Shown: positions 1-64,000, counted from the first letter of the stretch. The stretch: DNA of 64,000 bases from Pseudomonadota bacterium (GCA_049322515.1 JBMOQW010000012.1:204023-268022); one strand, 5' to 3'. Program-made: numbers and translations. The notes: generated by a model from the sequence alone, not told the origin.

Positions 1-1446
1 CAGGAAGACCAGTCCGGACATCCGCTCGCTGGTCTGTTCAACCAACCAGAAGAAACCGCGCGGGACACCCTGGCGGAACTCGGCTATGCCGATCCGGGCG
101 AAGTACTCGACCGTCTCAACGCGCTCAAGGGTGGCAGCCGTTACGCCGCCCTGCCGGCCGCCAACAAGACCGCCCTGGACGGCCTGCTGCCGCCCCTGAT
201 CGAAGTCGCGGCCCGGCAAGCGAATCCCGACACCACCTTGTTTCGCATTCTCGACCTGCTCGAAGCCATCAGCCGGCGCGCGCCCTACCTCCTGCTCCTG
301 CGCGAATATCCGCAGACCCTGGCTCAGGTCGCCCGCATGGTCGGGGCCAGTCCCTGGGCGGCGGGATACCTGACCCGGCAACCCCATCTGCTCGACGAAC
401 TGCTCGACCCGCGCGCCCTCATGGCGACGCCGGACTGGCCGCTCAAGCGCGACGAATTGCGCGCCCGCCTGGCGGCTTTCGAAGGCGACCTCGAACGCAG
501 CATGGACGAACTCCGCCATTTCAAGCAGAGCGAGACCTTCCGCCTGTTGGCACAAGACCTGGCCGGCATGTGGACGGTGGAAAGCCTGTCCGATCAACTG
601 GCGGCCCTGGCCGACCTGCTGCTCGGCCAGAGCCTGGAACTGACCTGGCGTGACCTGACAAAAAAGCACCGCGACCGCCCCGCCTTCGCAGTCATCGCCT
701 ACGGCAAGCTGGGCGGCAAGGAATTGGGCTACGCCTCCGACCTCGACATCGTTTTCCTCTACGACGACGACCACCCAGACGCCCAGGACATCTACGCCCG
801 CCTGGGCAAGCGCATGAACACCCTGATGTCGACCATGACCGGCGCCGGCATCCTCTACGAAACCGACCTGCGCCTGCGTCCGGATGGCGCCTCCGGCCTC
901 TTGGTCAGCAGTGTCGAGGCGTTCGAGGACTACCAGCGCCACCATGCCTGGACCTGGGAACACCAGGCCCTCAGCCGGGCCCGCTATGCCTGTGGCGACG
1001 GGCAGGTGGGCGCCAAGTTCGAAGCCATTCGCGAGGCCATCCTGCTCCTTCCGCGCGACACTGCCAGGCTCCGTGCAGAGGTGCTGGAAATGCGCCAGAA
1101 AATGCACGATGGCCACCCCAACGCCACCGATCTGTTCGACATCAAGCATGACCGCGGTGGTCTGGTCGATGTCGAATTTGTCGTCCAGTATCTCGTCCTC
1201 GCCCATAGCGCCGAGCATCCGGAATTGACCGCCAACCGGGGCAACATCGCCCTGCTCGGGGTCGCCGGCCGGCTCGGCCTGGTGCCGGCTGACATCGCCG
1301 GCGCCGCTGCCAACGCCTACCGCGAACTACGCCGACGTCAGCATCAGGTGAAACTGCAGGGCGCCGAGCACGCACGCCTGCCGGTGGAGATGCTGGCACC
1401 CGAGACCGACGCGGTGCGCGCGCTATGGCAAGCCGTCCTGGGCTGA
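1..1446 (+). CDS. glnE: Glutamate-ammonia-ligase adenylyltransferase (5' truncated by window edge)
   Basis: Frame open from position 1; motifs YGKLGGKELGYASDLD, DLRLRPDG, WTWEHQAL, DIKHDRGGLVDVEF. Confidence 0.95.
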   Translation, partial: QEDQSGHPLAGLFNQPEETARDTLAELGYADPGEVLDRLNALKGGSRYAALPAANKTALDGLLPPLIEVAARQANPDTTLFRILDLLEAISRRAPYLLLLREYPQTLAQVARMVGASPWAAGYLTRQPHLLDELLDPRALMATPDWPLKRDELRARLAAFEGDLERSMDELRHFKQSETFRLLAQDLAGMWTVESLSDQLAALADLLLGQSLELTWRDLTKKHRDRPAFAVIAYGKLGGKELGYASDLDIVFLYDDDHPDAQDIYARLGKRMNTLMSTMTGAGILYETDLRLRPDGASGLLVSSVEAFEDYQRHHAWTWEHQALSRARYACGDGQVGAKFEAIREAILLLPRDTARLRAEVLEMRQKMHDGHPNATDLFDIKHDRGGLVDVEFVVQYLVLAHSAEHPELTANRGNIALLGVAGRLGLVPADIAGAAANAYRELRRRQHQVKLQGAEHARLPVEMLAPETDAVRALWQAVLG

Positions 1447-1498
1447 CTTGAGCTAGAATGTCGGCTTCTTTTCTCGACTGATTTCAAGGAGTTCGGCA

Positions 1499-2419
1499 AT
1501 GTCCATGGCCGATCGCGACGGCGTCATCTGGTATGACGGCAAGCTGGTTCCCTGGCGGGAAGCCACCACCCACGTGCTCACCCACACCCTGCACTATGGC
1601 ATGGGCGTGTTCGAGGGCGTGCGTGCCTACGAAACCCCGACCGGCCCGGCCATCTTCCGCCTCCAGGAACACACCGACCGGCTGTTCCGCTCGGCGCACA
1701 TCCTGGGCATGAAGATGCCCTACTCCAAGGATGACCTGAATGCCGCACAAAAGGCCGTGGTCAAGGAAAACGGCCTGAAGTCCGGCTACCTGCGCCCGAT
1801 GGCCTTCTACGGTGCCGAGGCGATGGGCATCTCCGCCAAGACCCTGTCCACCCACGTCATCGTCGCCGCCTGGCCGTGGGGCGCCTACATGGGTGCCGAG
1901 GCGCTCACCCAGGGCATCCGGGTCAAAACCTCGTCATTCAGCCGCCACCACGTCAACATCACGATGTGCAAGGCCAAGGCCAACGGCAACTACATGAACT
2001 CCATCCTGGCCCACCGCGAGGCCGAGATGGACGGCTACCAGGAAGCCCTGCTGCTCGATGTCGACGGCTTCGTTGCCGAAGGTTCGGGGGAAAACTTCTT
2101 CCTGGTCCGCAACGGCAAGCTCTACACCCCGGACCTGACCGCCGCGCTCGAAGGCATCACCCGCGACACCATCATCCAACTGGCCGGCGAACTGGGCATC
2201 CCGGTGATCGAGAAACGCATCACCCGTGACGAGGTGTATTGTGCCGATGAAGCCTTCTTCACCGGCACGGCCGCCGAGGTGACGCCGATCCGCGAACTGG
2301 ACAACCGCCAGATCGGCGAGGGCAAGCGCGGTCCGATCACGGAAAAGCTGCAATCGCTGTACTTCGATTGCGTGCAGGGTCGCTCGGCTGCCCACGCCAA
2401 CTGGCTGACGCACGTCTGA
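1499..2419 (+). CDS. ilvE: Branched-chain amino acid aminotransferase
   Basis: LHYGMGVFEGVRAY, AKANGNY, EGSGEN, LEGITR, GTAAEVTPI; AAGGAG RBS. Confidence 0.96.
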   Translation: MSMADRDGVIWYDGKLVPWREATTHVLTHTLHYGMGVFEGVRAYETPTGPAIFRLQEHTDRLFRSAHILGMKMPYSKDDLNAAQKAVVKENGLKSGYLRPMAFYGAEAMGISAKTLSTHVIVAAWPWGAYMGAEALTQGIRVKTSSFSRHHVNITMCKAKANGNYMNSILAHREAEMDGYQEALLLDVDGFVAEGSGENFFLVRNGKLYTPDLTAALEGITRDTIIQLAGELGIPVIEKRITRDEVYCADEAFFTGTAAEVTPIRELDNRQIGEGKRGPITEKLQSLYFDCVQGRSAAHANWLTHV

Positions 2420-2430
2420 GGAGCCCGACC

Positions 2431-2619
2431 ATGGCTGAACAACGCATCGTCGAGGTCGGCGCCGCCGATCTGCCCCTCTACTGCCCGCCGCGCGGCCAGG
2501 AAGCCGCGTTCAACCACCCGCGCGTGTTCCTTCCGGTCGAGGCCAAGGGCGAGGTCCGCTGCCCCTATTGCAGCACCGTGTACAAACTGGTCGGTGCAAT
2601 CAAGCACGGCCACCACTGA
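2431..2619 (+). CDS. Small zinc-finger (zf-CHCC-like) protein
   Basis: DLPLYCP...HPRVFL...CPYC pattern; GAGGAG RBS before ATG 2431. Confidence 0.85.
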   Translation: MAEQRIVEVGAADLPLYCPPRGQEAAFNHPRVFLPVEAKGEVRCPYCSTVYKLVGAIKHGHH

Positions 2620-2629
2620 GGAATTCGCC

Positions 2630-3142
2630 ATGAACCGCCTGTCCGCCCTGCTTGTCGCACTGCTGCTCACGGGTGCCGCCCACGCGCAAGTCCCGGCCCA
2701 GCCGCTCAGCCAGCAGCAGGCCCAGCAACTGATGGCGCGCCAGATGCAGATGATGGCCGCCATGTTCGACTACCGCCGCTCCAAGCTGGGTTTCGACGAA
2801 ACCGTGACTGCGATTGGTGCCGCCATCGACCGCCAGGGCTGGAAGCGAGGCGCAGTGCAGGACGCCCAGGCCGCCATGGCGCAGGCAGGCGCCCCGGGCA
2901 AGCGGATGAAGGTGATCGAGGCCTGCCCGGCCGGCTTCAACGACAAGCTGACCAAGGCCGGCGATGGCAAGCTGCCGCCGCATCCCTGCCGGTTCACCGT
3001 GTTCGAGGGCCGCGACGGCAAGACCTACACCATGCGCATGAATTCCGGCCTGCTCGCCAAGGGGCTGCAGGGCGAACCCGCCAGGCTGATGGCCGGCATC
3101 GGCGCCGACGAGGACGCGATCCTCAAGGGTATCGCCGAGTAA
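2630..3142 (+). CDS. Exported DUF302-like protein
   Basis: Signal peptide (AHA|Q); FDETV..GWK..KVIEACP..PC..VFE..DGKTY resembles DUF302. Confidence 0.6.
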   Translation: MNRLSALLVALLLTGAAHAQVPAQPLSQQQAQQLMARQMQMMAAMFDYRRSKLGFDETVTAIGAAIDRQGWKRGAVQDAQAAMAQAGAPGKRMKVIEACPAGFNDKLTKAGDGKLPPHPCRFTVFEGRDGKTYTMRMNSGLLAKGLQGEPARLMAGIGADEDAILKGIAE

Positions 3143-3202
3143 GTCGGCACTGAGCCTGCATGGCCGCTCCCCCGCCGTTGCCGGGAGTGAGCGTCCCCCG
3201 AC

Positions 3203-4573
3203 TCAGGCCGTGCGCGAGTAGCGCGGACCGCTTTCGGCCGCCTGCTTGAGGTAGCCGTCGAAACACATGGCGATGTTGCGTAAAAACAGGCGGCCCAGCT
3301 CGGTGACCTGCACGTAGCCGGCATCGACCTTGACGAATCCATCAGCAACCAGCGGTTGGAGATCGGCCAGCGCCTCGGCGAAATACGTGTCGAAGTCGAT
3401 CTTCCAGTTCGCCGCGAAGGTCGTCTTGTCCAACTCCAGGTCGCACATCACCTTGGTGATGGCATCACGCCGGATTTGGTCATCCAGGCTCAAACGCAGA
3501 CCCCGCTCGACCGGCAGGTGCCCGGCGCCCACCAGTTCCTGGTACTTCTTCAGGTTCTTCTCGTTCTGCACGTAGGTGTTCAGCGTCTGGCTGATGCTGG
3601 ACGCGCCAAAGGCGTAGATGTCGCAGTGCTTGTGGGTGGTGTAGCCCTGGAAATTTCGCCACAGGGTCTTGCTGTTCTGGGCCTTGACCATCTCGTCGTC
3701 CGGCTTGGCGAAATGGTCGAGGCCGATGTTGACGTAGCCGGCCGCCCCCAGCTTGTCCTGGATCAACTGTTGCAGATCGAGTCGGGTACTGAAGTTGGGC
3801 AGATCCTTTTCCTGGATCAGCTTCTGGTGCTTCTTCATCCACGGCACGTGGGCATAGGAGAACACCGCCAGCCGGTCCGGCGACCAGGCCACCACCTTGT
3901 CCAGGGTGCGTGCGAAGCTGTCCACGGACTGGTGCGGCAGGCCGACGATCAGGTCCATGTTGATGCTGCCGAAGCCAAGTTCTCGTGCCCAGCCGTAGAC
4001 TTCCTTGATCAGCCCTTCCGGCTGTACCCGGTTGACGGCCTTCTGGACCCGGTCGTCGAGGTCCTGCACGCCGATCGACAAGCGGTTGAAGCCCGTCTCG
4101 CGCAGGGCCAGGAGATGCTCGCGGGTGAGCTCGCGCGGGTCGACCTCGCAGCCCATTTCGGCATCGTCGGCGATGCTGAAATGGCCGCGGATCAGGCCCA
4201 TCAGGCGGCGGATGTCCTGCGGCCGCAGATAGGTCGGGGTACCGCCGCCGAAATGCAGCTGTTTCACCTGCCGGGCCGGGTCGGTGTAGCCGGCCACCCG
4301 GGCCATTTCCATGTCGAGATAGTCGAGGTACTGGTAGGCCTTCTTGTACTCGCCCGTGGCCACCATGTTGCATCCACAGTAGTAACACAGCGTGTCGCAG
4401 AAGGGGATATGGAAATAAAGGGACAGGCCCCGGTCCGGATCCTGCGAGGTCTCCAGCTCGGCCCGCCAGTCGTTCTCCGTGAATTCGGTATGGAAGTAAG
4501 GCGCGGTCGGGTAGGAGGTATAGCGGGGACCGGGCTTGCTGTACTTTTCCAGCAGCGTGGTGAGCGAGGACAT
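3203..4573 (-). CDS. hemN: Oxygen-independent coproporphyrinogen III oxidase
   Basis: GPRYTSYPTA, radical SAM HIPFCDTLCYYCGC, GGGTP, RNFQGY. Confidence 0.96.
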   Translation of the reverse strand: MSSLTTLLEKYSKPGPRYTSYPTAPYFHTEFTENDWRAELETSQDPDRGLSLYFHIPFCDTLCYYCGCNMVATGEYKKAYQYLDYLDMEMARVAGYTDPARQVKQLHFGGGTPTYLRPQDIRRLMGLIRGHFSIADDAEMGCEVDPRELTREHLLALRETGFNRLSIGVQDLDDRVQKAVNRVQPEGLIKEVYGWARELGFGSINMDLIVGLPHQSVDSFARTLDKVVAWSPDRLAVFSYAHVPWMKKHQKLIQEKDLPNFSTRLDLQQLIQDKLGAAGYVNIGLDHFAKPDDEMVKAQNSKTLWRNFQGYTTHKHCDIYAFGASSISQTLNTYVQNEKNLKKYQELVGAGHLPVERGLRLSLDDQIRRDAITKVMCDLELDKTTFAANWKIDFDTYFAEALADLQPLVADGFVKVDAGYVQVTELGRLFLRNIAMCFDGYLKQAAESGPRYSRTA

Positions 4574-4639
4574 GAGGGGGCATCCAACGAAGACAGTCTT
4601 GATTGTAGGCAGGCGCCACGAACCGAGGCAAGGCAAAGC

Positions 4640-4653
4640 TTGCGCAAGATCAA
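4640..4653 (-). promoter_or_regulatory. FNR-type box upstream of hemN
   Basis: TTGATCTTGCGCAA on minus strand (consensus TTGAT-N4-ATCAA, one perfect half-site); hemN is a typical FNR target. Confidence 0.6.
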
Positions 4654-4709
4654 TCGTGCGGAGCAAGCCCCCACAGATGTCATGAGTATATCCTTAGTAC
4701 TAAATTTTC

Positions 4710-4737
4710 TAGACAGATCTATTTTTTATGGCATAAT
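4710..4737 (+). promoter_or_regulatory. sigma70 promoter of putative sRNA
   Basis: TAGACA-N16-CATAAT with extended TG, in an AT-rich patch. Confidence 0.55.
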
Positions 4738-4743
4738 GGAATC

Positions 4744-4808
4744 TACCTCCCTGACCGCCGCAACGGCGGTTTTCTACACGGCACTGGTTCACCAGTGCCG
4801 TTTTTTTT
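4744..4808 (+). ncRNA. Putative small regulatory RNA with anti-SD seed
   Basis: Own promoter; 5' ACCTCCCT; hairpin ACCGCCG-caa-CGGCGGT; terminator ACGGCACTGG-ttca-CCAGTGCCGT plus T-run; algC has a separate downstream promoter (TTGCCC-N16-GATAAT). Confidence 0.55.
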
Positions 4809-4858
4809 GCCCATAGCGGCAAAGCCGGGATAATGCGCGGGTTTTCAGGGAGACCTCC

Positions 4859-6235
4859 ATGACCGCCATCCCCGCCGAAATCTTCAAGGCCTATGACATT
4901 CGCGGCATCGTCGGCCGCACGCTCACCCCCGAGATCGTCACCGCCATTGGCCAGGCCCTGGGCAGCGAGGCTCGGGCCCGCCAGCAACGCGAGATCGCCA
5001 TCGGCCGCGACGGCCGCCTGTCCGGGCCGGCGTTGGCCGAAGCCCTGGCGAACGGCATCCGCACCGCCGGGGTCGATGTGATCGATCTCGGTCTGGTGGC
5101 CACGCCGATGACCTACTTCGCCGCCCACCACCTGGGCACCGATTGCGCGGTGATGGTCACCGGCTCGCACAATCCACCCGATTACAACGGCCTCAAGATG
5201 GTCCTGGCCGGGGAAACCTTGTCCGGCGAGACCATCCAGGCCCTGCGCCGGCGCATCGAGACCGGCGATCTGGCGAATGGCGAAGGCGCCTATCGCCAAT
5301 ACGACATCGGCCCCGATTACCAGTCGCGCATCGTCGGCGATATCCACTTGGCACGTCCGCTCAAGCTCGTCGTCGATGCCGGCAATGGTGTCGCCGGCGC
5401 CTACGCACCCGCGCTCTACCGGGCGCTCGGCTGCCAGGTGGACGCCCTGTTCTGCGAGGTCGATGGCCATTTCCCGAATCACCACCCCGACCCCTCCGAA
5501 CCCCACAACCTGGCCGACCTGATCGACCGGGTGAAAAACTCGGATGCGGAAATCGGCCTGGCCTTCGACGGCGACGGCGATCGCCTCGGCGTGGTCGCCA
5601 AGGACGGCCGCATCATCTACCCGGACCGCCAGTTGATGCTGTTCGCCGCCGATGTCCTGAGCCGCCAACCGGGCGCCACCATCATTTACGACGTCAAGTC
5701 GACCCGCAACCTGGATCCCTGGATCCGTACCCACGGCGGCGTACCCATGCTCTGGAAAACCGGCCATTCGCTGGTCAAGGCGCGCATGAAGGAAACCGGC
5801 GCCGCCCTGGCCGGCGAGATGAGCGGCCACGTCTTCTTCAAGGAACGCTGGTACGGCTTCGACGATGGTCTGTACGCCGGGGCCCGCCTGCTCGAATATC
5901 TGTCCAGGCAGGCCGATCTGGATGCCACCTTGCATGACCTGCCAGACAGCGTGAACACACCCGAACTGCACATCAAGATGAAGGAGGGCGAGCCGCACCG
6001 GCTGATCGCCCTCCTGCGGGACACGGCCACTTTCGAGGGTGCCCGCGAGGTGATCACCCTGGACGGCCTGCGCGTCGAATACCCGGATGGCTTCGGCCTG
6101 ATGCGACCGTCCAATACCACACCGGTCATCGTGCTGCGTTTCGAGGCCGACCATGCCGAGGCCCTGGCCCGTATCCAGCATGCGTTCCGGCGCGTCATCC
6201 TGGCCGCGGCGCCTGACGCAGTCCTGCCCTTCTGA
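4859..6235 (+). CDS. algC: Phosphomannomutase/phosphoglucomutase
   Basis: IFKAYDIRG, TGSHNP, FDGDGDR, GEMSGH. Confidence 0.95.
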   Translation: MTAIPAEIFKAYDIRGIVGRTLTPEIVTAIGQALGSEARARQQREIAIGRDGRLSGPALAEALANGIRTAGVDVIDLGLVATPMTYFAAHHLGTDCAVMVTGSHNPPDYNGLKMVLAGETLSGETIQALRRRIETGDLANGEGAYRQYDIGPDYQSRIVGDIHLARPLKLVVDAGNGVAGAYAPALYRALGCQVDALFCEVDGHFPNHHPDPSEPHNLADLIDRVKNSDAEIGLAFDGDGDRLGVVAKDGRIIYPDRQLMLFAADVLSRQPGATIIYDVKSTRNLDPWIRTHGGVPMLWKTGHSLVKARMKETGAALAGEMSGHVFFKERWYGFDDGLYAGARLLEYLSRQADLDATLHDLPDSVNTPELHIKMKEGEPHRLIALLRDTATFEGAREVITLDGLRVEYPDGFGLMRPSNTTPVIVLRFEADHAEALARIQHAFRRVILAAAPDAVLPF

Positions 6236-6238
6236 CAG

Positions 6239-7192
6239 ATGCACTGCTGGCGCCACGGTCCGGACGGCTGGCACGCGGCCGACGCCGACTCCCTGGCGGA
6301 GCCACTGGCGGGGGACACTGCTTTTGTCTGGCTGGAACTGGAAAGCCATGAGCATCGGCTGCTGGAGAAGCTCGGCCGCACGCTCGATCTGCACGAACTG
6401 GCCCTGGAGGACGCCATTTCGGCACGTCAGCGGCCGAAGCTGGAGGAATACCCCAACGGCACCCTGTTCCTGGCCATTCGCACCGCGATGGAATGGAACC
6501 ATGCGATCGAGTTCGGCGAAACCCACGTCTTCATCGGCCCGCGTTATTTGATCGCGGTGCATCATGGCCCCGGGCCCGGACATGGCCAGGCGCTGGAGCA
6601 GCTCAGGCGCGGGCGTTTTGCGCCGTCGCCGGGGGCCGCCCTCTATTATTTGCTCGACCAGATCGTCGACGCCTACCGGCCGGTCTCCGACCATCTCGAG
6701 GACCGCTACGACAGCTACGAAGCCGCCCTGCTCGATACCGACCTGGCTGAGAAAAACCTGCCCCGCCTGTACCAGCTCAAGCGCCAGACCCTGCTGCTCT
6801 CCCAGGCCGTGGAACCGATGTCGGACATCGTGCAGGAACTGATCCGCATGCAACCGCAGATCGTCGAAAAGGGACTTAAAGCCTATTACCGGGATGTCCA
6901 CGACCATCTCACCCGACTCAACCGCGAGCTGTTCCAGATGCGCGAAATGCTCTCCGACGCCATGCACGTCAGCCTGGCCACCTTGTCGCTGCGCCAGAAT
7001 GAATCGGTGCAAAAACTGGCCGGCTGGGGCGCCATCCTGGCCATCCCCACCTTGGTGTTCAGCCTGTACGGCATGAACTTCGCGCACATGCCGGAGCTGA
7101 ACTGGCCCTGGGGTTACCCGATCGTCCTGCTCGGCACCGGTGCCGCCTGCCTGTCCCTGCATCGGCATCTCAAGCAACGCGGCTGGATTTGA
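6239..7192 (+). CDS. corA: CorA-family Mg/Co transporter
   Basis: QRPKLE, two C-terminal TM helices, YGMNF-MPEL. Confidence 0.9.
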
Positions 7193-7241
7193 GGCACGCC
7201 TTCCGGCACCGTATCATTCTCCTTTTTTCACGGACTCCGCC

Positions 7242-7727
7242 ATGGCACCGCTCGTCGGACTCATCATGGGCAGCGTGAGCGACTGGGAAACCATGCGCCA
7301 GGCCGCCGACCTGCTCACCGAACTGGGCATTCCGTTCGAAAAGCGCGTGGTGTCGGCCCACCGCACCCCTGATCTGCTGTTCGACTATGCCGCCAGCGCG
7401 GCCGAGCGCGGTCTCAAGTGCATCATCGCCGGGGCCGGCGGCGCCGCCCACCTGCCCGGCATGGTCGCCGCCAAGACCCACCTGCCGGTGCTCGGCGTAC
7501 CGGTGCAGTCGCGCGCGCTGAAGGGCATCGATTCCCTGTTGTCCATCGTCCAGATGCCGAAGGGCGTGCCGGTCGCCACGTTTGCGATTGGTGAAGCCGG
7601 CGCGGCCAACACCGCCCTGTTCGCCGCCGCCCTGTTGGCCAACGAGTTCCCCGACATCCGCGCCCGTCTGATCGCCTTCCGCCAGAAGCAGACCGACAGC
7701 GTGTTGGCCATGAGCCTGCCCGAATGA
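7242..7727 (+). CDS. purE: N5-CAIR mutase
   Basis: [31 protein letters not shown]. Confidence 0.96.
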
Positions 7728-8872
7728 CCGCCGGTGCCACGCCCCTGCTGCCCGGCGCGACCCTGGGCGTCCTCGGTGGCGGCCAGCTCGGCCGCATGTT
7801 CACCCTGGCCGCCCGGGTCATGGGCTACAAAGTGGTGGTACTCGATCCCGACCCGGACGCGCCGGCCGGCCAGGTCGCCGACATTCACCTCAAAGCTGGT
7901 TACACCGACGCCGCCGCGCTCCTGCACATGGCCAACCTATGCCAGGCGGTGACCACGGAGTTCGAGAATGTCCCCGCGCAAAGCCTGGACATGCTGGCCA
8001 AGCACGTTTTCGTGGCCCCCTCCCCCGCCGCCGTCGCCGTCGCCCAGGATCGCCTGCTGGAAAAGAGCCGGGCTCAGGAATTCGGCTGCGACACGGCGCC
8101 CTTCGCCAACATCGAGGACGAAGGTTTCCTGGTCAATGCCTGGACCCGCATCGACGGCCCGGCGCTGCTCAAGACCCGTCGGCTGGGCTATGACGGCAAG
8201 GGTCAGATCAAGGTCGACAGCCTGGACGACCTGGTTGCCGCCTTCGACCATCTCGGCCGGGTGCCCTGCCTGCTCGAGGGCCGGCTCGCCCTGAAACAGG
8301 AAGTTTCGGTGGTCCTGGCCCGCAATCCCCAGGGCGAGATTGCCTTCTTCCCGGTGGCGGAAAACCGGCATCGCCAGGGCATCCTGGATCTCAGCCTGGT
8401 GCCTGCGCAAGTGCCCGAGGCTATCGCGGAACGAGCCCGCGCCATGGCGGCACAGATCGCTGCCGGACTCGACTATGTCGGCGTCATGGCCGTGGAATTC
8501 TTCATCCTCGACGACGGCCGCATCGTGTTCAACGAAATGGCGCCGCGCCCGCACAACAGTGGCCACTACACCCTGGATGCCTGCGCCACCGACCAGTTCC
8601 AGCAGCAGGTCCGCGCGCTGGCCGGCTTGCCTCTGGGTGACCCCCGGCTGCTCTCGCCGGTGGTCATGGTCAACCTCCTGGGCGACCTTTGGCAGCCCGA
8701 GCCCGCCTGGGACCGGCTGCTCGCCCATCCTGGCGTGCAGCTTCATCTCTATGGCAAGGCTGAAGCCCGGCCCGGCCGCAAGATGGGTCATTACAATTGC
8801 CTGGCAGCCCGCTTCGAGGACGCGCTGGCCCTCGCCACTGTGACGCGGACCGAGCTGGGCATCGGCGCTTGA
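7724..8872 (+). CDS. purK: N5-CAIR synthetase
   Basis: [32 protein letters not shown]; ATGA overlap with purE. Confidence 0.96.
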
Positions 8873-8987
8873 CCCCGGACCGGGCATCCCGCTTGCATTG
8901 ACAAACAGCTGATCTATAAAGTGAAATAGGTATGAATGGACCAATGGCGCCGCCTGAGGTCCCCTGTCCTTTGTCAGGAGTCGCATC

Positions 8988-9350
8988 ATGGATGTCACCA
9001 GCAACCTCTCCACCAACGCCTCCCTGGCCGTGTCTGCCTACGGCAGCCAACAGGCCGGCATGGTCCGCCCACGCGAGCAGCGCAACGACGACCCGGCCGT
9101 GGATCGTGCCCCACAGGAGCCGAGCAGCCGGCGCGTCGACAATGTCAATTTCAGCACCGAGGCATTGCGTTTGAGCGGACAAAGCGATGCCGTGACCAAC
9201 CGCACGCGCGTCAATGCCGCCAATGAAAGCGAGACCGACAACGCCCAGCGTATCCGTCCGGAAGCCCAGCCCCCCGAGACTGAACGTGCCACGGGCGCAA
9301 AATCGGTCGCCCAGGCGATCAACGCTTACAACAGCACCCAGGTGATCTAG
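8988..9350 (+). CDS. Hypothetical low-complexity protein (DxVxFSxEA motif reminiscent of FlgM-like proteins)
   Basis: AGGAG RBS; VDNVNFSTEALRLS and SVAQAINAY motifs. Confidence 0.6.
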   Translation: MDVTSNLSTNASLAVSAYGSQQAGMVRPREQRNDDPAVDRAPQEPSSRRVDNVNFSTEALRLSGQSDAVTNRTRVNAANESETDNAQRIRPEAQPPETERATGAKSVAQAINAYNSTQVI

Positions 9351-9363
9351 GCCAGGGCTTGTC

Positions 9364-9744
9364 ATGGACATGACTGTCAGCGCGCTCAGTTCCGCCTACT
9401 TGCCCGCAGTGCCGGCGCAAGGGGCAGTGCGCGCGCCGACCGACACGAACCTGCGGGCCCTCCCCCAGGACGCATTGGCCAGGGATGGCCGATCCCGGAC
9501 CACGCCTTCCCCTTTGGAGGCCGAACGCGCCCGCGAGGAAGCAGCCCGTCGCCGCGACCCCGTGGCCGAACCAGCGCGCAGTCCGGGCTTCGTGTTCGAA
9601 TTCCAGGACAGCCGCCAGGTCATGAAGGTCCACAATGCCAAGGGGGTCCTGATTTACCAGGTCCCGTCCAAGGGCCAGCTAGCCTTGATCGAAACCGAGG
9701 AAGCCGCCAATCGGCTCGACCCGCGTCTCCGGCTCACCGCCTGA
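9364..9744 (+). CDS. FlaG-like hypothetical protein
   Basis: C-terminal FEFQ..QVMKVHN..GVLIYQVPS resembles the FlaG core. Confidence 0.55.
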   Translation: MDMTVSALSSAYLPAVPAQGAVRAPTDTNLRALPQDALARDGRSRTTPSPLEAERAREEAARRRDPVAEPARSPGFVFEFQDSRQVMKVHNAKGVLIYQVPSKGQLALIETEEAANRLDPRLRLTA

Positions 9745-10776
9745 CGGTTCATTGAGCTCACCTACCCGTTTCAAGCGCAGTTCGATGACCTTGGCTTGCG
9801 TGTCCTCGGTTCGGATGCGCACCGGGATTCCATGGCGGCCTAGATCGAGCCAGACATCCAGTTGCCCCTCGCCAGGGCGCATCCCGCGCAGATGCAAAGC
9901 CTCCATGGACTGGCCGTGCATCACCAGGCGGCTTGAGCCGACCGTCTGGAACACGTACTGACGCAGACGGCGACCGTTGGTCACGCTCAGGGCCAGCCCC
10001 GGTTTCCTTTCGTCCGCGACCAAGGCGAGATGGAAAGGAAAGCTGAGCAGGTCCTGGGCCTGGCCGGTCAACATGGCCTGCTTTCCGTTGCCGAACTGGA
10101 GCTGGCCCGCTGCCCAGTCGAATTGGGCCGTGTCGCGCCGCCCTGACTTTCGTTCCAGGACGTAGCGTAGCGGTCGCAGTCCGGTCGACGTCAGTTCGCC
10201 CTCGCTGGTCTGTTCGATCGCCCCACGCATGAACAAGGCTGCCAGGCCCGTGGCTTGCAAGCGGCTGGTCAGTGCGTAGCGACCCGCGCTTGCCTGCCAG
10301 ATATAGAGGGCTTCACCGGCCACGAAGCCGGCATCGCCATCGCCGAGCTGCGCGGTGTAGTGCAAGGTCAGGCGTTCTGGCAGGACGCGCAACCCGGCTT
10401 CTGCTTGGACGACCGCGGGCGGCACCGCCTCAGCCACCGGGGTGGGCTGCACGTCCTCGGGGACTTGGGCCGGTGCCGCCAGCGGCGATTCGGAGGGCAC
10501 CGGCGGGGGTTCCGGCACCTCGGGCGCGGGGACCACGAGGCTGTCCATCGGCTGCGGTTCGGGCGCCTCGACAGGCCTCGGCACTCCCCGCTCGATCCGG
10601 GGCTGGCGCTTCGGACGCGCTGCTGCCAACACGCGGGCAGGTTCGAGACTTGCCTCGATCGGCACGTCGATGGCCGGCAATGGCTTCAGGTCCAGCCTGA
10701 GTGGCCCGACCAGGCCGGCGAGATGGATCAGCCCAGACAGCAGCAGGGCCCAGGCCAGGGCGTGGCGACGCCCCAT
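9679..10776 (-). CDS. DUF3108-domain protein with TM anchor and Pro-rich linker
   Basis: SGLIHL anchor, Pro/Glu linker, SEG..GLRP.RY, AQDLLS, DVWL..PVRIR; usual neighbour of purN. Confidence 0.8.
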   Translation of the reverse strand: MGRRHALAWALLLSGLIHLAGLVGPLRLDLKPLPAIDVPIEASLEPARVLAAARPKRQPRIERGVPRPVEAPEPQPMDSLVVPAPEVPEPPPVPSESPLAAPAQVPEDVQPTPVAEAVPPAVVQAEAGLRVLPERLTLHYTAQLGDGDAGFVAGEALYIWQASAGRYALTSRLQATGLAALFMRGAIEQTSEGELTSTGLRPLRYVLERKSGRRDTAQFDWAAGQLQFGNGKQAMLTGQAQDLLSFPFHLALVADERKPGLALSVTNGRRLRQYVFQTVGSSRLVMHGQSMEALHLRGMRPGEGQLDVWLDLGRHGIPVRIRTEDTQAKVIELRLKRVGELNEPSGGEPETRVEPIGGFLGFDQG

Positions 10777-10782
10777 GACCGT

Positions 10783-11441
10783 TCAGCCCTGGTCGAAGGC
10801 CGGCGCCACCAGCACCTGAGGCGATGCCTCGACACCCGCCACCCGGACCCGGCCATCGTCACCGATGCGCAGGCGACCTTCGGCGAACCAGCGGATGGCC
10901 ATCGGATAGATGCGATGTTCCTGCGCCAGGACCCGGGCGGCCAGGCGAATCTCATCGTCGTCGTCCAGGACCGGTACGGCTGCCTGGATGACGATGGGCC
11001 CGACGTCGACCTCGGGGGTGACGAAATGCACCGTGCAGCCATGCAAGCGCACGCCGGCGGCCAAGGCGCGGGCATGGGTGTGCAAGCCGGGAAAGGCCGG
11101 CAGCAGGGCGGGATGGATGTTGATCAGCCGGCCTTCATAACGGCGTACGAAGGCTTCGGTCAGGACCCGCATGAAACCGGCCAGGATGACCAGGTCGGGC
11201 CGATGCCGGTCGATCTCGGCCGCCAGCGCGGCGTCGAACGCTTCCCGGCTGGCATGGACGCGGTGGTCGATCACCATCGTGGCAACCCCGGCATTCCGAG
11301 CAAAGGCCAGACCGGCAGCCTCTGGCCGGTTGCTGATCACGGCAGCGAACTCGACCGGCAGCCCGGCGCCGAGCAAGGCCTCCATGTTGGACCCGCGTCC
11401 GGAAATCAGGATCACCGCCCGGATCGGCGGGGGCGCGGACA

Positions 11442-11442
<1 letters not shown>
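10783..11442 (-). CDS. purN: Phosphoribosylglycinamide formyltransferase
   Basis: LISGRGSN, LAGFMR, NIHPALLP, HGCTVHFV. Confidence 0.96.
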
Positions 11443-12494
<1,052 letters not shown>

Positions 12495-12523
12495 ATAAAA
12501 GGCAAGGATGATATTCTAGCCCA

Positions 12524-13576
12524 ATGGACTTCAACCCGGCCGGCAACCGCACCTTGACCTATGCCCTGCTCCTGGCGGGGACGGTCTATCTGATCTACCT
12601 GCTGTCCCCGATCCTGACGCCCTTCCTGTTCGCCGCCGCGCTGGCCTATATGTTCGACCCGCTGGTCGATCGCCTGGAACGCCGCCGGATCGGACGCACC
12701 TGGGCTACCGTACTGGTCCTGCTCGGCCTGTCCCTCGCCCTTGCGCTGCTGATCCTGATCCTGACACCGCTGTTCCAGGCCCAGGCCCGGATGCTGGTGT
12801 CCCAGCTGCCCAAGCTCATCGAATGGGGCCAGCAAGCCTTGCTGCCCTGGTTGCACACCCAGTTCGGCCTCGACCTCGATACCAGCCAGGCCGAAATCGT
12901 CGCCTGGCTCAAATCCCACCTGGGCGAGTTGACCCAGTTCACTGCCTACCTGCCGGCCGTGGGCAATCAGGGCCTGGCGGTGCTGGGCTGGCTGGCCAAC
13001 CTGCTCCTGGTCCCGCTGGTGACCTTCTACCTGCTGCGTGACTGGGACCGGATGATGGCCGCCATCGCCGACCTGATCCCGACCGGGATTCGGCCCAAGA
13101 GCCTGGAGATCGCCCACGAAGTCGATGCCGTCCTGTCCGAATTCGCGCGCGGCCAGATCGCCGTGATGCTGATCATGGCCGTGCTTTATAGCCTTGGGCT
13201 CTGGCTGGCCGGACTCGACTACGCCCTGGCGGTCGGCATGATGGCCGGATTCCTGGTCTTCGTGCCCTACCTGGGCGTGGTGATCGGTGTCCTGCTGGGC
13301 ACCCTGGCGGGGCTGGTCCAGGGCGGCGACCTGGCGACTTTGGTCGCTGTCTGGTCGGTGTTCGGTGTCGGCCAGCTGCTGGAGGGCATGCTGATCACCC
13401 CCTGGCTGGTCGGTGACCGGGTCGGCCTGCACCCGGTCGCAGTCATCTTTGCCCTGATGGCCTTTGGTCAGTTGTTCGGCTTTTTCGGCGTCCTGCTCGC
13501 CATCCCGGCCTCGGCGGTCCTGCTGGTCGGCCTACGCCACCTGAAACGGCATCTCGACGGCGAGCTGCCGGATTAG
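12524..13576 (+). CDS. AI-2E (PerM) family transporter
   Basis: Multi-TM protein; ILTPF..LAY.FDPLV, VPYLG, LHPV; divergent from purM. Confidence 0.9.
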   Translation: MDFNPAGNRTLTYALLLAGTVYLIYLLSPILTPFLFAAALAYMFDPLVDRLERRRIGRTWATVLVLLGLSLALALLILILTPLFQAQARMLVSQLPKLIEWGQQALLPWLHTQFGLDLDTSQAEIVAWLKSHLGELTQFTAYLPAVGNQGLAVLGWLANLLLVPLVTFYLLRDWDRMMAAIADLIPTGIRPKSLEIAHEVDAVLSEFARGQIAVMLIMAVLYSLGLWLAGLDYALAVGMMAGFLVFVPYLGVVIGVLLGTLAGLVQGGDLATLVAVWSVFGVGQLLEGMLITPWLVGDRVGLHPVAVIFALMAFGQLFGFFGVLLAIPASAVLLVGLRHLKRHLDGELPD

Positions 13577-13586
13577 CCGACCACGC

Positions 13587-13739
13587 TCAGCAGTCCTCCC
13601 CGCCCCCTGCCAGGCAACGCAACACCAGCACAGGAATGAGGATCGGCAGGCTGCCGATCACGAAGGCGAACATGATCGGCGAGAAGACCAGCCCCTTGAT
13701 GAAATGGCTGGAACTCGAAGCCCCTTGTGGCATGGACAT
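13587..13739 (-). CDS. Unannotated 50-aa membrane peptide MSMPQGASSSSHFIKGLVFSPIMFAFVIGSLPILIPVLVLRCLAGGGEDC
   Basis: GGGAGG RBS, hydrophobic core, sigma54 promoter ~90 nt upstream; absent from the supplied ORF track. Confidence 0.7.
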   Translation of the reverse strand: MSMPQGASSSSHFIKGLVFSPIMFAFVIGSLPILIPVLVLRCLAGGGEDC

Positions 13740-13825
13740 GGCAATGCACCTCCCTGAGTGATTGAACGACCGTGGTGGAGCGGGCCGGCCTTCAAGTTTG
13801 ACAAACCCATTCCAGGCAAAGGGTC

Positions 13826-13841
13826 AGCAATTGCCATGCCA
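13826..13841 (-). promoter_or_regulatory. sigma54 -24/-12 promoter
   Basis: TGGCAT-GGCAA-TTGCT on minus strand. Confidence 0.8.
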
Positions 13842-13850
13842 ATTCATAAG

Positions 13851-13885
13851 AAAACAATTATTTAATAATAAACAAACACTTCAAC
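13851..13885. promoter_or_regulatory. IHF-like sites between the sigma54 promoter and the activator gene
   Basis: AAACAA-TTAT-TTA and AAACAA-ACAC-TTC resemble WATCAA-N4-TTR within an AT-rich tract. Confidence 0.5.
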
Positions 13886-13971
13886 AGCACCGGTACGTTC
13901 TGCCCCTTGCTTGGCGGGCCGGCCAAAGACAATATTGGCCATTCAGGTCCGAATAAGGGACATTTCTGACC

Positions 13972-15261
13972 ATGGCCGCTGCCCACGCCTTGCCGCACGA
14001 ACTGGTGTCGATGCTGGATGCCATGCCCGGTCCACGCATTCTGGTCGACCCCGAATTTCGCATCCTGGCCGCCAACCAGGCCTACCGACTGCTCTACGGC
14101 GCCGGGGACGGGCTGATCGGGCGGACCTGCCACGAAGTCTCGCATCGCTTCGACAAGCCTTGTGACCAGTGCGGCGAGTCCTGCCCTCGTACCGAAGCCA
14201 CGCTCACCGGCCACGCCAGCCGGGTCCTGCACCTGCACTACACCCCGCACGGTCGCGAATACGTCGATGTCGAATTGATCCCGGTGCGCGGCAGCGACCA
14301 CGGCATCCGCTACTACATCGAGTCGATGACCCACCTGCGCACGCTTTATGGCGAGAAGCCCCTGACCGACATGGTCGGAGTCTCGACTGCCTTCCACCAC
14401 ATGCTGGCGCAAATCCACCGGGTGGCCGGCCACGACACGTCGGTTCTGCTGCTCGGCGAATCCGGCACCGGCAAGGAACTGGCCGCACAGACCGTGCATA
14501 ACCTCAGCCCGAGGGCGGGGCGTCCGTTCGTGCCGGTCGACTGCTCGGGCATGACCGAGAGCCTGTTCGAGTCGGAAATGTTCGGCCATGAGAAAGGCGC
14601 CTTCACCGGCGCCACCCACCCCAAGCCGGGACTGGTCGAAGCGGCCGAGGGCGGCACCCTGTTCCTCGACGAACTGGGCGACATCCCGCTCAGCCTGCAA
14701 GTCAAACTCTTGCGACTGATCGAGTCGGGCAGCTACCGGCGGGTCGGTGGCATCGACACCCTGCGCGCCGATTTCCGGCTGGTGGCGGCCACCCACCGCA
14801 ACCTGCCGGCCATGGTCGCGGCCGGCACCTTCCGGCGCGACCTCTACTACCGGCTGTCTGCCTTTCCGATCAACCTGCCGCCGCTGCGCGAACGCCTGGA
14901 AGACCTGCCGACCCTGTGCGCAGACATCCTCCGCCGACTGTCCCCGGACCAGGTCGTACCGGTGTCACCCGAGGCCATGGCCGTCCTCGCCCGGCACGAC
15001 TTTCCCGGCAACGTGCGGGAATTACGCAACCTGCTGGAGCGGGCCCGCATCCTATCCGAGGGCCACGCCATCCAGCCTGGCCATCTGCCCGATGAACTCC
15101 TGACCCAGACGAGGCCAACCCCGGCTTCGCTGGCCGAGGTCGAGCGCCGCTACCTGCGAGAGCAACTTGCCCGGGTTGGCGGGGACAAGCACGCCCTGGC
15201 CCGGCAGATGGGCCTCAGCCGGAGGACCATCGACCGAAAGCTGCGGGTCGATCCAGACTAG
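13972..15261 (+). CDS. sigma54-dependent PAS/AAA+/Fis activator, FisR-like (polysulfide-sensing)
   Basis: [28 protein letters not shown]; N-terminal Cys at 53, 64 and 71. Confidence 0.85.
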
Positions 15262-15677
15262 TCGATACGCCGGTAATCACCTTCAATGATCTCATCATTG
15301 GCGGCCTGGCCAGGCCGGGATTCGGGCCGTGCGACCGGGGCGGGCGTCCGTCTGAAGCCCGAAAGGATCAGGAACAGCAGCGCCAGCGCATCACTGAAAA
15401 ATCCAGGAAAGATCAGCAGCACCCCGGCCAGGAAGCGCAACCCGCTTGACTTCAAGGCCTGCAAGGGATGCCCACCCGCCAACACGGTGCCGGCCATCAA
15501 GGGCAGGAAGGCGACCCGCTCCAGGGCGATGAGGCCCAACCCGGTGGGCACCGCGATCGCCAGCCAGAACAGGGTCCAGGCACCGATCCGGTCCCAGACG
15601 AACGCGATCCCGGCAATTTCCAGCACCGGAAAGGCCAACGCTATAATCAGCCAGAATCTGGCCACCCATTTGTTCAT
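15258..15677 (-). CDS. fxsA: FxsA family membrane protein
   Basis: FPVLEI, LLIFPGFFSD, C-terminal [10 protein letters not shown]; start may be GTG 15665. Confidence 0.85.
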   Translation of the reverse strand: MNKWVARFWLIIALAFPVLEIAGIAFVWDRIGAWTLFWLAIAVPTGLGLIALERVAFLPLMAGTVLAGGHPLQALKSSGLRFLAGVLLIFPGFFSDALALLFLILSGFRRTPAPVARPESRPGQAANDEIIEGDYRRID

Positions 15678-16008
15678 GCAGACCTCCACAGCGATCGTTG
15701 TCCTCACCACGCTGCCCGACCCGGAAACCGCCCGGACCCTGGCGCGCCAGCTGGTCGAGGCCCGCCTGGCCGCCTGCGTGAACGTGTTGTCACCCTGCCT
15801 GTCGATCTACCGCTGGCAGGGCGAATGGAATGAAGATGGGGAAATCCCCGTCATTATCAAGACACGGGCCGATCTTTACCCGCGCCTGGAAGCCTTCGTC
15901 AAGGACCATCATCCTTACCAGACGCCTGAACTGATCGCGTTGAACATTACCCACGGCCTGCCTGGCTATCTCGCCTGGATAGCCGGAGAAACCACGGAGC
16001 ATCCATGA
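15676..16008 (+). CDS. cutA: Divalent-cation tolerance protein CutA
   Basis: LVEARLAACVN, SIYRWQG, HHPYQTPELI. Confidence 0.92.
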   Translation: MQTSTAIVVLTTLPDPETARTLARQLVEARLAACVNVLSPCLSIYRWQGEWNEDGEIPVIIKTRADLYPRLEAFVKDHHPYQTPELIALNITHGLPGYLAWIAGETTEHP

Positions 16009-18329
16009 CACGCCTTATCCTGATCGCCCTACTGGTCCTGTGCTCGCCCTGGCTGCGCGCCGCCGAGGAGGACCTGCTGGAACCGGAAAAGGCCTTCCTG
16101 TTTTCCGCCCGGATGACCGACGAGAAAACCATCGAGGCGCAATTCAAGGTCACCCAGGGGTACTACCTGTACCGCGACAAGATCAAGTTCTCCGCCGAGA
16201 AGGCCAGCCTCGGCAAGGCCCAGATGCCGATGGGCAAGATCAAGAACGACGAGTTCTTTGGCAAGGTGGAAATCTATCCGGCCGATTTTCGCGTCCGCAT
16301 CCCCCTCATCAAGGCCCCGTCCGGCAAGCCGCTGCGCCTGAAGGCGGCTTTCCAGGGCTGTGCCGAAGTCGGCGTCTGTTACCCGCCCCAACAGGCGGAA
16401 GTCGTCCTGGTCCAGGCAACGGCGGAAGTCGCGCCCAAGGTGGCGGACAAGGCCGTCGAGAAACCCGTCGCGCAACCGATCCCTCCGTTGGTCGATGCCC
16501 CGGCTCCGGAACCTGCGCCCGCCCAGGCCCAGGATCCCGGCCTGATCGAACGGTTGAAGCAGCTTGCGGTGTCCGACGCACCCACGAACGCCGCGCCCGG
16601 TGACATCCTGCCCCCCGAGGAAGCCTTCAAGCTCAAGCTCGGCGTCACCGCCGACCACACCCTGCAAGCGGCGTTCGCGGTCGTGCCCGGACACTACCTT
16701 TATCGCGACAAGGTCAAGCTGACCGTCAGCGCACCCAATGGCGTCGCCGTCGAACCGATCGTGTTCCCGCCCGCCGAGGAAAAGGACGATCCCAACTTCG
16801 GCCGCATGTACGTCTACCACCACGACTTCGTCGCCACCGCCAAGCTGCTCGGCCTGGCCGAAAGCGCGACCGAGATCACCGTCGAGGCCAGCTACCAGGG
16901 CTGCAACGAAGCCCAGGGCATCTGTTATCCGCCCATCGATGTCAGCCAGACCCTCAAGATCGGTGGCGCCACCCCCGCAGCAGCCCCCTCCCCTGCCCCG
17001 GACAGCACCGACGGCGCGGCTGACACCTCGGAAACCGGCAAGATCGCCGCACTCCTTAAGGGCGGCAATTTCTGGTGGGTCGTGGTCAGCTTCTTCGGCT
17101 TCGGTCTGCTCCTGGCGCTGACCCCCTGCGTATTCCCGATGATCCCGATCCTGTCCGGCATCATCGTCGGCCAGGGCCATGGCGTGACCAAGCGCAAGGG
17201 CTTCATGCTCTCGTTCGCTTATGTTCAGGGCATGGCCATCACCTACGCCCTGGCCGGCATCGCCGCGGCCCTGTCCGGCACGCTCATCTCAAACGCCTTG
17301 CAGAACCCCTGGGCGCTGGGCGCCGGAGCCGCCATCTTCGTGGCCTTGGCGCTTTCAATGTTCGGTTTCTACGAGCTGCAACTGCCCAGTTTCCTGCAAA
17401 GCCGCTTCACCGAGGCCAGCAACCGGGTCAAGGGGGGCAACCTGGTCGGCGTGTTCGTCATGGGCGCGCTGTCGGCTTTGATCGTCGGCCCCTGCGTGGC
17501 CGCCCCCCTGGCCGGCGCCCTGCTCTACATCGGCCAGACCGGCGACCTGCTCCTGGGCGGCGCCTCTCTCTATTCGCTGGCGCTCGGCATGGGCGTGCCG
17601 CTCCTGCTCATCGGTCTCTCGGCCGGCGCCCTGCTGCCGCGCGCCGGCGGCTGGATGGAAGCGGTGAAGAAATTCTTTGGCGTACTCCTGCTCGCGGTTG
17701 CCATCTGGCTCATCTCGCCGATGATTTCCGAACTGGCGCAGATGCTGACCTGGGCTACCCTGCTGATCGTGTCAGGCATCTTCATGCGTGCCATCGACCC
17801 GCTCGCCGCCAATGCCGGCGGCTGGCAACGGTTCTGGAAGGGCATCGGCCTGATCATCCTGATCGCCGGACTGGCCTTGCTGGTCGGTGCGCTCGGCGGC
17901 GGCCGTGACCCCCTGCAACCGCTGGCCATCTACAAAGGGGGCAGCGGTGGTGCAGCCGCCCAGGAAACCCCGCACCTGACCTTCCAGCGGGTCAAGTCGG
18001 TGGCTGAACTCGAGCAGGCGCTGGCGGCGGCCGCGGGCAAGCCGGTGATGCTTGATTTCTATGCCGACTGGTGCGTGTCCTGCAAGGAAATGGAGCGCTT
18101 CACCTTCTCTGATCCTCAGGTCCAGGCCAAGTTGAAGGATGTCGTGCTGCTCCAGGCCGACGTGACGGCCAACAGCGCCGACGACAAAGCCTTGCTCAAG
18201 CGATTCGGCCTGTTCGGCCCGCCCGGCCTGATCTTCTTCGATGCCCACGGCGAGGAGCAAGCCTATCGCGTGGTCGGCTACGAGCCGCCCGAGAAATTCC
18301 TGCAAAGCCTGGCCCAAGCCTTGCCGTGA
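16005..18329 (+). CDS. dsbD: Protein-disulfide reductase DsbD with two N-terminal alpha domains
   Basis: Two YLYRDK...GC-x5/6-CYPP domains, TPCVFPM, GPCVAAP, WCVSC. Confidence 0.93.
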   Translation: MTRLILIALLVLCSPWLRAAEEDLLEPEKAFLFSARMTDEKTIEAQFKVTQGYYLYRDKIKFSAEKASLGKAQMPMGKIKNDEFFGKVEIYPADFRVRIPLIKAPSGKPLRLKAAFQGCAEVGVCYPPQQAEVVLVQATAEVAPKVADKAVEKPVAQPIPPLVDAPAPEPAPAQAQDPGLIERLKQLAVSDAPTNAAPGDILPPEEAFKLKLGVTADHTLQAAFAVVPGHYLYRDKVKLTVSAPNGVAVEPIVFPPAEEKDDPNFGRMYVYHHDFVATAKLLGLAESATEITVEASYQGCNEAQGICYPPIDVSQTLKIGGATPAAAPSPAPDSTDGAADTSETGKIAALLKGGNFWWVVVSFFGFGLLLALTPCVFPMIPILSGIIVGQGHGVTKRKGFMLSFAYVQGMAITYALAGIAAALSGTLISNALQNPWALGAGAAIFVALALSMFGFYELQLPSFLQSRFTEASNRVKGGNLVGVFVMGALSALIVGPCVAAPLAGALLYIGQTGDLLLGGASLYSLALGMGVPLLLIGLSAGALLPRAGGWMEAVKKFFGVLLLAVAIWLISPMISELAQMLTWATLLIVSGIFMRAIDPLAANAGGWQRFWKGIGLIILIAGLALLVGALGGGRDPLQPLAIYKGGSGGAAAQETPHLTFQRVKSVAELEQALAAAAGKPVMLDFYADWCVSCKEMERFTFSDPQVQAKLKDVVLLQADVTANSADDKALLKRFGLFGPPGLIFFDAHGEEQAYRVVGYEPPEKFLQSLAQALP

Positions 18330-18859
18330 AGCATCCCGTCGCCCTCGGCCTGGCGGCGGCGCTGCTGGTCGGCATCGTCGCGACCCTCGCCTTTCGTCTG
18401 GTCGCCACCCCTTCGCGCAGCGGCACGGTGGGCGAAGTCGACCCGGTCGCGGTCTGGGCCACCGTCCTGCCCGATCTGGCGGGCCGGCCCCAGGCCTTGG
18501 CCCAATGGCGCGGCCAGGTGATCGTCCTGAATTTCTGGGCGCCCTGGTGCCCCCCCTGCCGGGAGGAAATTCCCGGCTTCATCCGGCTGCACGCACGCCA
18601 TGCCGACCAGGGCCTGCGCTTCGTCGGCATCGCCCTCGACACGCCGGACAAGGTCGCGGCCTATGTCGACCAGGCCGGCATCCCCTACCCCATCCTGCTC
18701 GGCGCCGCCGAGGGCGCCCTGCTGGCACGTGCCGCTGGCAATGCCCTGGGGGGCCTGCCTTACACCGTGGTGTTCGACCGCCAGGGCCACGCCGTGGCCA
18801 CGCTCACCGGCGCGCTCGACGAAGCGCGCCTGGCCTCGCTGGTCGCGCCCCTGCTGTGA
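18326..18859 (+). CDS. TlpA-family thiol-disulfide oxidoreductase
   Basis: N-terminal anchor, LNFWAPWCPPCREEIP, GLPYT. Confidence 0.9.
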   Translation: MKHPVALGLAAALLVGIVATLAFRLVATPSRSGTVGEVDPVAVWATVLPDLAGRPQALAQWRGQVIVLNFWAPWCPPCREEIPGFIRLHARHADQGLRFVGIALDTPDKVAAYVDQAGIPYPILLGAAEGALLARAAGNALGGLPYTVVFDRQGHAVATLTGALDEARLASLVAPLL

Positions 18860-19596
18860 CCCCGGCGCCAGTCAAACCCTCGCGCAGCCTGATCACCGCG
18901 GCCGGACGAGCGATCGGCGACTACGCCATGATCCGGCCCGGCGATCGCATCCTGCTCGGCCTGTCCGGCGGCAAGGACAGCCTCACCCTGTTGCACACCC
19001 TGCTGTACTTCCAGCAACGCGCGCCGGTCCGCTTCGAACTGGCCGCCTGCACGGTCGACCCGCAATCGCCAGAATTCGATCCCAGCCCCCTGATCCCCTA
19101 CCTGGCTGCACTCGGCGTGCCTTACTTTTACGACCGCCAGCCGATCGTAGAACAGGCGGAACAACACATGAAGGGTGACTCCTTCTGCGCCTATTGCTCG
19201 CGCATGCGGCGCGGCATCCTGTACCGGGTGGCGCGCGAGCAAGGCTGCAACGTGCTGGCCCTGGCCCAGCATCTCGACGACCTGGCCGAGACATTTCTCA
19301 TGTCATCGTTCTTCGGTGGCAAGCTGCGCACCATGCAGGCCCACTACGTCATCGACGCCGGCGACCTGCGGGTGATCCGGCCCCTGGTCTACGCCCGCGA
19401 GCGCCAGACCCGCGACTTCGCCGTGCGTGCCGGCCTGCCGGTCATCTACGAGAACTGCCCGGCCTGCTTCGCCAAACCCATGCAGCGCTACCAGATGAAG
19501 CAGCTGCTGGCCGAGCAGGAAAAGCTGCATCCCACCCTGTTCTCCAACCTGCTCACCGCCATGCGGCCACTGATGGGGAACCGGGATGATGCGTGA
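18856..19596 (+). CDS. ttcA: tRNA 2-thiocytidine biosynthesis protein
   Basis: PP-loop SGGKDS, CAYCSRMRRG, QHLDD, IRPL, CPAC; GTG overlaps the tlpA stop. Confidence 0.88.
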   Translation: MTPAPVKPSRSLITAAGRAIGDYAMIRPGDRILLGLSGGKDSLTLLHTLLYFQQRAPVRFELAACTVDPQSPEFDPSPLIPYLAALGVPYFYDRQPIVEQAEQHMKGDSFCAYCSRMRRGILYRVAREQGCNVLALAQHLDDLAETFLMSSFFGGKLRTMQAHYVIDAGDLRVIRPLVYARERQTRDFAVRAGLPVIYENCPACFAKPMQRYQMKQLLAEQEKLHPTLFSNLLTAMRPLMGNRDDA

Positions 19597-19735
19597 CTGA
19601 AGCACGTGACACCGCGTCGGACAATTGCTATCCGACTGATTCATCTATAGAATCCTGCCCCTTTCCCGGCTTGTCCGGTTTTTTCGTCCTTGCCCCACCG
19701 GTCGCGCGGGGGGCTGCAAACCAAAAGGAGCATCA

Positions 19736-20113
19736 ATGCGACATTACGAGATCGTTTTCATCGTCCATCCGGACCAGAGCGAGCAGGTGCCCGCGATGAT
19801 CGAGCGCTACCGCGCCCTGATCGCCGGCAATGGCGGCCAGATCCACCGCCTGGAAGACTGGGGCCGCCGCCAGCTGACCTACACCATCCAGAAGGTCCAC
19901 AAGGCCCACTACGTGCTGATGAACATCGAGTGCGACCAGGCCACCCTGGACGAACTGGAGCACGGCTTCCGCTTCAACGACGCCATCCTGCGCCACCTCA
20001 CCATCAAGCGCGACGAGGCCATCACCGCCGCTTCGCCGATGATGAAGGAAGAGAAGGCCCGCAACCTGCTGGCCCCGCAGACCGACGCCGCGCCGGCCGA
20101 AGCGGCCGCCTGA
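19736..20113 (+). CDS. rpsF: 30S ribosomal protein S6
   Basis: [26 protein letters not shown]. Confidence 0.98.
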
Positions 20114-20114
20114 G

Positions 20115-20408
20115 TTGACGCTGAATCGGGTCGAGATCGAAGGCCGCGTCCTCGCCAGTGACGGACTGCGCCGTACCCCCGCCGGACTGCCCTGCCTGCA
20201 ACTGCGAATCGGACACGAATCGCAGCAACGTGAAGCCGGACATGAACGCGAAGTACGCTGCGAACTGGACACCGTTGCCTACGGCCTGCCCGCGGAAACG
20301 CTGGCCGGACTGAAGGATGGCGACACGGTCCGACTGGCTGGCTTCCTGGAACGCAAGAGCCTGCGCGATCCCCGCCTGATGCTGCACATCACCGAATACG
20401 AGATATAA
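20115..20408 (+). CDS. priB: Primosomal replication protein N
   Basis: [17 protein letters not shown]; located between rpsF and rpsR. Confidence 0.9.
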
Positions 20409-20419
20409 GGAGTCACACC

Positions 20420-20695
20420 ATGGCCTTTGTTCGCCGCAAACCGATGGACAAGAACCGCAAGCCCGCCGGCGGCGCCCTGTTCCGCCGCAAGAAATTCTGT
20501 CGCTTCACCGTCGAGAAGGTGAAGGAAATCGACTACAAGGATGTCGACGTGCTCAAGGACTTCATTGCCGAGAATGGCAAGATCATCCCGGCCCGCATCA
20601 CCGGCACCCGCGCCCACTACCAGCGCCAGCTCGGCGTCGCCATCAAGCGCGCCCGCTTCCTGGCCCTGCTGCCCTACACCGACCTGCACGAGTAA
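20420..20695 (+). CDS. rpsR: 30S ribosomal protein S18
   Basis: [33 protein letters not shown]. Confidence 0.98.
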
Positions 20696-20707
20696 GGAGA
20701 CGACACC

Positions 20708-21157
20708 ATGGAAATCATCCTGATGGACAAGGTCGCCAACCTGGGCAACCTGGGCGACATCGTCAAGGTCAAGGACGGCTACGCCCGCAACTTCCTGATT
20801 CCCCAGGGCATGGCCAAGCGGGCCACGGCCGCCAACAAGGCCGCCTTTGAAGAGAAGAAAGCCGAACTGGAAAAGCTGGCTGCAGAAAAGCTGGCCGCCG
20901 CCCAGGCCCGCGCCGAGAAACTGGAAGGCTTTGTCCTGACCCTGGCGCAGAAGGCCGGCGTCGACGGTCGCCTGTTTGGTTCGGTCGGCAACGCTGACAT
21001 CGCCGAGGGCCTGCAAGCCCAGGGCTTCGAGGTGAACAAATCGGAAGTTCGCCTGCCGGAAGGTCCGTTCAAGTCGCTGGGAGAATTCGACGTCTGCCTC
21101 GGCCTGCACACCGATGTGGTCGCCAACATCAAGGTCACCGTGGTGGCCGAGCAGTAA
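20708..21157 (+). CDS. rplI: 50S ribosomal protein L9
   Basis: [25 protein letters not shown]. Confidence 0.98.
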
Positions 21158-21164
21158 GCCGCCC

Positions 21165-21184
21165 ATCCCCGCGCAAGCGGGAAT
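21165..21184. repeat. dRS3/REP-like palindrome
   Basis: ATCCCC-GCGCAAGC-GGGAAT, one mismatch from ATTCCC-N8-GGGAAT. Confidence 0.4.
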
Positions 21185-21191
21185 GCATCGC

Positions 21192-21222
21192 ACGAAGGCC
21201 GCTTCCGCGGCCTTCGTCGTTT
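21192..21222 (+). terminator. Putative intrinsic terminator after rplI
   Basis: ACGAAGGCCGC-ttcc-GCGGCCTTCGT followed by CGTTT. Confidence 0.6.
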
Positions 21223-21243
21223 CCGCGCTAGAATTCCGCCCCT

Positions 21244-22620
21244 ATGTCCGACCGTTACGACGCCGACCTCGCCGCCCTCAAGCTGCCGCCGCACTCGCTG
21301 GAGGCGGAGCAATCCGTACTCGGCGGCCTGATGCTGGAAAACACCGCCATCGACCGGGTCGCGGACCTCATCAACGAGCAGGATTTCTACCGCGCCGACC
21401 ACAAGGCGATCTGGCGCCAGATCACCCGCCTGATCAACGAGAACAAGCCAGCTGACGTGATCACCGTGGCCGAGGCCCTGGATTCGCACAACCAGCTGGA
21501 AGACATCGGCGGCCTCGCCTACCTCGACACACTGGCACGCAACACCCCCTCTGCGGCGAACATCCGCCACTATGCCCAGATCGTGCGCGAACGCGCCGTG
21601 CTGCGCCACCTGGCCGAAGTCGGCAGCGAGATTTCCGAATCGGCCTACAACCCGGAAGGCCGCAGCGCAGGGGAAATCCTCGACGCCGCCGAGGCCAAGG
21701 TGTTCCAGATCAAGGAAGCCGGCGCCAAATCCAGCCAGGGCTGGCAGGAGCTGCCCAAGCTGCTGGTGGAAGTGGTCAACCGCATCGACGAACTGTACAG
21801 CCGCGACAATCCGAGCGACGTCACCGGCATCCCTACGGGTTTCTCCGACCTCGACAGCAAGACCTCCGGCCTGCAACCCGGCGACCTGATCATCGTCGCC
21901 GGCCGCCCGTCCATGGGCAAGACCGCCATCTCGCTCAACATCGCCGAAAACGTCGCCTTGGAAACAAGCCTGCCGGTGGCCGTCTTCTCCATGGAAATGG
22001 GCGCCGCCCAGCTGGTCATGCGCATGCTCGGCTCGATCGGCCGCCTGGACCAGCACAAGCTGCGCACCGGCAAGATCGGCGAGGACGACTGGCACAAGCT
22101 GACCAGCGCCCTCGGCCGCCTCAACGAAGCCCCGGTATACATCGACGAAACGCCTGGCCTCACCGCCATGGAAGTCCGCGCCCGGGCCCGTCGCCTGGCC
22201 CGCCAGCACGAAGGCAAGCTGGGCCTGATCGTGATCGACTACCTGCAGCTGATGTCCGGCAATGGCAACGGCGAGAACCGGGCCACGGAAATCTCGGAAA
22301 TCTCCCGCTCCCTGAAAAGCCTGGCCAAGGAATTGCACGTCCCGGTCATTGCCTTGTCGCAGCTGAACCGCTCGCTGGAGCAGCGTCCGAACAAGCGCCC
22401 GGTGATGTCGGACCTGCGTGAATCGGGCGCGATCGAGCAGGATGCCGACGTGATCCTGTTCGTCTATCGCGACGAAGTCTACAACCCGGACAGCCCGGAC
22501 AAGGGCACCGCCGAGCTGATCATCGGCAAGCAGCGGAACGGCCCGATCGGCATGGTGCGCCTCACGTTCCTGGGCGAATACACCAAGTTCGAAAACTGGA
22601 CCTCGGGCTACGCCGCGTGA
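21244..22620 (+). CDS. dnaB: Replicative DNA helicase
   Basis: PPHSLEAEQSVLGG, GRPSMGKT, IDYLQLM, LRESGAIEQDAD; no intein. Confidence 0.98.
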   Translation: MSDRYDADLAALKLPPHSLEAEQSVLGGLMLENTAIDRVADLINEQDFYRADHKAIWRQITRLINENKPADVITVAEALDSHNQLEDIGGLAYLDTLARNTPSAANIRHYAQIVRERAVLRHLAEVGSEISESAYNPEGRSAGEILDAAEAKVFQIKEAGAKSSQGWQELPKLLVEVVNRIDELYSRDNPSDVTGIPTGFSDLDSKTSGLQPGDLIIVAGRPSMGKTAISLNIAENVALETSLPVAVFSMEMGAAQLVMRMLGSIGRLDQHKLRTGKIGEDDWHKLTSALGRLNEAPVYIDETPGLTAMEVRARARRLARQHEGKLGLIVIDYLQLMSGNGNGENRATEISEISRSLKSLAKELHVPVIALSQLNRSLEQRPNKRPVMSDLRESGAIEQDADVILFVYRDEVYNPDSPDKGTAELIIGKQRNGPIGMVRLTFLGEYTKFENWTSGYAA

Positions 22621-23699
22621 CCGCCCTAAGCCTGCGCCCGCTGGTGGCCCGGATCGACAGCGCCGCGCTGGCTCACAACCTCGGCGTGGCCAAGCGCCTG
22701 GCCGGCCCGGCCCGTGTTCTCGCGGTGGTCAAGGCCAATGGCTATGGCCATGGCCTGGCGCGGGTAGCACATGCCCTGCGTGCGGCGGACGGCTTCGCCG
22801 TGCTCAGCCTCGACGAAGCCGCCACCTTGCGCAGCTTGGGCTTCAGCCATCCCATCGTGTTGCTGGAAGGCTTCTTCCATGCCGACGAATTGCCGGAAAT
22901 CGCCCGTCGCCATCTCATCCCGGTCATCCACCGGGAGGACCAGATCGAGGCCCTGGCACGCTTGAAAGGCCATGCCCGCATCGACGTGTATCTCAAACTG
23001 GACACCGGCATGCACCGGCTCGGCTTCCCTGAAAAGCGCTTCATCGCCGCGCTCGAGCGCCTGCGCGCCCTGCCCCAGATCGGCCAGATCACCCTGATGA
23101 GCCATTTCGCGTGTGCCGATGAAGACGCCCTCGGCATCACCGAACCGCTGGCCCGGTTCGACGCCATTTGCACCGGCTTGGATCACCCCGTCAGCCTGGC
23201 CAATTCGGCCGCCCTGTTCCGCTACCCGGAGAGTCATCGCGACTGGGTCCGTCCAGGCATCATGCTTTATGGCGGCTCGCCCTTCGCCGGCCTGACCGGC
23301 GCCGATCTCGGCCTGTTGCCCGTCATGCGCCTGGAAAGCCAGATCATCGCCATCCAGACCGTACGCAAGGGCGAGGGCCTCGGCTATGGCCACCGTTTCG
23401 TCGCCCCGCGCGACATCCGGGTCGGCATCGTTGCCTGCGGCTACGCCGACGGCTACCCGCGCCACGCCGACACCGGTACCCCGGTCGCCGTGGCCGGCCA
23501 GCGCACGCGCACCCTGGGCCGGGTGTCGATGGACATGCTGTTTGTCGATCTGAGCGAGCTTCCGGCCGCCCACATCGGCAGCCCGGTGACCCTATGGGGT
23601 GACGGCGTACCGGTTGACATGGTCGCCGAGGCTGCCGGCACGATTGCCTACGAACTGCTGACTGCGCTGGCCCCGCGTGTAAGAATCCTTGCTGAATAA
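22617..23699 (+). CDS. alr: Alanine racemase
   Basis: VVKANGYGHG, DTGMHRLG, GYADGYPR, GRVSMD. Confidence 0.96.
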   Translation: MTALSLRPLVARIDSAALAHNLGVAKRLAGPARVLAVVKANGYGHGLARVAHALRAADGFAVLSLDEAATLRSLGFSHPIVLLEGFFHADELPEIARRHLIPVIHREDQIEALARLKGHARIDVYLKLDTGMHRLGFPEKRFIAALERLRALPQIGQITLMSHFACADEDALGITEPLARFDAICTGLDHPVSLANSAALFRYPESHRDWVRPGIMLYGGSPFAGLTGADLGLLPVMRLESQIIAIQTVRKGEGLGYGHRFVAPRDIRVGIVACGYADGYPRHADTGTPVAVAGQRTRTLGRVSMDMLFVDLSELPAAHIGSPVTLWGDGVPVDMVAEAAGTIAYELLTALAPRVRILAE

Positions 23700-23714
23700 G
23701 GTCCCGCTTCCCCT

Positions 23715-24509
23715 ATGTCCGACATCCTGAACAAGATCCTCGCCGTCAAGGCGGAGGAAATCGCCGCGGCCCGCGCCGTCCGTCCGCTCGAAGCCCTGCG
23801 CGAAGCCGCCGCCGCGGCGCCCGCGCCACGCGATTTCGTCGCCGCGGTCCGCGCCCGGCTGGATGCCGGCCGCCCGGCCGTGATCGCAGAGATCAAGAAG
23901 GCCAGCCCAAGCAAGGGCGTGATCCGGGCCGACTTCCGGCCCGCCGAGATCGCCGCCAGTTACGCCCGCGGGGGCGCGGCCTGTCTGTCGGTGCTGACCG
24001 ACCGACAATTTTTCCAGGGTGCACCTGAGTATCTGCTGGAAGCGCGAGCGGCTTGCGACCTGCCGGTCCTGCGCAAGGACTTCATCGTCGACCCCTACCA
24101 AGTGGTCGAAGCCCGTGCCATGGGTGCCGACTGCATCCTGCTCATCGCCGCCTGTCTCAGCGTGGCCGAGATGCGGGCGCTGGAGGTCGAGGCCCAAGCC
24201 CTCGGCATGGCCGTGTTGGTCGAATCGCACGACGGCGAGGAACTCACGGCCGCGCTTGCGCTCGAAACCCCGCTGATCGGCATCAACAACCGCAACCTGC
24301 GCACCTTTGAGACCCGGCTCGAGACCACCCTCGACCTGCTGCCCCGCATCGGCCGGGAACGGATCGTGGTCACCGAGAGCGGCATCCTGGCCCCCGAACA
24401 TGTCCAATTGATGCGACACCAAGGGGTCGGCACCTTCCTGGTTGGCGAAGCGTTCATGCGCGCAGCGGACCCAGGCGCTGAACTGCGCCGGCTCTTCGTG
24501 CCCACCTGA
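23715..24509 (+). CDS. trpC: Indole-3-glycerol phosphate synthase
   Basis: [30 protein letters not shown]. Confidence 0.96.
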
Positions 24510-24845
24510 GCCGCTTGGCCATGACATGACAAATCAATCACTTCCATCCCAGACGCCAAGCCGAGGCCCGGGCCCGTGGATTCGCCAAGCGGCCAGGATG
24601 AGTTGTTGCTAAATTGCCACGGCCCTGGGCCCACACCCCAGACAAAACTGGAATAGGGCTTTGGGCGCAACCCAAATTATTGACAGAATACGGGTAACTT
24701 CTCGCGCGAGAGGTTGTTTCCGCCCACTCGCCGTCGACCCAGTTGGGTTAAGGCGAGGCGGGGGTTGACTCGGTCGAGTTAGCGGCCGTGGGAGTCCTCC
24801 GCGAACAAGCTTAAGAGTTTCCTAAACCTGTAAAGGAGTGAAAAC

Positions 24846-25766
24846 ATGAAGAAGTCCCTGATCGCCCTGGCTGTTGCTGGCGTTGTTGCCGCCCCCGCCG
24901 CCTTTGCCGCCACCGGCAACGTTGATGTCTATGGCAAGCTGCGCGTCTCCCTGAGCTCTATCGACGGTGACTGGGAACTGGGTGACCAGGTCTCCCGCAT
25001 CGGCTTCAAGGGCACGGAAGACCTGGGTGGTGGCCTGAAGGCCGTGTGGCAGATCGAGTCTGGCGTCGGTGGTAACGGCATGACCGGTGGTGTGGGTACC
25101 GCTTCCATCGCCAGCCGTAACACCTTCGTCGGCCTGGCCGGCGGCTTCGGTACCGTTGTCATGGGCCGTCACGACACCCCCTACAAGATGGCCGGTTCCG
25201 CCGACCTGTTCGGCGACACCCTGGCTGACGCCCAGAACAACGGCGGCATCATCGGTGCTGGCAACTTCGACCTGCGTGTCGACCGCGCCCTGGCCTACAT
25301 CTCCCCCGACTTCAGCGGCTTCCACGTGGCTGCCGCCGTCGTCCCGGGTATTGCTGGCGACAACGAACTGACCGACGCCTACTCCGTGGCCGCCATGTAC
25401 AAGAACGGCCCGCTGAACGCCTCCCTCGGCTACGAAGACCACAACAACCTTGCTGACGAAGATGCTTGGAAGGTTAACGTGGGCTACGCCATGGGCGACC
25501 TGAAGCTGGGTGCCACCTACGAAAGCCAAGAGTACGCTGGTAACGACAACGACAACTGGCTGGTTTCCGCCGCCTACGGCATGGGCCCGATCACCCTGGC
25601 TGCCCAGTACGGCGACACCGAAACCAATGACTTCAAGCAGTGGACCCTGGGCATGATCTATGCCATGAGCAAGCGCACCAGCGCCGCTCTGGCCTACTCC
25701 AACATCGACTTCGATGGTGGCGACGACATCGATGCCTTCACCGTTCAGCTGAACCACGACTTCTAA
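24846..25766 (+). CDS. Gram-negative (Neisseria/Burkholderia-type) porin
   Basis: MKKSLIALAV signal, SRIGFKGTEDLGGGL, YAMSKRT, C-terminal F; strong RBS and biased codons. Confidence 0.93.
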   Translation: MKKSLIALAVAGVVAAPAAFAATGNVDVYGKLRVSLSSIDGDWELGDQVSRIGFKGTEDLGGGLKAVWQIESGVGGNGMTGGVGTASIASRNTFVGLAGGFGTVVMGRHDTPYKMAGSADLFGDTLADAQNNGGIIGAGNFDLRVDRALAYISPDFSGFHVAAAVVPGIAGDNELTDAYSVAAMYKNGPLNASLGYEDHNNLADEDAWKVNVGYAMGDLKLGATYESQEYAGNDNDNWLVSAAYGMGPITLAAQYGDTETNDFKQWTLGMIYAMSKRTSAALAYSNIDFDGGDDIDAFTVQLNHDF

Positions 25767-25793
25767 TTCGACACCCAGTCGTTTAGAAATCAC

Positions 25794-25825
25794 AAAAGGG
25801 CGCGAGCAATCGCGCCCTTTTTTTT
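25794..25825 (+). terminator. Intrinsic (bidirectional-type) terminator after porin
   Basis: AAAAGGGCGCGA-gcaa-TCGCGCCCTTTTTTTT. Confidence 0.85.
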
Positions 25826-26254
25826 AGGTTAAACCACAAGCTAGCGCAATCCCCTCGACTCGGACCGCATCGTGACCAGGCCAGTGGCCTACGTGTTCAC
25901 ATGAATTCTCGGATCAAGGGTGGCGCGCCATGATGCAAACCCAACCGCGGTCTGGCCGATTCGACCGACTGGACATCACGCACGATTTCAGAGTGGTCGT
26001 GGTCGTTGGAGAAGGCGGTGTGACTGACGGTTAGCCATGCCGGACTGGACGACCTTCCGGACACGCATTCGTGAGTGATGGAGACCGACGCCTGTTCAGA
26101 ATCCTGTTCCCATGAGCCCGCTGAATCCAGGCTCTGGATTCCTACTTGCGCCCCCGGGCGCCCCCTGACCCGCACCCATGGGCCGGGCGGTGTGGAGATG
26201 CCCGATCCGCTTAGGGTGCGGATTCAACCCGCACCGTCGAACGGGGCATCCACC

Positions 26255-27499
26255 TTAATCCCGCACGCGATCGATCACAAGTTTGACCCCGGTTGCCCCC
26301 ACCTTGACCTTCGCCAACGACCCTTCCAGGTCGCCCGGGGCGCCCTTGACTTCACCTGACTTCGCGATGCGGGCCGTCAGGTTGACTTCCTTGAACCGGG
26401 ACAGCGCATTCTCCGGGGTCATTGCCATGGCATCGCTGAGCTCGAACTCGAGCGGGAACTTGCCCGCCGTGGCCCGAATCGCCGCGACCGGGGCGCCCCC
26501 TTCGCCGGGCCGCGCAAACAGGAACACGACATCCTCGGGCTTGACCTTGGCCTTCAGCGCGGGGGCGACATCGACCACGCCCTTGATGGTCGCACCGGGG
26601 TTGGCAGCGGATTTCCCAGCATCGGCGAGATTGTCCATGCCGCCATTGAGCCCAGCCATGGCCAGGCGGCTGGCTTCCTTTTCCGCCTCGGCGATATCCT
26701 GGGCGTAGGGGGCCTCGGGCGGCAGCAACTTGCCCAGCCGCTTGAAATAGTAGGCGGCCTGGGCGAAGTTCCTTTGCTGGAAGTTGTGGATGCCGGCCAG
26801 TTCCAGGCCCTTGAGATCATCCGGATCCTTTTCGAGGGCCTTGAGGACCAGTTCCATCGGCTTGCCGGACAGGTCGCGCTGCTTGGCAATGGCCAGCACC
26901 TCGGCGTAGCCGGTCATCACCGACGGTTCGTCGGGACGCAGGGCCAGGGCCTTTTCGTAGGCCGCCAGGGCTTCCGGCCAGTGTTCGACCACCGCGTAGG
27001 TCTTGGCCAGGAGGGTCCAGGCTTCAGCATTGTTCGGATCGGCCTTGGCCTTTTCCTCGACCTGCGCAATCAGCTTCATGACATCGTGCCCCCCGGCAGC
27101 AGCGTCGGACTGGGACGCCACGGCATCGATGGCGCCGGGATTGCCGATCGTCAGGTAGAAGCCGATGGCGCAGGCGGGCAGCAGGACGGCCAGGCCATAG
27201 CCCAGGGACCGCCCGCCCCGGCGGACCGCCGGAGCGACTTCCTCGACCTCCAGGGCATCAGCGGCGAGGCGGGATTCGAGCTCGACCTTGGCTTCCTCGT
27301 ACTGGGCAGGGGTGAGCAGGCCATTGTCACGGTCCACGCTCATTTCGCGCAGTTGGTCGCGATACACCGCGATGTTGATGCCCCGGCGCCCGGCCTGGGC
27401 CGATGTGACGCGCGTACGCAGCAGTGGTGGCAGGACAAAGGCCAAGGCCAGCACCACGAGCAGGGCAACAGCGCCCCAGAAAGCAAAGGATGAGTTCAA
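26255..27499 (-). CDS. ccmI: Cytochrome c biogenesis protein CcmI (TPR)
   Basis: NIAVYRDQL, TPR repeats, C-terminal FPLEFELSDAMAM..ARIAKSG. Confidence 0.9.
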   Translation of the reverse strand: MNSSFAFWGAVALLVVLALAFVLPPLLRTRVTSAQAGRRGINIAVYRDQLREMSVDRDNGLLTPAQYEEAKVELESRLAADALEVEEVAPAVRRGGRSLGYGLAVLLPACAIGFYLTIGNPGAIDAVASQSDAAAGGHDVMKLIAQVEEKAKADPNNAEAWTLLAKTYAVVEHWPEALAAYEKALALRPDEPSVMTGYAEVLAIAKQRDLSGKPMELVLKALEKDPDDLKGLELAGIHNFQQRNFAQAAYYFKRLGKLLPPEAPYAQDIAEAEKEASRLAMAGLNGGMDNLADAGKSAANPGATIKGVVDVAPALKAKVKPEDVVFLFARPGEGGAPVAAIRATAGKFPLEFELSDAMAMTPENALSRFKEVNLTARIAKSGEVKGAPGDLEGSLAKVKVGATGVKLVIDRVRD

Positions 27500-27558
27500 A
27501 GGATGCTCCTAGAAACAGGCATGCGTAAGGAGGGGGGCTTCAACCGCACTGGGGGCTA

Positions 27559-28032
27559 TCAGCGATCGTCGTCTTCCAGCAATCGGGCCGCCTGCTTGAT
27601 CGCGGCCTCGCTGGCCTGGTCGGTCGGTTTGAGGGCGCGGCGTCGGCGCAACGTGAAATACCAGGCGATGCCGCCAATGACGAGAAACAGCGCCGGGCCA
27701 AGCCAGAGCAACAGGGTGTAGCTGCGGAACGGGGGCTTGTAGAGCACGAAATCGCCGTAGCGGTCGGTCAGGTAGGTGATGACTTCCTGGTCATTCTTGC
27801 CATGCTTCATCTGCTCCCGGATTTCCCGGCGCAGGTCCTCGGCCAGCTCGGCATGGGAACCGGCCAGGGATTCGTTCTGGCAGACCAGGCAACGCAAGTC
27901 CTCGGCCAACAGGTTCATGCGCGCCTCGATGGCCGGGTCCTCGCCGACCGGAACCGCTTCGCCGGCGTGGACCGGGAGGGACAGCACGGTGAACAGGGCA
28001 AACAACAGCGAGGTCAGGAAGGGGCGGCTCAT
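27559..28032 (-). CDS. ccmH: Cytochrome c biogenesis protein CcmH
   Basis: LRCLVCQNESL, RYGDFVLYKPP. Confidence 0.93.
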   Translation of the reverse strand: MSRPFLTSLLFALFTVLSLPVHAGEAVPVGEDPAIEARMNLLAEDLRCLVCQNESLAGSHAELAEDLRREIREQMKHGKNDQEVITYLTDRYGDFVLYKPPFRSYTLLLWLGPALFLVIGGIAWYFTLRRRRALKPTDQASEAAIKQAARLLEDDDR

Positions 28033-28547
28033 TGGTTCAGATCCTTGAGCAGCGGGTCGAATTTCTTCTGCCAGCTGTCGGCGTCGATCGGGCCGACGTG
28101 TTTCATCCGGATGATGCCCTGCTTGTCGATGACGAAGGTCTCGGGCGTGCCGGTCACGCCATAGTCGATGCCGACCCGGCCATCCAGATCGTCCACCACC
28201 ACCCGGTAAGGGCTGCCCGCCTTGGCCAGCAGGGCCTCGGCCTCGCGGTCCTTGTCCTTCCAGTTGAGGCCGTAGACTGGCACGCCGGCCTGCGAGAGCT
28301 GCATCAACACGCCATGCTCCTGACGGCAGGAAACGCACCAGGGCGCCCAGATGTTGAGCAGCCAGACCTGGCCCTTGTTCTGCGCCGGGGAAAAGGTGAC
28401 GCCGGGCTGGCCAATGACCGGCAAGGTGAAGGCCGGGGCCGGCTTGCCGATGAACGGCGAAGGCACTTCGCGCGGGTTCAGTTGCAGACCGACCAGCAGA
28501 AAACCGGCCAGGACGACAAAGACGATCAAAGGCAACCAGCGGTTCAT
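28029..28547 (-). CDS. ccmG: Thiol:disulfide interchange protein CcmG/DsbE
   Basis: PSPFIGKPAP, WAPWCVSCRQEH, GVTGTPETF. Confidence 0.93.
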   Translation of the reverse strand: MNRWLPLIVFVVLAGFLLVGLQLNPREVPSPFIGKPAPAFTLPVIGQPGVTFSPAQNKGQVWLLNIWAPWCVSCRQEHGVLMQLSQAGVPVYGLNWKDKDREAEALLAKAGSPYRVVVDDLDGRVGIDYGVTGTPETFVIDKQGIIRMKHVGPIDADSWQKKFDPLLKDLNQ

Positions 28548-30523
28548 GCCTGGGCTCCCTGGACAACGCCGCCGGCCGGCACCTCGGATTTCTTCAAGGC
28601 GATCCGATACCGGCGGTCGCTGGCTGCGAACACCCCGCCCATGACCATGAACAGGCCGCCGATCCACAGCCAATTGATGAACGGCTTATGGAACACGCGG
28701 ACAGTCCAGGCGCCGCCTTCCAGTTCCTCACCCATGGCCGCATACACGTCGCGGGTGAAACTGTAGTGGATGGCGGCTTCGGTCATCGGCATGCCGGAGG
28801 CGTTATAGATGCGCTTTTCCGGATGGAGCGTGGTGACCGGCTTGCCGTCCTTGGTCACTTCCAGGGTCCCGCGTGCGGCCTGGTAGTTGGGGCCGGGACG
28901 CATTTCAGCGCCCCGGAAGGTGAAGACATAGCCGGCCAGTTCGGCGGTGTCGCCGATGTTCATCTTGACGTTGCGTTCGCTTTCATAGGCCGAGACCAGG
29001 GCGATCCCGGCCACCACCCAGGCCAAACCGAAGTGCGCCAGCTGCATGCCCCAGAAGCCGCGCGGCAAGCCGCCCAGCTTGGCCATCAGGGGGCCCTGGG
29101 CATGCTTCAGGCGCTCGGCGAAGCCGATCAGCACGGTGAACACGATCCAGAGCGCCAGCGCCAGGCCAAACGCGGCCATGGCATTGAAGCCGTCGAAGGT
29201 GAACGGCAGCAGCAAGCCACTGACGATGGCCACCGCCATGGCCACGCGCAAGCGCTTGACCAGCTCGGGCAGGCTGGCCTGCTTCCAGCGCGCCAGGGGA
29301 CCGACACCGACCAGGAACAGGATCGGGGTCATCAGCGGCACGAACACGGCGTTGAAGTAAGGCGGGCCGACCGAGATCTTGCCCATGCCGAGCGCGTCCA
29401 TGAACAAGGGATACATGGTGCCCAGAAGCACCGCGCCCATGGCCGCGGCCAACACCACATTGTTGGCGAGCAGGAGGGATTCGCGCGACAGGGCGGAGAA
29501 ACTGCCCCCGCTCGCCATCTTCGGCGCACGCAGGGCGAACAAGACGAAGGATCCACCGATCACCACGCCGAGGAACGCCAGGATGAACACGCCCCGGGTC
29601 GGGTCGGTGGCGAAGGCATGCACCGACGACAGCACGCCCGAGCGAACCAGAAAGGTGCCGAGCAGGCTCATCGAGAAGGCGGTGATGGCGAGCAGCACGG
29701 TCCAGTTCTTGAAAGCGCCGCGCTTCTCGGTCACTGCCAGGGAGTGGATCAGGGCGGTGCCGACCAGCCAGGGCATGAACGAGGCATTCTCGGTCGGATC
29801 CCAGAACCACCAGCCGCCCCAGCCGAGCTCGTTATAGGCCCACCAGCTGCCCAGGCCGATGCCCAAGGTCAGGAACAGCCAGGCCACCGTGGTCCAGGGC
29901 CGTGACCAGCGTGCCCAGGCGGCGTCCAGCTTGCCGGACAGGAGCGCGGCAATGGCGAAGGCGAAGGCCACCGAGAAACCAACATAGCCCATGTACAGCA
30001 TCGGCGGATGCAGCACCATGCCGGGGTCCTGCAACAGGGGGTTCATGTCGCGGCCGTCCATGGGCACGGGCAGCAGGCGATCAAACGGGTTCGAAGTGAG
30101 GAGCAGGAAGAGCAGGAAACCGACGCTGACCAGGCCCATGACGCCAATCACGCGCGCTGCCATGTCCTCGGGCAGATGCCGGCTCCAGACCGTGACGGCG
30201 GTGGTCCAGAAGGTCAGGATCAGGGTCCAGAGCAACAACGAACCTTCGTGCGAGCCCCAGGTCGCGGTGAAACGGTAGATCGGCGGCAGTTGCGAGAACG
30301 AGTTGCGGGCCACGTTCTCGACCGAGAAATCATTGGTCAGGAAGGCATAGGCGAGGCAGCCGTAGGCAAACAGGACGAACACGAACTGACCTTGCGCGGC
30401 CGGTCGAGCCACCCCCATCAGGGTGGCGTTGCCGCGCTGCGCGCCAACCAGGGGCAGGATGCCCTGGACCAGGGCCAGCATCAGGGCGAGGATCAAGGCG
30501 AAATGGCCAAGCTCAGGGATCAT
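28544..30523 (-). CDS. ccmF: Heme lyase CcmF
   Basis: MIPELGHF, WGSHEGS, HPPMLY, WGGWWFWDPTENAS, SVHAF. Confidence 0.96.
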   Translation of the reverse strand: MIPELGHFALILALMLALVQGILPLVGAQRGNATLMGVARPAAQGQFVFVLFAYGCLAYAFLTNDFSVENVARNSFSQLPPIYRFTATWGSHEGSLLLWTLILTFWTTAVTVWSRHLPEDMAARVIGVMGLVSVGFLLFLLLTSNPFDRLLPVPMDGRDMNPLLQDPGMVLHPPMLYMGYVGFSVAFAFAIAALLSGKLDAAWARWSRPWTTVAWLFLTLGIGLGSWWAYNELGWGGWWFWDPTENASFMPWLVGTALIHSLAVTEKRGAFKNWTVLLAITAFSMSLLGTFLVRSGVLSSVHAFATDPTRGVFILAFLGVVIGGSFVLFALRAPKMASGGSFSALSRESLLLANNVVLAAAMGAVLLGTMYPLFMDALGMGKISVGPPYFNAVFVPLMTPILFLVGVGPLARWKQASLPELVKRLRVAMAVAIVSGLLLPFTFDGFNAMAAFGLALALWIVFTVLIGFAERLKHAQGPLMAKLGGLPRGFWGMQLAHFGLAWVVAGIALVSAYESERNVKMNIGDTAELAGYVFTFRGAEMRPGPNYQAARGTLEVTKDGKPVTTLHPEKRIYNASGMPMTEAAIHYSFTRDVYAAMGEELEGGAWTVRVFHKPFINWLWIGGLFMVMGGVFAASDRRYRIALKKSEVPAGGVVQGAQA

Positions 30524-30555
30524 TGACTTTCCTTAGGGATGACGGCGCGGCGCGG

Positions 30556-31014
30556 CTACTGGACCAGCGTGCTCTGGGCTTTCTGGGCCTGCTCGAGCGC
30601 GTGCGCGGCTTCGGGGGGCATGTAGTTCTCGTCGTGCTTGGCCAGGACCTGGGTGGCGCTGAACTGGCCGCTCGACGCCAACTTGCCTTCGACCACCACG
30701 CCCTTGCCTTCCTTGAACAGGTCAGGCAGGGGACCGAACTCGGAAACACTGTAGCGGACCGGCACGGTCTGGGCGGTATCGGTGACCACGAAATCGACCC
30801 ACATGCCATCCTCCGAACGCTTCAGGCTGCCCTCCTCGACCAAGCCACCGATCCGGAAGGCCCGCTCGGCCGGCGCCTTGCCCTGCGCGACATCGGTCGG
30901 AGAGAAGAAGAACACCAGGTTCTCCTGGAAAGCGTTCAGGACCAGGGCGGCGGCGATGCCCAGACCCACCACCGACAAACCGATGGCGAGCAGTTTCTTG
31001 TTGCGAGTTTTCAT
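30556..31014 (-). CDS. ccmE: Heme chaperone CcmE
   Basis: [16 protein letters not shown]. Confidence 0.96.
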
Positions 31015-31184
31015 TGCGATTCCCAGTTCTTCAAACGCCGCAGTCGGCGCACAGTCTGGCTGTGACCGCGTTTCAGGAAAATGATTTCAATCAATATCGC
31101 GATCACCGTCACGGCATACGATCCCCAGACGTAGAGGCCATAGCCGCCCATCGCCCAGAAGGCTTCCCAGCTTTCCCACTGCAT
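31011..31184 (-). CDS. ccmD: Heme exporter protein D
   Basis: [12 protein letters not shown]; between ccmC and ccmE. Confidence 0.92.
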
Positions 31185-31921
31185 CACTTGCCCTCCAGGA
31201 TGGCGGCGACCCACTCGGTCTGGCGTTCGCGTTCCAGGATGATGCCGCGCACCCGATACAACGCCATGGCGATGGTGTAGAACCAGGCCGCGAAAGCCAT
31301 CACCAGCATGCCGATCAGCATGATCGAGGCCATGCTCGGTGCCTTGGTCAGGCTGATGCTGGCGCCCTGGTGCAGGGTGTTCCACCATTTCACGGAAAAA
31401 TAGATGATCGGCACGTTGACGGCCCCGACCAGGATCAGCAAGGCGCCGGCCTTGTCACCCCGGCGCGGATCATCGATGGCCGACCACAGGGCCATGATGC
31501 CGACATAGAGGAAGAACAGGATCAGCGCCGAAGTCAGGCGGGCATCCCACACCCACCAGGCCCCCCACATCGGCTTGCCCCACAGCGCGCCGGTCCACAG
31601 TGACAAGAAGGCGAACACCGCGCCGGTCGGAGCCAGCGCGCGCGCCATCATGAACGACAGCCGGGTATTCCAGGCCAGGCCGATGGCGGCCCAGAAGGCC
31701 ATCACCAGATAGATGAACATCGACATCCAGGCCGCCGGCACGTGGATGAAGATGACCCGGTAGGCCTCGCCCTGCTGGAAATCGGTCGGCGCGACGAAGA
31801 AGGCGAGGTAGAGGCCGACCGCACAGAGCAGGGCCGAACTCCAGGCGAACCAGGGAATCAGCCGGCCAGCGAGCCCGTAGAAGGTCATCGGCGCGGCGTA
31901 CTTGAACAGAGCAATGGACAT
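31184..31921 (-). CDS. ccmC: Heme exporter protein C
   Basis: HVPAAW, WGKPMWGAWWVWDARLTS, WWNTLHQ. Confidence 0.96.
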   Translation of the reverse strand: MSIALFKYAAPMTFYGLAGRLIPWFAWSSALLCAVGLYLAFFVAPTDFQQGEAYRVIFIHVPAAWMSMFIYLVMAFWAAIGLAWNTRLSFMMARALAPTGAVFAFLSLWTGALWGKPMWGAWWVWDARLTSALILFFLYVGIMALWSAIDDPRRGDKAGALLILVGAVNVPIIYFSVKWWNTLHQGASISLTKAPSMASIMLIGMLVMAFAAWFYTIAMALYRVRGIILERERQTEWVAAILEGK

Positions 31922-31923
31922 GG

Positions 31924-32592
31924 TCACTCGATGGATACACGCAGGGCCGCCGAAGCCACCCAGGGCGACACCAGCAAGGTCATCACCATGAAGGCTGCGA
32001 GCAGCGACAGGTTGGCTTCGGCACCAAGGCCGGCCAGCGCGGCATCGACCGCGCCGGCGCCGAAGATCAGGGCCGGAACATACAAGGGCAGGATCAGCAA
32101 CGTCAACAATACCCCTCCGCCGCGCAGGCCCAAGGTCAACGCCGCGCCGACGCTGCCGAGCAAGGACAGCACCGGCGTCCCGATCAACAAGGACAGCACG
32201 AGCACGCCGATCGCCTCGGCCGGCAAGGCGAACTGCACGCCGAGCACCGGCGCGATCAGCAGCAGCGGGATGCCATAGATGAGCCAATGGGCCAGCGCCT
32301 TGCCGAGCGCCAGCAGGACCGGCGGATGCGGCGACAGCAAAATCTGTTCCAGGCTGCCGTCCCGGTGGTCGTCGGCAAACAGCCGCGACAGCGACAACAG
32401 CGAGGCCAGCAGGGCGGCCACCCAGACCACGCCGGGCGCCACCTTGGCCAGGATCACCGGATCCGGCCCGATCCCGAGCGGGAACATGCTCACCACCATG
32501 ACGAAGAAAAACTGCGAGGTGAGCCAGTCGCCCTTGCGCCGGGCGGCCAGTTTCAAGTCACGGCGGATCACCGTGATCAGGAAGCGCAGCAC
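31924..32592 (-). CDS. ccmB: Heme exporter protein B
   Basis: RRDLKLAARR, DDHRDGSLEQ, LPLYVPALIFG; GTG start. Confidence 0.93.
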   Translation of the reverse strand: MLRFLITVIRRDLKLAARRKGDWLTSQFFFVMVVSMFPLGIGPDPVILAKVAPGVVWVAALLASLLSLSRLFADDHRDGSLEQILLSPHPPVLLALGKALAHWLIYGIPLLLIAPVLGVQFALPAEAIGVLVLSLLIGTPVLSLLGSVGAALTLGLRGGGVLLTLLILPLYVPALIFGAGAVDAALAGLGAEANLSLLAAFMVMTLLVSPWVASAALRVSIE

Positions 32593-33254
32593 TCGGCCTC
32601 CGCCTCGATCGGGGTCAGCACCGGTCCGACCTGCAAGGGCACCACGTCGACGCCCTCCAGGGCCAAAGGCTGGTGGGTGGTCATCACCACCATGCCGCCG
32701 GTGCGGACATGGTCGCGCAGCAAGCCTTCGACCATGGCCACGCCATGGATGTCGAGCCCGGTGAGCGGCTCGTCGAGGATCCACAGACGGGCACCGGCAT
32801 TGACCAGACCAGCCAGCGCCACCCGGCGCCGCTGGCCGAACGACAACACCCGGCAGGGCAGGTCCAGACAACGGGCCAGGCCGATCTCGACCAGGGCCTG
32901 CTCGGCTTCGGCCTCGGCCATGGGTGCGCGCGCCAGTTCCGCGGCGAGGCGCAGGTTCTCGACCGGGGTCAGTTCATCCTTGATGCCGTTCAAATGACCC
33001 AGATAGGCCATTTCCCGGTGGTATGCGTCGCGGTTGTTCTGAATCGCCTCGCCGCGCCAGCGAATCTCGCCGGCCAGGGGTTCGGCGAGCCCGGTCAGCA
33101 AGCGCAGCAAGCTGGTCTTGCCGCGCCCGTTGCCGCCTTGCACCAGCAACAGCTGACCCGCCGAGAGGACGAAATTCATGGCCTCGAACAGGGTGCGCTC
33201 GCCGCGGGCGCAGGCGAGGTCGTGCACGGTAAGCAAGGGGGTGGAATCGGTCAT
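32577..33254 (-). CDS. ccmA: Heme ABC exporter ATP-binding protein
   Basis: GGNGRGKT, LSFGQRRR, WILDEP, TTHQ. Confidence 0.93.
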   Translation of the reverse strand: MTDSTPLLTVHDLACARGERTLFEAMNFVLSAGQLLLVQGGNGRGKTSLLRLLTGLAEPLAGEIRWRGEAIQNNRDAYHREMAYLGHLNGIKDELTPVENLRLAAELARAPMAEAEAEQALVEIGLARCLDLPCRVLSFGQRRRVALAGLVNAGARLWILDEPLTGLDIHGVAMVEGLLRDHVRTGGMVVMTTHQPLALEGVDVVPLQVGPVLTPIEAEAECCAS

Positions 33255-33319
33255 GGGAAGCGGGGCTGACAAGCCTTTGGAGGATACCGACAAACACTGT
33301 CCAGGCAAAGCCGGACCAT

Positions 33320-33346
33320 AAAAAGGGGCCGGCTCGCGCCGGCCCC
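33320..33346 (-). terminator. Intrinsic terminator after the octaheme nitrite reductase
   Basis: GGGGCCGGC-loop-GCCGGCCCC followed by TTTTT on the minus strand. Confidence 0.75.
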
Positions 33347-33366
33347 AAAGACTGCTGGTGAAAAGA

Positions 33367-35079
33367 TTACTTGGCCGCGGTCTTCATCTTGGCCAGCTCT
33401 TCCTTCAGCAGCTTGATGCCGGCCTGGGAGGCATCGATGGAACGGGTCAGCGACTCGCGGGCATCATCCGGGTTGTGGAAGCCATCCGAGTTCTCGGCGG
33501 TCCACCATTCCCAATACAGGTTGGCGTCGTATTGCAGGTCGTAGGCCTTGTTCATCACCTCGGCGGACACACCGGCTTCCTTGGCCTTCATGATCACGTC
33601 GATATACTGGGCGATCCAGAATTCGGCCTTGGCCATCTTGCCGCGGATATACCCCTGGATGGCCTCCATGTGGTAGCGCGCGTCATCCTCGGTCCATTCC
33701 TTGTGGCAGTTCAGGCAAGCGGCTTTGAGGTTGTAGCGCGGCGAGATCTGCTGGTGATTGGTGGTCACCTTGCCGTTCGCGTGCTTCTTCTTAGTCATGT
33801 GGCAGTCCTTGCACTCGACGCCCGCTTTCTCGTGCTTGGAACCCCAGTAGGTTTCCATTTCCGGGTGCTGGATCTTGGGCAACAGGGCGCCGGTGCTGGC
33901 GTGCTTGAAGTCCTTGAACTTGTTCTGCCCGACCATCTTGTCCTTGTAGCCGAACACGTTGGTCCAGGTGAACAGGTTGGTGCGCGGGTCGGCCATGGTC
34001 ACATACTTCGGATTGGCCGGGTCGGAACAATCGAAGCCGGGGCCGCAGTTGTATTCCACGTGGCACTGGGCGCACATCAGGTTGGAATCGGATTTCGAGA
34101 GCAGGCCGATGGCACGAAAATCCTTGCCGTCACGTTGGAAGGTGACCTTGGTCATCTTGCTCTTTTCGCTCTTGGCCTTGTCCTGCGGGTAGGTGCCTTC
34201 CTTGCGGTCGACCACCGCCTGGATCAGGGCGTCACGGACCACGCGCGGCGCGGCGGAGTGTGGGTCATGACACATGTAGCAGTTGAGCGGATGGTTCACA
34301 CCCCGCGCAAACTCGACCGGCTTGGAAGTGCGATCCCACTTGGCCTTCGGGTCCTTGTCGCCCATGTATTTCCAGTCCAGGATGTGGTCCTGCGTCTTGC
34401 AGTTCATGCAGACCGGGTTCACCGCCGTCACCGTCTGGCGCATGAAAATCTTTTGATCGGAGGTCGAGGGTTCCTTGTCGACGATCACGTTCCAGGCGCC
34501 GTTGGCAGCCAGTTCAGCCTTGTTGACATAGGTCCAGTCCTTGAACTGCATGCGACCGCCGAAGGCACGATCCACCACCCATTGATCGACCAGCATGAAG
34601 GCGTGCGAGCGGGGCTCGTTGTGCTCCTTGGTGAAACCGTAGCCTTCCATCAGCTTGTCGAACAAGGGCGAACGGCTCTTGGTGGTGGCCTTCTCCACCC
34701 GTGCCTTCGATTCCAGATTGGTCTGCACGAAGCTGTTGTACTGCTCGACGTGACAAGTGGCGCAGGCGCGATGGTCCTTGATGGTATTCGGCCGGGTGCC
34801 CATCTTGCTGCCCTTGGCGGTCTTCTGATGTTCGGCGGCATCATTGTGGCAATGCGCACAGTTCACCGTGGCGTGGCGACCACCGGTATGAAACTCCTCG
34901 ATGTTCTCGTGGCAGGAATAACACTTCTTGGCGTCCACCGGCTTGATCGGATCGGCCTTGGCCGGCACCGGGGGCGGCATTTGTGGCCTGGGAATGTCCA
35001 CGACCGCCTGGGCACCGAAGCCGATCAGCGAGAACGCCGCAGCCAGTGCCAAGCGACCTAATTGGGTCGTCATGCTCAT
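33367..35079 (-). CDS. Octaheme cytochrome c nitrite reductase (TvNiR/ONR-type, ammonia-forming)
   Basis: Sec signal; 7 CxxCH plus active-site CMNCK; [30 protein letters not shown]. Confidence 0.92.
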
Positions 35080-35197
35080 GATGTTTCCTCCTTGAATACC
35101 AACATTGGCGCACGGGACAGCGCGCCTCCGGACCGCTCAAACGCTGTTTGCCATGGTGTTCATCGATCCCCCTTTCCTGCCAGATCCCAATCAAGTG

Positions 35198-36514
35198 TCA
35201 GGCGAACGAATCCGCCATGATGTTCTTCAGCCAGCCGGTCGCGTATTCCGACTCCAGCTTGCGTTGCAGCTTGAGCTGGGCCTCGTCCGGCAGGTTCACC
35301 GGCGAGATGCCACCAGCCTCCTGGATGTAGACCAGCTTGCCGTCCTTCACCCGGTAGACGTGCACCACCGAGAAGCCCCAATCCTTGTCGGTGATCGAAT
35401 AGCAGGTATTGACGAAGAACGGCTCGGGCGCGGGCAGGCCGTTCAGCTTGGCGATGATGGCGCCGGCGGCGACCTTGGCCTGGGTCGAAGCCGAGTGCGC
35501 GGATTTCGGCGCGCCATAGACCGGCAGGTCGCCGTGCACGCAGGCATCGCCGACCACCCAGATGTCCTTGTGGACTTTGGATTCCATGGTCAGCATGTCG
35601 ACCGAGCACCAGCCCTTTTCATTGGTCAGACCGGCATTCTTGGCCACCATGCCGGCATGATGCGGCGGGATGATATTGAGCACGTCGGCCTTGTAGTCGC
35701 CGAAATCGGTGTAGGCGGTGTTGCGCTTGGCATCCATCTTGATCACCTTGCCCCCGGCGGCGCCGGCCACCCATTCGATCATGCCGGGGTATTGCATCTT
35801 CCAGGCCTGCTCGAACAAGCCCTTCTTGGAGAAGGAGTCGTTGGCATCCAGGATCAGCACCTTGGACTTGCCCTTGCCGTGATCACGCAGATAGTTGGCC
35901 ACCTGGGCGGCGCGTTCGTAAGGGCCGGGCGGGCAACGGAACGGGCCGGGCGGCACCGTGATGACGAAAGTGCCGCCATCCTGCATGGACTCCAGCTGTT
36001 TCTTCAATGCCAGGGTCTGGGGACCCGCCTTCCAGGCGTGGGGATGGGTGGTGTTGGCCAGTTCCTCGCTGTAGCCGGCGATGGCTGCATAATTGAAATC
36101 GATGCCAGGCGACACCACCAGGGCATCGTACTTGAGCGTCTTGCCACTCTTCAGGCTGACCGACTTCTTGGCCGGGTCGATGCCGGTGGCATCATCGAAC
36201 ACCAGATGGATGCCCCGCTTGGCGAGACCGTCATAGCCGATCTGCAAGTCTTCCAGCTTGCCATGGCCGGACAGCACCTCGTTCGACAGCGGGCAGGAAG
36301 TGTAAATCTTCTGGCGCTCGACCAGGGTGACGTCCAGACCCGGGTCCATCAGCTTCAGGTATTTGGCGGCGGTGGCGCCGCCGAAGCCGCCACCGATGAC
36401 GACGATCTTGGCCTTGACGCCGGCGTGGGCGGCCTGGGGCACGGCCAGGCAGGCCGACGCCGGCGCGGCGGCGATGGCGGCCTTGATGAATGCGCGACGA
36501 TTGAACGAGCTCAT
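35198..36514 (-). CDS. fccB: Flavocytochrome c sulfide dehydrogenase flavoprotein subunit (FccB/SoxF)
   Basis: Tat signal NRRAFIK, GGGFGGATAA, CPLSN, CPPGPYERA, PKSA, NTCYS. Confidence 0.92.
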   Translation of the reverse strand: MSSFNRRAFIKAAIAAAPASACLAVPQAAHAGVKAKIVVIGGGFGGATAAKYLKLMDPGLDVTLVERQKIYTSCPLSNEVLSGHGKLEDLQIGYDGLAKRGIHLVFDDATGIDPAKKSVSLKSGKTLKYDALVVSPGIDFNYAAIAGYSEELANTTHPHAWKAGPQTLALKKQLESMQDGGTFVITVPPGPFRCPPGPYERAAQVANYLRDHGKGKSKVLILDANDSFSKKGLFEQAWKMQYPGMIEWVAGAAGGKVIKMDAKRNTAYTDFGDYKADVLNIIPPHHAGMVAKNAGLTNEKGWCSVDMLTMESKVHKDIWVVGDACVHGDLPVYGAPKSAHSASTQAKVAAGAIIAKLNGLPAPEPFFVNTCYSITDKDWGFSVVHVYRVKDGKLVYIQEAGGISPVNLPDEAQLKLQRKLESEYATGWLKNIMADSFA

Positions 36515-36527
36515 GAGGGTCTCCTGA

Positions 36528-37180
36528 TTATTTCGGCTGGGCGGCGTAGTACTGGGCGGCATGGGCGACATCGGCCTCGTCCAGCTTCTTGGCGTTGTTG
36601 CGCATTTTCTTGTGCGGCATCAGCACCGATTCGGTGCGGTATTTGAGCAACTCCAGCTCCAGGTACTTGGCCCATTGGCCGTTCAACCGCGGGGTATCCT
36701 CATCGTCCGGCTCGCCGCCGGTGACGCCGTGGCAGGTCTCGCAGCGCTCGGTGGCATCCTTGCCCTTGGCCAGGACATCAGCCCCGGCCTTCTGCACCAC
36801 CGGCACCCACGGCTTCTTGCTGAAATAGGCGGCCAGGGCAGCGAGTTCCTCGTCGCTATAGCCCTTGAAATGACGGCCCATGGTGGCGGAATAGCGTTCA
36901 CCCGACTTCCATTGCAGCATCACGTGCTGTCGCTATAGCCCTTGAAATGACGGCCCATGGTGGCGGAATAGCGTTCACCCGACTTCCATTGCAGCATCAC
37001 GTGCTTGAGATAGGTTTCCGACAGACCACCGATGCTGGGCATGGTCGGGCCGACGGACACGCCATTCATGCCATGGCAGTTGTTGCAAGTGTGGGCCAGC
37101 GCCTCGATGTTGCCGGCGACCGACACGCCCGAGACTGCCAGGCCGGCAGCCAGGATGGCCACCTCTAGACGATTCCTCAT
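36528..37180 (-). CDS. fccA: Diheme cytochrome c subunit of flavocytochrome c (FccA), apparently frameshifted by a 77-bp duplication
   Basis: Removing one 77-bp copy restores a 191-aa ORF with signal peptide, CNNCH and CETCH. Confidence 0.85.
36852..37005. repeat. Exact 77-bp tandem duplication (36852-36928 / 36929-37005)
   Basis: Two identical copies of GTCGCTATAGCC...CATCACGTGCT. Confidence 0.95.
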
Positions 37181-37281
37181 AATCCCCTCCAGGACACGTG
37201 ACACGAAGGGACTCGCCCGCCTGGACAAGCCCATGTATATGTACTGGAGCCGATGGTATCGAGGCACGTCGTCAACAAACC

Positions 37282-37295
37282 TTGATAGCCATCAA
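37282..37295 (-). promoter_or_regulatory. Consensus FNR/DNR box heading fccA-fccB-onr
   Basis: TTGAT-AGCC-ATCAA; -10-like TACCAT at 37258-37253 gives approximately class II spacing. Confidence 0.85.
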
Positions 37296-37427
37296 ATTTT
37301 CATCGAATAGCCAGGTTTGTTTTGGGGGATTGGCGCATTTCCAGGTAAAGCCAACCTGGCCGCGATCCGCCGGGAACCCCAGGTGACGCGATGCGCGGCG
37401 TTTGAGGAGCCGCGCCGAGGGGCCGAA

Positions 37428-38600
37428 TCAGCCCTGGGCGCGGGCGCCCAGTTGGGCGATCTGCTCGGGATTCAGGGTTTCCAGCCACTTGCGCACGCGG
37501 CTGGCATCACCGATGCGCGACAGCTTGCCCCAGGAGTCGAGCAGGACCACGATCACCGGCCGGTTAGCGATGCGCGCCTGCATGACCAGACAATGCCCGG
37601 CTTCGTTGATGTAGCCGGTCTTGGACACCCCGATGTCCCAGTCGGGGTTGCGGGTCAGGGCGTTGGTGTTGTTGAAGGCGACATGGCGCATCACCTCGCG
37701 GGACACCTTGCGCACCTTGCCGTGTTCCTTGATCTTCACGGTCTGACGGCCCGGCACGCTGATGCCGAACTGGCCGGTACTCGAGATGCGTCGGATCTCC
37801 GGATAGTCGTAGGCGGCATCGACCAGCTTGGCCAGGTCGGCGGCGGTGGAGCGATTGTTGCTGTCCAGGCCGGTGCCGTCGACGAACCAGGTGTTGCTCA
37901 TGCCCAGGACGGCCGCCTTGCGGTTCATGGCCTGGATGAACGCCTCACGACCGCCCGGGTAGGCGCGCGACAGGGCGGCAGCGGCACGATTTTCGGAGGC
38001 GATCAGGGCCAGGTTGAGCAACTCCTCGCGGCTCAGGGTGGTGCCCAGGGCCAGACGGGAGCCGGTGTACTTGAGGCGGTCGACGTCTTCCATGCCGATG
38101 GTGATGTCCTCGGACATGGCGAGGCCTGCGTCGAGCACCACGATGGCAGTCATCAACTTGGTGATCGAGGCGATCGGCGTGGCGACATCGGGGTTCTTGG
38201 CATAGAGGGCATGACCGGTGCGCTGGTCGAGCACCATCACGGCGGCGGAACGCAATTCCAGGTCATCGCTGTTGGCGAGACCATAGGAGACTTGCAGGGG
38301 CGCCGTCGCCAGGCTGTGCGGACGGGGAGCCTCCTGGGCTTCGCTGACGATCCTGCGAGCCTTGATCCTGGCTTTCTTCTTGGTCGCCTTGATCTTCTTC
38401 TTGGCGCTTGCCTTGACTTTCTTCTTGGATGCCTTGGCCTTGACCTTTTTCTTGCTCGCCTGGGCGTTCTTGCTGACCTTGGCTGTCGCGCTCTTGGTGC
38501 TGGACGGGGCGCGTTCGGCGGCTTCCGCCAGGGGCGCACCCAGGGCCAGCAGGAACGACATCAGATAGGCGATCAGTTTTTTCATTCGCGTCAAAGTCAT
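37428..38600 (-). CDS. pbpG: D-alanyl-D-alanine endopeptidase (PBP7-like) with Lys/Ala-rich N-terminal linker
   Basis: ASITKLM, SEN, SKTGYINEAGHC; alternative start at 38585. Confidence 0.88.
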   Translation of the reverse strand: MTLTRMKKLIAYLMSFLLALGAPLAEAAERAPSSTKSATAKVSKNAQASKKKVKAKASKKKVKASAKKKIKATKKKARIKARRIVSEAQEAPRPHSLATAPLQVSYGLANSDDLELRSAAVMVLDQRTGHALYAKNPDVATPIASITKLMTAIVVLDAGLAMSEDITIGMEDVDRLKYTGSRLALGTTLSREELLNLALIASENRAAAALSRAYPGGREAFIQAMNRKAAVLGMSNTWFVDGTGLDSNNRSTAADLAKLVDAAYDYPEIRRISSTGQFGISVPGRQTVKIKEHGKVRKVSREVMRHVAFNNTNALTRNPDWDIGVSKTGYINEAGHCLVMQARIANRPVIVVLLDSWGKLSRIGDASRVRKWLETLNPEQIAQLGARAQG

Positions 38601-38621
38601 GCGAGGGTGACAGCAGTGCCT

Positions 38622-38648
38622 TTATCGGCGGTTACGAAAACAACTTTA
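38622..38648 (-). promoter_or_regulatory. sigma28 (FliA) promoter
   Basis: TAAAGTTG-N11-GCCGATAA on minus strand. Confidence 0.8.
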
Positions 38649-38667
38649 GAAACAGCTTTAAGTTTTT

Positions 38668-39519
38668 TCAAGCCTTGCGCCCCAGCAGCCCTTCCAGGCT
38701 GCGAACGATGTCGCCCGGCAGGAGCACGGTCTTGCTGCCGTTGGCGCTGGCCATCTCCTTGAGCGAGGCGATGTACTTCTCGCCCAGCATGTAGAGCGCC
38801 GGCAGTTCCTTGTCGGGGATCGCCGCCGAAATGCGCCGGATCGCCTCGGCCGAAGCCTCGGCCAGGCGCACTTGCGCTTCGGCGTCGCGCTTGGCGGCCT
38901 CCAGGCGCGCTTCTGCTTCCAGGATGGCCGCCTGTTTGTCGCCTTCGGCCTTGGTCACGGTGGCCTTGCGCTCCCGCTCGGCGGCGGCTTGCAGTTCCAT
39001 GGATTTCTGCATGGTGGCCGAGGGCGAGATGTCCTGGATCTCGACCGACTTCAGGGTCAGGCCCCAGTCCGACACGTCGTCGGCGATGGAATCCTTCAGC
39101 TTGGCCTTGATCTGGTCCCGGCTGGACAGGGCCTCGTCGAGGTCCATGGCACCGATGATGGCGCGCAGCGTGGTCTGCACCAGGTTCATCACCGCGATCT
39201 GGAAATTGGTCACGCCATACACCGCGCTCTGGGTGTCGGTCACCTTGACGAAGGCGATGGCGTTGGTCACCAGCACGGCGTTGTCGCGGGTGATCACTTC
39301 CTGCTGCGGGATATCGAGGATCAGGTCCTTGGTGGTGACCTTGTAGGCCAGGTTGTCGATGTAGGGGATCAGCACGTGCAGGCCGGGCATCAGGGTCTTC
39401 AGGTACTTGCCCAGGCGTTCGACCACCCATTCCTCGCCCTGCGGCACGATGCGCACGCCCTTCCAGAGCGTGACGAAGAGAAAGACGATCAATACGATGG
39501 ATACGATCTCGCCGCCCAT
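38668..39519 (-). CDS. SPFH/band 7 (QmcA-like) protein
   Basis: VPQGEEWVVERLGKY, QEVITRDN, AERERKA. Confidence 0.92.
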   Translation of the reverse strand: MGGEIVSIVLIVFLFVTLWKGVRIVPQGEEWVVERLGKYLKTLMPGLHVLIPYIDNLAYKVTTKDLILDIPQQEVITRDNAVLVTNAIAFVKVTDTQSAVYGVTNFQIAVMNLVQTTLRAIIGAMDLDEALSSRDQIKAKLKDSIADDVSDWGLTLKSVEIQDISPSATMQKSMELQAAAERERKATVTKAEGDKQAAILEAEARLEAAKRDAEAQVRLAEASAEAIRRISAAIPDKELPALYMLGEKYIASLKEMASANGSKTVLLPGDIVRSLEGLLGRKA

Positions 39520-39520
39520 G

Positions 39521-39964
39521 TCAGCCTCCTAGCTGTTCCACTTTCAAGGTTTGTCCCAGCACGTCCACCACCTTGGCCTTGACGCCCTGCGGGATCGGGG
39601 CATCGGCCACCACCGGCCAGCGGTCGGCACCCAGTACCGGCCGCTGGAACAGGATCTCACCCGGTTCGGTCTCGGTCACCGGCCGGGTCATCAGGCCGGC
39701 CAGGCCGATCACGCCGGCTTTGGCCTGGCCGGCGCGAGTCCGGTTCGGGTTCTTGAACCACTTGAGCCAAATGCCCATCATGGCCATCGAGGCCACGGCC
39801 CACAGCACCAGTTGTGTGGCGAACCCCGGTACCGCAACCAAGGTGACCACGCCGACCAGCAGGGCGCCCAGCCCGAACCAGATCAGGAAAAACGTCGGGA
39901 TCAGCATTTCCAGGCCAACCAGGAGCATGCCGAGCACCAGCCAGTGCCACCAGACCAAGTCCAT
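39521..39964 (-). CDS. NfeD-like (YbbJ) membrane protein
   Basis: WWHWLVLG..LEM..P.FFLIWFG, C-terminal OB fold; paired with the SPFH gene. Confidence 0.88.
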   Translation of the reverse strand: MDLVWWHWLVLGMLLVGLEMLIPTFFLIWFGLGALLVGVVTLVAVPGFATQLVLWAVASMAMMGIWLKWFKNPNRTRAGQAKAGVIGLAGLMTRPVTETEPGEILFQRPVLGADRWPVVADAPIPQGVKAKVVDVLGQTLKVEQLGG

Positions 39965-40007
39965 CCTGTTTCCCCGTGTGTTCAGTGAACAGCCGCCATT
40001 GTGCCAT

Positions 40008-41528
40008 TCAATGGCGCGCGACGGGGATGCGGCCGATGCGGGCCCGCCATTCGCGCGGCCCGGACTCATGCACGGAATGACCCTGGCTGTCGACCGCCAC
40101 GGTGACCGGCATGTCGACCACGTCGAATTCGTAGACCGCCTCCATGCCCAGTTCCGGGAAGGCCAGCACCCGGGCGCCGTGGATCGCCTTGGCGACCAGA
40201 TAGGCGGCGCCGCCGACCGCGATGCAGTAGACCGCGCCATGGCGGGCAATCGAGGCCACGGCCTCGGGGCCGCGCTCGGCCTTGCCGACCATGCCGAAGA
40301 GGCCGACCGCCTCGCCCAGCATCAGGTCGGTGAACTTGTCCATGCGCGTCGCCGTGGTCGGTCCGGCCGGGCCGACCGCCTCGCCGGCGACCGGATCGAC
40401 CGGACCGACGTAATAGATGAAGCGGTTGCGAAAATCGACCGGCAGCGGCGCGCCCTGGGCGACCAGGTCGGCGATGCGCTTGTGCGCGGCATCGCGTCCG
40501 GTGAGCAGCTTGCCGCTCAGGAGCAGGGCATCGCCGGCCCGCCACTGGGCGATCTCGGCGCGGGTCAGGCTGTCGAGGTTGACCCGCCGGGCGCCGGCCG
40601 GGCCGTTCCAGGCAATCTGCGGCCAGGCCGAGAGCGGGGGCGGATCAAAGCGCGCCGGACCGCTGCCGTCGAGCGTGAAATGTAGGTGGCGGGTCGCCGC
40701 GCAGTTGGGAATCAGGCCGACCGGCAGTGACGCGGCATGCGTGGGATAGTCACGGATCTTCACGTCCAACACCGTGGTCAGGCCACCCAGGCCCTGGGCG
40801 CCGATGCCGAGTGCGTTGACCTTGTCGTACAGTTCCAGGCGCAATTCCTCGACCCGGTTGCTGGGTCCGCGTACCAGCAGATCCTGGATGTCGATGTCGT
40901 CGAGCAAGGCCTCCTTGGCCATCAACAAGGCCTTCTCCGGCGTGCCGCCGACGCCGATGCCGAGGATGCCGGGCGGGCACCAGCCGGCGCCCATCCCGGG
41001 CACCACGGAAAGCACCCAGTCGACCAGCGAATCGGACGGGTTCAGCACGGTGAACTTGGCCTTGTTCTCGGAGCCGCCGCCCTTGGCGGCAAGCCGGATA
41101 TCCAGGGTATCGCCCGGCACCAGCTCGACGTAGACCACCGCCGGCGTGTTGTCACGGGTGTTGCGGCGCGCGCCGGCCGGATCGGCAAGCACCGAAGCGC
41201 GCAGGGGGTTGTCGGGATGGGTGTAGGCCCGGCGTACGCCTTCGTCGATCATCGCCTGCAGGCTCAGGTCACCCTCGAAGCGGACATTCATGCCCAGCTT
41301 CACGAACACCACCGCCATGCCGGTATCCTGGCAGATCGGCCGGTGGCCTTCGGCGGCCAGGCGCGAATTGACCAGGATCTGCGCCAGGGCATCCTTGGCC
41401 GCCGGCGACTGCTCTCGTTCGTAGGCTGCGGTCACCGCGCGCACGAAATCGAGCGGGTGGTAGTAGGAGATGTACTGAAAGGCGTCGGCAATCGACTGGA
41501 TGAGGTCTTCCTGTTTGATGACGGTCAT
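40008..41528 (-). CDS. fumA: Class I (Fe-S) fumarate hydratase
   Basis: PICQDTG, KGGGSEN, GWCPP, CAATRH, GPTTATRMD. Confidence 0.93.
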   Translation of the reverse strand: MTVIKQEDLIQSIADAFQYISYYHPLDFVRAVTAAYEREQSPAAKDALAQILVNSRLAAEGHRPICQDTGMAVVFVKLGMNVRFEGDLSLQAMIDEGVRRAYTHPDNPLRASVLADPAGARRNTRDNTPAVVYVELVPGDTLDIRLAAKGGGSENKAKFTVLNPSDSLVDWVLSVVPGMGAGWCPPGILGIGVGGTPEKALLMAKEALLDDIDIQDLLVRGPSNRVEELRLELYDKVNALGIGAQGLGGLTTVLDVKIRDYPTHAASLPVGLIPNCAATRHLHFTLDGSGPARFDPPPLSAWPQIAWNGPAGARRVNLDSLTRAEIAQWRAGDALLLSGKLLTGRDAAHKRIADLVAQGAPLPVDFRNRFIYYVGPVDPVAGEAVGPAGPTTATRMDKFTDLMLGEAVGLFGMVGKAERGPEAVASIARHGAVYCIAVGGAAYLVAKAIHGARVLAFPELGMEAVYEFDVVDMPVTVAVDSQGHSVHESGPREWRARIGRIPVARH

Positions 41529-41659
41529 GTCCGCTCCATTCGATCAGGATGGAAAGAGGGCTTCTCCAGCAACTCGAACTCCGCACTCATGCAAGTCACC
41601 GCTCGGCCCGACAGCAAAATGCGATCGCCCTTGAGTTCGCGAATCAGGTGAACGCCCAT
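41525..41659 (-). pseudogene. 44-codon remnant resembling the C-terminus of a PhzF-family protein
   Basis: MGVHLIRELKGDRILLSGRAVTCMSAEFEL resembles the PhzF end G..L.CEL.GDRV.I.G.AV; overlaps the vapC stop and the fumarase start. Confidence 0.55.
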
Positions 41660-42075
41660 CAAGCCACATTCCACGGGTTGATCACCTCCAGTCCCGCGAC
41701 ATCGAAATCAGCCACATTGCGGGTGACCAGACGGAGGTCATGTGTCATCGCAGTCGCAGCCAGCAGGCTGTCCACAGCCGGCAATGAACGCGGTGACTCA
41801 GCGAGCAGGCGTCCCCATCGCTCAGCCACCAAGGCGGTTACTGGCAACAATCGGTCTTCAAACCAGTCGGGCAGCGATTGCTCCAGCCAGAGGCGTACAA
41901 GCTCGCGTCGTCCTCCGGTCGGCATTCTTTCGATGCCCTTCCGTATCTCACCCAGGCTCAATACACTCAGGTAGAGGGCGCGGTCCGGCACCTCCCGGAA
42001 CCAGGCCAGGACTTGACTGGCCGGCTGTGGGCGGACCAGTTCCGAGATGACGTTGGTGTCGAGCAGATAGCTCAC
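41659..42075 (-). CDS. vapC: VapC (PIN-domain) toxin
   Basis: YLLDTNVISE, GEIRKG, DSLLAATA, LVTRNVADF. Confidence 0.93.
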   Translation of the reverse strand: MSYLLDTNVISELVRPQPASQVLAWFREVPDRALYLSVLSLGEIRKGIERMPTGGRRELVRLWLEQSLPDWFEDRLLPVTALVAERWGRLLAESPRSLPAVDSLLAATAMTHDLRLVTRNVADFDVAGLEVINPWNVA

Positions 42076-42320
42076 AACGCGATCTCACGTACCGGCGAGG
42101 GGTCTCGGTCGATGGTCAGATCGATCCCCACCAGCGGGGACTGCCGGAGAAAGTCAACCAGCCCCGGCTTGCGGACAGCCAGCCGCGCATAGTCTTCTGC
42201 GGATAGCACGACCGCAGCCGGGCGTCCGCGCAGGGTGATTTCCTGTGGCCCCTCACTGACGGCAGACTTCACCACCTCACTGAAGCGAGCCTTGGCCTCT
42301 TGTAGTTGCCACCGATGCAT
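42072..42320 (-). CDS. Phd/YefM-family antitoxin
   Basis: WQLQEAKARFSEVV, GPQEIT.RG; GGAGG RBS; overlaps vapC by 4 nt. Confidence 0.9.
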   Translation of the reverse strand: MHRWQLQEAKARFSEVVKSAVSEGPQEITLRGRPAAVVLSAEDYARLAVRKPGLVDFLRQSPLVGIDLTIDRDPSPVREIAL

Positions 42321-42334
42321 CGGCGCCTCCATGA

Positions 42335-42380
42335 TAGTCAGACTAGTCAGATCCTAGTCCCGTCGCCCTGGAGGCGTCAA
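42335..42380 (-). promoter_or_regulatory. TA promoter and autorepression operator
   Basis: TTGACG-N18-TAGGAT; repeats TAGTCAGA-C-TAGTCAGA..TAGTC overlapping the -10/+1 region. Confidence 0.6.
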
Positions 42381-42384
42381 CGCC

Positions 42385-44430
42385 TTACTGCTCGTCCTCC
42401 ACCGGCTTGAACTGCGCCGCGAGTTGCTGCTGCACCGGGGGCGGCACCTGCTCGTAGTGGGACAGTTCCAGCGTGTAGGAGCCCTGGCCGCCGGTGAGTG
42501 CCTTGAGGCGCTGCTGGAAGTTGTCCAGCTCGGCCAGCGGCACCTGGCCCTCCAGCACCATCATGCCGCCGCGCCCGGCCTGGTTGCCGGTGATCTGGCC
42601 GCGCCGGCCGGAGAGATCGCCACTGACATCGCCGAAATAGGCTTCGGGTACGGTCAGTTCGATGTTGACGATCGGTTCCAGGACGATCGGCTTGGCCTTG
42701 GCCATGGCATCCTGGAAAGCCTTCTTGCCGGCGGTGACGAAGGCGATTTCCTTGCCGTCGACCGGATGGGTCTTGCCGTCATACACGGTCACCCGGATGT
42801 CCTGGAGCGGGAAACCGGCCGCCGCGCCGAGGCCCATGGCCTGGCGCACGCCCTTTTCCACGGCCGGGATGAAGGTGCCGGGGATGACCCCGCCCTTGAC
42901 CGCGTCGACGAACTCGAAGCCGGCGCCACGTTCCATCGGCTCGACCCGCAGGTAGACCTCGCCAAACTGGCCGGCGCCGCCGGACTGTTTCTTGTGCCGG
43001 TGGTGGCCCTCGGCCGGGGCCAGGATGGTTTCCCGGTAGGGGATGGTGGGCGGATGGGTGTCGACCTCCAGGCGGAACTGCTCGCGCATCTTCTCGAGGA
43101 CGTTGGCCAGGTGCATCTCGCCCAGGCCGCGAATCACCGCCTCGTGGGTGGTGGCGTCGTGCTCGACGTGCAGGCCGGGATCCTCGGCCACCAGCTTGTG
43201 CAGCACTTCGGCGAGCTTCGAGGCATCGGCCTGCTTCTTGGGCCGCACCGCGAGACCGAACACGGCGTGCGGGAACTCGAGCGGTCGCATGTGGATGTGG
43301 TCGTCCTCGGGCGCGTCGTGCAGCACGGCATCGAAGCCAAGGTCGTCGATCTTGGTGATGGCGCAGATGTCGCCCGGCACGGCGGCCTCGATCTCGGTCA
43401 GCTGCTTGCCTTGCAGGCGGTACAGGTGGCCGACCTTGAACGGCTTGCGGCTTTCGCCGATGTACAGCTGGCTGTTCGGCGTGACCGTGCCCTGGTGCAC
43501 GCGCACCACGCAGATCTTGCCGACGTAGGGGTCCATCTCGACCTTGAAGACATGCGCGATGACATGCTTGGCCGGGTCCGGCTCGGAATGGAACGGCACC
43601 GCCGCCTCGCCCTCGCCCTTGACGAACAGGGGTGGGTTGCCCTCGGTCGGATTGGGCAGCAGCTTGACCATGACATCGATCAGCTCGGCCACGCCGGCCC
43701 CGGTCTGCGCCGAGACGAAGCACACCGGCACCAGATGGCCCTCGCGCAAGGCCTGCTCGAAGGGGGCGTGGAGTTGCTCGGGCTTCACTTCGCCCTGCTC
43801 CAGGTAGACGTTCATCAAGGCCTCGTCGACCTCGACCACCTGGTCGACCAGGGCACGATGGGCGTCGGCCACCGAGGAAAAATCGGACTCGCCACCCGGA
43901 TTGAAGAAACAGTCGGTCACCTGGCTGCCGCCGGCTGCCGGCAGGTTGATCGGCAGGCATTCGCGGCCGAAGGCGGCTTGCAGCTCGGCCAGCAGACCGG
44001 GCAGATCGACGCCCGGGGCATCGATCTTGTTGACCACGAGGATGCGGTCGAGCTTGCGCGTCTGCGCCCAGTGCATCATCCGGCTGGCGGTCAGCTCGAT
44101 GCCCTTCTGGGCGTCGATCACCACGGCCACGGTCTCCACCGCGTCCAGGGCGCACATCGCCTGGCCCATGAAATCGGGGTAGCCCGGCGTATCGAGCAGG
44201 TGCACCCGGGTGTCGCCGCTGTCCAGGTGGGCCACCGCCAGCTTCATGGAATGCAGGTGCTCCTTCTCGAGCGTATCGTAATCGCACACGGTGCTGCCCT
44301 TGGCCACGCTGCCCGGGGCGGTGAGGGCGCCGGACTGGGCGAGCAGGGCTTCGATCAGGGTGGTCTTGCCGGCACCACCATGGCCGACGAAAGCGAGGGT
44401 ACGGAGGTTGGCGGGGGTCAGGTTGGACAT
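42385..44430 (-). CDS. Elongation factor G paralogue (EF-G II type)
   Basis: GHGGAGKTT, DTPGYPDF, NKID, KQSGGAGQF; G2 motif divergent (HLHSM). Confidence 0.88.
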   Translation of the reverse strand: MSNLTPANLRTLAFVGHGGAGKTTLIEALLAQSGALTAPGSVAKGSTVCDYDTLEKEHLHSMKLAVAHLDSGDTRVHLLDTPGYPDFMGQAMCALDAVETVAVVIDAQKGIELTASRMMHWAQTRKLDRILVVNKIDAPGVDLPGLLAELQAAFGRECLPINLPAAGGSQVTDCFFNPGGESDFSSVADAHRALVDQVVEVDEALMNVYLEQGEVKPEQLHAPFEQALREGHLVPVCFVSAQTGAGVAELIDVMVKLLPNPTEGNPPLFVKGEGEAAVPFHSEPDPAKHVIAHVFKVEMDPYVGKICVVRVHQGTVTPNSQLYIGESRKPFKVGHLYRLQGKQLTEIEAAVPGDICAITKIDDLGFDAVLHDAPEDDHIHMRPLEFPHAVFGLAVRPKKQADASKLAEVLHKLVAEDPGLHVEHDATTHEAVIRGLGEMHLANVLEKMREQFRLEVDTHPPTIPYRETILAPAEGHHRHKKQSGGAGQFGEVYLRVEPMERGAGFEFVDAVKGGVIPGTFIPAVEKGVRQAMGLGAAAGFPLQDIRVTVYDGKTHPVDGKEIAFVTAGKKAFQDAMAKAKPIVLEPIVNIELTVPEAYFGDVSGDLSGRRGQITGNQAGRGGMMVLEGQVPLAELDNFQQRLKALTGGQGSYTLELSHYEQVPPPVQQQLAAQFKPVEDEQ

Positions 44431-44586
44431 GGTGTACTTTCTAGCGGGCTGTTGAAGCGGTTTTCGCGCAGTATAGGTAGGCGGCCGGGCGGCTTCAACG
44501 GACATAAACATCTTCAATGGCCCCGCACGCCGGACGCTTACCCTATGATGACGGCCTTTGCACCCCATCTTACGGGAGAGTTCGTC

Positions 44587-45168
44587 ATGGCAGCCTTCCT
44601 GGTATTGGTTCTGGGCGCGATCCTGCTGGCCCTGATCTACGGCATTTCCATCTACAACCATCTGGTCCAGCTCAAGCACAACGTCAGCGCTGCCTGGTCG
44701 AACATCGACGTGCTGCTCAAGCAGCGCCACGACGAATTGCCCAAGCTGGTGGAAACCGCGCGTCAGTACAAGGAATTTGAGCAGGCCACCCTGGAGCGGG
44801 TGACCCAGGCGCGCAGCCAGGTGCAGCAGGCCCGGGAAAGCCACGACCTGGGCGCCTTGGGCATCGCGGAAACCGCGCTGCGCGCGGGCCTTGGCCAGCT
44901 GTTCGCGGTGGTCGAGGCCTATCCCGACCTGAAGGCCAACGAACACTTCATGCAACTGCTGAAACGCGTGTCCGGCCTGGAGGACGCCATCGCCGACCGG
45001 CGCGAGCTGTATAACGACAGCGTCAACATCAACAACGTCAAGGTCGAGCAGTTTCCGAACAATGTCATCGCCGGCATGTTCCGCTTCGGCAAGGCGCAAT
45101 TGTTGCGCTTCAGCGAGGCGGAAAAGGCCGATGTCGATTTCAAGGCCCTGTTCGGCGGCCAGGGCTGA
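44587..45168 (+). CDS. lemA: LemA family protein
   Basis: YNHLV, AWSNIDVLLKQRHD, EAYPDLKAN, FPNN. Confidence 0.92.
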   Translation: MAAFLVLVLGAILLALIYGISIYNHLVQLKHNVSAAWSNIDVLLKQRHDELPKLVETARQYKEFEQATLERVTQARSQVQQARESHDLGALGIAETALRAGLGQLFAVVEAYPDLKANEHFMQLLKRVSGLEDAIADRRELYNDSVNINNVKVEQFPNNVIAGMFRFGKAQLLRFSEAEKADVDFKALFGGQG

Positions 45169-45180
45169 CCGCCTGGCCCC

Positions 45181-46071
45181 ATGCTCGCCTCACTGACCCG
45201 CCACGGGCGGGACTGGCTGTCCGGCGGCGGCTACCTGATGCTGCTCCTGGCCGGCCTGCACTGGCAGACGGCTGCGGTCTGGTCGATGTTGCTGACGGTG
45301 CTGTTCGTCCTCGCCCTGCTCGCCTGGCGGGCCAATCTGGCCCGCCTGCGCGCGGTGGCCGACACGCCGACCTCGCGCATCGCCTCGGCGGCCCAGGGCT
45401 ACGTCGAACTGATCGGCCAGGCCCTGGCCGATCCCCACCACACCGTCTACAGCCCCGGCCATCACTTGCCCTGCCTCTGGTACCGGTATCGGCATTACAC
45501 CCGGGAGGACAATCGCTGGCGGCAAACCGAATCGGGCGAAAGCGATGCCCCGTTCCAGCTCGACGATGGCAGCGGTCGCTGTGTGATCGAGCCGGCCGGC
45601 GCCGAAATCCAGGTGCAGCGCAAGGAAACCCTGACCCAGGGCGATTCCAGGCTGGAGGAAGAACTCCTCCTGGCCGGCGAGCGCCTCTATGTGCTGGGCG
45701 ATTTCGCCACCCTGAGCGCCCACGCCAGCCACGATGAACGGCGCGCGGTGGGCGAACTGCTGGCTGACTGGAAGGACGACCCGGCCAGCCTGCACGACCG
45801 TTTCGACCTCGACCGGAACGGCCAGATCGACGACCAGGAATGGCAGTTGGCCCGTCAGGCCGCACACCGGCAAATCGCGCAGGAACGCCAGGCCGCGCTG
45901 TCCGCACCGCCCACCCACGTCGTCACCCGGCCCCGTCACGGCCGGCCATTCCTGATCTCCACCCACCCGCCGGAATCCCTGACCGGCCGCTACCGCCTGG
46001 TCACCTGGCTGCACGGCCTGGCCGCCTGCGGCAGCCTGGCCGGCCTCGCCTTCGCCGTGTCCCTGCTCTGA
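45181..46071 (+). CDS. Membrane protein with GIDE-like domain and EF-hand loop
   Basis: DTPTSRIASAAQGYVELIG, F.LDDGSG, DLDRNGQIDDQEW. Confidence 0.7.
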   Translation: MLASLTRHGRDWLSGGGYLMLLLAGLHWQTAAVWSMLLTVLFVLALLAWRANLARLRAVADTPTSRIASAAQGYVELIGQALADPHHTVYSPGHHLPCLWYRYRHYTREDNRWRQTESGESDAPFQLDDGSGRCVIEPAGAEIQVQRKETLTQGDSRLEEELLLAGERLYVLGDFATLSAHASHDERRAVGELLADWKDDPASLHDRFDLDRNGQIDDQEWQLARQAAHRQIAQERQAALSAPPTHVVTRPRHGRPFLISTHPPESLTGRYRLVTWLHGLAACGSLAGLAFAVSLL

Positions 46072-46086
46072 CCTGGCGGCTTGCTT

Positions 46087-46106
46087 ATATCTATTTTGGC
46101 GCATAT
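46087..46106. promoter_or_regulatory. Putative ArsR operator 1
   Basis: ATAT-N12-ATAT directly upstream of arsR, same geometry as operator 2. Confidence 0.5.
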
Positions 46107-46117
46107 TATTGCGCGCC

Positions 46118-46459
46118 ATGGAACCCCAGGCCTTGTTCGACACCCTGTCCGACGCCACCCGCCGGCGCATCCTGACCCTGCTGCACCACCAAGGCGAGCT
46201 GTGTGTCTGTGAACTGGTTGCCGCGCTCAACCTGCCACAACCCAAGATTTCCCGGCATCTCGCGGTGATGCGCGAATCTGGTTTGCTGGCCATGCGTCGA
46301 GAGGGCACCTGGATCTTCTACCGGCTCAGCCCGAGCTTGCCATTGTGGGCTTACCGGATCGCCGAAATCGTCAGCCGCGACGCTCCCGAGGCGGACATCG
46401 ACCAGGACGCCGCGCGCCTGGCCGGCATGGCCGACCGGCCGAACCGGTGTTGCGCATGA
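46118..46459 (+). CDS. arsR: ArsR/SmtB family metalloregulator
   Basis: GELCVCEL, QPKISRHLA, C-terminal CC. Confidence 0.92.
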   Translation: MEPQALFDTLSDATRRRILTLLHHQGELCVCELVAALNLPQPKISRHLAVMRESGLLAMRREGTWIFYRLSPSLPLWAYRIAEIVSRDAPEADIDQDAARLAGMADRPNRCCA

Positions 46460-46480
46460 ATATTCGTTGTAACGTATATT
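46459..46480. promoter_or_regulatory. Putative ArsR operator 2
   Basis: Palindrome AATATTCGTT-GT-AACGTATATT upstream of arsC. Confidence 0.6.
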
Positions 46481-46540
46481 TAACAACACACCTTGGCATT
46501 CGAGGCTAGACTCCGTAGCCTCACCCGACCGGAGACCGCC

Positions 46541-47059
46541 ATGACCGACACCGCACCGCTCAACGTCCTCTTTCTCTGCACCGGAAACTCGGCGCGCAGC
46601 ATCATCGCCGAGGCGATCCTCAACCATCCGATGATCAGCCAGGGGCGCTTCCGGGCGTTCTCGGCAGGCAGCCACCCGACCGGCCAGGTCAATCCGCTGG
46701 CACTCGAGCTGCTGGCCAAGAACCACCTGCCCACCGAGGGACTGCGCAGCAAGAACTGGGAGGAGTTTGCCGCGCCCGGCGCGCCGGCACTCGACTTCGT
46801 CTTCACGGTATGCGACAACGCCGCCGGCGAGGTCTGCCCGGTGTGGCCTGGCCAGCCGATGACCGCGCACTGGGGGGTGCCCGACCCGGCCGCCGTCGAG
46901 GGCAGTGACGAAGACAAGCACAAGGCCTTCTTCCAGACCTGGAATTTCCTCTACAACCGCATCTCCTTGTTTGCCAACCTGCCGTTCAGCAAGCTCGACA
47001 AGCTAACCCTGCAGACCCGCCTCAAGGAAATCGGCAAGGCCCGGCCGGAGAACGCATGA
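46541..47059 (+). CDS. arsC: Arsenate reductase (LMW-PTP fold)
   Basis: CTGNSARS, TVCDNAAGEVCPVWPG, HWGVPDP. Confidence 0.92.
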   Translation: MTDTAPLNVLFLCTGNSARSIIAEAILNHPMISQGRFRAFSAGSHPTGQVNPLALELLAKNHLPTEGLRSKNWEEFAAPGAPALDFVFTVCDNAAGEVCPVWPGQPMTAHWGVPDPAAVEGSDEDKHKAFFQTWNFLYNRISLFANLPFSKLDKLTLQTRLKEIGKARPENA

Positions 47060-47754
47060 GTCGCGCCCGCAGACTGGTCGCCGAAGGGCTCGGCACCGCC
47101 CTGCTGCTGGCCATCGTGATCGGCTCGGGCATCATGGCCGAGCGCCTGGCCGGTGGCAACGTGGCCATCGCCCTGCTCGGCAACACCTTGTCCACCGGGG
47201 CCGGCCTGATCGTGCTGATCCTGGTGTTCGGACCGGTCTCGGGCGCCCACTTCAACCCGGCGGTGACCCTGGCCGATGCCTGGCAGGGGGGCCTGCCCTG
47301 GCGCGAGGTGCCCGGCTACCTGCTCGCCCAGGTGACCGGCGCCTTCGCCGGCGTCGCCATCGCCCACCTGATGTTCGGCGAGCCGCTGTTTTTCGCCTCC
47401 GGGCACGAACGCAGCGGCGCCGCCCAGGGCTTCAGCGAGTTCATCGCCACCTTCGGTCTGCTCGCGACCATCTGGGGCTGCCTGCGCTCCCGGCCCAACG
47501 TGGTGCCGTTCGCGGTCGGCCTGTACATCACCTCGGCGTATTGGTTCACCGCCTCGACCTCGTTCGCCAACCCGGCGGTCACCCTGGCACGTGCCGCCAG
47601 CGACACATTCGCCGGCATCCGCCCGGTCGACGCCCCCCTGTTCATCATTGCCCAGTTGCTGGGCGCCTTCGCCGCCACGGCCCTGTTCCGCTGGCTCACC
47701 CCCCACCTGCCGGCCGACGAAGTCGTCGTGCCCCACCCGGATAACGCGCCATGA
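47056..47754 (+). CDS. MIP/aquaglyceroporin (AqpS-like arsenite channel)
   Basis: Two NPA motifs (HFNPAVT, FANPAVT), AYWFTASTSF; ars context. Confidence 0.9.
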   Translation: MSRARRLVAEGLGTALLLAIVIGSGIMAERLAGGNVAIALLGNTLSTGAGLIVLILVFGPVSGAHFNPAVTLADAWQGGLPWREVPGYLLAQVTGAFAGVAIAHLMFGEPLFFASGHERSGAAQGFSEFIATFGLLATIWGCLRSRPNVVPFAVGLYITSAYWFTASTSFANPAVTLARAASDTFAGIRPVDAPLFIIAQLLGAFAATALFRWLTPHLPADEVVVPHPDNAP

Positions 47755-48167
47755 CCGAAACACTGCCCACCGTCCTGATCCTCTGCACCGGAAACTCCTG
47801 CCGCTCGCAAATGGCTGAAGTGCTGGTCAACCACGACCTGGCCGGCCGCGCCCGCGCGCTCTCGGCCGGCACCAAGCCCCAGCCCAAGGTCGCCGACGGC
47901 GCCATCGCCGCGCTCAAGGAGGCCGGCCTGGCCACCGACGGCCTGTATCCCAAGGATGTCGACGCGGTGATGAACGAGGCCATCGACCTGGTGGTCACCG
48001 TGTGCGACAACGCCAAGGAGACCTGTCCGATCTTCCCGCGTCCGGTCCCGAGCATCCATCTGCCCTTCCACGACCCCCACGGCGAGCCGCTGGACAGCTT
48101 CCTCACCGTGCGTGACGACATCCGTGCCCGCCTGATTCCGGCGGTCAGGGAGGCGCTCAAGCTGTAA
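47751..48167 (+). CDS. arsC: Second arsenate reductase (LMW-PTP fold)
   Basis: CTGNSCRSQMAE, TVCDNAKETCPIFP. Confidence 0.9.
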   Translation: MTETLPTVLILCTGNSCRSQMAEVLVNHDLAGRARALSAGTKPQPKVADGAIAALKEAGLATDGLYPKDVDAVMNEAIDLVVTVCDNAKETCPIFPRPVPSIHLPFHDPHGEPLDSFLTVRDDIRARLIPAVREALKL

Positions 48168-48199
48168 CATTCGGCTTTCCCTATTCGCTGAGAGCCGCC

Positions 48200-49123
48200 A
48201 TGACCGCACTCCGTCTGTTGTTCGCCAGCCTGGTCCTGGCCGCGTTTCCGGCCCTGGCCGATGCCTTGCCCAAGGCCGAGCAGGTGGTCGACCAGGTCTA
48301 CGCGATCATCGGCCCGCTCGGCCAGCGCAGCGCCGACAACGACGGCCTGAATGCCAACTACGGCTTCGTGGTGACGCCCGAAGGCGTCATCCTGATCGAC
48401 TCGGGTGCCAGCCGGCTGGGCGCCGAGAAGCTGGCCAAGGCGGTGGCCCAGGTGACCGACCAGCCGGTGCGCTGGGTGATCAACACCGGTAGCCAGGACC
48501 ATCGCTGGCTGGGCAATGCCACCTTTGCCGAGCAAGGCGCGGAGATCATCGCCCTCGAACGCACCGCCGCGACGCAGGCGCAGTTCGCCGAGCAGCACCT
48601 GCAGACCCTGGCCCGCTTTCTCGGTGACCGCCTGGCCGGCACCGTCGCAATGCCGGCCAGGCGCACCCTGACGGGCACCGAGGCCCGGCTCGAACTGGGT
48701 GGAGAAACGCTGGTGCTGCGCTATACCGACGCCCATTTCCCAGGCGATGCCTGGGTCTGGCTGCCGAAACGCAACGTCGTCTTCACTGGCGACCTGGTCT
48801 ACGTCGACCGTCTCCTCGGCGTGCTGCCCTGGTCGAGCGTCAAGAAGGCTCAGAAGGCCGGGCACGCCCTGGTCGAACTCAACCCGAAGCATGTCGTGCC
48901 CGGCCATGGCCGGGTCACCGATCTGGCCCAGGCCAAGCGCGAGTCGTTCGACTACGAGGACTTTCTCGCCCACGTCATCGGCCAGGCCGCCCGCGACATG
49001 GAATCGTTGCCCGACACCCTGGCCAAGTACGCCGACCTGCCGCAGTTCAAGCATCTGCAGAACTACGACGACTTGCACAAGGCCAACATGAGCCGGGCGT
49101 TCACGGAGTTCGAGGCGGAGTGA
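48200..49123 (+). CDS. Periplasmic MBL-fold metallohydrolase (SoxH-like)
   Basis: Signal peptide; NTGSQDHRWLGN variant of HxHxDH, AHFPGD, FTGDLV, VPGHG. Confidence 0.8.
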   Translation: MTALRLLFASLVLAAFPALADALPKAEQVVDQVYAIIGPLGQRSADNDGLNANYGFVVTPEGVILIDSGASRLGAEKLAKAVAQVTDQPVRWVINTGSQDHRWLGNATFAEQGAEIIALERTAATQAQFAEQHLQTLARFLGDRLAGTVAMPARRTLTGTEARLELGGETLVLRYTDAHFPGDAWVWLPKRNVVFTGDLVYVDRLLGVLPWSSVKKAQKAGHALVELNPKHVVPGHGRVTDLAQAKRESFDYEDFLAHVIGQAARDMESLPDTLAKYADLPQFKHLQNYDDLHKANMSRAFTEFEAE

Positions 49124-49189
49124 ACACGCAGCGCGCCGGCTGCCCTCTCCCACGCTGCCGCGCCCCCCTTCCCCCCGAGGGGAGAGGGC

Positions 49190-50152
49190 ATGTTTGACGC
49201 CCTGGCGAACCTCGTCGTCTTCGACCTTGCCGGCCTGACGCCCGCCAGCCCGGCTGGCGCCGCCCTGCATTTCTTCGTGATGGACGTGGCGAAGATCCTG
49301 GTCCTCCTGACCACGGTGATCTACGTCATGGGCTGGCTACGTGCCCTGCTCACCCCGGAACGGGTGCGCGCCCTGATGAAAGGCCGTAGCGGGCCGGGTG
49401 CGCGCCTCACGGCGGTCGGCCTGGGTGCGGTGACGCCGTTCTGCTCCTGCTCGTCGATCCCGCTGTTCATCGGCTTCGTCGAGGCCGGCATCCCGCTCGG
49501 CGTGACCCTGTCGTTCCTGATTGCCAGCCCGATGGTCAACCAGGTCGCGGTGGTGGTCCTGGCCGGCGTGATCGGCTGGCAAATGACGCTGATCTACGTG
49601 CTCACCGGACTGACCATCGCCTTCCTCGGCGGCTATGTCCTGCAAGCCTTCAAGCTGGAGCGCTGGGTCGAGGCCTATGTCTGGCAGATTCGCATGGGCG
49701 AGGCCCAGAACGTCCAGCCGGACACCGCCCTGCGCGCGCGCCACGACTATGCCTGGAACGAAGTGCGCCAGATCGTCGGCCGGATCTGGAAATACGTGCT
49801 GATCGGGGTCGGCATCGGTGCCCTGATCCACGGCTACGTACCGGCCGACTTCGTCGCCCGCATCGCCGGCGACGGCTCGGTGCTCTCGGTGGTGGTCGCG
49901 GTGCTGGCCGGGGTGCCGATGTATTCCGACGCGGTGGGCGTCATCCCGGTCGCGGAAGCCCTGCTCGGCAAGGGCGTCCCGCTCGGCACCGTGCTCGCGT
50001 TCATGATGTCGGTGATCGCCCTGTCCCTGCCGGAAATGCTGATCCTGCGCAAGGTCGTGAAATGGCCCCTGCTCGGCCTGTTCGCGGGTTATCTCGCGCT
50101 CAGCTTCATCTTTGTCGGCGTCTTGTTCAATAGCTTGAGGAGCCTGTCATGA
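49190..50152 (+). CDS. arsP: ArsP-family permease (DUF318)
   Basis: TPFCSCSSIP, SFLIASP, GVPMY, LSLPE. Confidence 0.88.
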   Translation: MFDALANLVVFDLAGLTPASPAGAALHFFVMDVAKILVLLTTVIYVMGWLRALLTPERVRALMKGRSGPGARLTAVGLGAVTPFCSCSSIPLFIGFVEAGIPLGVTLSFLIASPMVNQVAVVVLAGVIGWQMTLIYVLTGLTIAFLGGYVLQAFKLERWVEAYVWQIRMGEAQNVQPDTALRARHDYAWNEVRQIVGRIWKYVLIGVGIGALIHGYVPADFVARIAGDGSVLSVVVAVLAGVPMYSDAVGVIPVAEALLGKGVPLGTVLAFMMSVIALSLPEMLILRKVVKWPLLGLFAGYLALSFIFVGVLFNSLRSLS

Positions 50153-50475
50153 GTGATCTCCATCCTTCCATCGTGGCCCTGGTGTCGCTGGCCGCCAACA
50201 TCGCCGCCAATCATCCGAAGCAGGGCCTCTGCCAGGTCGATCGCCTGAAAGGCTACGGCGTCAGCCCGGCCCAGATCGACACCGTGATCGAAATCGCCCG
50301 GCACATCCGCGACGAAGCCGCCCAGCAGCTCGATGCCAGTTTCGACGCCGCCTACGCCGAAGCCATGCAGCCGGCAAAACCGAAACTCAAGCCCGATCCG
50401 TTCGCCAACATCGCCGTGGTCGACACCGGCGGCGCCTGCTGCACGCCGACCAAGTCTGGCCAGTCCTGCTGTTGA
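50149..50475 (+). CDS. AhpD/CMD-like protein lacking CxxC, with C-terminal CC...CC tail
   Basis: LVSLAANIAANHPKQ..GVSPAQI..IEIA resembles the CMD fold; GACC..QSCC end. Confidence 0.65.
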   Translation: MSDLHPSIVALVSLAANIAANHPKQGLCQVDRLKGYGVSPAQIDTVIEIARHIRDEAAQQLDASFDAAYAEAMQPAKPKLKPDPFANIAVVDTGGACCTPTKSGQSCC

Positions 50476-50485
50476 GGCCATGGCC

Positions 50486-51286
50486 ATGTCCGCCAGCGAA
50501 CACGACCGCCTCCGGCAACAGGTCCGTGACGCCTACGGCGCCATCGCCCGCGCCGAAACCTGTGGCTGCGGCCCGAGCTGCTGCACGGCCTCGGAAAGCG
50601 ACGTCGCCGCCCTGCTCTCGCAGGGCCTCGGCTACAGTGCCGAAGACACGGCCGTCGTCCCCGAGGGCGCCAACCTCGGCCTCGGCTGCGGCAACCCGCA
50701 GGCCATCGCCGCCCTCCAGCCGGGCGAGACCGTGCTCGACCTCGGCAGTGGCGCCGGCTTCGACTGCTTCCTGGCTGCCCGCGCGGTCGGGGAAACCGGC
50801 CGGGTGATCGGCGTCGACATGACCCCTGACATGCTCTCCAAGGCGCGCATGAATGCCGTCAAGGGCGGCTACGCCAACGTCGATTTCCGCCTCGGCGAGA
50901 TCGAGCACCTGCCGGTGGCCGACGCCACGGTCGACGTGATCATTTCCAACTGCGTGGTCAACCTGTCGCCGGACAAGGCCCAGGTGTTCCGCGACGCCTG
51001 GCGGGTACTGAAGCCGGGTGGCCGGCTGGCCCTCTCGGACATCGTGCTGACCGCCGACCTGCCCCCCGAGATGCGTACCGAAGTCGCCCTCTACACTGGC
51101 TGCGTGGCCGGCGCCGTCGACGGGCCGACCTTGACCGCGCTGATCGCGGCGGCGGGTTTCACCGACATCCGCATCGCGCCCAAGGCCGCCAGCGCCGACT
51201 ACATCGCGCAATGGGCCCCCGGACGCGGCGTCGAACAGTACATCGCCTCGGCCCATATCGAGGCTGTCAAACCGGAGCAATCATGA
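50486..51286 (+). CDS. arsM: Arsenite S-adenosylmethyltransferase
   Basis: N-terminal CGCGPSCC, LGLGCGNP, LDLGSGAG, ISNCVVNL, GCVAGA. Confidence 0.92.
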   Translation: MSASEHDRLRQQVRDAYGAIARAETCGCGPSCCTASESDVAALLSQGLGYSAEDTAVVPEGANLGLGCGNPQAIAALQPGETVLDLGSGAGFDCFLAARAVGETGRVIGVDMTPDMLSKARMNAVKGGYANVDFRLGEIEHLPVADATVDVIISNCVVNLSPDKAQVFRDAWRVLKPGGRLALSDIVLTADLPPEMRTEVALYTGCVAGAVDGPTLTALIAAAGFTDIRIAPKAASADYIAQWAPGRGVEQYIASAHIEAVKPEQS

Positions 51287-51519
51287 AGCAGATCAAGGTC
51301 CTCGGCAGCGGCTGCCGCAACTGCGAAACCACCGCCAAGCTGATCCAGGAAGCCGCCGCCGCAAAGGGCGTGGCCATCGAACTGGAAAAGGTCACCGACA
51401 TGGCCGCCATCCTCGGCTACGGCGTCATGTCCACCCCCGGCGTGGTGGTGGATGGCCAGGTGGTGCACAGTGGCGGGGTGCCGGACAAGAAGAAAATCGA
51501 CGGCTGGCTTGCCGGGTAG
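51283..51519 (+). CDS. Small redox-active disulfide (thioredoxin-like) protein
   Basis: IKVLGSGCRNC, YGVMSTPG; common ArsP partner. Confidence 0.9.
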   Translation: MKQIKVLGSGCRNCETTAKLIQEAAAAKGVAIELEKVTDMAAILGYGVMSTPGVVVDGQVVHSGGVPDKKKIDGWLAG

Positions 51520-51591
51520 CCGCAGCGACCAGTGGCCTGACCCGAGTGCAGCCCGCCCCCGGGTGGACGCCCTGCGCCCCCCTGGCGCGAT

Positions 51592-52665
51592 CTATCCCGA
51601 GACCACCACCCCGGCCGGCCCTGCTTCCAGCGCGCCGATCACTGCCGCCTGGGCAAAACCGTGGCGACGGAAGATTGCCATGACCGCGTCCAGCGTATCG
51701 GCGGCACAGGCGACCAGGAGGCCGCCGCTGGTCTGCGGATCGGTCATCAGGGCCTGCTGCCAATCGGCGCAGCCCGCGAACAGCTCGACGCCGTGGCCGT
51801 AGCTGGCCCAGTTGCGGCCACTGGCGCCAGTGACGAAGCCGGCGCGGGCGAGGTCTGCGGCGCCGGCCAGGATCGGCAGGGCGTCGAACGTGATCCGGGC
51901 ACGCAGGCCGGAGCCGCGGGCGATCTCCAGGGTGTGTCCGAGCAGGCCGAAGCCGGTCACGTCGGTCATGGCATGCACGCCCTCCAGCTCGCCCAATTCG
52001 CTGCCCGGGGTATTGAGCTGGGTGGTGGAATCGATCATGGCCCGGTAGCCGACCTCGGTCAGGGCATCCTTCTTGAGCGCCGCGGAGTAGATGCCGACGC
52101 CCAGGCCCTTGCCCAGGATGAGCACGTCGCCAGCCTGGGCGGCACTGTTCTTCTTCACCTTGCGCGGGTCGACCACGCCGATCGCGACCAGGCCGTAGAT
52201 CGGCTCCTGGGCGTCGATCGAATGGCCGCCGGCGATCGGGATGCCGGCCGCGCGCGCGGCGGCCTCGCCGCCGGCGAGAATCCTGCGGATGATGTCGTGC
52301 GGCAGCGTGTCGATCGGCATGCCGACCAGGGCCAGGGCAAACAACGGCCGGCCGCCCATGGCGTAGACATCGGAGATGGCGTTGGTGGCGGCAATCCGAC
52401 CGAACTCGAACGGATCGTCGACGATCGGCATGAAGAAATCGGTGGTAGCGACGATGGCCTGGGTCTCGTTCAGCTGCCACACGGCCGCGTCGTCGGAGGA
52501 TTCGATGCCGACCAGCAGGTCGGGGTATTGGCGCATCAGCCCCTTGGAGAACGGCGTGTCGGCAAGGATTTTCTCCAGCACGGCGGGCGCGATCTTGCAG
52601 CCACAGCCGCCGCCGTGGGACAAGTGGGTGAGACGCAGGGGCGGGTTCAGAATCGGTTCGGACAT
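51592..52665 (-). CDS. selD: Selenide, water dikinase (Cys form)
   Basis: HGGGCGCK, TTDFF, NAISDVYAMGG, TDVTGFGL, DPQTSGGLL. Confidence 0.95.
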   Translation of the reverse strand: MSEPILNPPLRLTHLSHGGGCGCKIAPAVLEKILADTPFSKGLMRQYPDLLVGIESSDDAAVWQLNETQAIVATTDFFMPIVDDPFEFGRIAATNAISDVYAMGGRPLFALALVGMPIDTLPHDIIRRILAGGEAAARAAGIPIAGGHSIDAQEPIYGLVAIGVVDPRKVKKNSAAQAGDVLILGKGLGVGIYSAALKKDALTEVGYRAMIDSTTQLNTPGSELGELEGVHAMTDVTGFGLLGHTLEIARGSGLRARITFDALPILAGAADLARAGFVTGASGRNWASYGHGVELFAGCADWQQALMTDPQTSGGLLVACAADTLDAVMAIFRRHGFAQAAVIGALEAGPAGVVVSG

Positions 52666-52704
52666 CGGCGTGGTTCGGTCAAGAGAGAATCAAATCAGGA
52701 TAAC

Positions 52705-54162
52705 TCAGGTGGTCGCACGGGCGCGGACCAGGACCCACACCCAGCTGACCACCGCCAGGATCAGGAAAGCGGCATTGCCCCAACGGCTGTAGGGCGTCGC
52801 CCCGGTCATGCCCTGGGCTTCGCCATGCAGGGTGTCGGTGGTGAAGGGTTTCAGGCGGGCCACGGTATGGCCCCGCGCGTCGATGATCGCGGTCAGTCCG
52901 GTGTTGTTGGCCTTGAGCCACCAGCGGCCTGTCTCCAGGGCACGCATCTGGGCAATCTGATGGTGCTGCCAGGGCGCGAATGAATCCCCGAACCAGGCAT
53001 CGTTGCTGACGTTGACCATCAGGGTGGCCTCGGGCAGGGCGTGCAGCAGTTCCTCGCCGAACACATCCTCGTAGCAGATGTTCACGGCCAGGCGCTGGCC
53101 GGCCGCCACGATCGGCGCCTGGCCGGCCGCCCCTCGGCTGAAGTCGGACAGGGGAATCGCCATGGCGTCCACGAACCAGCGGAATCCGGGCGGCACGAAC
53201 TCGCCGAACGGCACCAGGTGCACCTTGCGATAGCGCTGGGTGTCCTCCGCGCCGAACGCGAACAGGCTGTTGTAGTAACGCTCGCCGGGGTCCCGCTCGG
53301 GCACCCCGACCAGCAGGTGGCCCTGGACGCGCGCGACGTGTGCGCGCAGTTCGGCCAGGTAGTCGGCCGGCACGTCCTGGTAGAGCAGCGGCCAGGCGGT
53401 TTCCGGCAGCACGACCAGGCGCGAATCGCTGTCCAAGACCGCCGTGCGGTAGGCGTCCAGGGTACTCCAGAGCACTTCCGGCTCGAACTTGACCGTCTGG
53501 GCAATATTGCCCTGGACCAGACTGACGCTGACCGGCGCGCCGGTCGGCTGGGTCCAGGCCTGGCCTGACAACGCCAGGCCGGCCGCCCACAGCACAGCCG
53601 CGCCAGCCAGCGGCAGGAAGCGCCTGGCCGCCAGGGCCCCGGCGGTGAACGCAGCCAACAGGGTGACACCATGCACGCCCAGGATCGGCGCATAGCCGGC
53701 GAGGGGTCCGTAGGGCGCCTGGGAATAGCCGAGCGCCTGCCAGGGAAAGCCGGTCAGCAGCCAGCTGCGCAGCCACTCCGCGCCGGCCCAGGCCACCGGC
53801 AGGAGCCACGCCACGCGCCAGGTCGAAGACACCGGCAGGCGCGCCGCCAGCCCGCCCGCCAGCCCGTAGAACAAAGCCAGGACACCGGCGAAGCCGAGGG
53901 TGAGTGCCGCCGCCGCAAGCACCGGCAAGCCGCCGACCTCGTGCATGCTGACATAGACCCAGGACACGCCGGCCCCGAACCAGCCCAGCCCGAACAGCCA
54001 GGCGCGCAATCCAGCCTCGTGCGGGGTGGCCTCGCGCAGGACATGAAACAGCCCGGCCAGGGCCAGGATCGGCAGGGGAAACAGATAGAAGGGCGCGAAG
54101 CCGAACACGCTGAGGCCGCCCAGCACGAGCGACGCAAAGCGCGGAATCAGGGAATGACGCAT
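52705..54162 (-). CDS. lnt: Apolipoprotein N-acyltransferase
   Basis: TGFPW, VQGNI, LPETA, KVHLVPFGE, ICYED, SNDAWF. Confidence 0.94.
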   Translation of the reverse strand: MRHSLIPRFASLVLGGLSVFGFAPFYLFPLPILALAGLFHVLREATPHEAGLRAWLFGLGWFGAGVSWVYVSMHEVGGLPVLAAAALTLGFAGVLALFYGLAGGLAARLPVSSTWRVAWLLPVAWAGAEWLRSWLLTGFPWQALGYSQAPYGPLAGYAPILGVHGVTLLAAFTAGALAARRFLPLAGAAVLWAAGLALSGQAWTQPTGAPVSVSLVQGNIAQTVKFEPEVLWSTLDAYRTAVLDSDSRLVVLPETAWPLLYQDVPADYLAELRAHVARVQGHLLVGVPERDPGERYYNSLFAFGAEDTQRYRKVHLVPFGEFVPPGFRWFVDAMAIPLSDFSRGAAGQAPIVAAGQRLAVNICYEDVFGEELLHALPEATLMVNVSNDAWFGDSFAPWQHHQIAQMRALETGRWWLKANNTGLTAIIDARGHTVARLKPFTTDTLHGEAQGMTGATPYSRWGNAAFLILAVVSWVWVLVRARATT

Positions 54163-54259
54163 GGCAGACCGAACCGGATTGGCATGGGCGGTCATCATGC
54201 CCGAGGAAGATGACGAAAACCAAGGCCCGCCGCGCCGAACCGGCGCGCGGGCCACGCGC

Positions 54260-54523
54260 TCAGTGACGGCGCGGGGCGGGCGCCGTCGACGAAGGTCCGC
54301 GCGGCTCCAGGTGACGGAAGGTGATGCGGCCCTTGCTCAGGTCGTAGGGCGACATTTCCAGCGAAACCTTGTCGCCGGCCAGGATGCGGATATGGTGTTT
54401 GCGCATCTTGCCGGAACTGTAGGCGACCAGGTTGTGGCCGTTTTCCAGGGTGACCATGTAACGCGAGTCGGGCAACACTTCGGTCACCACGCCGCTGAAT
54501 TCAAGTAGTTCTTCCTTGGCCAT
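54260..54523 (-). CDS. infA: Translation initiation factor IF-1 (second-copy type)
   Basis: [29 protein letters not shown]. Confidence 0.93.
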
Positions 54524-54552
54524 GCCAGGTCTCCTAAGTTAATTCGGAAATG

Positions 54553-54581
54553 CAAAAAGCCCGGCACGGGCCGGGCTTTTC
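54553..54581 (-). terminator. Intrinsic terminator after csp
   Basis: AAAAAGCCCGGC-acgg-GCCGGGCTTTT. Confidence 0.75.
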
Positions 54582-54597
54582 TGGTCGGGACGAAGAC

Positions 54598-54804
54598 TCA
54601 ATCGGCCGAACGGATGTTGGAAGCCTGCTGACCCTTGGGGCCGGTGGTCACGTCGAACGTGACACGCTGGCCTTCCTTGAGGGTCTTGAAGCCCTGGCCC
54701 TGAATGGCGGAGAAATGCGCGAACAGGTCGTCGCCACCGCCTTCGGGGGAGATGAAGCCAAAGCCCTTGGAATCGTTGAACCACTTCACGGTACCGGAAG
54801 CCAT
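54598..54804 (-). CDS. Cold-shock protein (CspA family)
   Basis: [21 protein letters not shown]. Confidence 0.96.
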
Positions 54805-55099
54805 AATTTTGATCCTTAAAAAATATTAAATTTGGGGCATGCCCCAGGGGGATCGAGGATCAAGACGGCGGGGGTGTGAAGACAGGACACCGCGAAAACG
54901 GTACTTACGCCAAACAACAACTGCACTACTTGAACATCGAACGGGCCGGACTGTGAACTGGAACGGCGGTAAAAGCAAACGATATTTTTGCAAGGGCCCC
55001 GGATGCACCGGCTTGGTGCACAAATTTTCAGCATGTCAAGCTTTCCCCGGCCCGGTCTCGGGAGTAGAATTCGCCCCCCTTTCCGTACTCTCTCCCGGC

Positions 55100-56125
55100 A
55101 TGCGCATCGGCCCCCACACCCTCCGGAACAATCTGGTCGTCGCTCCCATGGCGGGCGTCACCGACCGGCCGTTTCGCCAGTTGTGCAAGCGCCTCGGTGC
55201 GGGCATGGCGGTGTCCGAGATGGTGACCTCGAACTCGCTGCTGTACGGCTCGGCCAAGACCCAGCGGCGGGCCAATCACGAGGGCGAGGTCGCGCCGATC
55301 AGCGTGCAGATCGCCGGCGCCGATCCGGCCATGCTGGCCCAGGCGGCACGCTACAACGTCGACCGCGGCGCCCAGATCATCGACATCAACATGGGCTGCC
55401 CGGCCAAGAAGGTGTGCAACGTCATGGCCGGCTCGGCCCTGCTCAAGGACGAGCCGCTGGTCGGCCGCCTCCTCGAGGCGGTGGTCAAGGCGGTGCCCGA
55501 GGTGCCGGTCACCCTGAAGACCCGCACCGGTTGGGACAAGGACAGCCGCAACACCCTGCGCGTCCTGAAGATCGCCGAGGACGCCGGCATCCAGGCCCTG
55601 GCCCTGCATGGCCGCACCCGCGCCTGCGGCTACAGTGGCGAAGCCGAGTACGACACCATCAGGGCGGTCAAGGCGGAAGCACGCATCCCGATCATCGCCA
55701 ACGGCGACATCACCACGCCCGAGAAGGCCAAGCAGGTACTCGACTACACCGGCGCCGATGGCGTCATGATCGGTCGCGCGGCCATGGGCCGGCCCTGGCT
55801 GTTCCGCGAGATCGCCCATTTCCTGGCCACCGGCGAACACCTGCCGGCGCCCGAGGTGACCGAGATCCACCAAATCCTTCTGGAACACCTGGACGACCTG
55901 TACCGCTTCTACGGCGAGCTCACTGGCATGCGCATGGCGCGCAAGCACATCGCCTGGTACACCAAGGGCCTGGCCGACTCAGCCGGGTTCCGTCATGCCA
56001 TGAACCAGCTGGAAAGCACACGAGAACAACTGGCGGCGACGAACGCCTTCTTCACCCGCGCGGCGGAACGCAGCCGCCGGCTCGAATACCTGGACGAGAC
56101 ACTATTGGACCGGCAGGCTGCCTGA
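55100..56125 (+). CDS. dusB: tRNA-dihydrouridine synthase B
   Basis: APMAGVTD, DINMGCP, HGRTR, IANGDI; upstream of fis. Confidence 0.95.
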   Translation: MRIGPHTLRNNLVVAPMAGVTDRPFRQLCKRLGAGMAVSEMVTSNSLLYGSAKTQRRANHEGEVAPISVQIAGADPAMLAQAARYNVDRGAQIIDINMGCPAKKVCNVMAGSALLKDEPLVGRLLEAVVKAVPEVPVTLKTRTGWDKDSRNTLRVLKIAEDAGIQALALHGRTRACGYSGEAEYDTIRAVKAEARIPIIANGDITTPEKAKQVLDYTGADGVMIGRAAMGRPWLFREIAHFLATGEHLPAPEVTEIHQILLEHLDDLYRFYGELTGMRMARKHIAWYTKGLADSAGFRHAMNQLESTREQLAATNAFFTRAAERSRRLEYLDETLLDRQAA

Positions 56126-56160
56126 GCCACACGGTCCGCACAGCAAAGGGGAATAACAAG

Positions 56161-56403
56161 ATGTCGGCGGTGGATGAAAATGAACTGAGCGCTTGTGTGC
56201 GCAAGGTGATGACCCAGTATTACAAGGACCTCGACGGCGAGACCGCTGCCAACATCTATGACATGGTGATCCACTGTGTCGAGAAACCGCTGATCCAGGT
56301 GGTCATGAACAAGGCCGGCAACAACCAGAGCCGCGCCGCCGAAATGCTCGGCATCAACCGCAACACCCTGCGCAAGAAGATGTTGCAGCATGGCATCAAG
56401 TAA
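56161..56403 (+). CDS. fis: DNA-binding protein Fis
   Basis: [25 protein letters not shown]. Confidence 0.94.
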
Positions 56404-56409
56404 CTTGGG

Positions 56410-56484
56410 GGAAACGAGAAACGCCACCCCGCCCCATTCGCACGTTTCCCGTTTCCCGTTTCCCGTTTCCCATTTCCCGTTTCC
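56410..56484. repeat. Heptamer tandem repeat (CGTTTCC)x6 with inverted GGAAACG copies upstream
   Basis: Six units at 56443-56484 (one is CATTTCC); GGAAACG-AGAAACG at 56410-56423. Confidence 0.9.
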
Positions 56485-56501
56485 CGCCTCTCCATAACAC
56501 C

Positions 56502-58055
56502 ATGATCAAACGCGCCCTGCTTTCCGTATCCGACAAGACCGGCCTGCTCGACTTCGCCCGCGCCCTGCATGAGGCCGGCGTGGAAATGCTGTCCACCGGC
56601 GGCACCGCCAAGGCCCTCCGCGACGCCGGCCTGCCGGTGATCGACGTGTCCGACCACACTGGCTTTCCGGAAATGCTCGACGGCCGGGTCAAGACCCTGC
56701 ACCCGAAGGTGCATGGGGGCATCCTCGGTCGGCGCGACCTGCCCGAACATGTCGCCACCATGCAGCAGCACGGCATCGGCACCATCGACCTGGTGTGCGT
56801 GAACCTGTACCCGTTCGTGCAGACCGTGTCCAAGCCCGGCTGCACCCTGGAAGACGCCATCGAGAACATCGACATCGGCGGCCCGGCCATGGTGCGTTCC
56901 TCGGCCAAGAACCACGCCTTCGTCACCATCGTCACCGACCCGGCCGACTACGCGAAGGTCATCGACGAGATGAAGGCCCACGGCGGCGCCGTCACCGACC
57001 AGACCCGCTTCTCGCTGGCCATCAAGGCCTTCGAACACACCGCCGCCTACGACGGCGCCATTGCCAACCACTTCGGCAAGCTGGTCGAGGAATCCGAATT
57101 CCCGCGCACCGTGAACCTGCAATTCGTCAAGGCCCAGGGCATGCGCTACGGCGAGAACCCGCACCAGAACGCCGCCTTCTATGTCGAAGCCGGCGCCAAG
57201 GAAGCGTCCATCGCCACCGCGAAGCAGCTGCAGGGCAAGGAACTCAGCTACAACAACATCGGTGACGCCGACGCCGCGCTGGAATGCGTGAAGCAGTTCG
57301 ACGCCGCCCCGGCCTGCGTCATCGTCAAGCACGCCAACCCCTGCGGCGTGGCCTACGGCAAGAACCTGCTGGAGGCCTACGACCGCGCCTACCGGACTGA
57401 CCCCGAGTCGGCCTTCGGCGGCATCATCGCCTTCAACGGCGAACTCGACGCCGAGACCATGAAGACCATCGTCGAGCGCCAGTTCGTCGAGGTCATCATC
57501 GCCCCCAAGGTCAGCGCCGCTGCCGTGGACATCGCCGCCGCCAAGAAGAACGTGCGCGTGCTGGAATGCGGCCAGTGGCCCGCAGCTCCGGGCCAGCGTC
57601 TGGACTTCAAGCGGGTCAACGGCGGTTTGTTGGTGCAGGAAGCCGACCTGGCCCTGACCCACGAGATCAAGGTGGTGACCAAGCGCGCCCCGACCGAAGC
57701 AGAAATGCGCGACCTCTTGTTCGCCTGGCGCGTCGCCAAGTACGTCAAGTCGAATGCCATCGTCTACGCCAAGGAGCAGATGACCATCGGCGTCGGCGCC
57801 GGCCAGATGAGCCGGGTCAACTCCGCCCGCATCGCCGCCATCAAGGCCGAACATGCCGGCCTTGTGGTGCCCGGCTCGGTGATGGCCTCGGACGCCTTCT
57901 TCCCGTTCCGCGACGGCATCGACAACGCCGCCCAGGCCGGCATCCAGGCGGTGATCCAGCCGGGCGGCTCGATGCGCGACGAGGAAGTCATCGCCGCCGC
58001 CGACGAGCACGGCATGGCCATGGTGTTCACCGGCATGCGGCATTTCCGGCACTGA
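56502..58055 (+). CDS. purH: Bifunctional AICAR transformylase/IMP cyclohydrolase
   Basis: [40 protein letters not shown]. Confidence 0.97.
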
Positions 58056-58058
58056 TCG

Positions 58059-58586
58059 ATGTCGCTGCCCGTCGCCGCCGAGGTGCAGGATCGCATCGTC
58101 TTCATCCGCCATCAGCGGGTGATGCTGAGCAGCGATCTGGCGACGTTGTACGGCGTCGAACCCAAGGTGTTGATGCAGGCCGTCAAGCGCAATATCGAGC
58201 GCTTCCCGGACGACTTCATGTTCCAGCTCAGCAAGCCCGAGTGGATCGACTTGAAGTCACAAATTGTGACTTCAAGTTGGGGCGGCGCCCGCGTCCCGCC
58301 CTATGCCTTCACCGAGCAAGGCGTGGCCATGCTGTCCAGCGTGCTGCGCAGTCCCCGCGCCGTTCAGGTCAACATCGAAATCATGCGCGCCTTCGTTCGC
58401 CTGCGCCGCATGCTGACGGAAAATCGGGCCCTGGCCGAACGCCTGGATCAGCTCGAACAACAATACGACGAACAATTCAAAGTGGTCTTCGACGCCTTGC
58501 GGCAACTGATGCGCCCGCCCGAAAAGCCCGGGCGACCCATTGGTTTCATCGCCGCAGCCACAGCGAAGAAAGGGAAACAGTCATGA
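58059..58586 (+). CDS. ORF6N-domain DNA-binding protein
   Basis: [47 protein letters not shown]. Confidence 0.9.
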
Positions 58587-59857
58587 AACTACTTGTCATC
58601 GGTTCCGGCGGCCGCGAGCACGCCCTGGCCTGGAAACTGGCGCAGAGCCCGCGCATCCAGAAGGTCTACGTGGCCCCCGGCAACGGCGGCACGGCCCGCG
58701 AGGACGGCCTGGAAAACGTCAACCTCACGGCCATTGCCGACCTGGTCGAATTCGCGAAAAAGGAAGACATCGCCTTCACCGTGGTCGGACCCGAGGCGCC
58801 CCTGGCCGCCGGCGTGGTGGATGCCTTCCGCGCCGCCCATCTGAAGATCTTCGGCCCGGTGCGGGCGGCTGCCCAGCTGGAATCGTCGAAGGACTTCGCC
58901 AAGCAGTTCATGGTCCGGCACCACATCCCGACCGCGAAGTACCAGACCTTCACCGACGCCGCCGCTGCCCACGCCTACATCGAGCAGGAAGGCGCCCCCA
59001 TCGTCATCAAGGCCGACGGCCTGGCCGCCGGCAAGGGCGTGGTGGTGGCGACCCGCAAGGACGAGGCCCACGCCGCCATCGACAGCATGCTGGAAGGCAA
59101 CGCCTTCGGCGAGGCCGGCGCCCGGGTGGTGATCGAGGAATGCATGCACGGCGAGGAAGCCAGCTTCATCGTCATGGTCGACGGTGAACACATCCTGCCC
59201 ATGGCCACCAGCCAGGACCACAAGCGCCTGCTCGACAACGACGCGGGTCCCAACACCGGCGGCATGGGCGCCTACTCGCCGGCGCCGGTGGTGACCCCCG
59301 AGCTGCATGCCCGCATCCTGCGCGAGGTGATCCGCCCCGTGGTCGCCGGCATGAAGGCCGAGGACACGCCCTACACCGGTTTTCTCTATGCCGGCGTGAT
59401 GATCGACCCGAATGGCAAGATCGGTGTGCTGGAATTCAACTGCCGGTTCGGCGACCCGGAAACCCAGCCGATCATGATGCGCCTGAAGAGTGACTTCACC
59501 GTGCTCGTCGAAGCGGCCATCCACGGCCGGCTCGATCAGGTCGAGGCCGAGTGGGATCGCCGCGTGGCGCTCGGCGTGGTACTCGCCGCCGCCGGCTATC
59601 CCGACAATCCGCGCAAGGGCGACGCCATCACCGGCCTTGACCTGAAGGCCGAGGACGACGTCCATGTCTTCCATGCCGGTACCGCCCTCGAAGGCGACCA
59701 GACCGTCGTATCCGGTGGCCGCGTGCTGTGCGTCACCGCCCTGGGCGACACCGTCAAGATCGCCCAGACCCGCGCCTACGAGGTCGCCGACCGGATCGAT
59801 TTCGCCGGCCGCCAGATGCGTCGCGACATCGGCTGGCGGGCCATCAAAAAGCGGTGA
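58583..59857 (+). CDS. purD: Phosphoribosylamine-glycine ligase
   Basis: [39 protein letters not shown]. Confidence 0.97.
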
Positions 59858-59878
59858 CGCAACCGCGTGACACATGAA

Positions 59879-59952
59879 GCGTGACGCGAAGGCGTGACAC
59901 CCATGCGCACCAAGCCACCCCTTCGCCGCGCGGTCACGCCTTCGCGTCACGC
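59879..59952. repeat. Perfect 20-bp inverted repeat spanning the tsaC start
   Basis: GCGTGACGCGAAGGCGTGAC (59879-59898) / GTCACGCCTTCGCGTCACGC (59933-59952). Confidence 0.85.
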
Positions 59953-60484
59953 CTTTCCGAGCCGCGCCCTGCGCGCCCATCTCGCCGCCGGCGGCGTCAT
60001 CGCCTACCCCACCGAATCGTGCTACGGCCTGGGCTGCGACCCGCGCAACGCGCGCGCCGTGGCGGCCATCCTTCGGCTCAAGGGGCGGCCCAAGGCCAAG
60101 GGCCTGATCCTGGTCGGCAGCACGCCCGGGCAATTCGACCGCTACCTGACCCAGCCCGCCGGGGCCTGGCCGGCCTACTGGCCGGGACCGTTCACCTTGC
60201 TGCTGCCGGCCGGACGGCGTTGCCCGCGCTGGCTGACCGGGCGTCACACGAAGCTCGCGGTCCGGGTCACCGCCCACCCGGCCACGGCCGGCCTGTGCCA
60301 CGCCCTGGGCATGGCGCTGGTGTCGACCAGCGCCAATCGCTCGGGACAGGTCATGCTGAAAAACGCGGCGGCCTGCCGCAAGATCTTCGGTGACGCGGTC
60401 TGGGTCCTGGACGGTCGTATCGGTGCCCGCCGGCGACCGTCGACCGTGCTCGACCCCGAACAGCAGCGGGTCCTGCGCGCCTGA
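59903..60484 (+). CDS. tsaC: L-threonylcarbamoyladenylate synthase
   Basis: GGVIAYPTESCYGLGCDP, KGLIL, WPGP, STSAN; start uncertain (59894 or 59903). Confidence 0.9.
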   Translation: MRTKPPLRRAVTPSRHAFPSRALRAHLAAGGVIAYPTESCYGLGCDPRNARAVAAILRLKGRPKAKGLILVGSTPGQFDRYLTQPAGAWPAYWPGPFTLLLPAGRRCPRWLTGRHTKLAVRVTAHPATAGLCHALGMALVSTSANRSGQVMLKNAAACRKIFGDAVWVLDGRIGARRRPSTVLDPEQQRVLRA

Positions 60485-60565
60485 GGCGCCGGTACCCGAG
60501 CATCCCGCCCCTAAGGAGCCTCTGATTGATTCGTCCGCATCGCGTGCGAATACATCAGTGTCGAC

Positions 60566-61276
60566 TTAACCTTCGAGGCGATACGCAATCGGCACTTCGA
60601 TGTCCGTGGCGCGTTCCGGGCGCCGCTGGCCGCGCACCGCCTCGGCCGCGGCCTCGAACAGCTTGAGGGCATCCCGGTCGAGCAACGGGAAGCCCGAACC
60701 ACGCTTGACCTCGACACTGGCCAGGCGACCGTCGGCAGCAACCCGGGCGAGCACCACCACCACCCCTTCCTGACCCAGTCGCCGAGCCGCCAGGGGATAG
60801 CGCTTGCGGGCGCGCAGTTCCGCCGCGAGCGCCTGGTGCCAAGCCCGATCGGGCGCCGCCTGTGGCGCCTCGGCCACGGGCGGCGGCGGGGCCGGCACGG
60901 GCGGTGCCGAGACGGCAGCCGGCACGGGTACCGCAGCCGGCACAGGATCCGCGACCGGCATGGGCGCGCTGAGCACGGGCGAGGGGGGCGGCGGGGGACT
61001 CGGGCTCGGCAGGACCGGTGCCACGGGCGGCGCCGGCCTGGGCTGGGGGTCGGGCGGCGGCGGGGTGATCCGCGCGGGAGGGGGCGGCGCCGGCTTGGGT
61101 GGCGTGACTGCCGGCCGTTGCGCAGGCGGGGGCGGTACGGGCGGCGGGGTTTCCTGGAAGGCCACTTGCCAGCGCATCGGCGTCGGTTCGGGCAAGGCCT
61201 CCGCCTCCAGCCAAAGCGTGGCCGCCAACCCCAACGCGGCCCCGTGCAGGACCAGCGACGCCGCCCAGGACTTCAC
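60566..61276 (-). CDS. tonB: TonB energy transducer
   Basis: SLVLH anchor, Pro-rich linker, YPLAARRLGQEG, SGFPLLD. Confidence 0.9.
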   Translation of the reverse strand: MKSWAASLVLHGAALGLAATLWLEAEALPEPTPMRWQVAFQETPPPVPPPPAQRPAVTPPKPAPPPPARITPPPPDPQPRPAPPVAPVLPSPSPPPPPSPVLSAPMPVADPVPAAVPVPAAVSAPPVPAPPPPVAEAPQAAPDRAWHQALAAELRARKRYPLAARRLGQEGVVVVLARVAADGRLASVEVKRGSGFPLLDRDALKLFEAAAEAVRGQRRPERATDIEVPIAYRLEG

Positions 61277-61641
61277 GCCCGCTTGACCTCCAGGGCCACC
61301 TGGCTGAAGCCCAGGGCCTTGATGCGGTCGGCCAGGTCGACGAAATCGCGCAAGGCCAGGCCGCCGTCGGCGCGCACCACGATTGGGGTGTCCCGGCGCA
61401 GCGCGGCCAGCGCGGCGGTCAGGTCGGGAGCCGGCTGGTCATTCACGTAGACCGCCCGGTGCAGGGTCAGGGTGACGAACACCGGGGTGTCGCGGGCGGC
61501 CGGTGCGTGGCGCGCCTCGGCCAGGTCGACCGGGATGCGCCCGGTGGCGATGAACGTCGCGGTGGTCAGGACGATGGTGAGCAGCACCAGCATCACGTCG
61601 ACCAACGGCACCACGTTGATGCCGTCGATATCGTCATCCAC
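61273..61641 (-). CDS. exbD: Biopolymer transport protein ExbD
   Basis: INVVPLVDVMLVLL, VRADG. Confidence 0.92.
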   Translation of the reverse strand: MDDDIDGINVVPLVDVMLVLLTIVLTTATFIATGRIPVDLAEARHAPAARDTPVFVTLTLHRAVYVNDQPAPDLTAALAALRRDTPIVVRADGGLALRDFVDLADRIKALGFSQVALEVKRA

Positions 61642-62068
61642 CGGCGCGCTCCTTGAGGGCGTCGAACTCGGCCAGGCGCTCGCGCACCCGGCGCCGCAGG
61701 ACATTGTGCAAGGCCACGCAGGGAATCGCCACCAGCAGCCCGACGGCGGTCGCCTTGAGCGCCAGCGACAAGCCGGTCATGATGCTTTTCACGTCCATGT
61801 CGCCACTGGCGCCCATGCTCTGGAAAGTCAGCATGATGCCCAGCACGGTGCCGAGCAGACCGATGTAGGGCGCGTTGGCGGCCACCGTGCCGATCACCGT
61901 CAGGCGCCGGGTCAGCGCCATTTCCAGTTCCACCCGGGTGGCGTAGTCGGCCACCCGCACCCGCCGATACCAGCCGAAGCGCTCGATGGCCACGGCCACC
62001 GCCCACACGCTCAAGGCCAGCAGGAGACCGATCACGCCGTAGTCGATCGCCGCCTTCAAACCATCCAT
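61634..62068 (-). CDS. exbB: Short-type ExbB
   Basis: NAPYIGLLGTV, LALKATAVGLLVAIP; only 144 aa. Confidence 0.9.
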   Translation of the reverse strand: MDGLKAAIDYGVIGLLLALSVWAVAVAIERFGWYRRVRVADYATRVELEMALTRRLTVIGTVAANAPYIGLLGTVLGIMLTFQSMGASGDMDVKSIMTGLSLALKATAVGLLVAIPCVALHNVLRRRVRERLAEFDALKERAGG

Positions 62069-62069
62069 G

Positions 62070-62690
62070 TCACATCCCCAATCCGATCCGGTACATCCCC
62101 AGGACGACCAGCACCATACCGGCGCCGCGCCGCAGCCACAAGCCCAGTTCGGCGCGTCCCGAGCGCAAGCGCTGGCCGAACCATCCGAGCGCGGGCAACA
62201 ACACCAGCAACGGGGTGACCGCCGCACCGACGCCGAAGGCCAGCCCATAGGCCAGGCCGGCCAGCGGTGCACCGGTCTGTGCCGCGAAGGCGAGCAGCGC
62301 CGCCAGCGGGGCGCAGGGGGTCAGACTGAGCGCGAAGCCCAGCGTCAATGGTGACCATCCGGCCCTGCGACTCGCCGCGCAAGACGTGTGCGCCCCGCCC
62401 AGGAGCAACCACAATCCGGCCCCGAGTGCGGCCAGGCCGATGGCGAGATGGCCAACCCCCTGCGACAACCAGTGCACCAGACCCGCGCCAGCGAAACCGG
62501 CCAACAGTCCCAGTCCGGCGTAGGCCGCCACCCGGCCGACCAGGAATGTCGCCGTGTCCAGACGCACCCGACCGGGTTCCCGGCCGAGCATCCAGGCGCC
62601 CATGTAGGGCAGGCAGGTCACTGTGCAGGCCGTCAGTCCCAACGACAGGCCCAGAAGCCAGGCGGACGCGACGTCCGCCGGCTCAGGCAC
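62070..62690 (-). CDS. DsbD_2/TauE-SafE-like membrane protein
   Basis: GLTACTVTCLP, GRVAAY, LTPCAPL, AFGVG. Confidence 0.75.
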   Translation of the reverse strand: MPEPADVASAWLLGLSLGLTACTVTCLPYMGAWMLGREPGRVRLDTATFLVGRVAAYAGLGLLAGFAGAGLVHWLSQGVGHLAIGLAALGAGLWLLLGGAHTSCAASRRAGWSPLTLGFALSLTPCAPLAALLAFAAQTGAPLAGLAYGLAFGVGAAVTPLLVLLPALGWFGQRLRSGRAELGLWLRRGAGMVLVVLGMYRIGLGM

Positions 62691-63741
62691 GGCCAGCCTC
62701 CCCGACCGCGGTTTGATCGATGCGGCGCAGCGGCTTGATTTCGCCGCGCGGCCCTTCTCGCTTGATCCGCGCCTTGTAGTACGCGCGCGCCGAACCGAAC
62801 AGGCGGAACGGCCCGAACTTGAGCTGGATCACTGCGTCGTCCGGACAGAACTCGATGCAGCGCCCGCACAGGGTGCAGTCCTCGGTGAAGGCGCGCGCGC
62901 CGGATTCATGGTGGATCTCCGGAATGTCCATCGGGCAAGCCTGGCGGCAGATGCCGCATTTCTCGCATTTGTCGTGGGGCTGCTTGACCAAACGCATCGG
63001 CGACAGGCGCTGGAACGCCGCATTCAGCGCCAAGAGCGGACAGATCCGGCAGAACGGCTGACGCACCGCCAGCGCGGCCACCACGATGAAGCCGAACAGG
63101 GTGTTGGCCAGGGCGCCGAAGGCGAGATCGAGCCCGCCCCCGGTCTTCACCGTGAGCTGCGTGGTGTCGCCGGTCAGCAGCGTGGTGGCTAGCCGGGACG
63201 GACAGACCTGGCAGAAGGCATCCCCGGTCGCGGCCGGCGTGACGCCCAGGCCGGCGGCCAGCGGCAAGGCCAGCACCAGGATCGCCAGCATGGCCCACTT
63301 GACCGGCCTCAGGCGCCTGGCGGCCGTCTCCGACAAGCCACGGAACGGCCGGCCCAGACGCCGGCCCAGGCGATAGAGCAGTTCCTGCACGGTGCCGAGC
63401 GGGCACACCCAGCCGCAGAACGCCTTGTTGAGCACCAGGAAGAACAGATAGAAGGTCAGGAACGTGAAGGCCAGGGGAATGATCATGGACAGGGCGAAAC
63501 TGCCGGCCTGGGCAATCGCTTCACCGACCCGATGGTGCAGCTGGTGCTGGGTCGGGATCAGGATGCAGTAGGCGCTATCGAGCTTGTCGTAGGCGCAGGA
63601 CAGCGCGGGCAGGCTGCCGGTGATTTTCTCGGCGGCGTAATAACCGACCAGGCTGCCGCCGTAGACGGTGACGAACAGCATGACCACCTGGACCGCCAGA
63701 CGCAGGCGACTGAGACTGAAGCGGGAGGCGGCGTCAGCCAT
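62683..63741 (-). CDS. Membrane 4Fe-4S protein (NapH/RdxA-like)
   Basis: FCGWVCP, FCQVCP, FCRICP, CEKCGICRQACP, CTLCGRCIEFCP. Confidence 0.85.
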   Translation of the reverse strand: MADAASRFSLSRLRLAVQVVMLFVTVYGGSLVGYYAAEKITGSLPALSCAYDKLDSAYCILIPTQHQLHHRVGEAIAQAGSFALSMIIPLAFTFLTFYLFFLVLNKAFCGWVCPLGTVQELLYRLGRRLGRPFRGLSETAARRLRPVKWAMLAILVLALPLAAGLGVTPAATGDAFCQVCPSRLATTLLTGDTTQLTVKTGGGLDLAFGALANTLFGFIVVAALAVRQPFCRICPLLALNAAFQRLSPMRLVKQPHDKCEKCGICRQACPMDIPEIHHESGARAFTEDCTLCGRCIEFCPDDAVIQLKFGPFRLFGSARAYYKARIKREGPRGEIKPLRRIDQTAVGEAGRA

Positions 63742-64000
63742 GACCATTCTCCTTGCGACGGCGGACCAACGGCCAGGCCGCTGCCCCGCCCAGGGCCAGG
63801 AACCCCAGGCCGAGGGGCAGGCTGCGGCCGGCTTGGGCGGCAGCGCCATAGACCTGATTGAAGCCGGTCAGGTAGTAGCGGCCGGCGGGATCGGTGTAGC
63901 CTGCGGCCAGCACGAAAGGCACGCGCCCGCCCCGGCCGTGGTCGTGACCGCCGGCGGGGGCAACGTCGGGCACGTCCATGGGGAAGGTCACCCGGATCAC
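63734..64000 (-). CDS. Partial gene (3' end only): exported protein with His-rich loop and C-terminal membrane anchor
   Basis: GGHDHG, then a TM segment followed by RRRK; its stop overlaps the start of the 4Fe-4S gene. Confidence 0.6.
   Translation of the reverse strand: MIRVTFPMDVPDVAPAGGHDHGRGGRVPFVLAAGYTDPAGRYYLTGFNQVYGAAAQAGRSLPLGLGFLALGGAAAWPLVRRRKENGHG

Follow-up and report, generated by a model that had tools for sequence, protein, structure and literature searches.

The analysed window, a 64,000-nucleotide stretch of DNA from a sulfur-oxidising, neutrophilic betaproteobacterium, carries a unit that lies on the minus strand throughout. It opens with a TTGAT-N4-ATCAA box, followed by fccA, fccB and the gene for an octaheme cytochrome c nitrite reductase (ONR), and closes with a strong terminator. 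The unit sits between pbpG upstream and ccmABCDEFHI downstream. The ccmABCDEF-H-I cluster (26255–33308, minus strand) follows directly and carries the sole CcmF found in the genome, and ccmA comes after ONR in most betaproteobacterial loci. Just past the ONR stop codon, an intrinsic terminator-like hairpin (33325–33346, minus strand) forms a 9-bp stem made entirely of G-C pairs and runs into TTTTT, and the minus strand from fccB to ONR showed neither a sigma-70-like nor a terminator-like site. This arrangement agrees with an earlier note on this DNA, which had seen no terminator before the end of the reductase, and its statement that the unit contains no nrfH, nrfBCD or other quinol dehydrogenase gene holds for both the unit genes and their neighbours. 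Its description of three co-oriented genes stands for the shared minus strand and for fccB and ONR, but not for fccA, which is not one open reading frame. An Rfam scan of 33200–37450 gave no meaningful match, the best E values being 0.36 and 0.85.

The ONR gene (33367–35079, minus strand) encodes a TvNiR-type octaheme nitrite reductase of 570 residues with a Sec signal peptide, as identified by its heme motifs and its match to TvNiR. CxxCH sites are located at residues 53, 74 and 106, followed by CMNCK at residue 224 and four further CxxCH sites at residues 267, 336, 423 and 455. The active-site set comprises the Lys-ligated heme, the Tyr-x-Cys motif (residues 336–345), an Arg and a His, with VDRAFGGR aligned to its TvNiR counterpart; the Tyr-x-Cys crosslink itself is predicted from the motif. 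The heme order, CHVEYNC and the TvNiR match are all present, matching the octaheme CxxCK reductase with a Tyr-x-Cys motif that had been proposed here. Specifically, residues 43–562 align with the TvNiR structures 2ot4, 2zo5 and related entries at E about 7e-222, and 8rv0 is matched at E 1.6e-133, whereas pentaheme NrfA is matched only through the C-terminal part, at E 1e-14 to 1e-26. ONR is the sole PF02335 gene found in the genome.

Upstream of ONR, fccB (35198–36514, minus strand) encodes a Tat-exported FCSD flavoprotein subunit of 438 residues with Pfam domains PF21706, PF09242 and PF07992. The Tat flavoprotein read earlier is borne out by these FCSD domains and by the motif NRRAFIK at the N-terminus (MSSFNRRAFIKAAIAAAP). 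FccB matches PDB entries 5n1t, 1fcd and 3vrd at E about 1e-117, and in the alignment it retains counterparts of three 1FCD cysteines, namely Cys42, which binds FAD covalently, and the redox-active pair Cys161/Cys337. The genome holds five FccB paralogues, the cassette copy and four others, and two of those others adjoin Otr-family octaheme cytochromes (PF11783). In a tree of ONR-linked FccB sequences and the genome's own paralogues, the ONR-linked copies form one clade (SH-aLRT 91). A dedicated ONR-linked FccB subfamily was considered and dropped, and the clade is not read as one, because equally close copies lie away from ONR. Copies 79–83% identical to that of the window sit apart from ONR or belong to genomes that yielded no ONR; two such genomes without an ONR hit, G035 and G038, are each 99% complete. 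In relatives, close fccAB paralogues sit before napA (NF010055, 1321 bits) or before a gene for an MtrC/OmcA decaheme cytochrome.

At the head of the unit, where the earlier note had read a diheme cytochrome gene, fccA is split by a 77-nt tandem duplication whose frameshift that reading had missed. The 5′ part (36920–37180, minus strand) contains the Shine-Dalgarno sequence GGAGGGG, the signal peptide and heme site 1 (CNNCH), and stops at a premature TGA that the duplication introduces. The 3′ part (36528–36851, its open reading frame spanning 36528–36923, minus strand) carries the heme 2 domain with CETCH, matches PF00034 and PF13442, and is out of frame with the 5′ part. The duplication itself (36852–37005, repeat family D1) is perfect and consists of two copies, at 36852–36928 and 36929–37005, which impose a +2 frameshift, so that the two heme motifs fall in separate open reading frames. 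When one repeat copy is deleted in silico, a 192-residue diheme FccA results that can be aligned over its whole length with intact FccA proteins from relatives. The gene is intact in 47 of 47 aligned relatives and the duplication is absent from them; the intact FccA of one relative (L001) matches the FCSD heme subunits 3vrd_A (E 1e-25) and 1fcd_C (E 1e-22).

If the duplication is real, the frameshift may cripple the module in this strain. On that reading, the duplication is a mutation and the module is decaying or switched off: FccA is cut after heme 1, which deprives FccB of its cytochrome and ONR of its proposed donor, although loss of a repeat copy could revert this state. We consider the chances of this reading slightly short of even. 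The duplication is unique of its kind, being the only perfect 77-nt tandem duplication in the 2.98-Mb genome, which favours a mutation and rules out a systematic assembly artefact as its source, while a single local assembly artefact is possible. In the likely source run (X1), unitigs stop exactly 30 nt into copy 1 (36881) and start again where 30 nt of copy 2 are left (36976), the pattern of breaks that a true tandem repeat yields in a k=31 graph, although strain variants right beside the repeat could produce identical breaks. Additionally, a single record fits both copies, and the depth of the repeat bin is 64.6 compared with about 43 in the flanks; sequencing run X2 leaves the repeat uncovered. 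The exact length is suspicious because 77 is one of the k values of the usual SPAdes ladder, and the contig ends of the assembly share overlaps of 125–127 nt, which suggests a de Bruijn assembler with k=127. The lack of microhomology at the repeat borders and the intact fccA of all relatives also count against a mutation, as do scans of public metagenome contigs, in which neither the duplication junction nor the allele without the duplication turned up.

The Crp/Fnr-family box (37282–37295, minus strand) precedes the fccA start codon by about 100 nt and reads TTGATGGCTATCAA on the minus strand (TTGATAGCCATCAA at 37282–37295). It is, as had been reported, a perfect TTGAT-N4-ATCAA box, and it is the sole perfect match in the 64-kb window, where shuffled sequences give an expectation of 0.02. 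Of 48 syntenic loci, 43 keep a box with no or one mismatch ahead of fccA, and none has such a box in the fccB–ONR spacer ahead of ONR. The congener G043 has an identical box. A putative −10 hexamer, TACCAT (37253–37258, minus strand), can be read from the sequence 23 nt downstream of the box; if it serves as the −10 element, the box centre would fall near −41.5 relative to the presumed start site, corresponding to class II FNR-type geometry. Boxes of this Crp/Fnr type control nrf operons (PMC12285233). The 85%-complete genome yielded five Crp/Fnr-family proteins, four of which contain the E--SR recognition motif; the FNR-like N-terminal Cys cluster is absent from all five. Hence, of the FNR-headed unit described earlier, the conserved perfect box stands, but the attribution to FNR finds no matching Cys cluster among these five paralogues. 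The protein that reads the box may be of the Dnr/Nnr type, responding to NO, or an O2-sensing FNR, the two being equally possible.

The spacer between fccB and ONR contains conserved elements of its own. A strong Shine-Dalgarno sequence, AAAGGGGGA, precedes an 8-codon mini-ORF (35137–35175, minus strand) encoding MNTMANSV and a stop, and AAGGAGG-N4-ATG with a mini-ORF, mostly of 10 codons, is conserved in relatives with longer spacers. Between the mini-ORF and the ONR Shine-Dalgarno sequence lies a short GC hairpin without a T-tract (35107–35126, minus strand). At the same spacer position, relatives have a longer hairpin with six predicted consensus pairs, two of them with compensatory changes, and many relatives contain a GCTGAC motif in this spacer. 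The conserved mini-ORF, hairpin and GCTGAC motif make it possible that the spacer holds an internal promoter or a processing site. In metatranscriptome X9, matching fragments are mostly 90–99% alike and derive from mixed organisms, with ONR covered more than fccAB; one low-depth RNA contig bridges the fccB–ONR junction (34965 to 35198) and is too weak for use.

A lack of conserved adjacency, which the earlier note had named as refuting its proposal, is clearly not what is seen: of 80 related loci, 48 hold fccA, fccB and ONR side by side in one orientation, in Thiobacillaceae/Hydrogenophilales, Sulfuricella, Chromatiaceae and Thiotrichales, Gammaproteobacteria among them. Within the family, 59 of 150 species genomes contain ONR, and in about 45 of the 59 FccB lies 90–230 nt upstream on the same contig. 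In most other ONR genomes of the family the locus is cut by contig ends, and among the assessable ones the gene order is broken only in G076, where it is split. In this case (L012/G076, from the same genus as the window), fccAB lies 5 kb from ONR and each part retains an FNR-type box; an identical box followed by CATACCAT stands directly upstream of ONR. With its own box and −10 element, ONR can there be expressed without fccAB in cis. Four congeners without ONR join pbpG directly to ccmA, so that the 3.9-kb cassette occurs complete or not at all. The same slot in congener G043 contains, behind the identical box, fccAB followed by genes for an octaheme cytochrome of the HAO family (PDB 4qo5, E 4e-45) and for a TPR protein. 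Across the 150 genomes searched, ONR was present in 59 and this HAO type in 13, and no genome had both. In ONR lineages without fccAB, other multiheme cytochromes adjoin ONR.

The wider gene inventory bears on possible donors and sinks. A search of the genome gave no match to the NrfH/NapC family (PF03264), although at 85% completeness an NrfH gene may have been missed. Only one good match to the NrfD family turned up, on a different contig and outside the unit. NirS is present, providing nitrite with a second sink.

Comparative genomics thus lends good support to a functional coupling between sulfide oxidation and ONR, through the conserved order, the box, the shared gain and loss, the HAO replacement, the paralogue operons and the failure to find NrfH/NapC. 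A more specific reading, to which we give about an even chance, is that the locus is a periplasmic fccA-fccB-onr cassette under one Crp/Fnr-type promoter that carries electrons from sulfide to nitrite without quinones. The three genes would be co-transcribed from a class-II-like Crp/Fnr-type promoter under anoxic or N-oxide conditions. FccB would oxidise sulfide to zero-valent sulfur, diheme FccA would accept the electrons and pass them to ONR by direct contact or via a small soluble cytochrome, and the route would bypass both the quinone pool and an NrfH-type quinol dehydrogenase. ONR would then reduce nitrite to ammonium with six electrons, and possibly hydroxylamine as well. Because both half-reactions would be periplasmic, the role would mainly be sulfide/nitrite detoxification, electron disposal or nitrogen retention rather than conservation of energy as proton-motive force. 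The hemes of FCSD have potentials of around 0 mV, whereas NrfA-type enzymes turn over at lower ones, so direct transfer could be slow. A predicted FccA–ONR complex (L001 pair, alignments A2 and A3) scored 0.22 against a mark of 0.32, which speaks neither for nor against binding.

The same observations can be read differently, with FccAB and ONR as co-regulated neighbours rather than partners, each trading electrons with a soluble c-type cytochrome/HiPIP pool and ONR being fed by any pool donor, for example thiosulfate via Sox or the bc1 complex. On this view the operon would do no more than secure joint expression. This is a plausible but distinctly less probable account. It draws on the occurrence of the same FccAB subfamily alone, before NapA or MtrC-type cytochromes, or in genomes that yielded no ONR, on the separated L012 parts that nevertheless each carry an FNR-type box, and on the genome's numerous additional c-type cytochromes and its four other FccB paralogues. 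The strict gene order and the gain and loss of the unit at one chromosomal slot argue against it, as does the filling of the ONR slot otherwise only by another octaheme N-oxide reductase type; moreover, a general pool does not predict that fccAB paralogues repeatedly head periplasmic terminal reductase operons. That recurrence leads to a broader proposal, which we hold only tentatively, that FccAB is a general plug-in electron-input module of Thiobacillaceae and some Gammaproteobacteria, heading ONR, HAO-type, NapA and MtrC-type operons, each of which would act as a quinone- and bc1-independent sulfide:acceptor oxidoreductase.

Much less probable, and indeed very unlikely, is the sulfide-recycling alternative of the earlier note, in which ONR would act on sulfite or another sulfur oxyanion and form with FccAB a periplasmic sulfur-redox loop. 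TvNiR does reduce sulfite to sulfide in vitro (PMC8840924), and the Otr-family cytochromes next to two FccB paralogues are linked to tetrathionate chemistry. Nevertheless, a cycle from sulfite through sulfide to sulfur run on sulfide electrons has no net driving purpose, the active-site set of ONR is that of a nitrite-reducing enzyme, the non-orthologous replacement in the same slot belongs to the HAO family associated with N-oxide chemistry, and the box ahead of the cassette is of a kind by which nrf operons are controlled (PMC12285233).

Reviews regard the physiological reason for ONR beside NrfA as unclear and describe redox partners for NrfA alone (PMC12285233), and no physiological donor or role of ONR/TvNiR was found in the literature searched, including PMC12285233 and PMC8840924; nor did that search return a description of an fccAB-ONR or fccAB-napA operon. 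If the plug-in reading is true, its ONR form would equip classical denitrifying sulfur oxidisers with a direct, sulfide-driven route from nitrite to ammonium, and the physiological donor that octaheme nitrite reductases have long lacked would be identified. ONR is structurally well characterised, and the conserved operon offers a donor hypothesis that can be tested in vitro. It could also supply a mechanistic basis for sulfide favouring ammonium retention over nitrogen loss in sulfidic, nitrate-fed habitats dominated by Thiobacillus-like organisms, such as aquifers, wastewater and sediments. The placement of fccAB before several terminal reductases suggests a modular, quinone-independent wiring of sulfide oxidation to acceptors.

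Among known systems, TvNiR of Thioalkalivibrio nitratireducens (PDB 2OT4), which belongs to a family of hexameric enzymes that reduce nitrite to ammonium, shares with the window enzyme the sequence of three CxxCH, one CxxCK and four CxxCH sites, CHVEYNC and an aligned QHPE histidine. Unlike the TvNiR host, the window host is a neutrophilic betaproteobacterium, and its ONR is the third gene behind fccAB. In a Thioalkalivibrio MAG (L061), fccAB adjoins ONR but is divergently transcribed, and a CcmF/NrfE-like gene follows ONR. The NrfHA and NrfABCD systems likewise place a CxxCK-heme nitrite reductase under a Crp/Fnr-type box (PMC12285233), but the genome examined here yielded no PF03264 match and the unit contains no NrfBCD; since the proposed donor genes of the window encode a sulfide dehydrogenase, unlike those of Nrf, the route would be quinone-independent. 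FccAB of Allochromatium vinosum (1FCD), Thermochromatium tepidum (3VRD) and Thioalkalivibrio paradoxus (5N1T) resembles the window pair in its flavoprotein, its three key cysteines, its Tat signal and a diheme subunit of the same fold family. In contrast, the window pair forms an operon with a terminal reductase, is one of five paralogues and has a frameshifted fccA. The fccAB-HAO (IhOCC-like)-TPR operon of G043 shares slot, box and fccAB with the window cassette but differs in its octaheme family, which has eight CxxCH sites and no CxxCK, and in its TPR helper. Sulfide-driven ammonification in Sulfurospirillum deleyianum runs through the pentaheme NrfA. It resembles the proposed route in using sulfide as the donor for nitrite reduction to ammonium (cited in PMC8840924), a review that names no route for this process. 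Unlike Sulfurospirillum deleyianum, the window encodes a dedicated soluble sulfide dehydrogenase together with the reductase.

The fccA-fccB-ONR unit lies wholly on the minus strand of the window, flanked upstream by genes for fumarase, NfeD, an SPFH protein and PbpG and downstream by ccmABCDEF-H-I. At its head stands a perfect TTGAT-N4-ATCAA box, TTGATAGCCATCAA (37282–37295, minus), its only perfect occurrence in the window, where chance alone would give 0.02. TACCAT follows 23 nt past the box in coding-strand reading (37258–37253, minus), and about 70 nt beyond it lie a GGAGGGG Shine-Dalgarno sequence and the fccA ATG at 37180 (minus). The product of fccB (35198–36514, minus) combines a Tat motif with three flavocytochrome c sulfide dehydrogenase (FCSD) flavoprotein domains, matches the solved FCSD flavoproteins 5n1t, 1fcd and 3vrd with E values of ~1e-117 and, in alignment to solved FCSD, retains the covalent-FAD cysteine and the redox-active Cys pair. 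ONR (33367–35079, minus) contains three CxxCH motifs, CMNCK and four further CxxCH motifs plus a 10-residue motif, and a 9-bp all-GC hairpin with a T-run sits directly past its stop codon. Scanning the coding strand between the unit's genes revealed no promoter-like or terminator-like sites. The perfect box and the absence of a terminator before the end of ONR, both claimed in the earlier note, are therefore borne out; its series of co-oriented diheme cytochrome, Tat flavoprotein and octaheme CxxCK reductase holds for gene order, fccB and ONR, but not for fccA as an intact single reading frame.

Specifically, fccA is split into two ORFs, with heme 1 and heme 2 separated by a frameshift that arises from a perfect 77-nt tandem duplication (36852–36928 and 36929–37005). 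With one copy removed in silico, the gene again encodes a diheme FccA of 192 aa, which aligns end to end with its relatives; the duplication is absent from every one of them. Our judgement is divided about equally between a real mutation and an assembly artefact. The 2.98-Mb genome holds no second such repeat, the unitigs of the likely source run break exactly 30 nt inside each outer repeat end, one record of that run fits both copies, and depth in the repeat bin is 64.6 against ~43 in the flanks; the unitig breaks, the shared record and the raised depth are the behaviour expected of a true tandem repeat at k=31. Strain variants abutting the repeat could, however, produce identical unitig breaks, and microhomology is absent at the duplication borders. 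Moreover, contig ends overlap by 125–127 nt, a length that points to de Bruijn assembly at a final k of 127, and k=77, a member of the usual SPAdes ladder, equals the exact repeat length. Public metagenome contigs, scanned for each allele, contained neither the duplicated nor the unduplicated form. If the duplication is real, the module may be impaired in this strain.

The adjacency on which the earlier note relied is upheld by a synteny search. A survey of one genome per ONR-bearing species returned 80 loci, in 48 of which fccA, fccB and ONR are adjacent and co-oriented, spanning Thiobacillus/Hydrogenophilales, Sulfuricella, Chromatiaceae and Thiotrichales; in eight more, fccB is cut by a contig end. 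More distant ONRs, from Rhodoferax, Hydrogenophaga, Nitrospirota and some Thioalkalivibrio, lack fccAB; a CcmF/NrfE-like gene comes after ONR in several of them, and in two ONR adjoins other multiheme cytochromes. Within the window's family, ONR occurs in 59 of 150 species genomes, with a patchy distribution by genus, and FccB lies 90–230 nt upstream on the same contig in approximately 45 of these 59; the remainder without a visible FccB mostly reflect contig ends, as in G080, whose contig ends inside fccB.

The unit also behaves as a discrete insert. In four congeners without ONR, pbpG is joined directly to ccmA, indicating that the 3.9-kb unit comes and goes at this slot as one block. In the congener G043, the same pbpG-ccmA slot carries the identical box TTGATAGCCATCAA, fccA-fccB, an HAO-family octaheme cytochrome and a TPR protein (L113, G043:C18:24000-34000, 3170–7283). 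This cytochrome has eight CxxCH motifs, and its closest structure is IhOCC (4qo5, E 4e-45). An HAO-type gene likewise lies directly downstream of fccB in G051. ONR and the HAO type are thus found in one and the same position behind the same fccAB. The HAO type is found in 13 of the 150 family genomes and never together with ONR, a pattern that is suggestive rather than statistical, the genomes being interrelated.

A box with zero or one mismatch lies ~95–225 nt 5′ of fccA in 43 of the 48 syntenic loci, and no comparable box is found in their fccB-ONR spacers. In a split arrangement from the same genus (L012, genome G076, 400–9700), fccAB lies 5 kb upstream, before fumA, while ONR follows pbpG and is preceded directly by an FNR-like box and CATACCAT; the promoter of fccA in the standard cassette is thus the one serving ONR, and ONR can be expressed without fccAB in cis. 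The spacer itself (35107–35175, minus; relatives, e.g., L014:5322-5463) contains a conserved AAGGAGG-N4-ATG, with a strong Shine-Dalgarno sequence, and a mini-ORF of ~10 codons (8 in the window), whose length is better conserved than its sequence: many relatives encode M-x-D-A-R-x-x-T-D-V, and the window MNTMANSV. Beyond it lies a GC hairpin that lacks a T-tract and shows compensatory changes in two of six consensus pairs; the spacer elements have no match in Rfam. Conservation of length over sequence suggests a device that could adjust how ONR is translated or how stable its mRNA is, and a promoter inside the spacer is a further possibility.

The regulator may differ from the one implied by the earlier reading of an FNR-headed, anoxia-induced unit. 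The genome, 85% complete, encodes five Crp/Fnr-family proteins in that portion (C27:58299, C8:6154, C27:163753, C3:85900 and C17:51391); four carry the E--SR recognition motif and none an FNR-like N-terminal Cys cluster, so the signal could be NO or nitrite (Dnr/Nnr type) instead of O2. One of the five genes adjoins the genome's napA (C27:160051-162786). The same inventory contains a nirS cluster, ONR as the sole cytochrome c552-family gene found and no NrfH/NapC-family protein; the unit itself has no quinol dehydrogenase gene, as the earlier note observed. The only CcmF found is encoded in the ccm genes that come right after ONR (26255–33308). ONR lineages lacking fccAB (L061, L067, L068, L071, L078) have a separate CcmF/NrfE-like gene immediately after ONR, a proximity that hints at a link to maturation of the CxxCK heme.

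FccAB occurs in wider company as well. ONR-linked FccB proteins form one clade relative to the genome's own four paralogues in the tree. A dedicated ONR-linked subfamily was considered and rejected, since the genome search showed equally close copies away from ONR: FccB proteins 79–83% identical to that of the window sit elsewhere, including in genomes without detected ONR. Four of the loci examined have the order fccA-fccB-napA, and close fccAB paralogues lead napA operons among the relatives L096, L097, L098, L099 and L102. In L096, the locus with downstream annotation, the large Mo-enzyme ORF gives way to genes for an FeS protein, a small diheme cytochrome, a NarJ-like chaperone and a polyferredoxin. 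The NapA assignment comes from NCBIfam NF010055 (1321 bits, cut-off 904), and these operons suggest a link from sulfide to periplasmic nitrate reductase, of a kind for which we found no description in the literature. In L100 (G112:C7, 1209–8300), fccAB stands behind a perfect TTGATCAACATCAA box and is followed by two ten-heme cytochromes, one of them of the OmcA/MtrC family (TIGR03507, 475 bits) and next to fccAB. The genome that holds the window has two more FccB paralogues beside Otr-family octaheme cytochromes (PF11783; L105, C18:10000-21000, and L106, C19:40000-49500), one cluster including cytochrome b561 and DUF6858, the other DUF302 and a monoheme Ig-like protein. One paralogue locus examined stands alone. 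The emerging picture is one in which fccAB recurrently heads genes for periplasmic terminal reductases. Separately, the paralogue in L101 (G023:C3, 2600–6200) changes frame near FccB residue 420 and is directly followed by unannotated ORFs, tentatively transposase-like from their N-terminal sequence; its downstream partner may have been displaced.

Collectively, the strict gene order, the conserved promoter that the genes share, their joint gain and loss and the analogous octaheme replacement in the slot support a functional link between the FccAB sulfide dehydrogenase and ONR. Whether sulfide-derived electrons would pass from FccAB to ONR without the quinone pool is, on this genomic evidence, an evenly balanced proposition, and direct FccA–ONR contact seems less likely than not. 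With both half-reactions periplasmic, such a route would be a means of detoxification, of disposing of electrons or of retaining nitrogen rather than of conserving energy. The main rival, joint regulation only, with FccAB and ONR both using a common cytochrome pool, draws on the FccAB subfamily's promiscuity and on the separation of fccAB from ONR in L012; we consider it a minority prospect, weighed against the same gene order and replacement that favour the functional link.

Full-text literature searching turned up no account of an fccAB-ONR operon. In reviews and surveys, ONR figures as an ammonifying nitrite reductase; they leave its physiological role alongside NrfA unsettled and give redox partners for NrfA only (PMC12285233, PMC8840924, PMC10716430, PMC5433712). 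By sequence, the window's ONR is of the octaheme type: residues 43–562 align to TvNiR, the Thioalkalivibrio nitratireducens enzyme (2ot4), with an E value of 7e-222, whereas similarity to pentaheme NrfA is confined to the C-terminal part of ONR.
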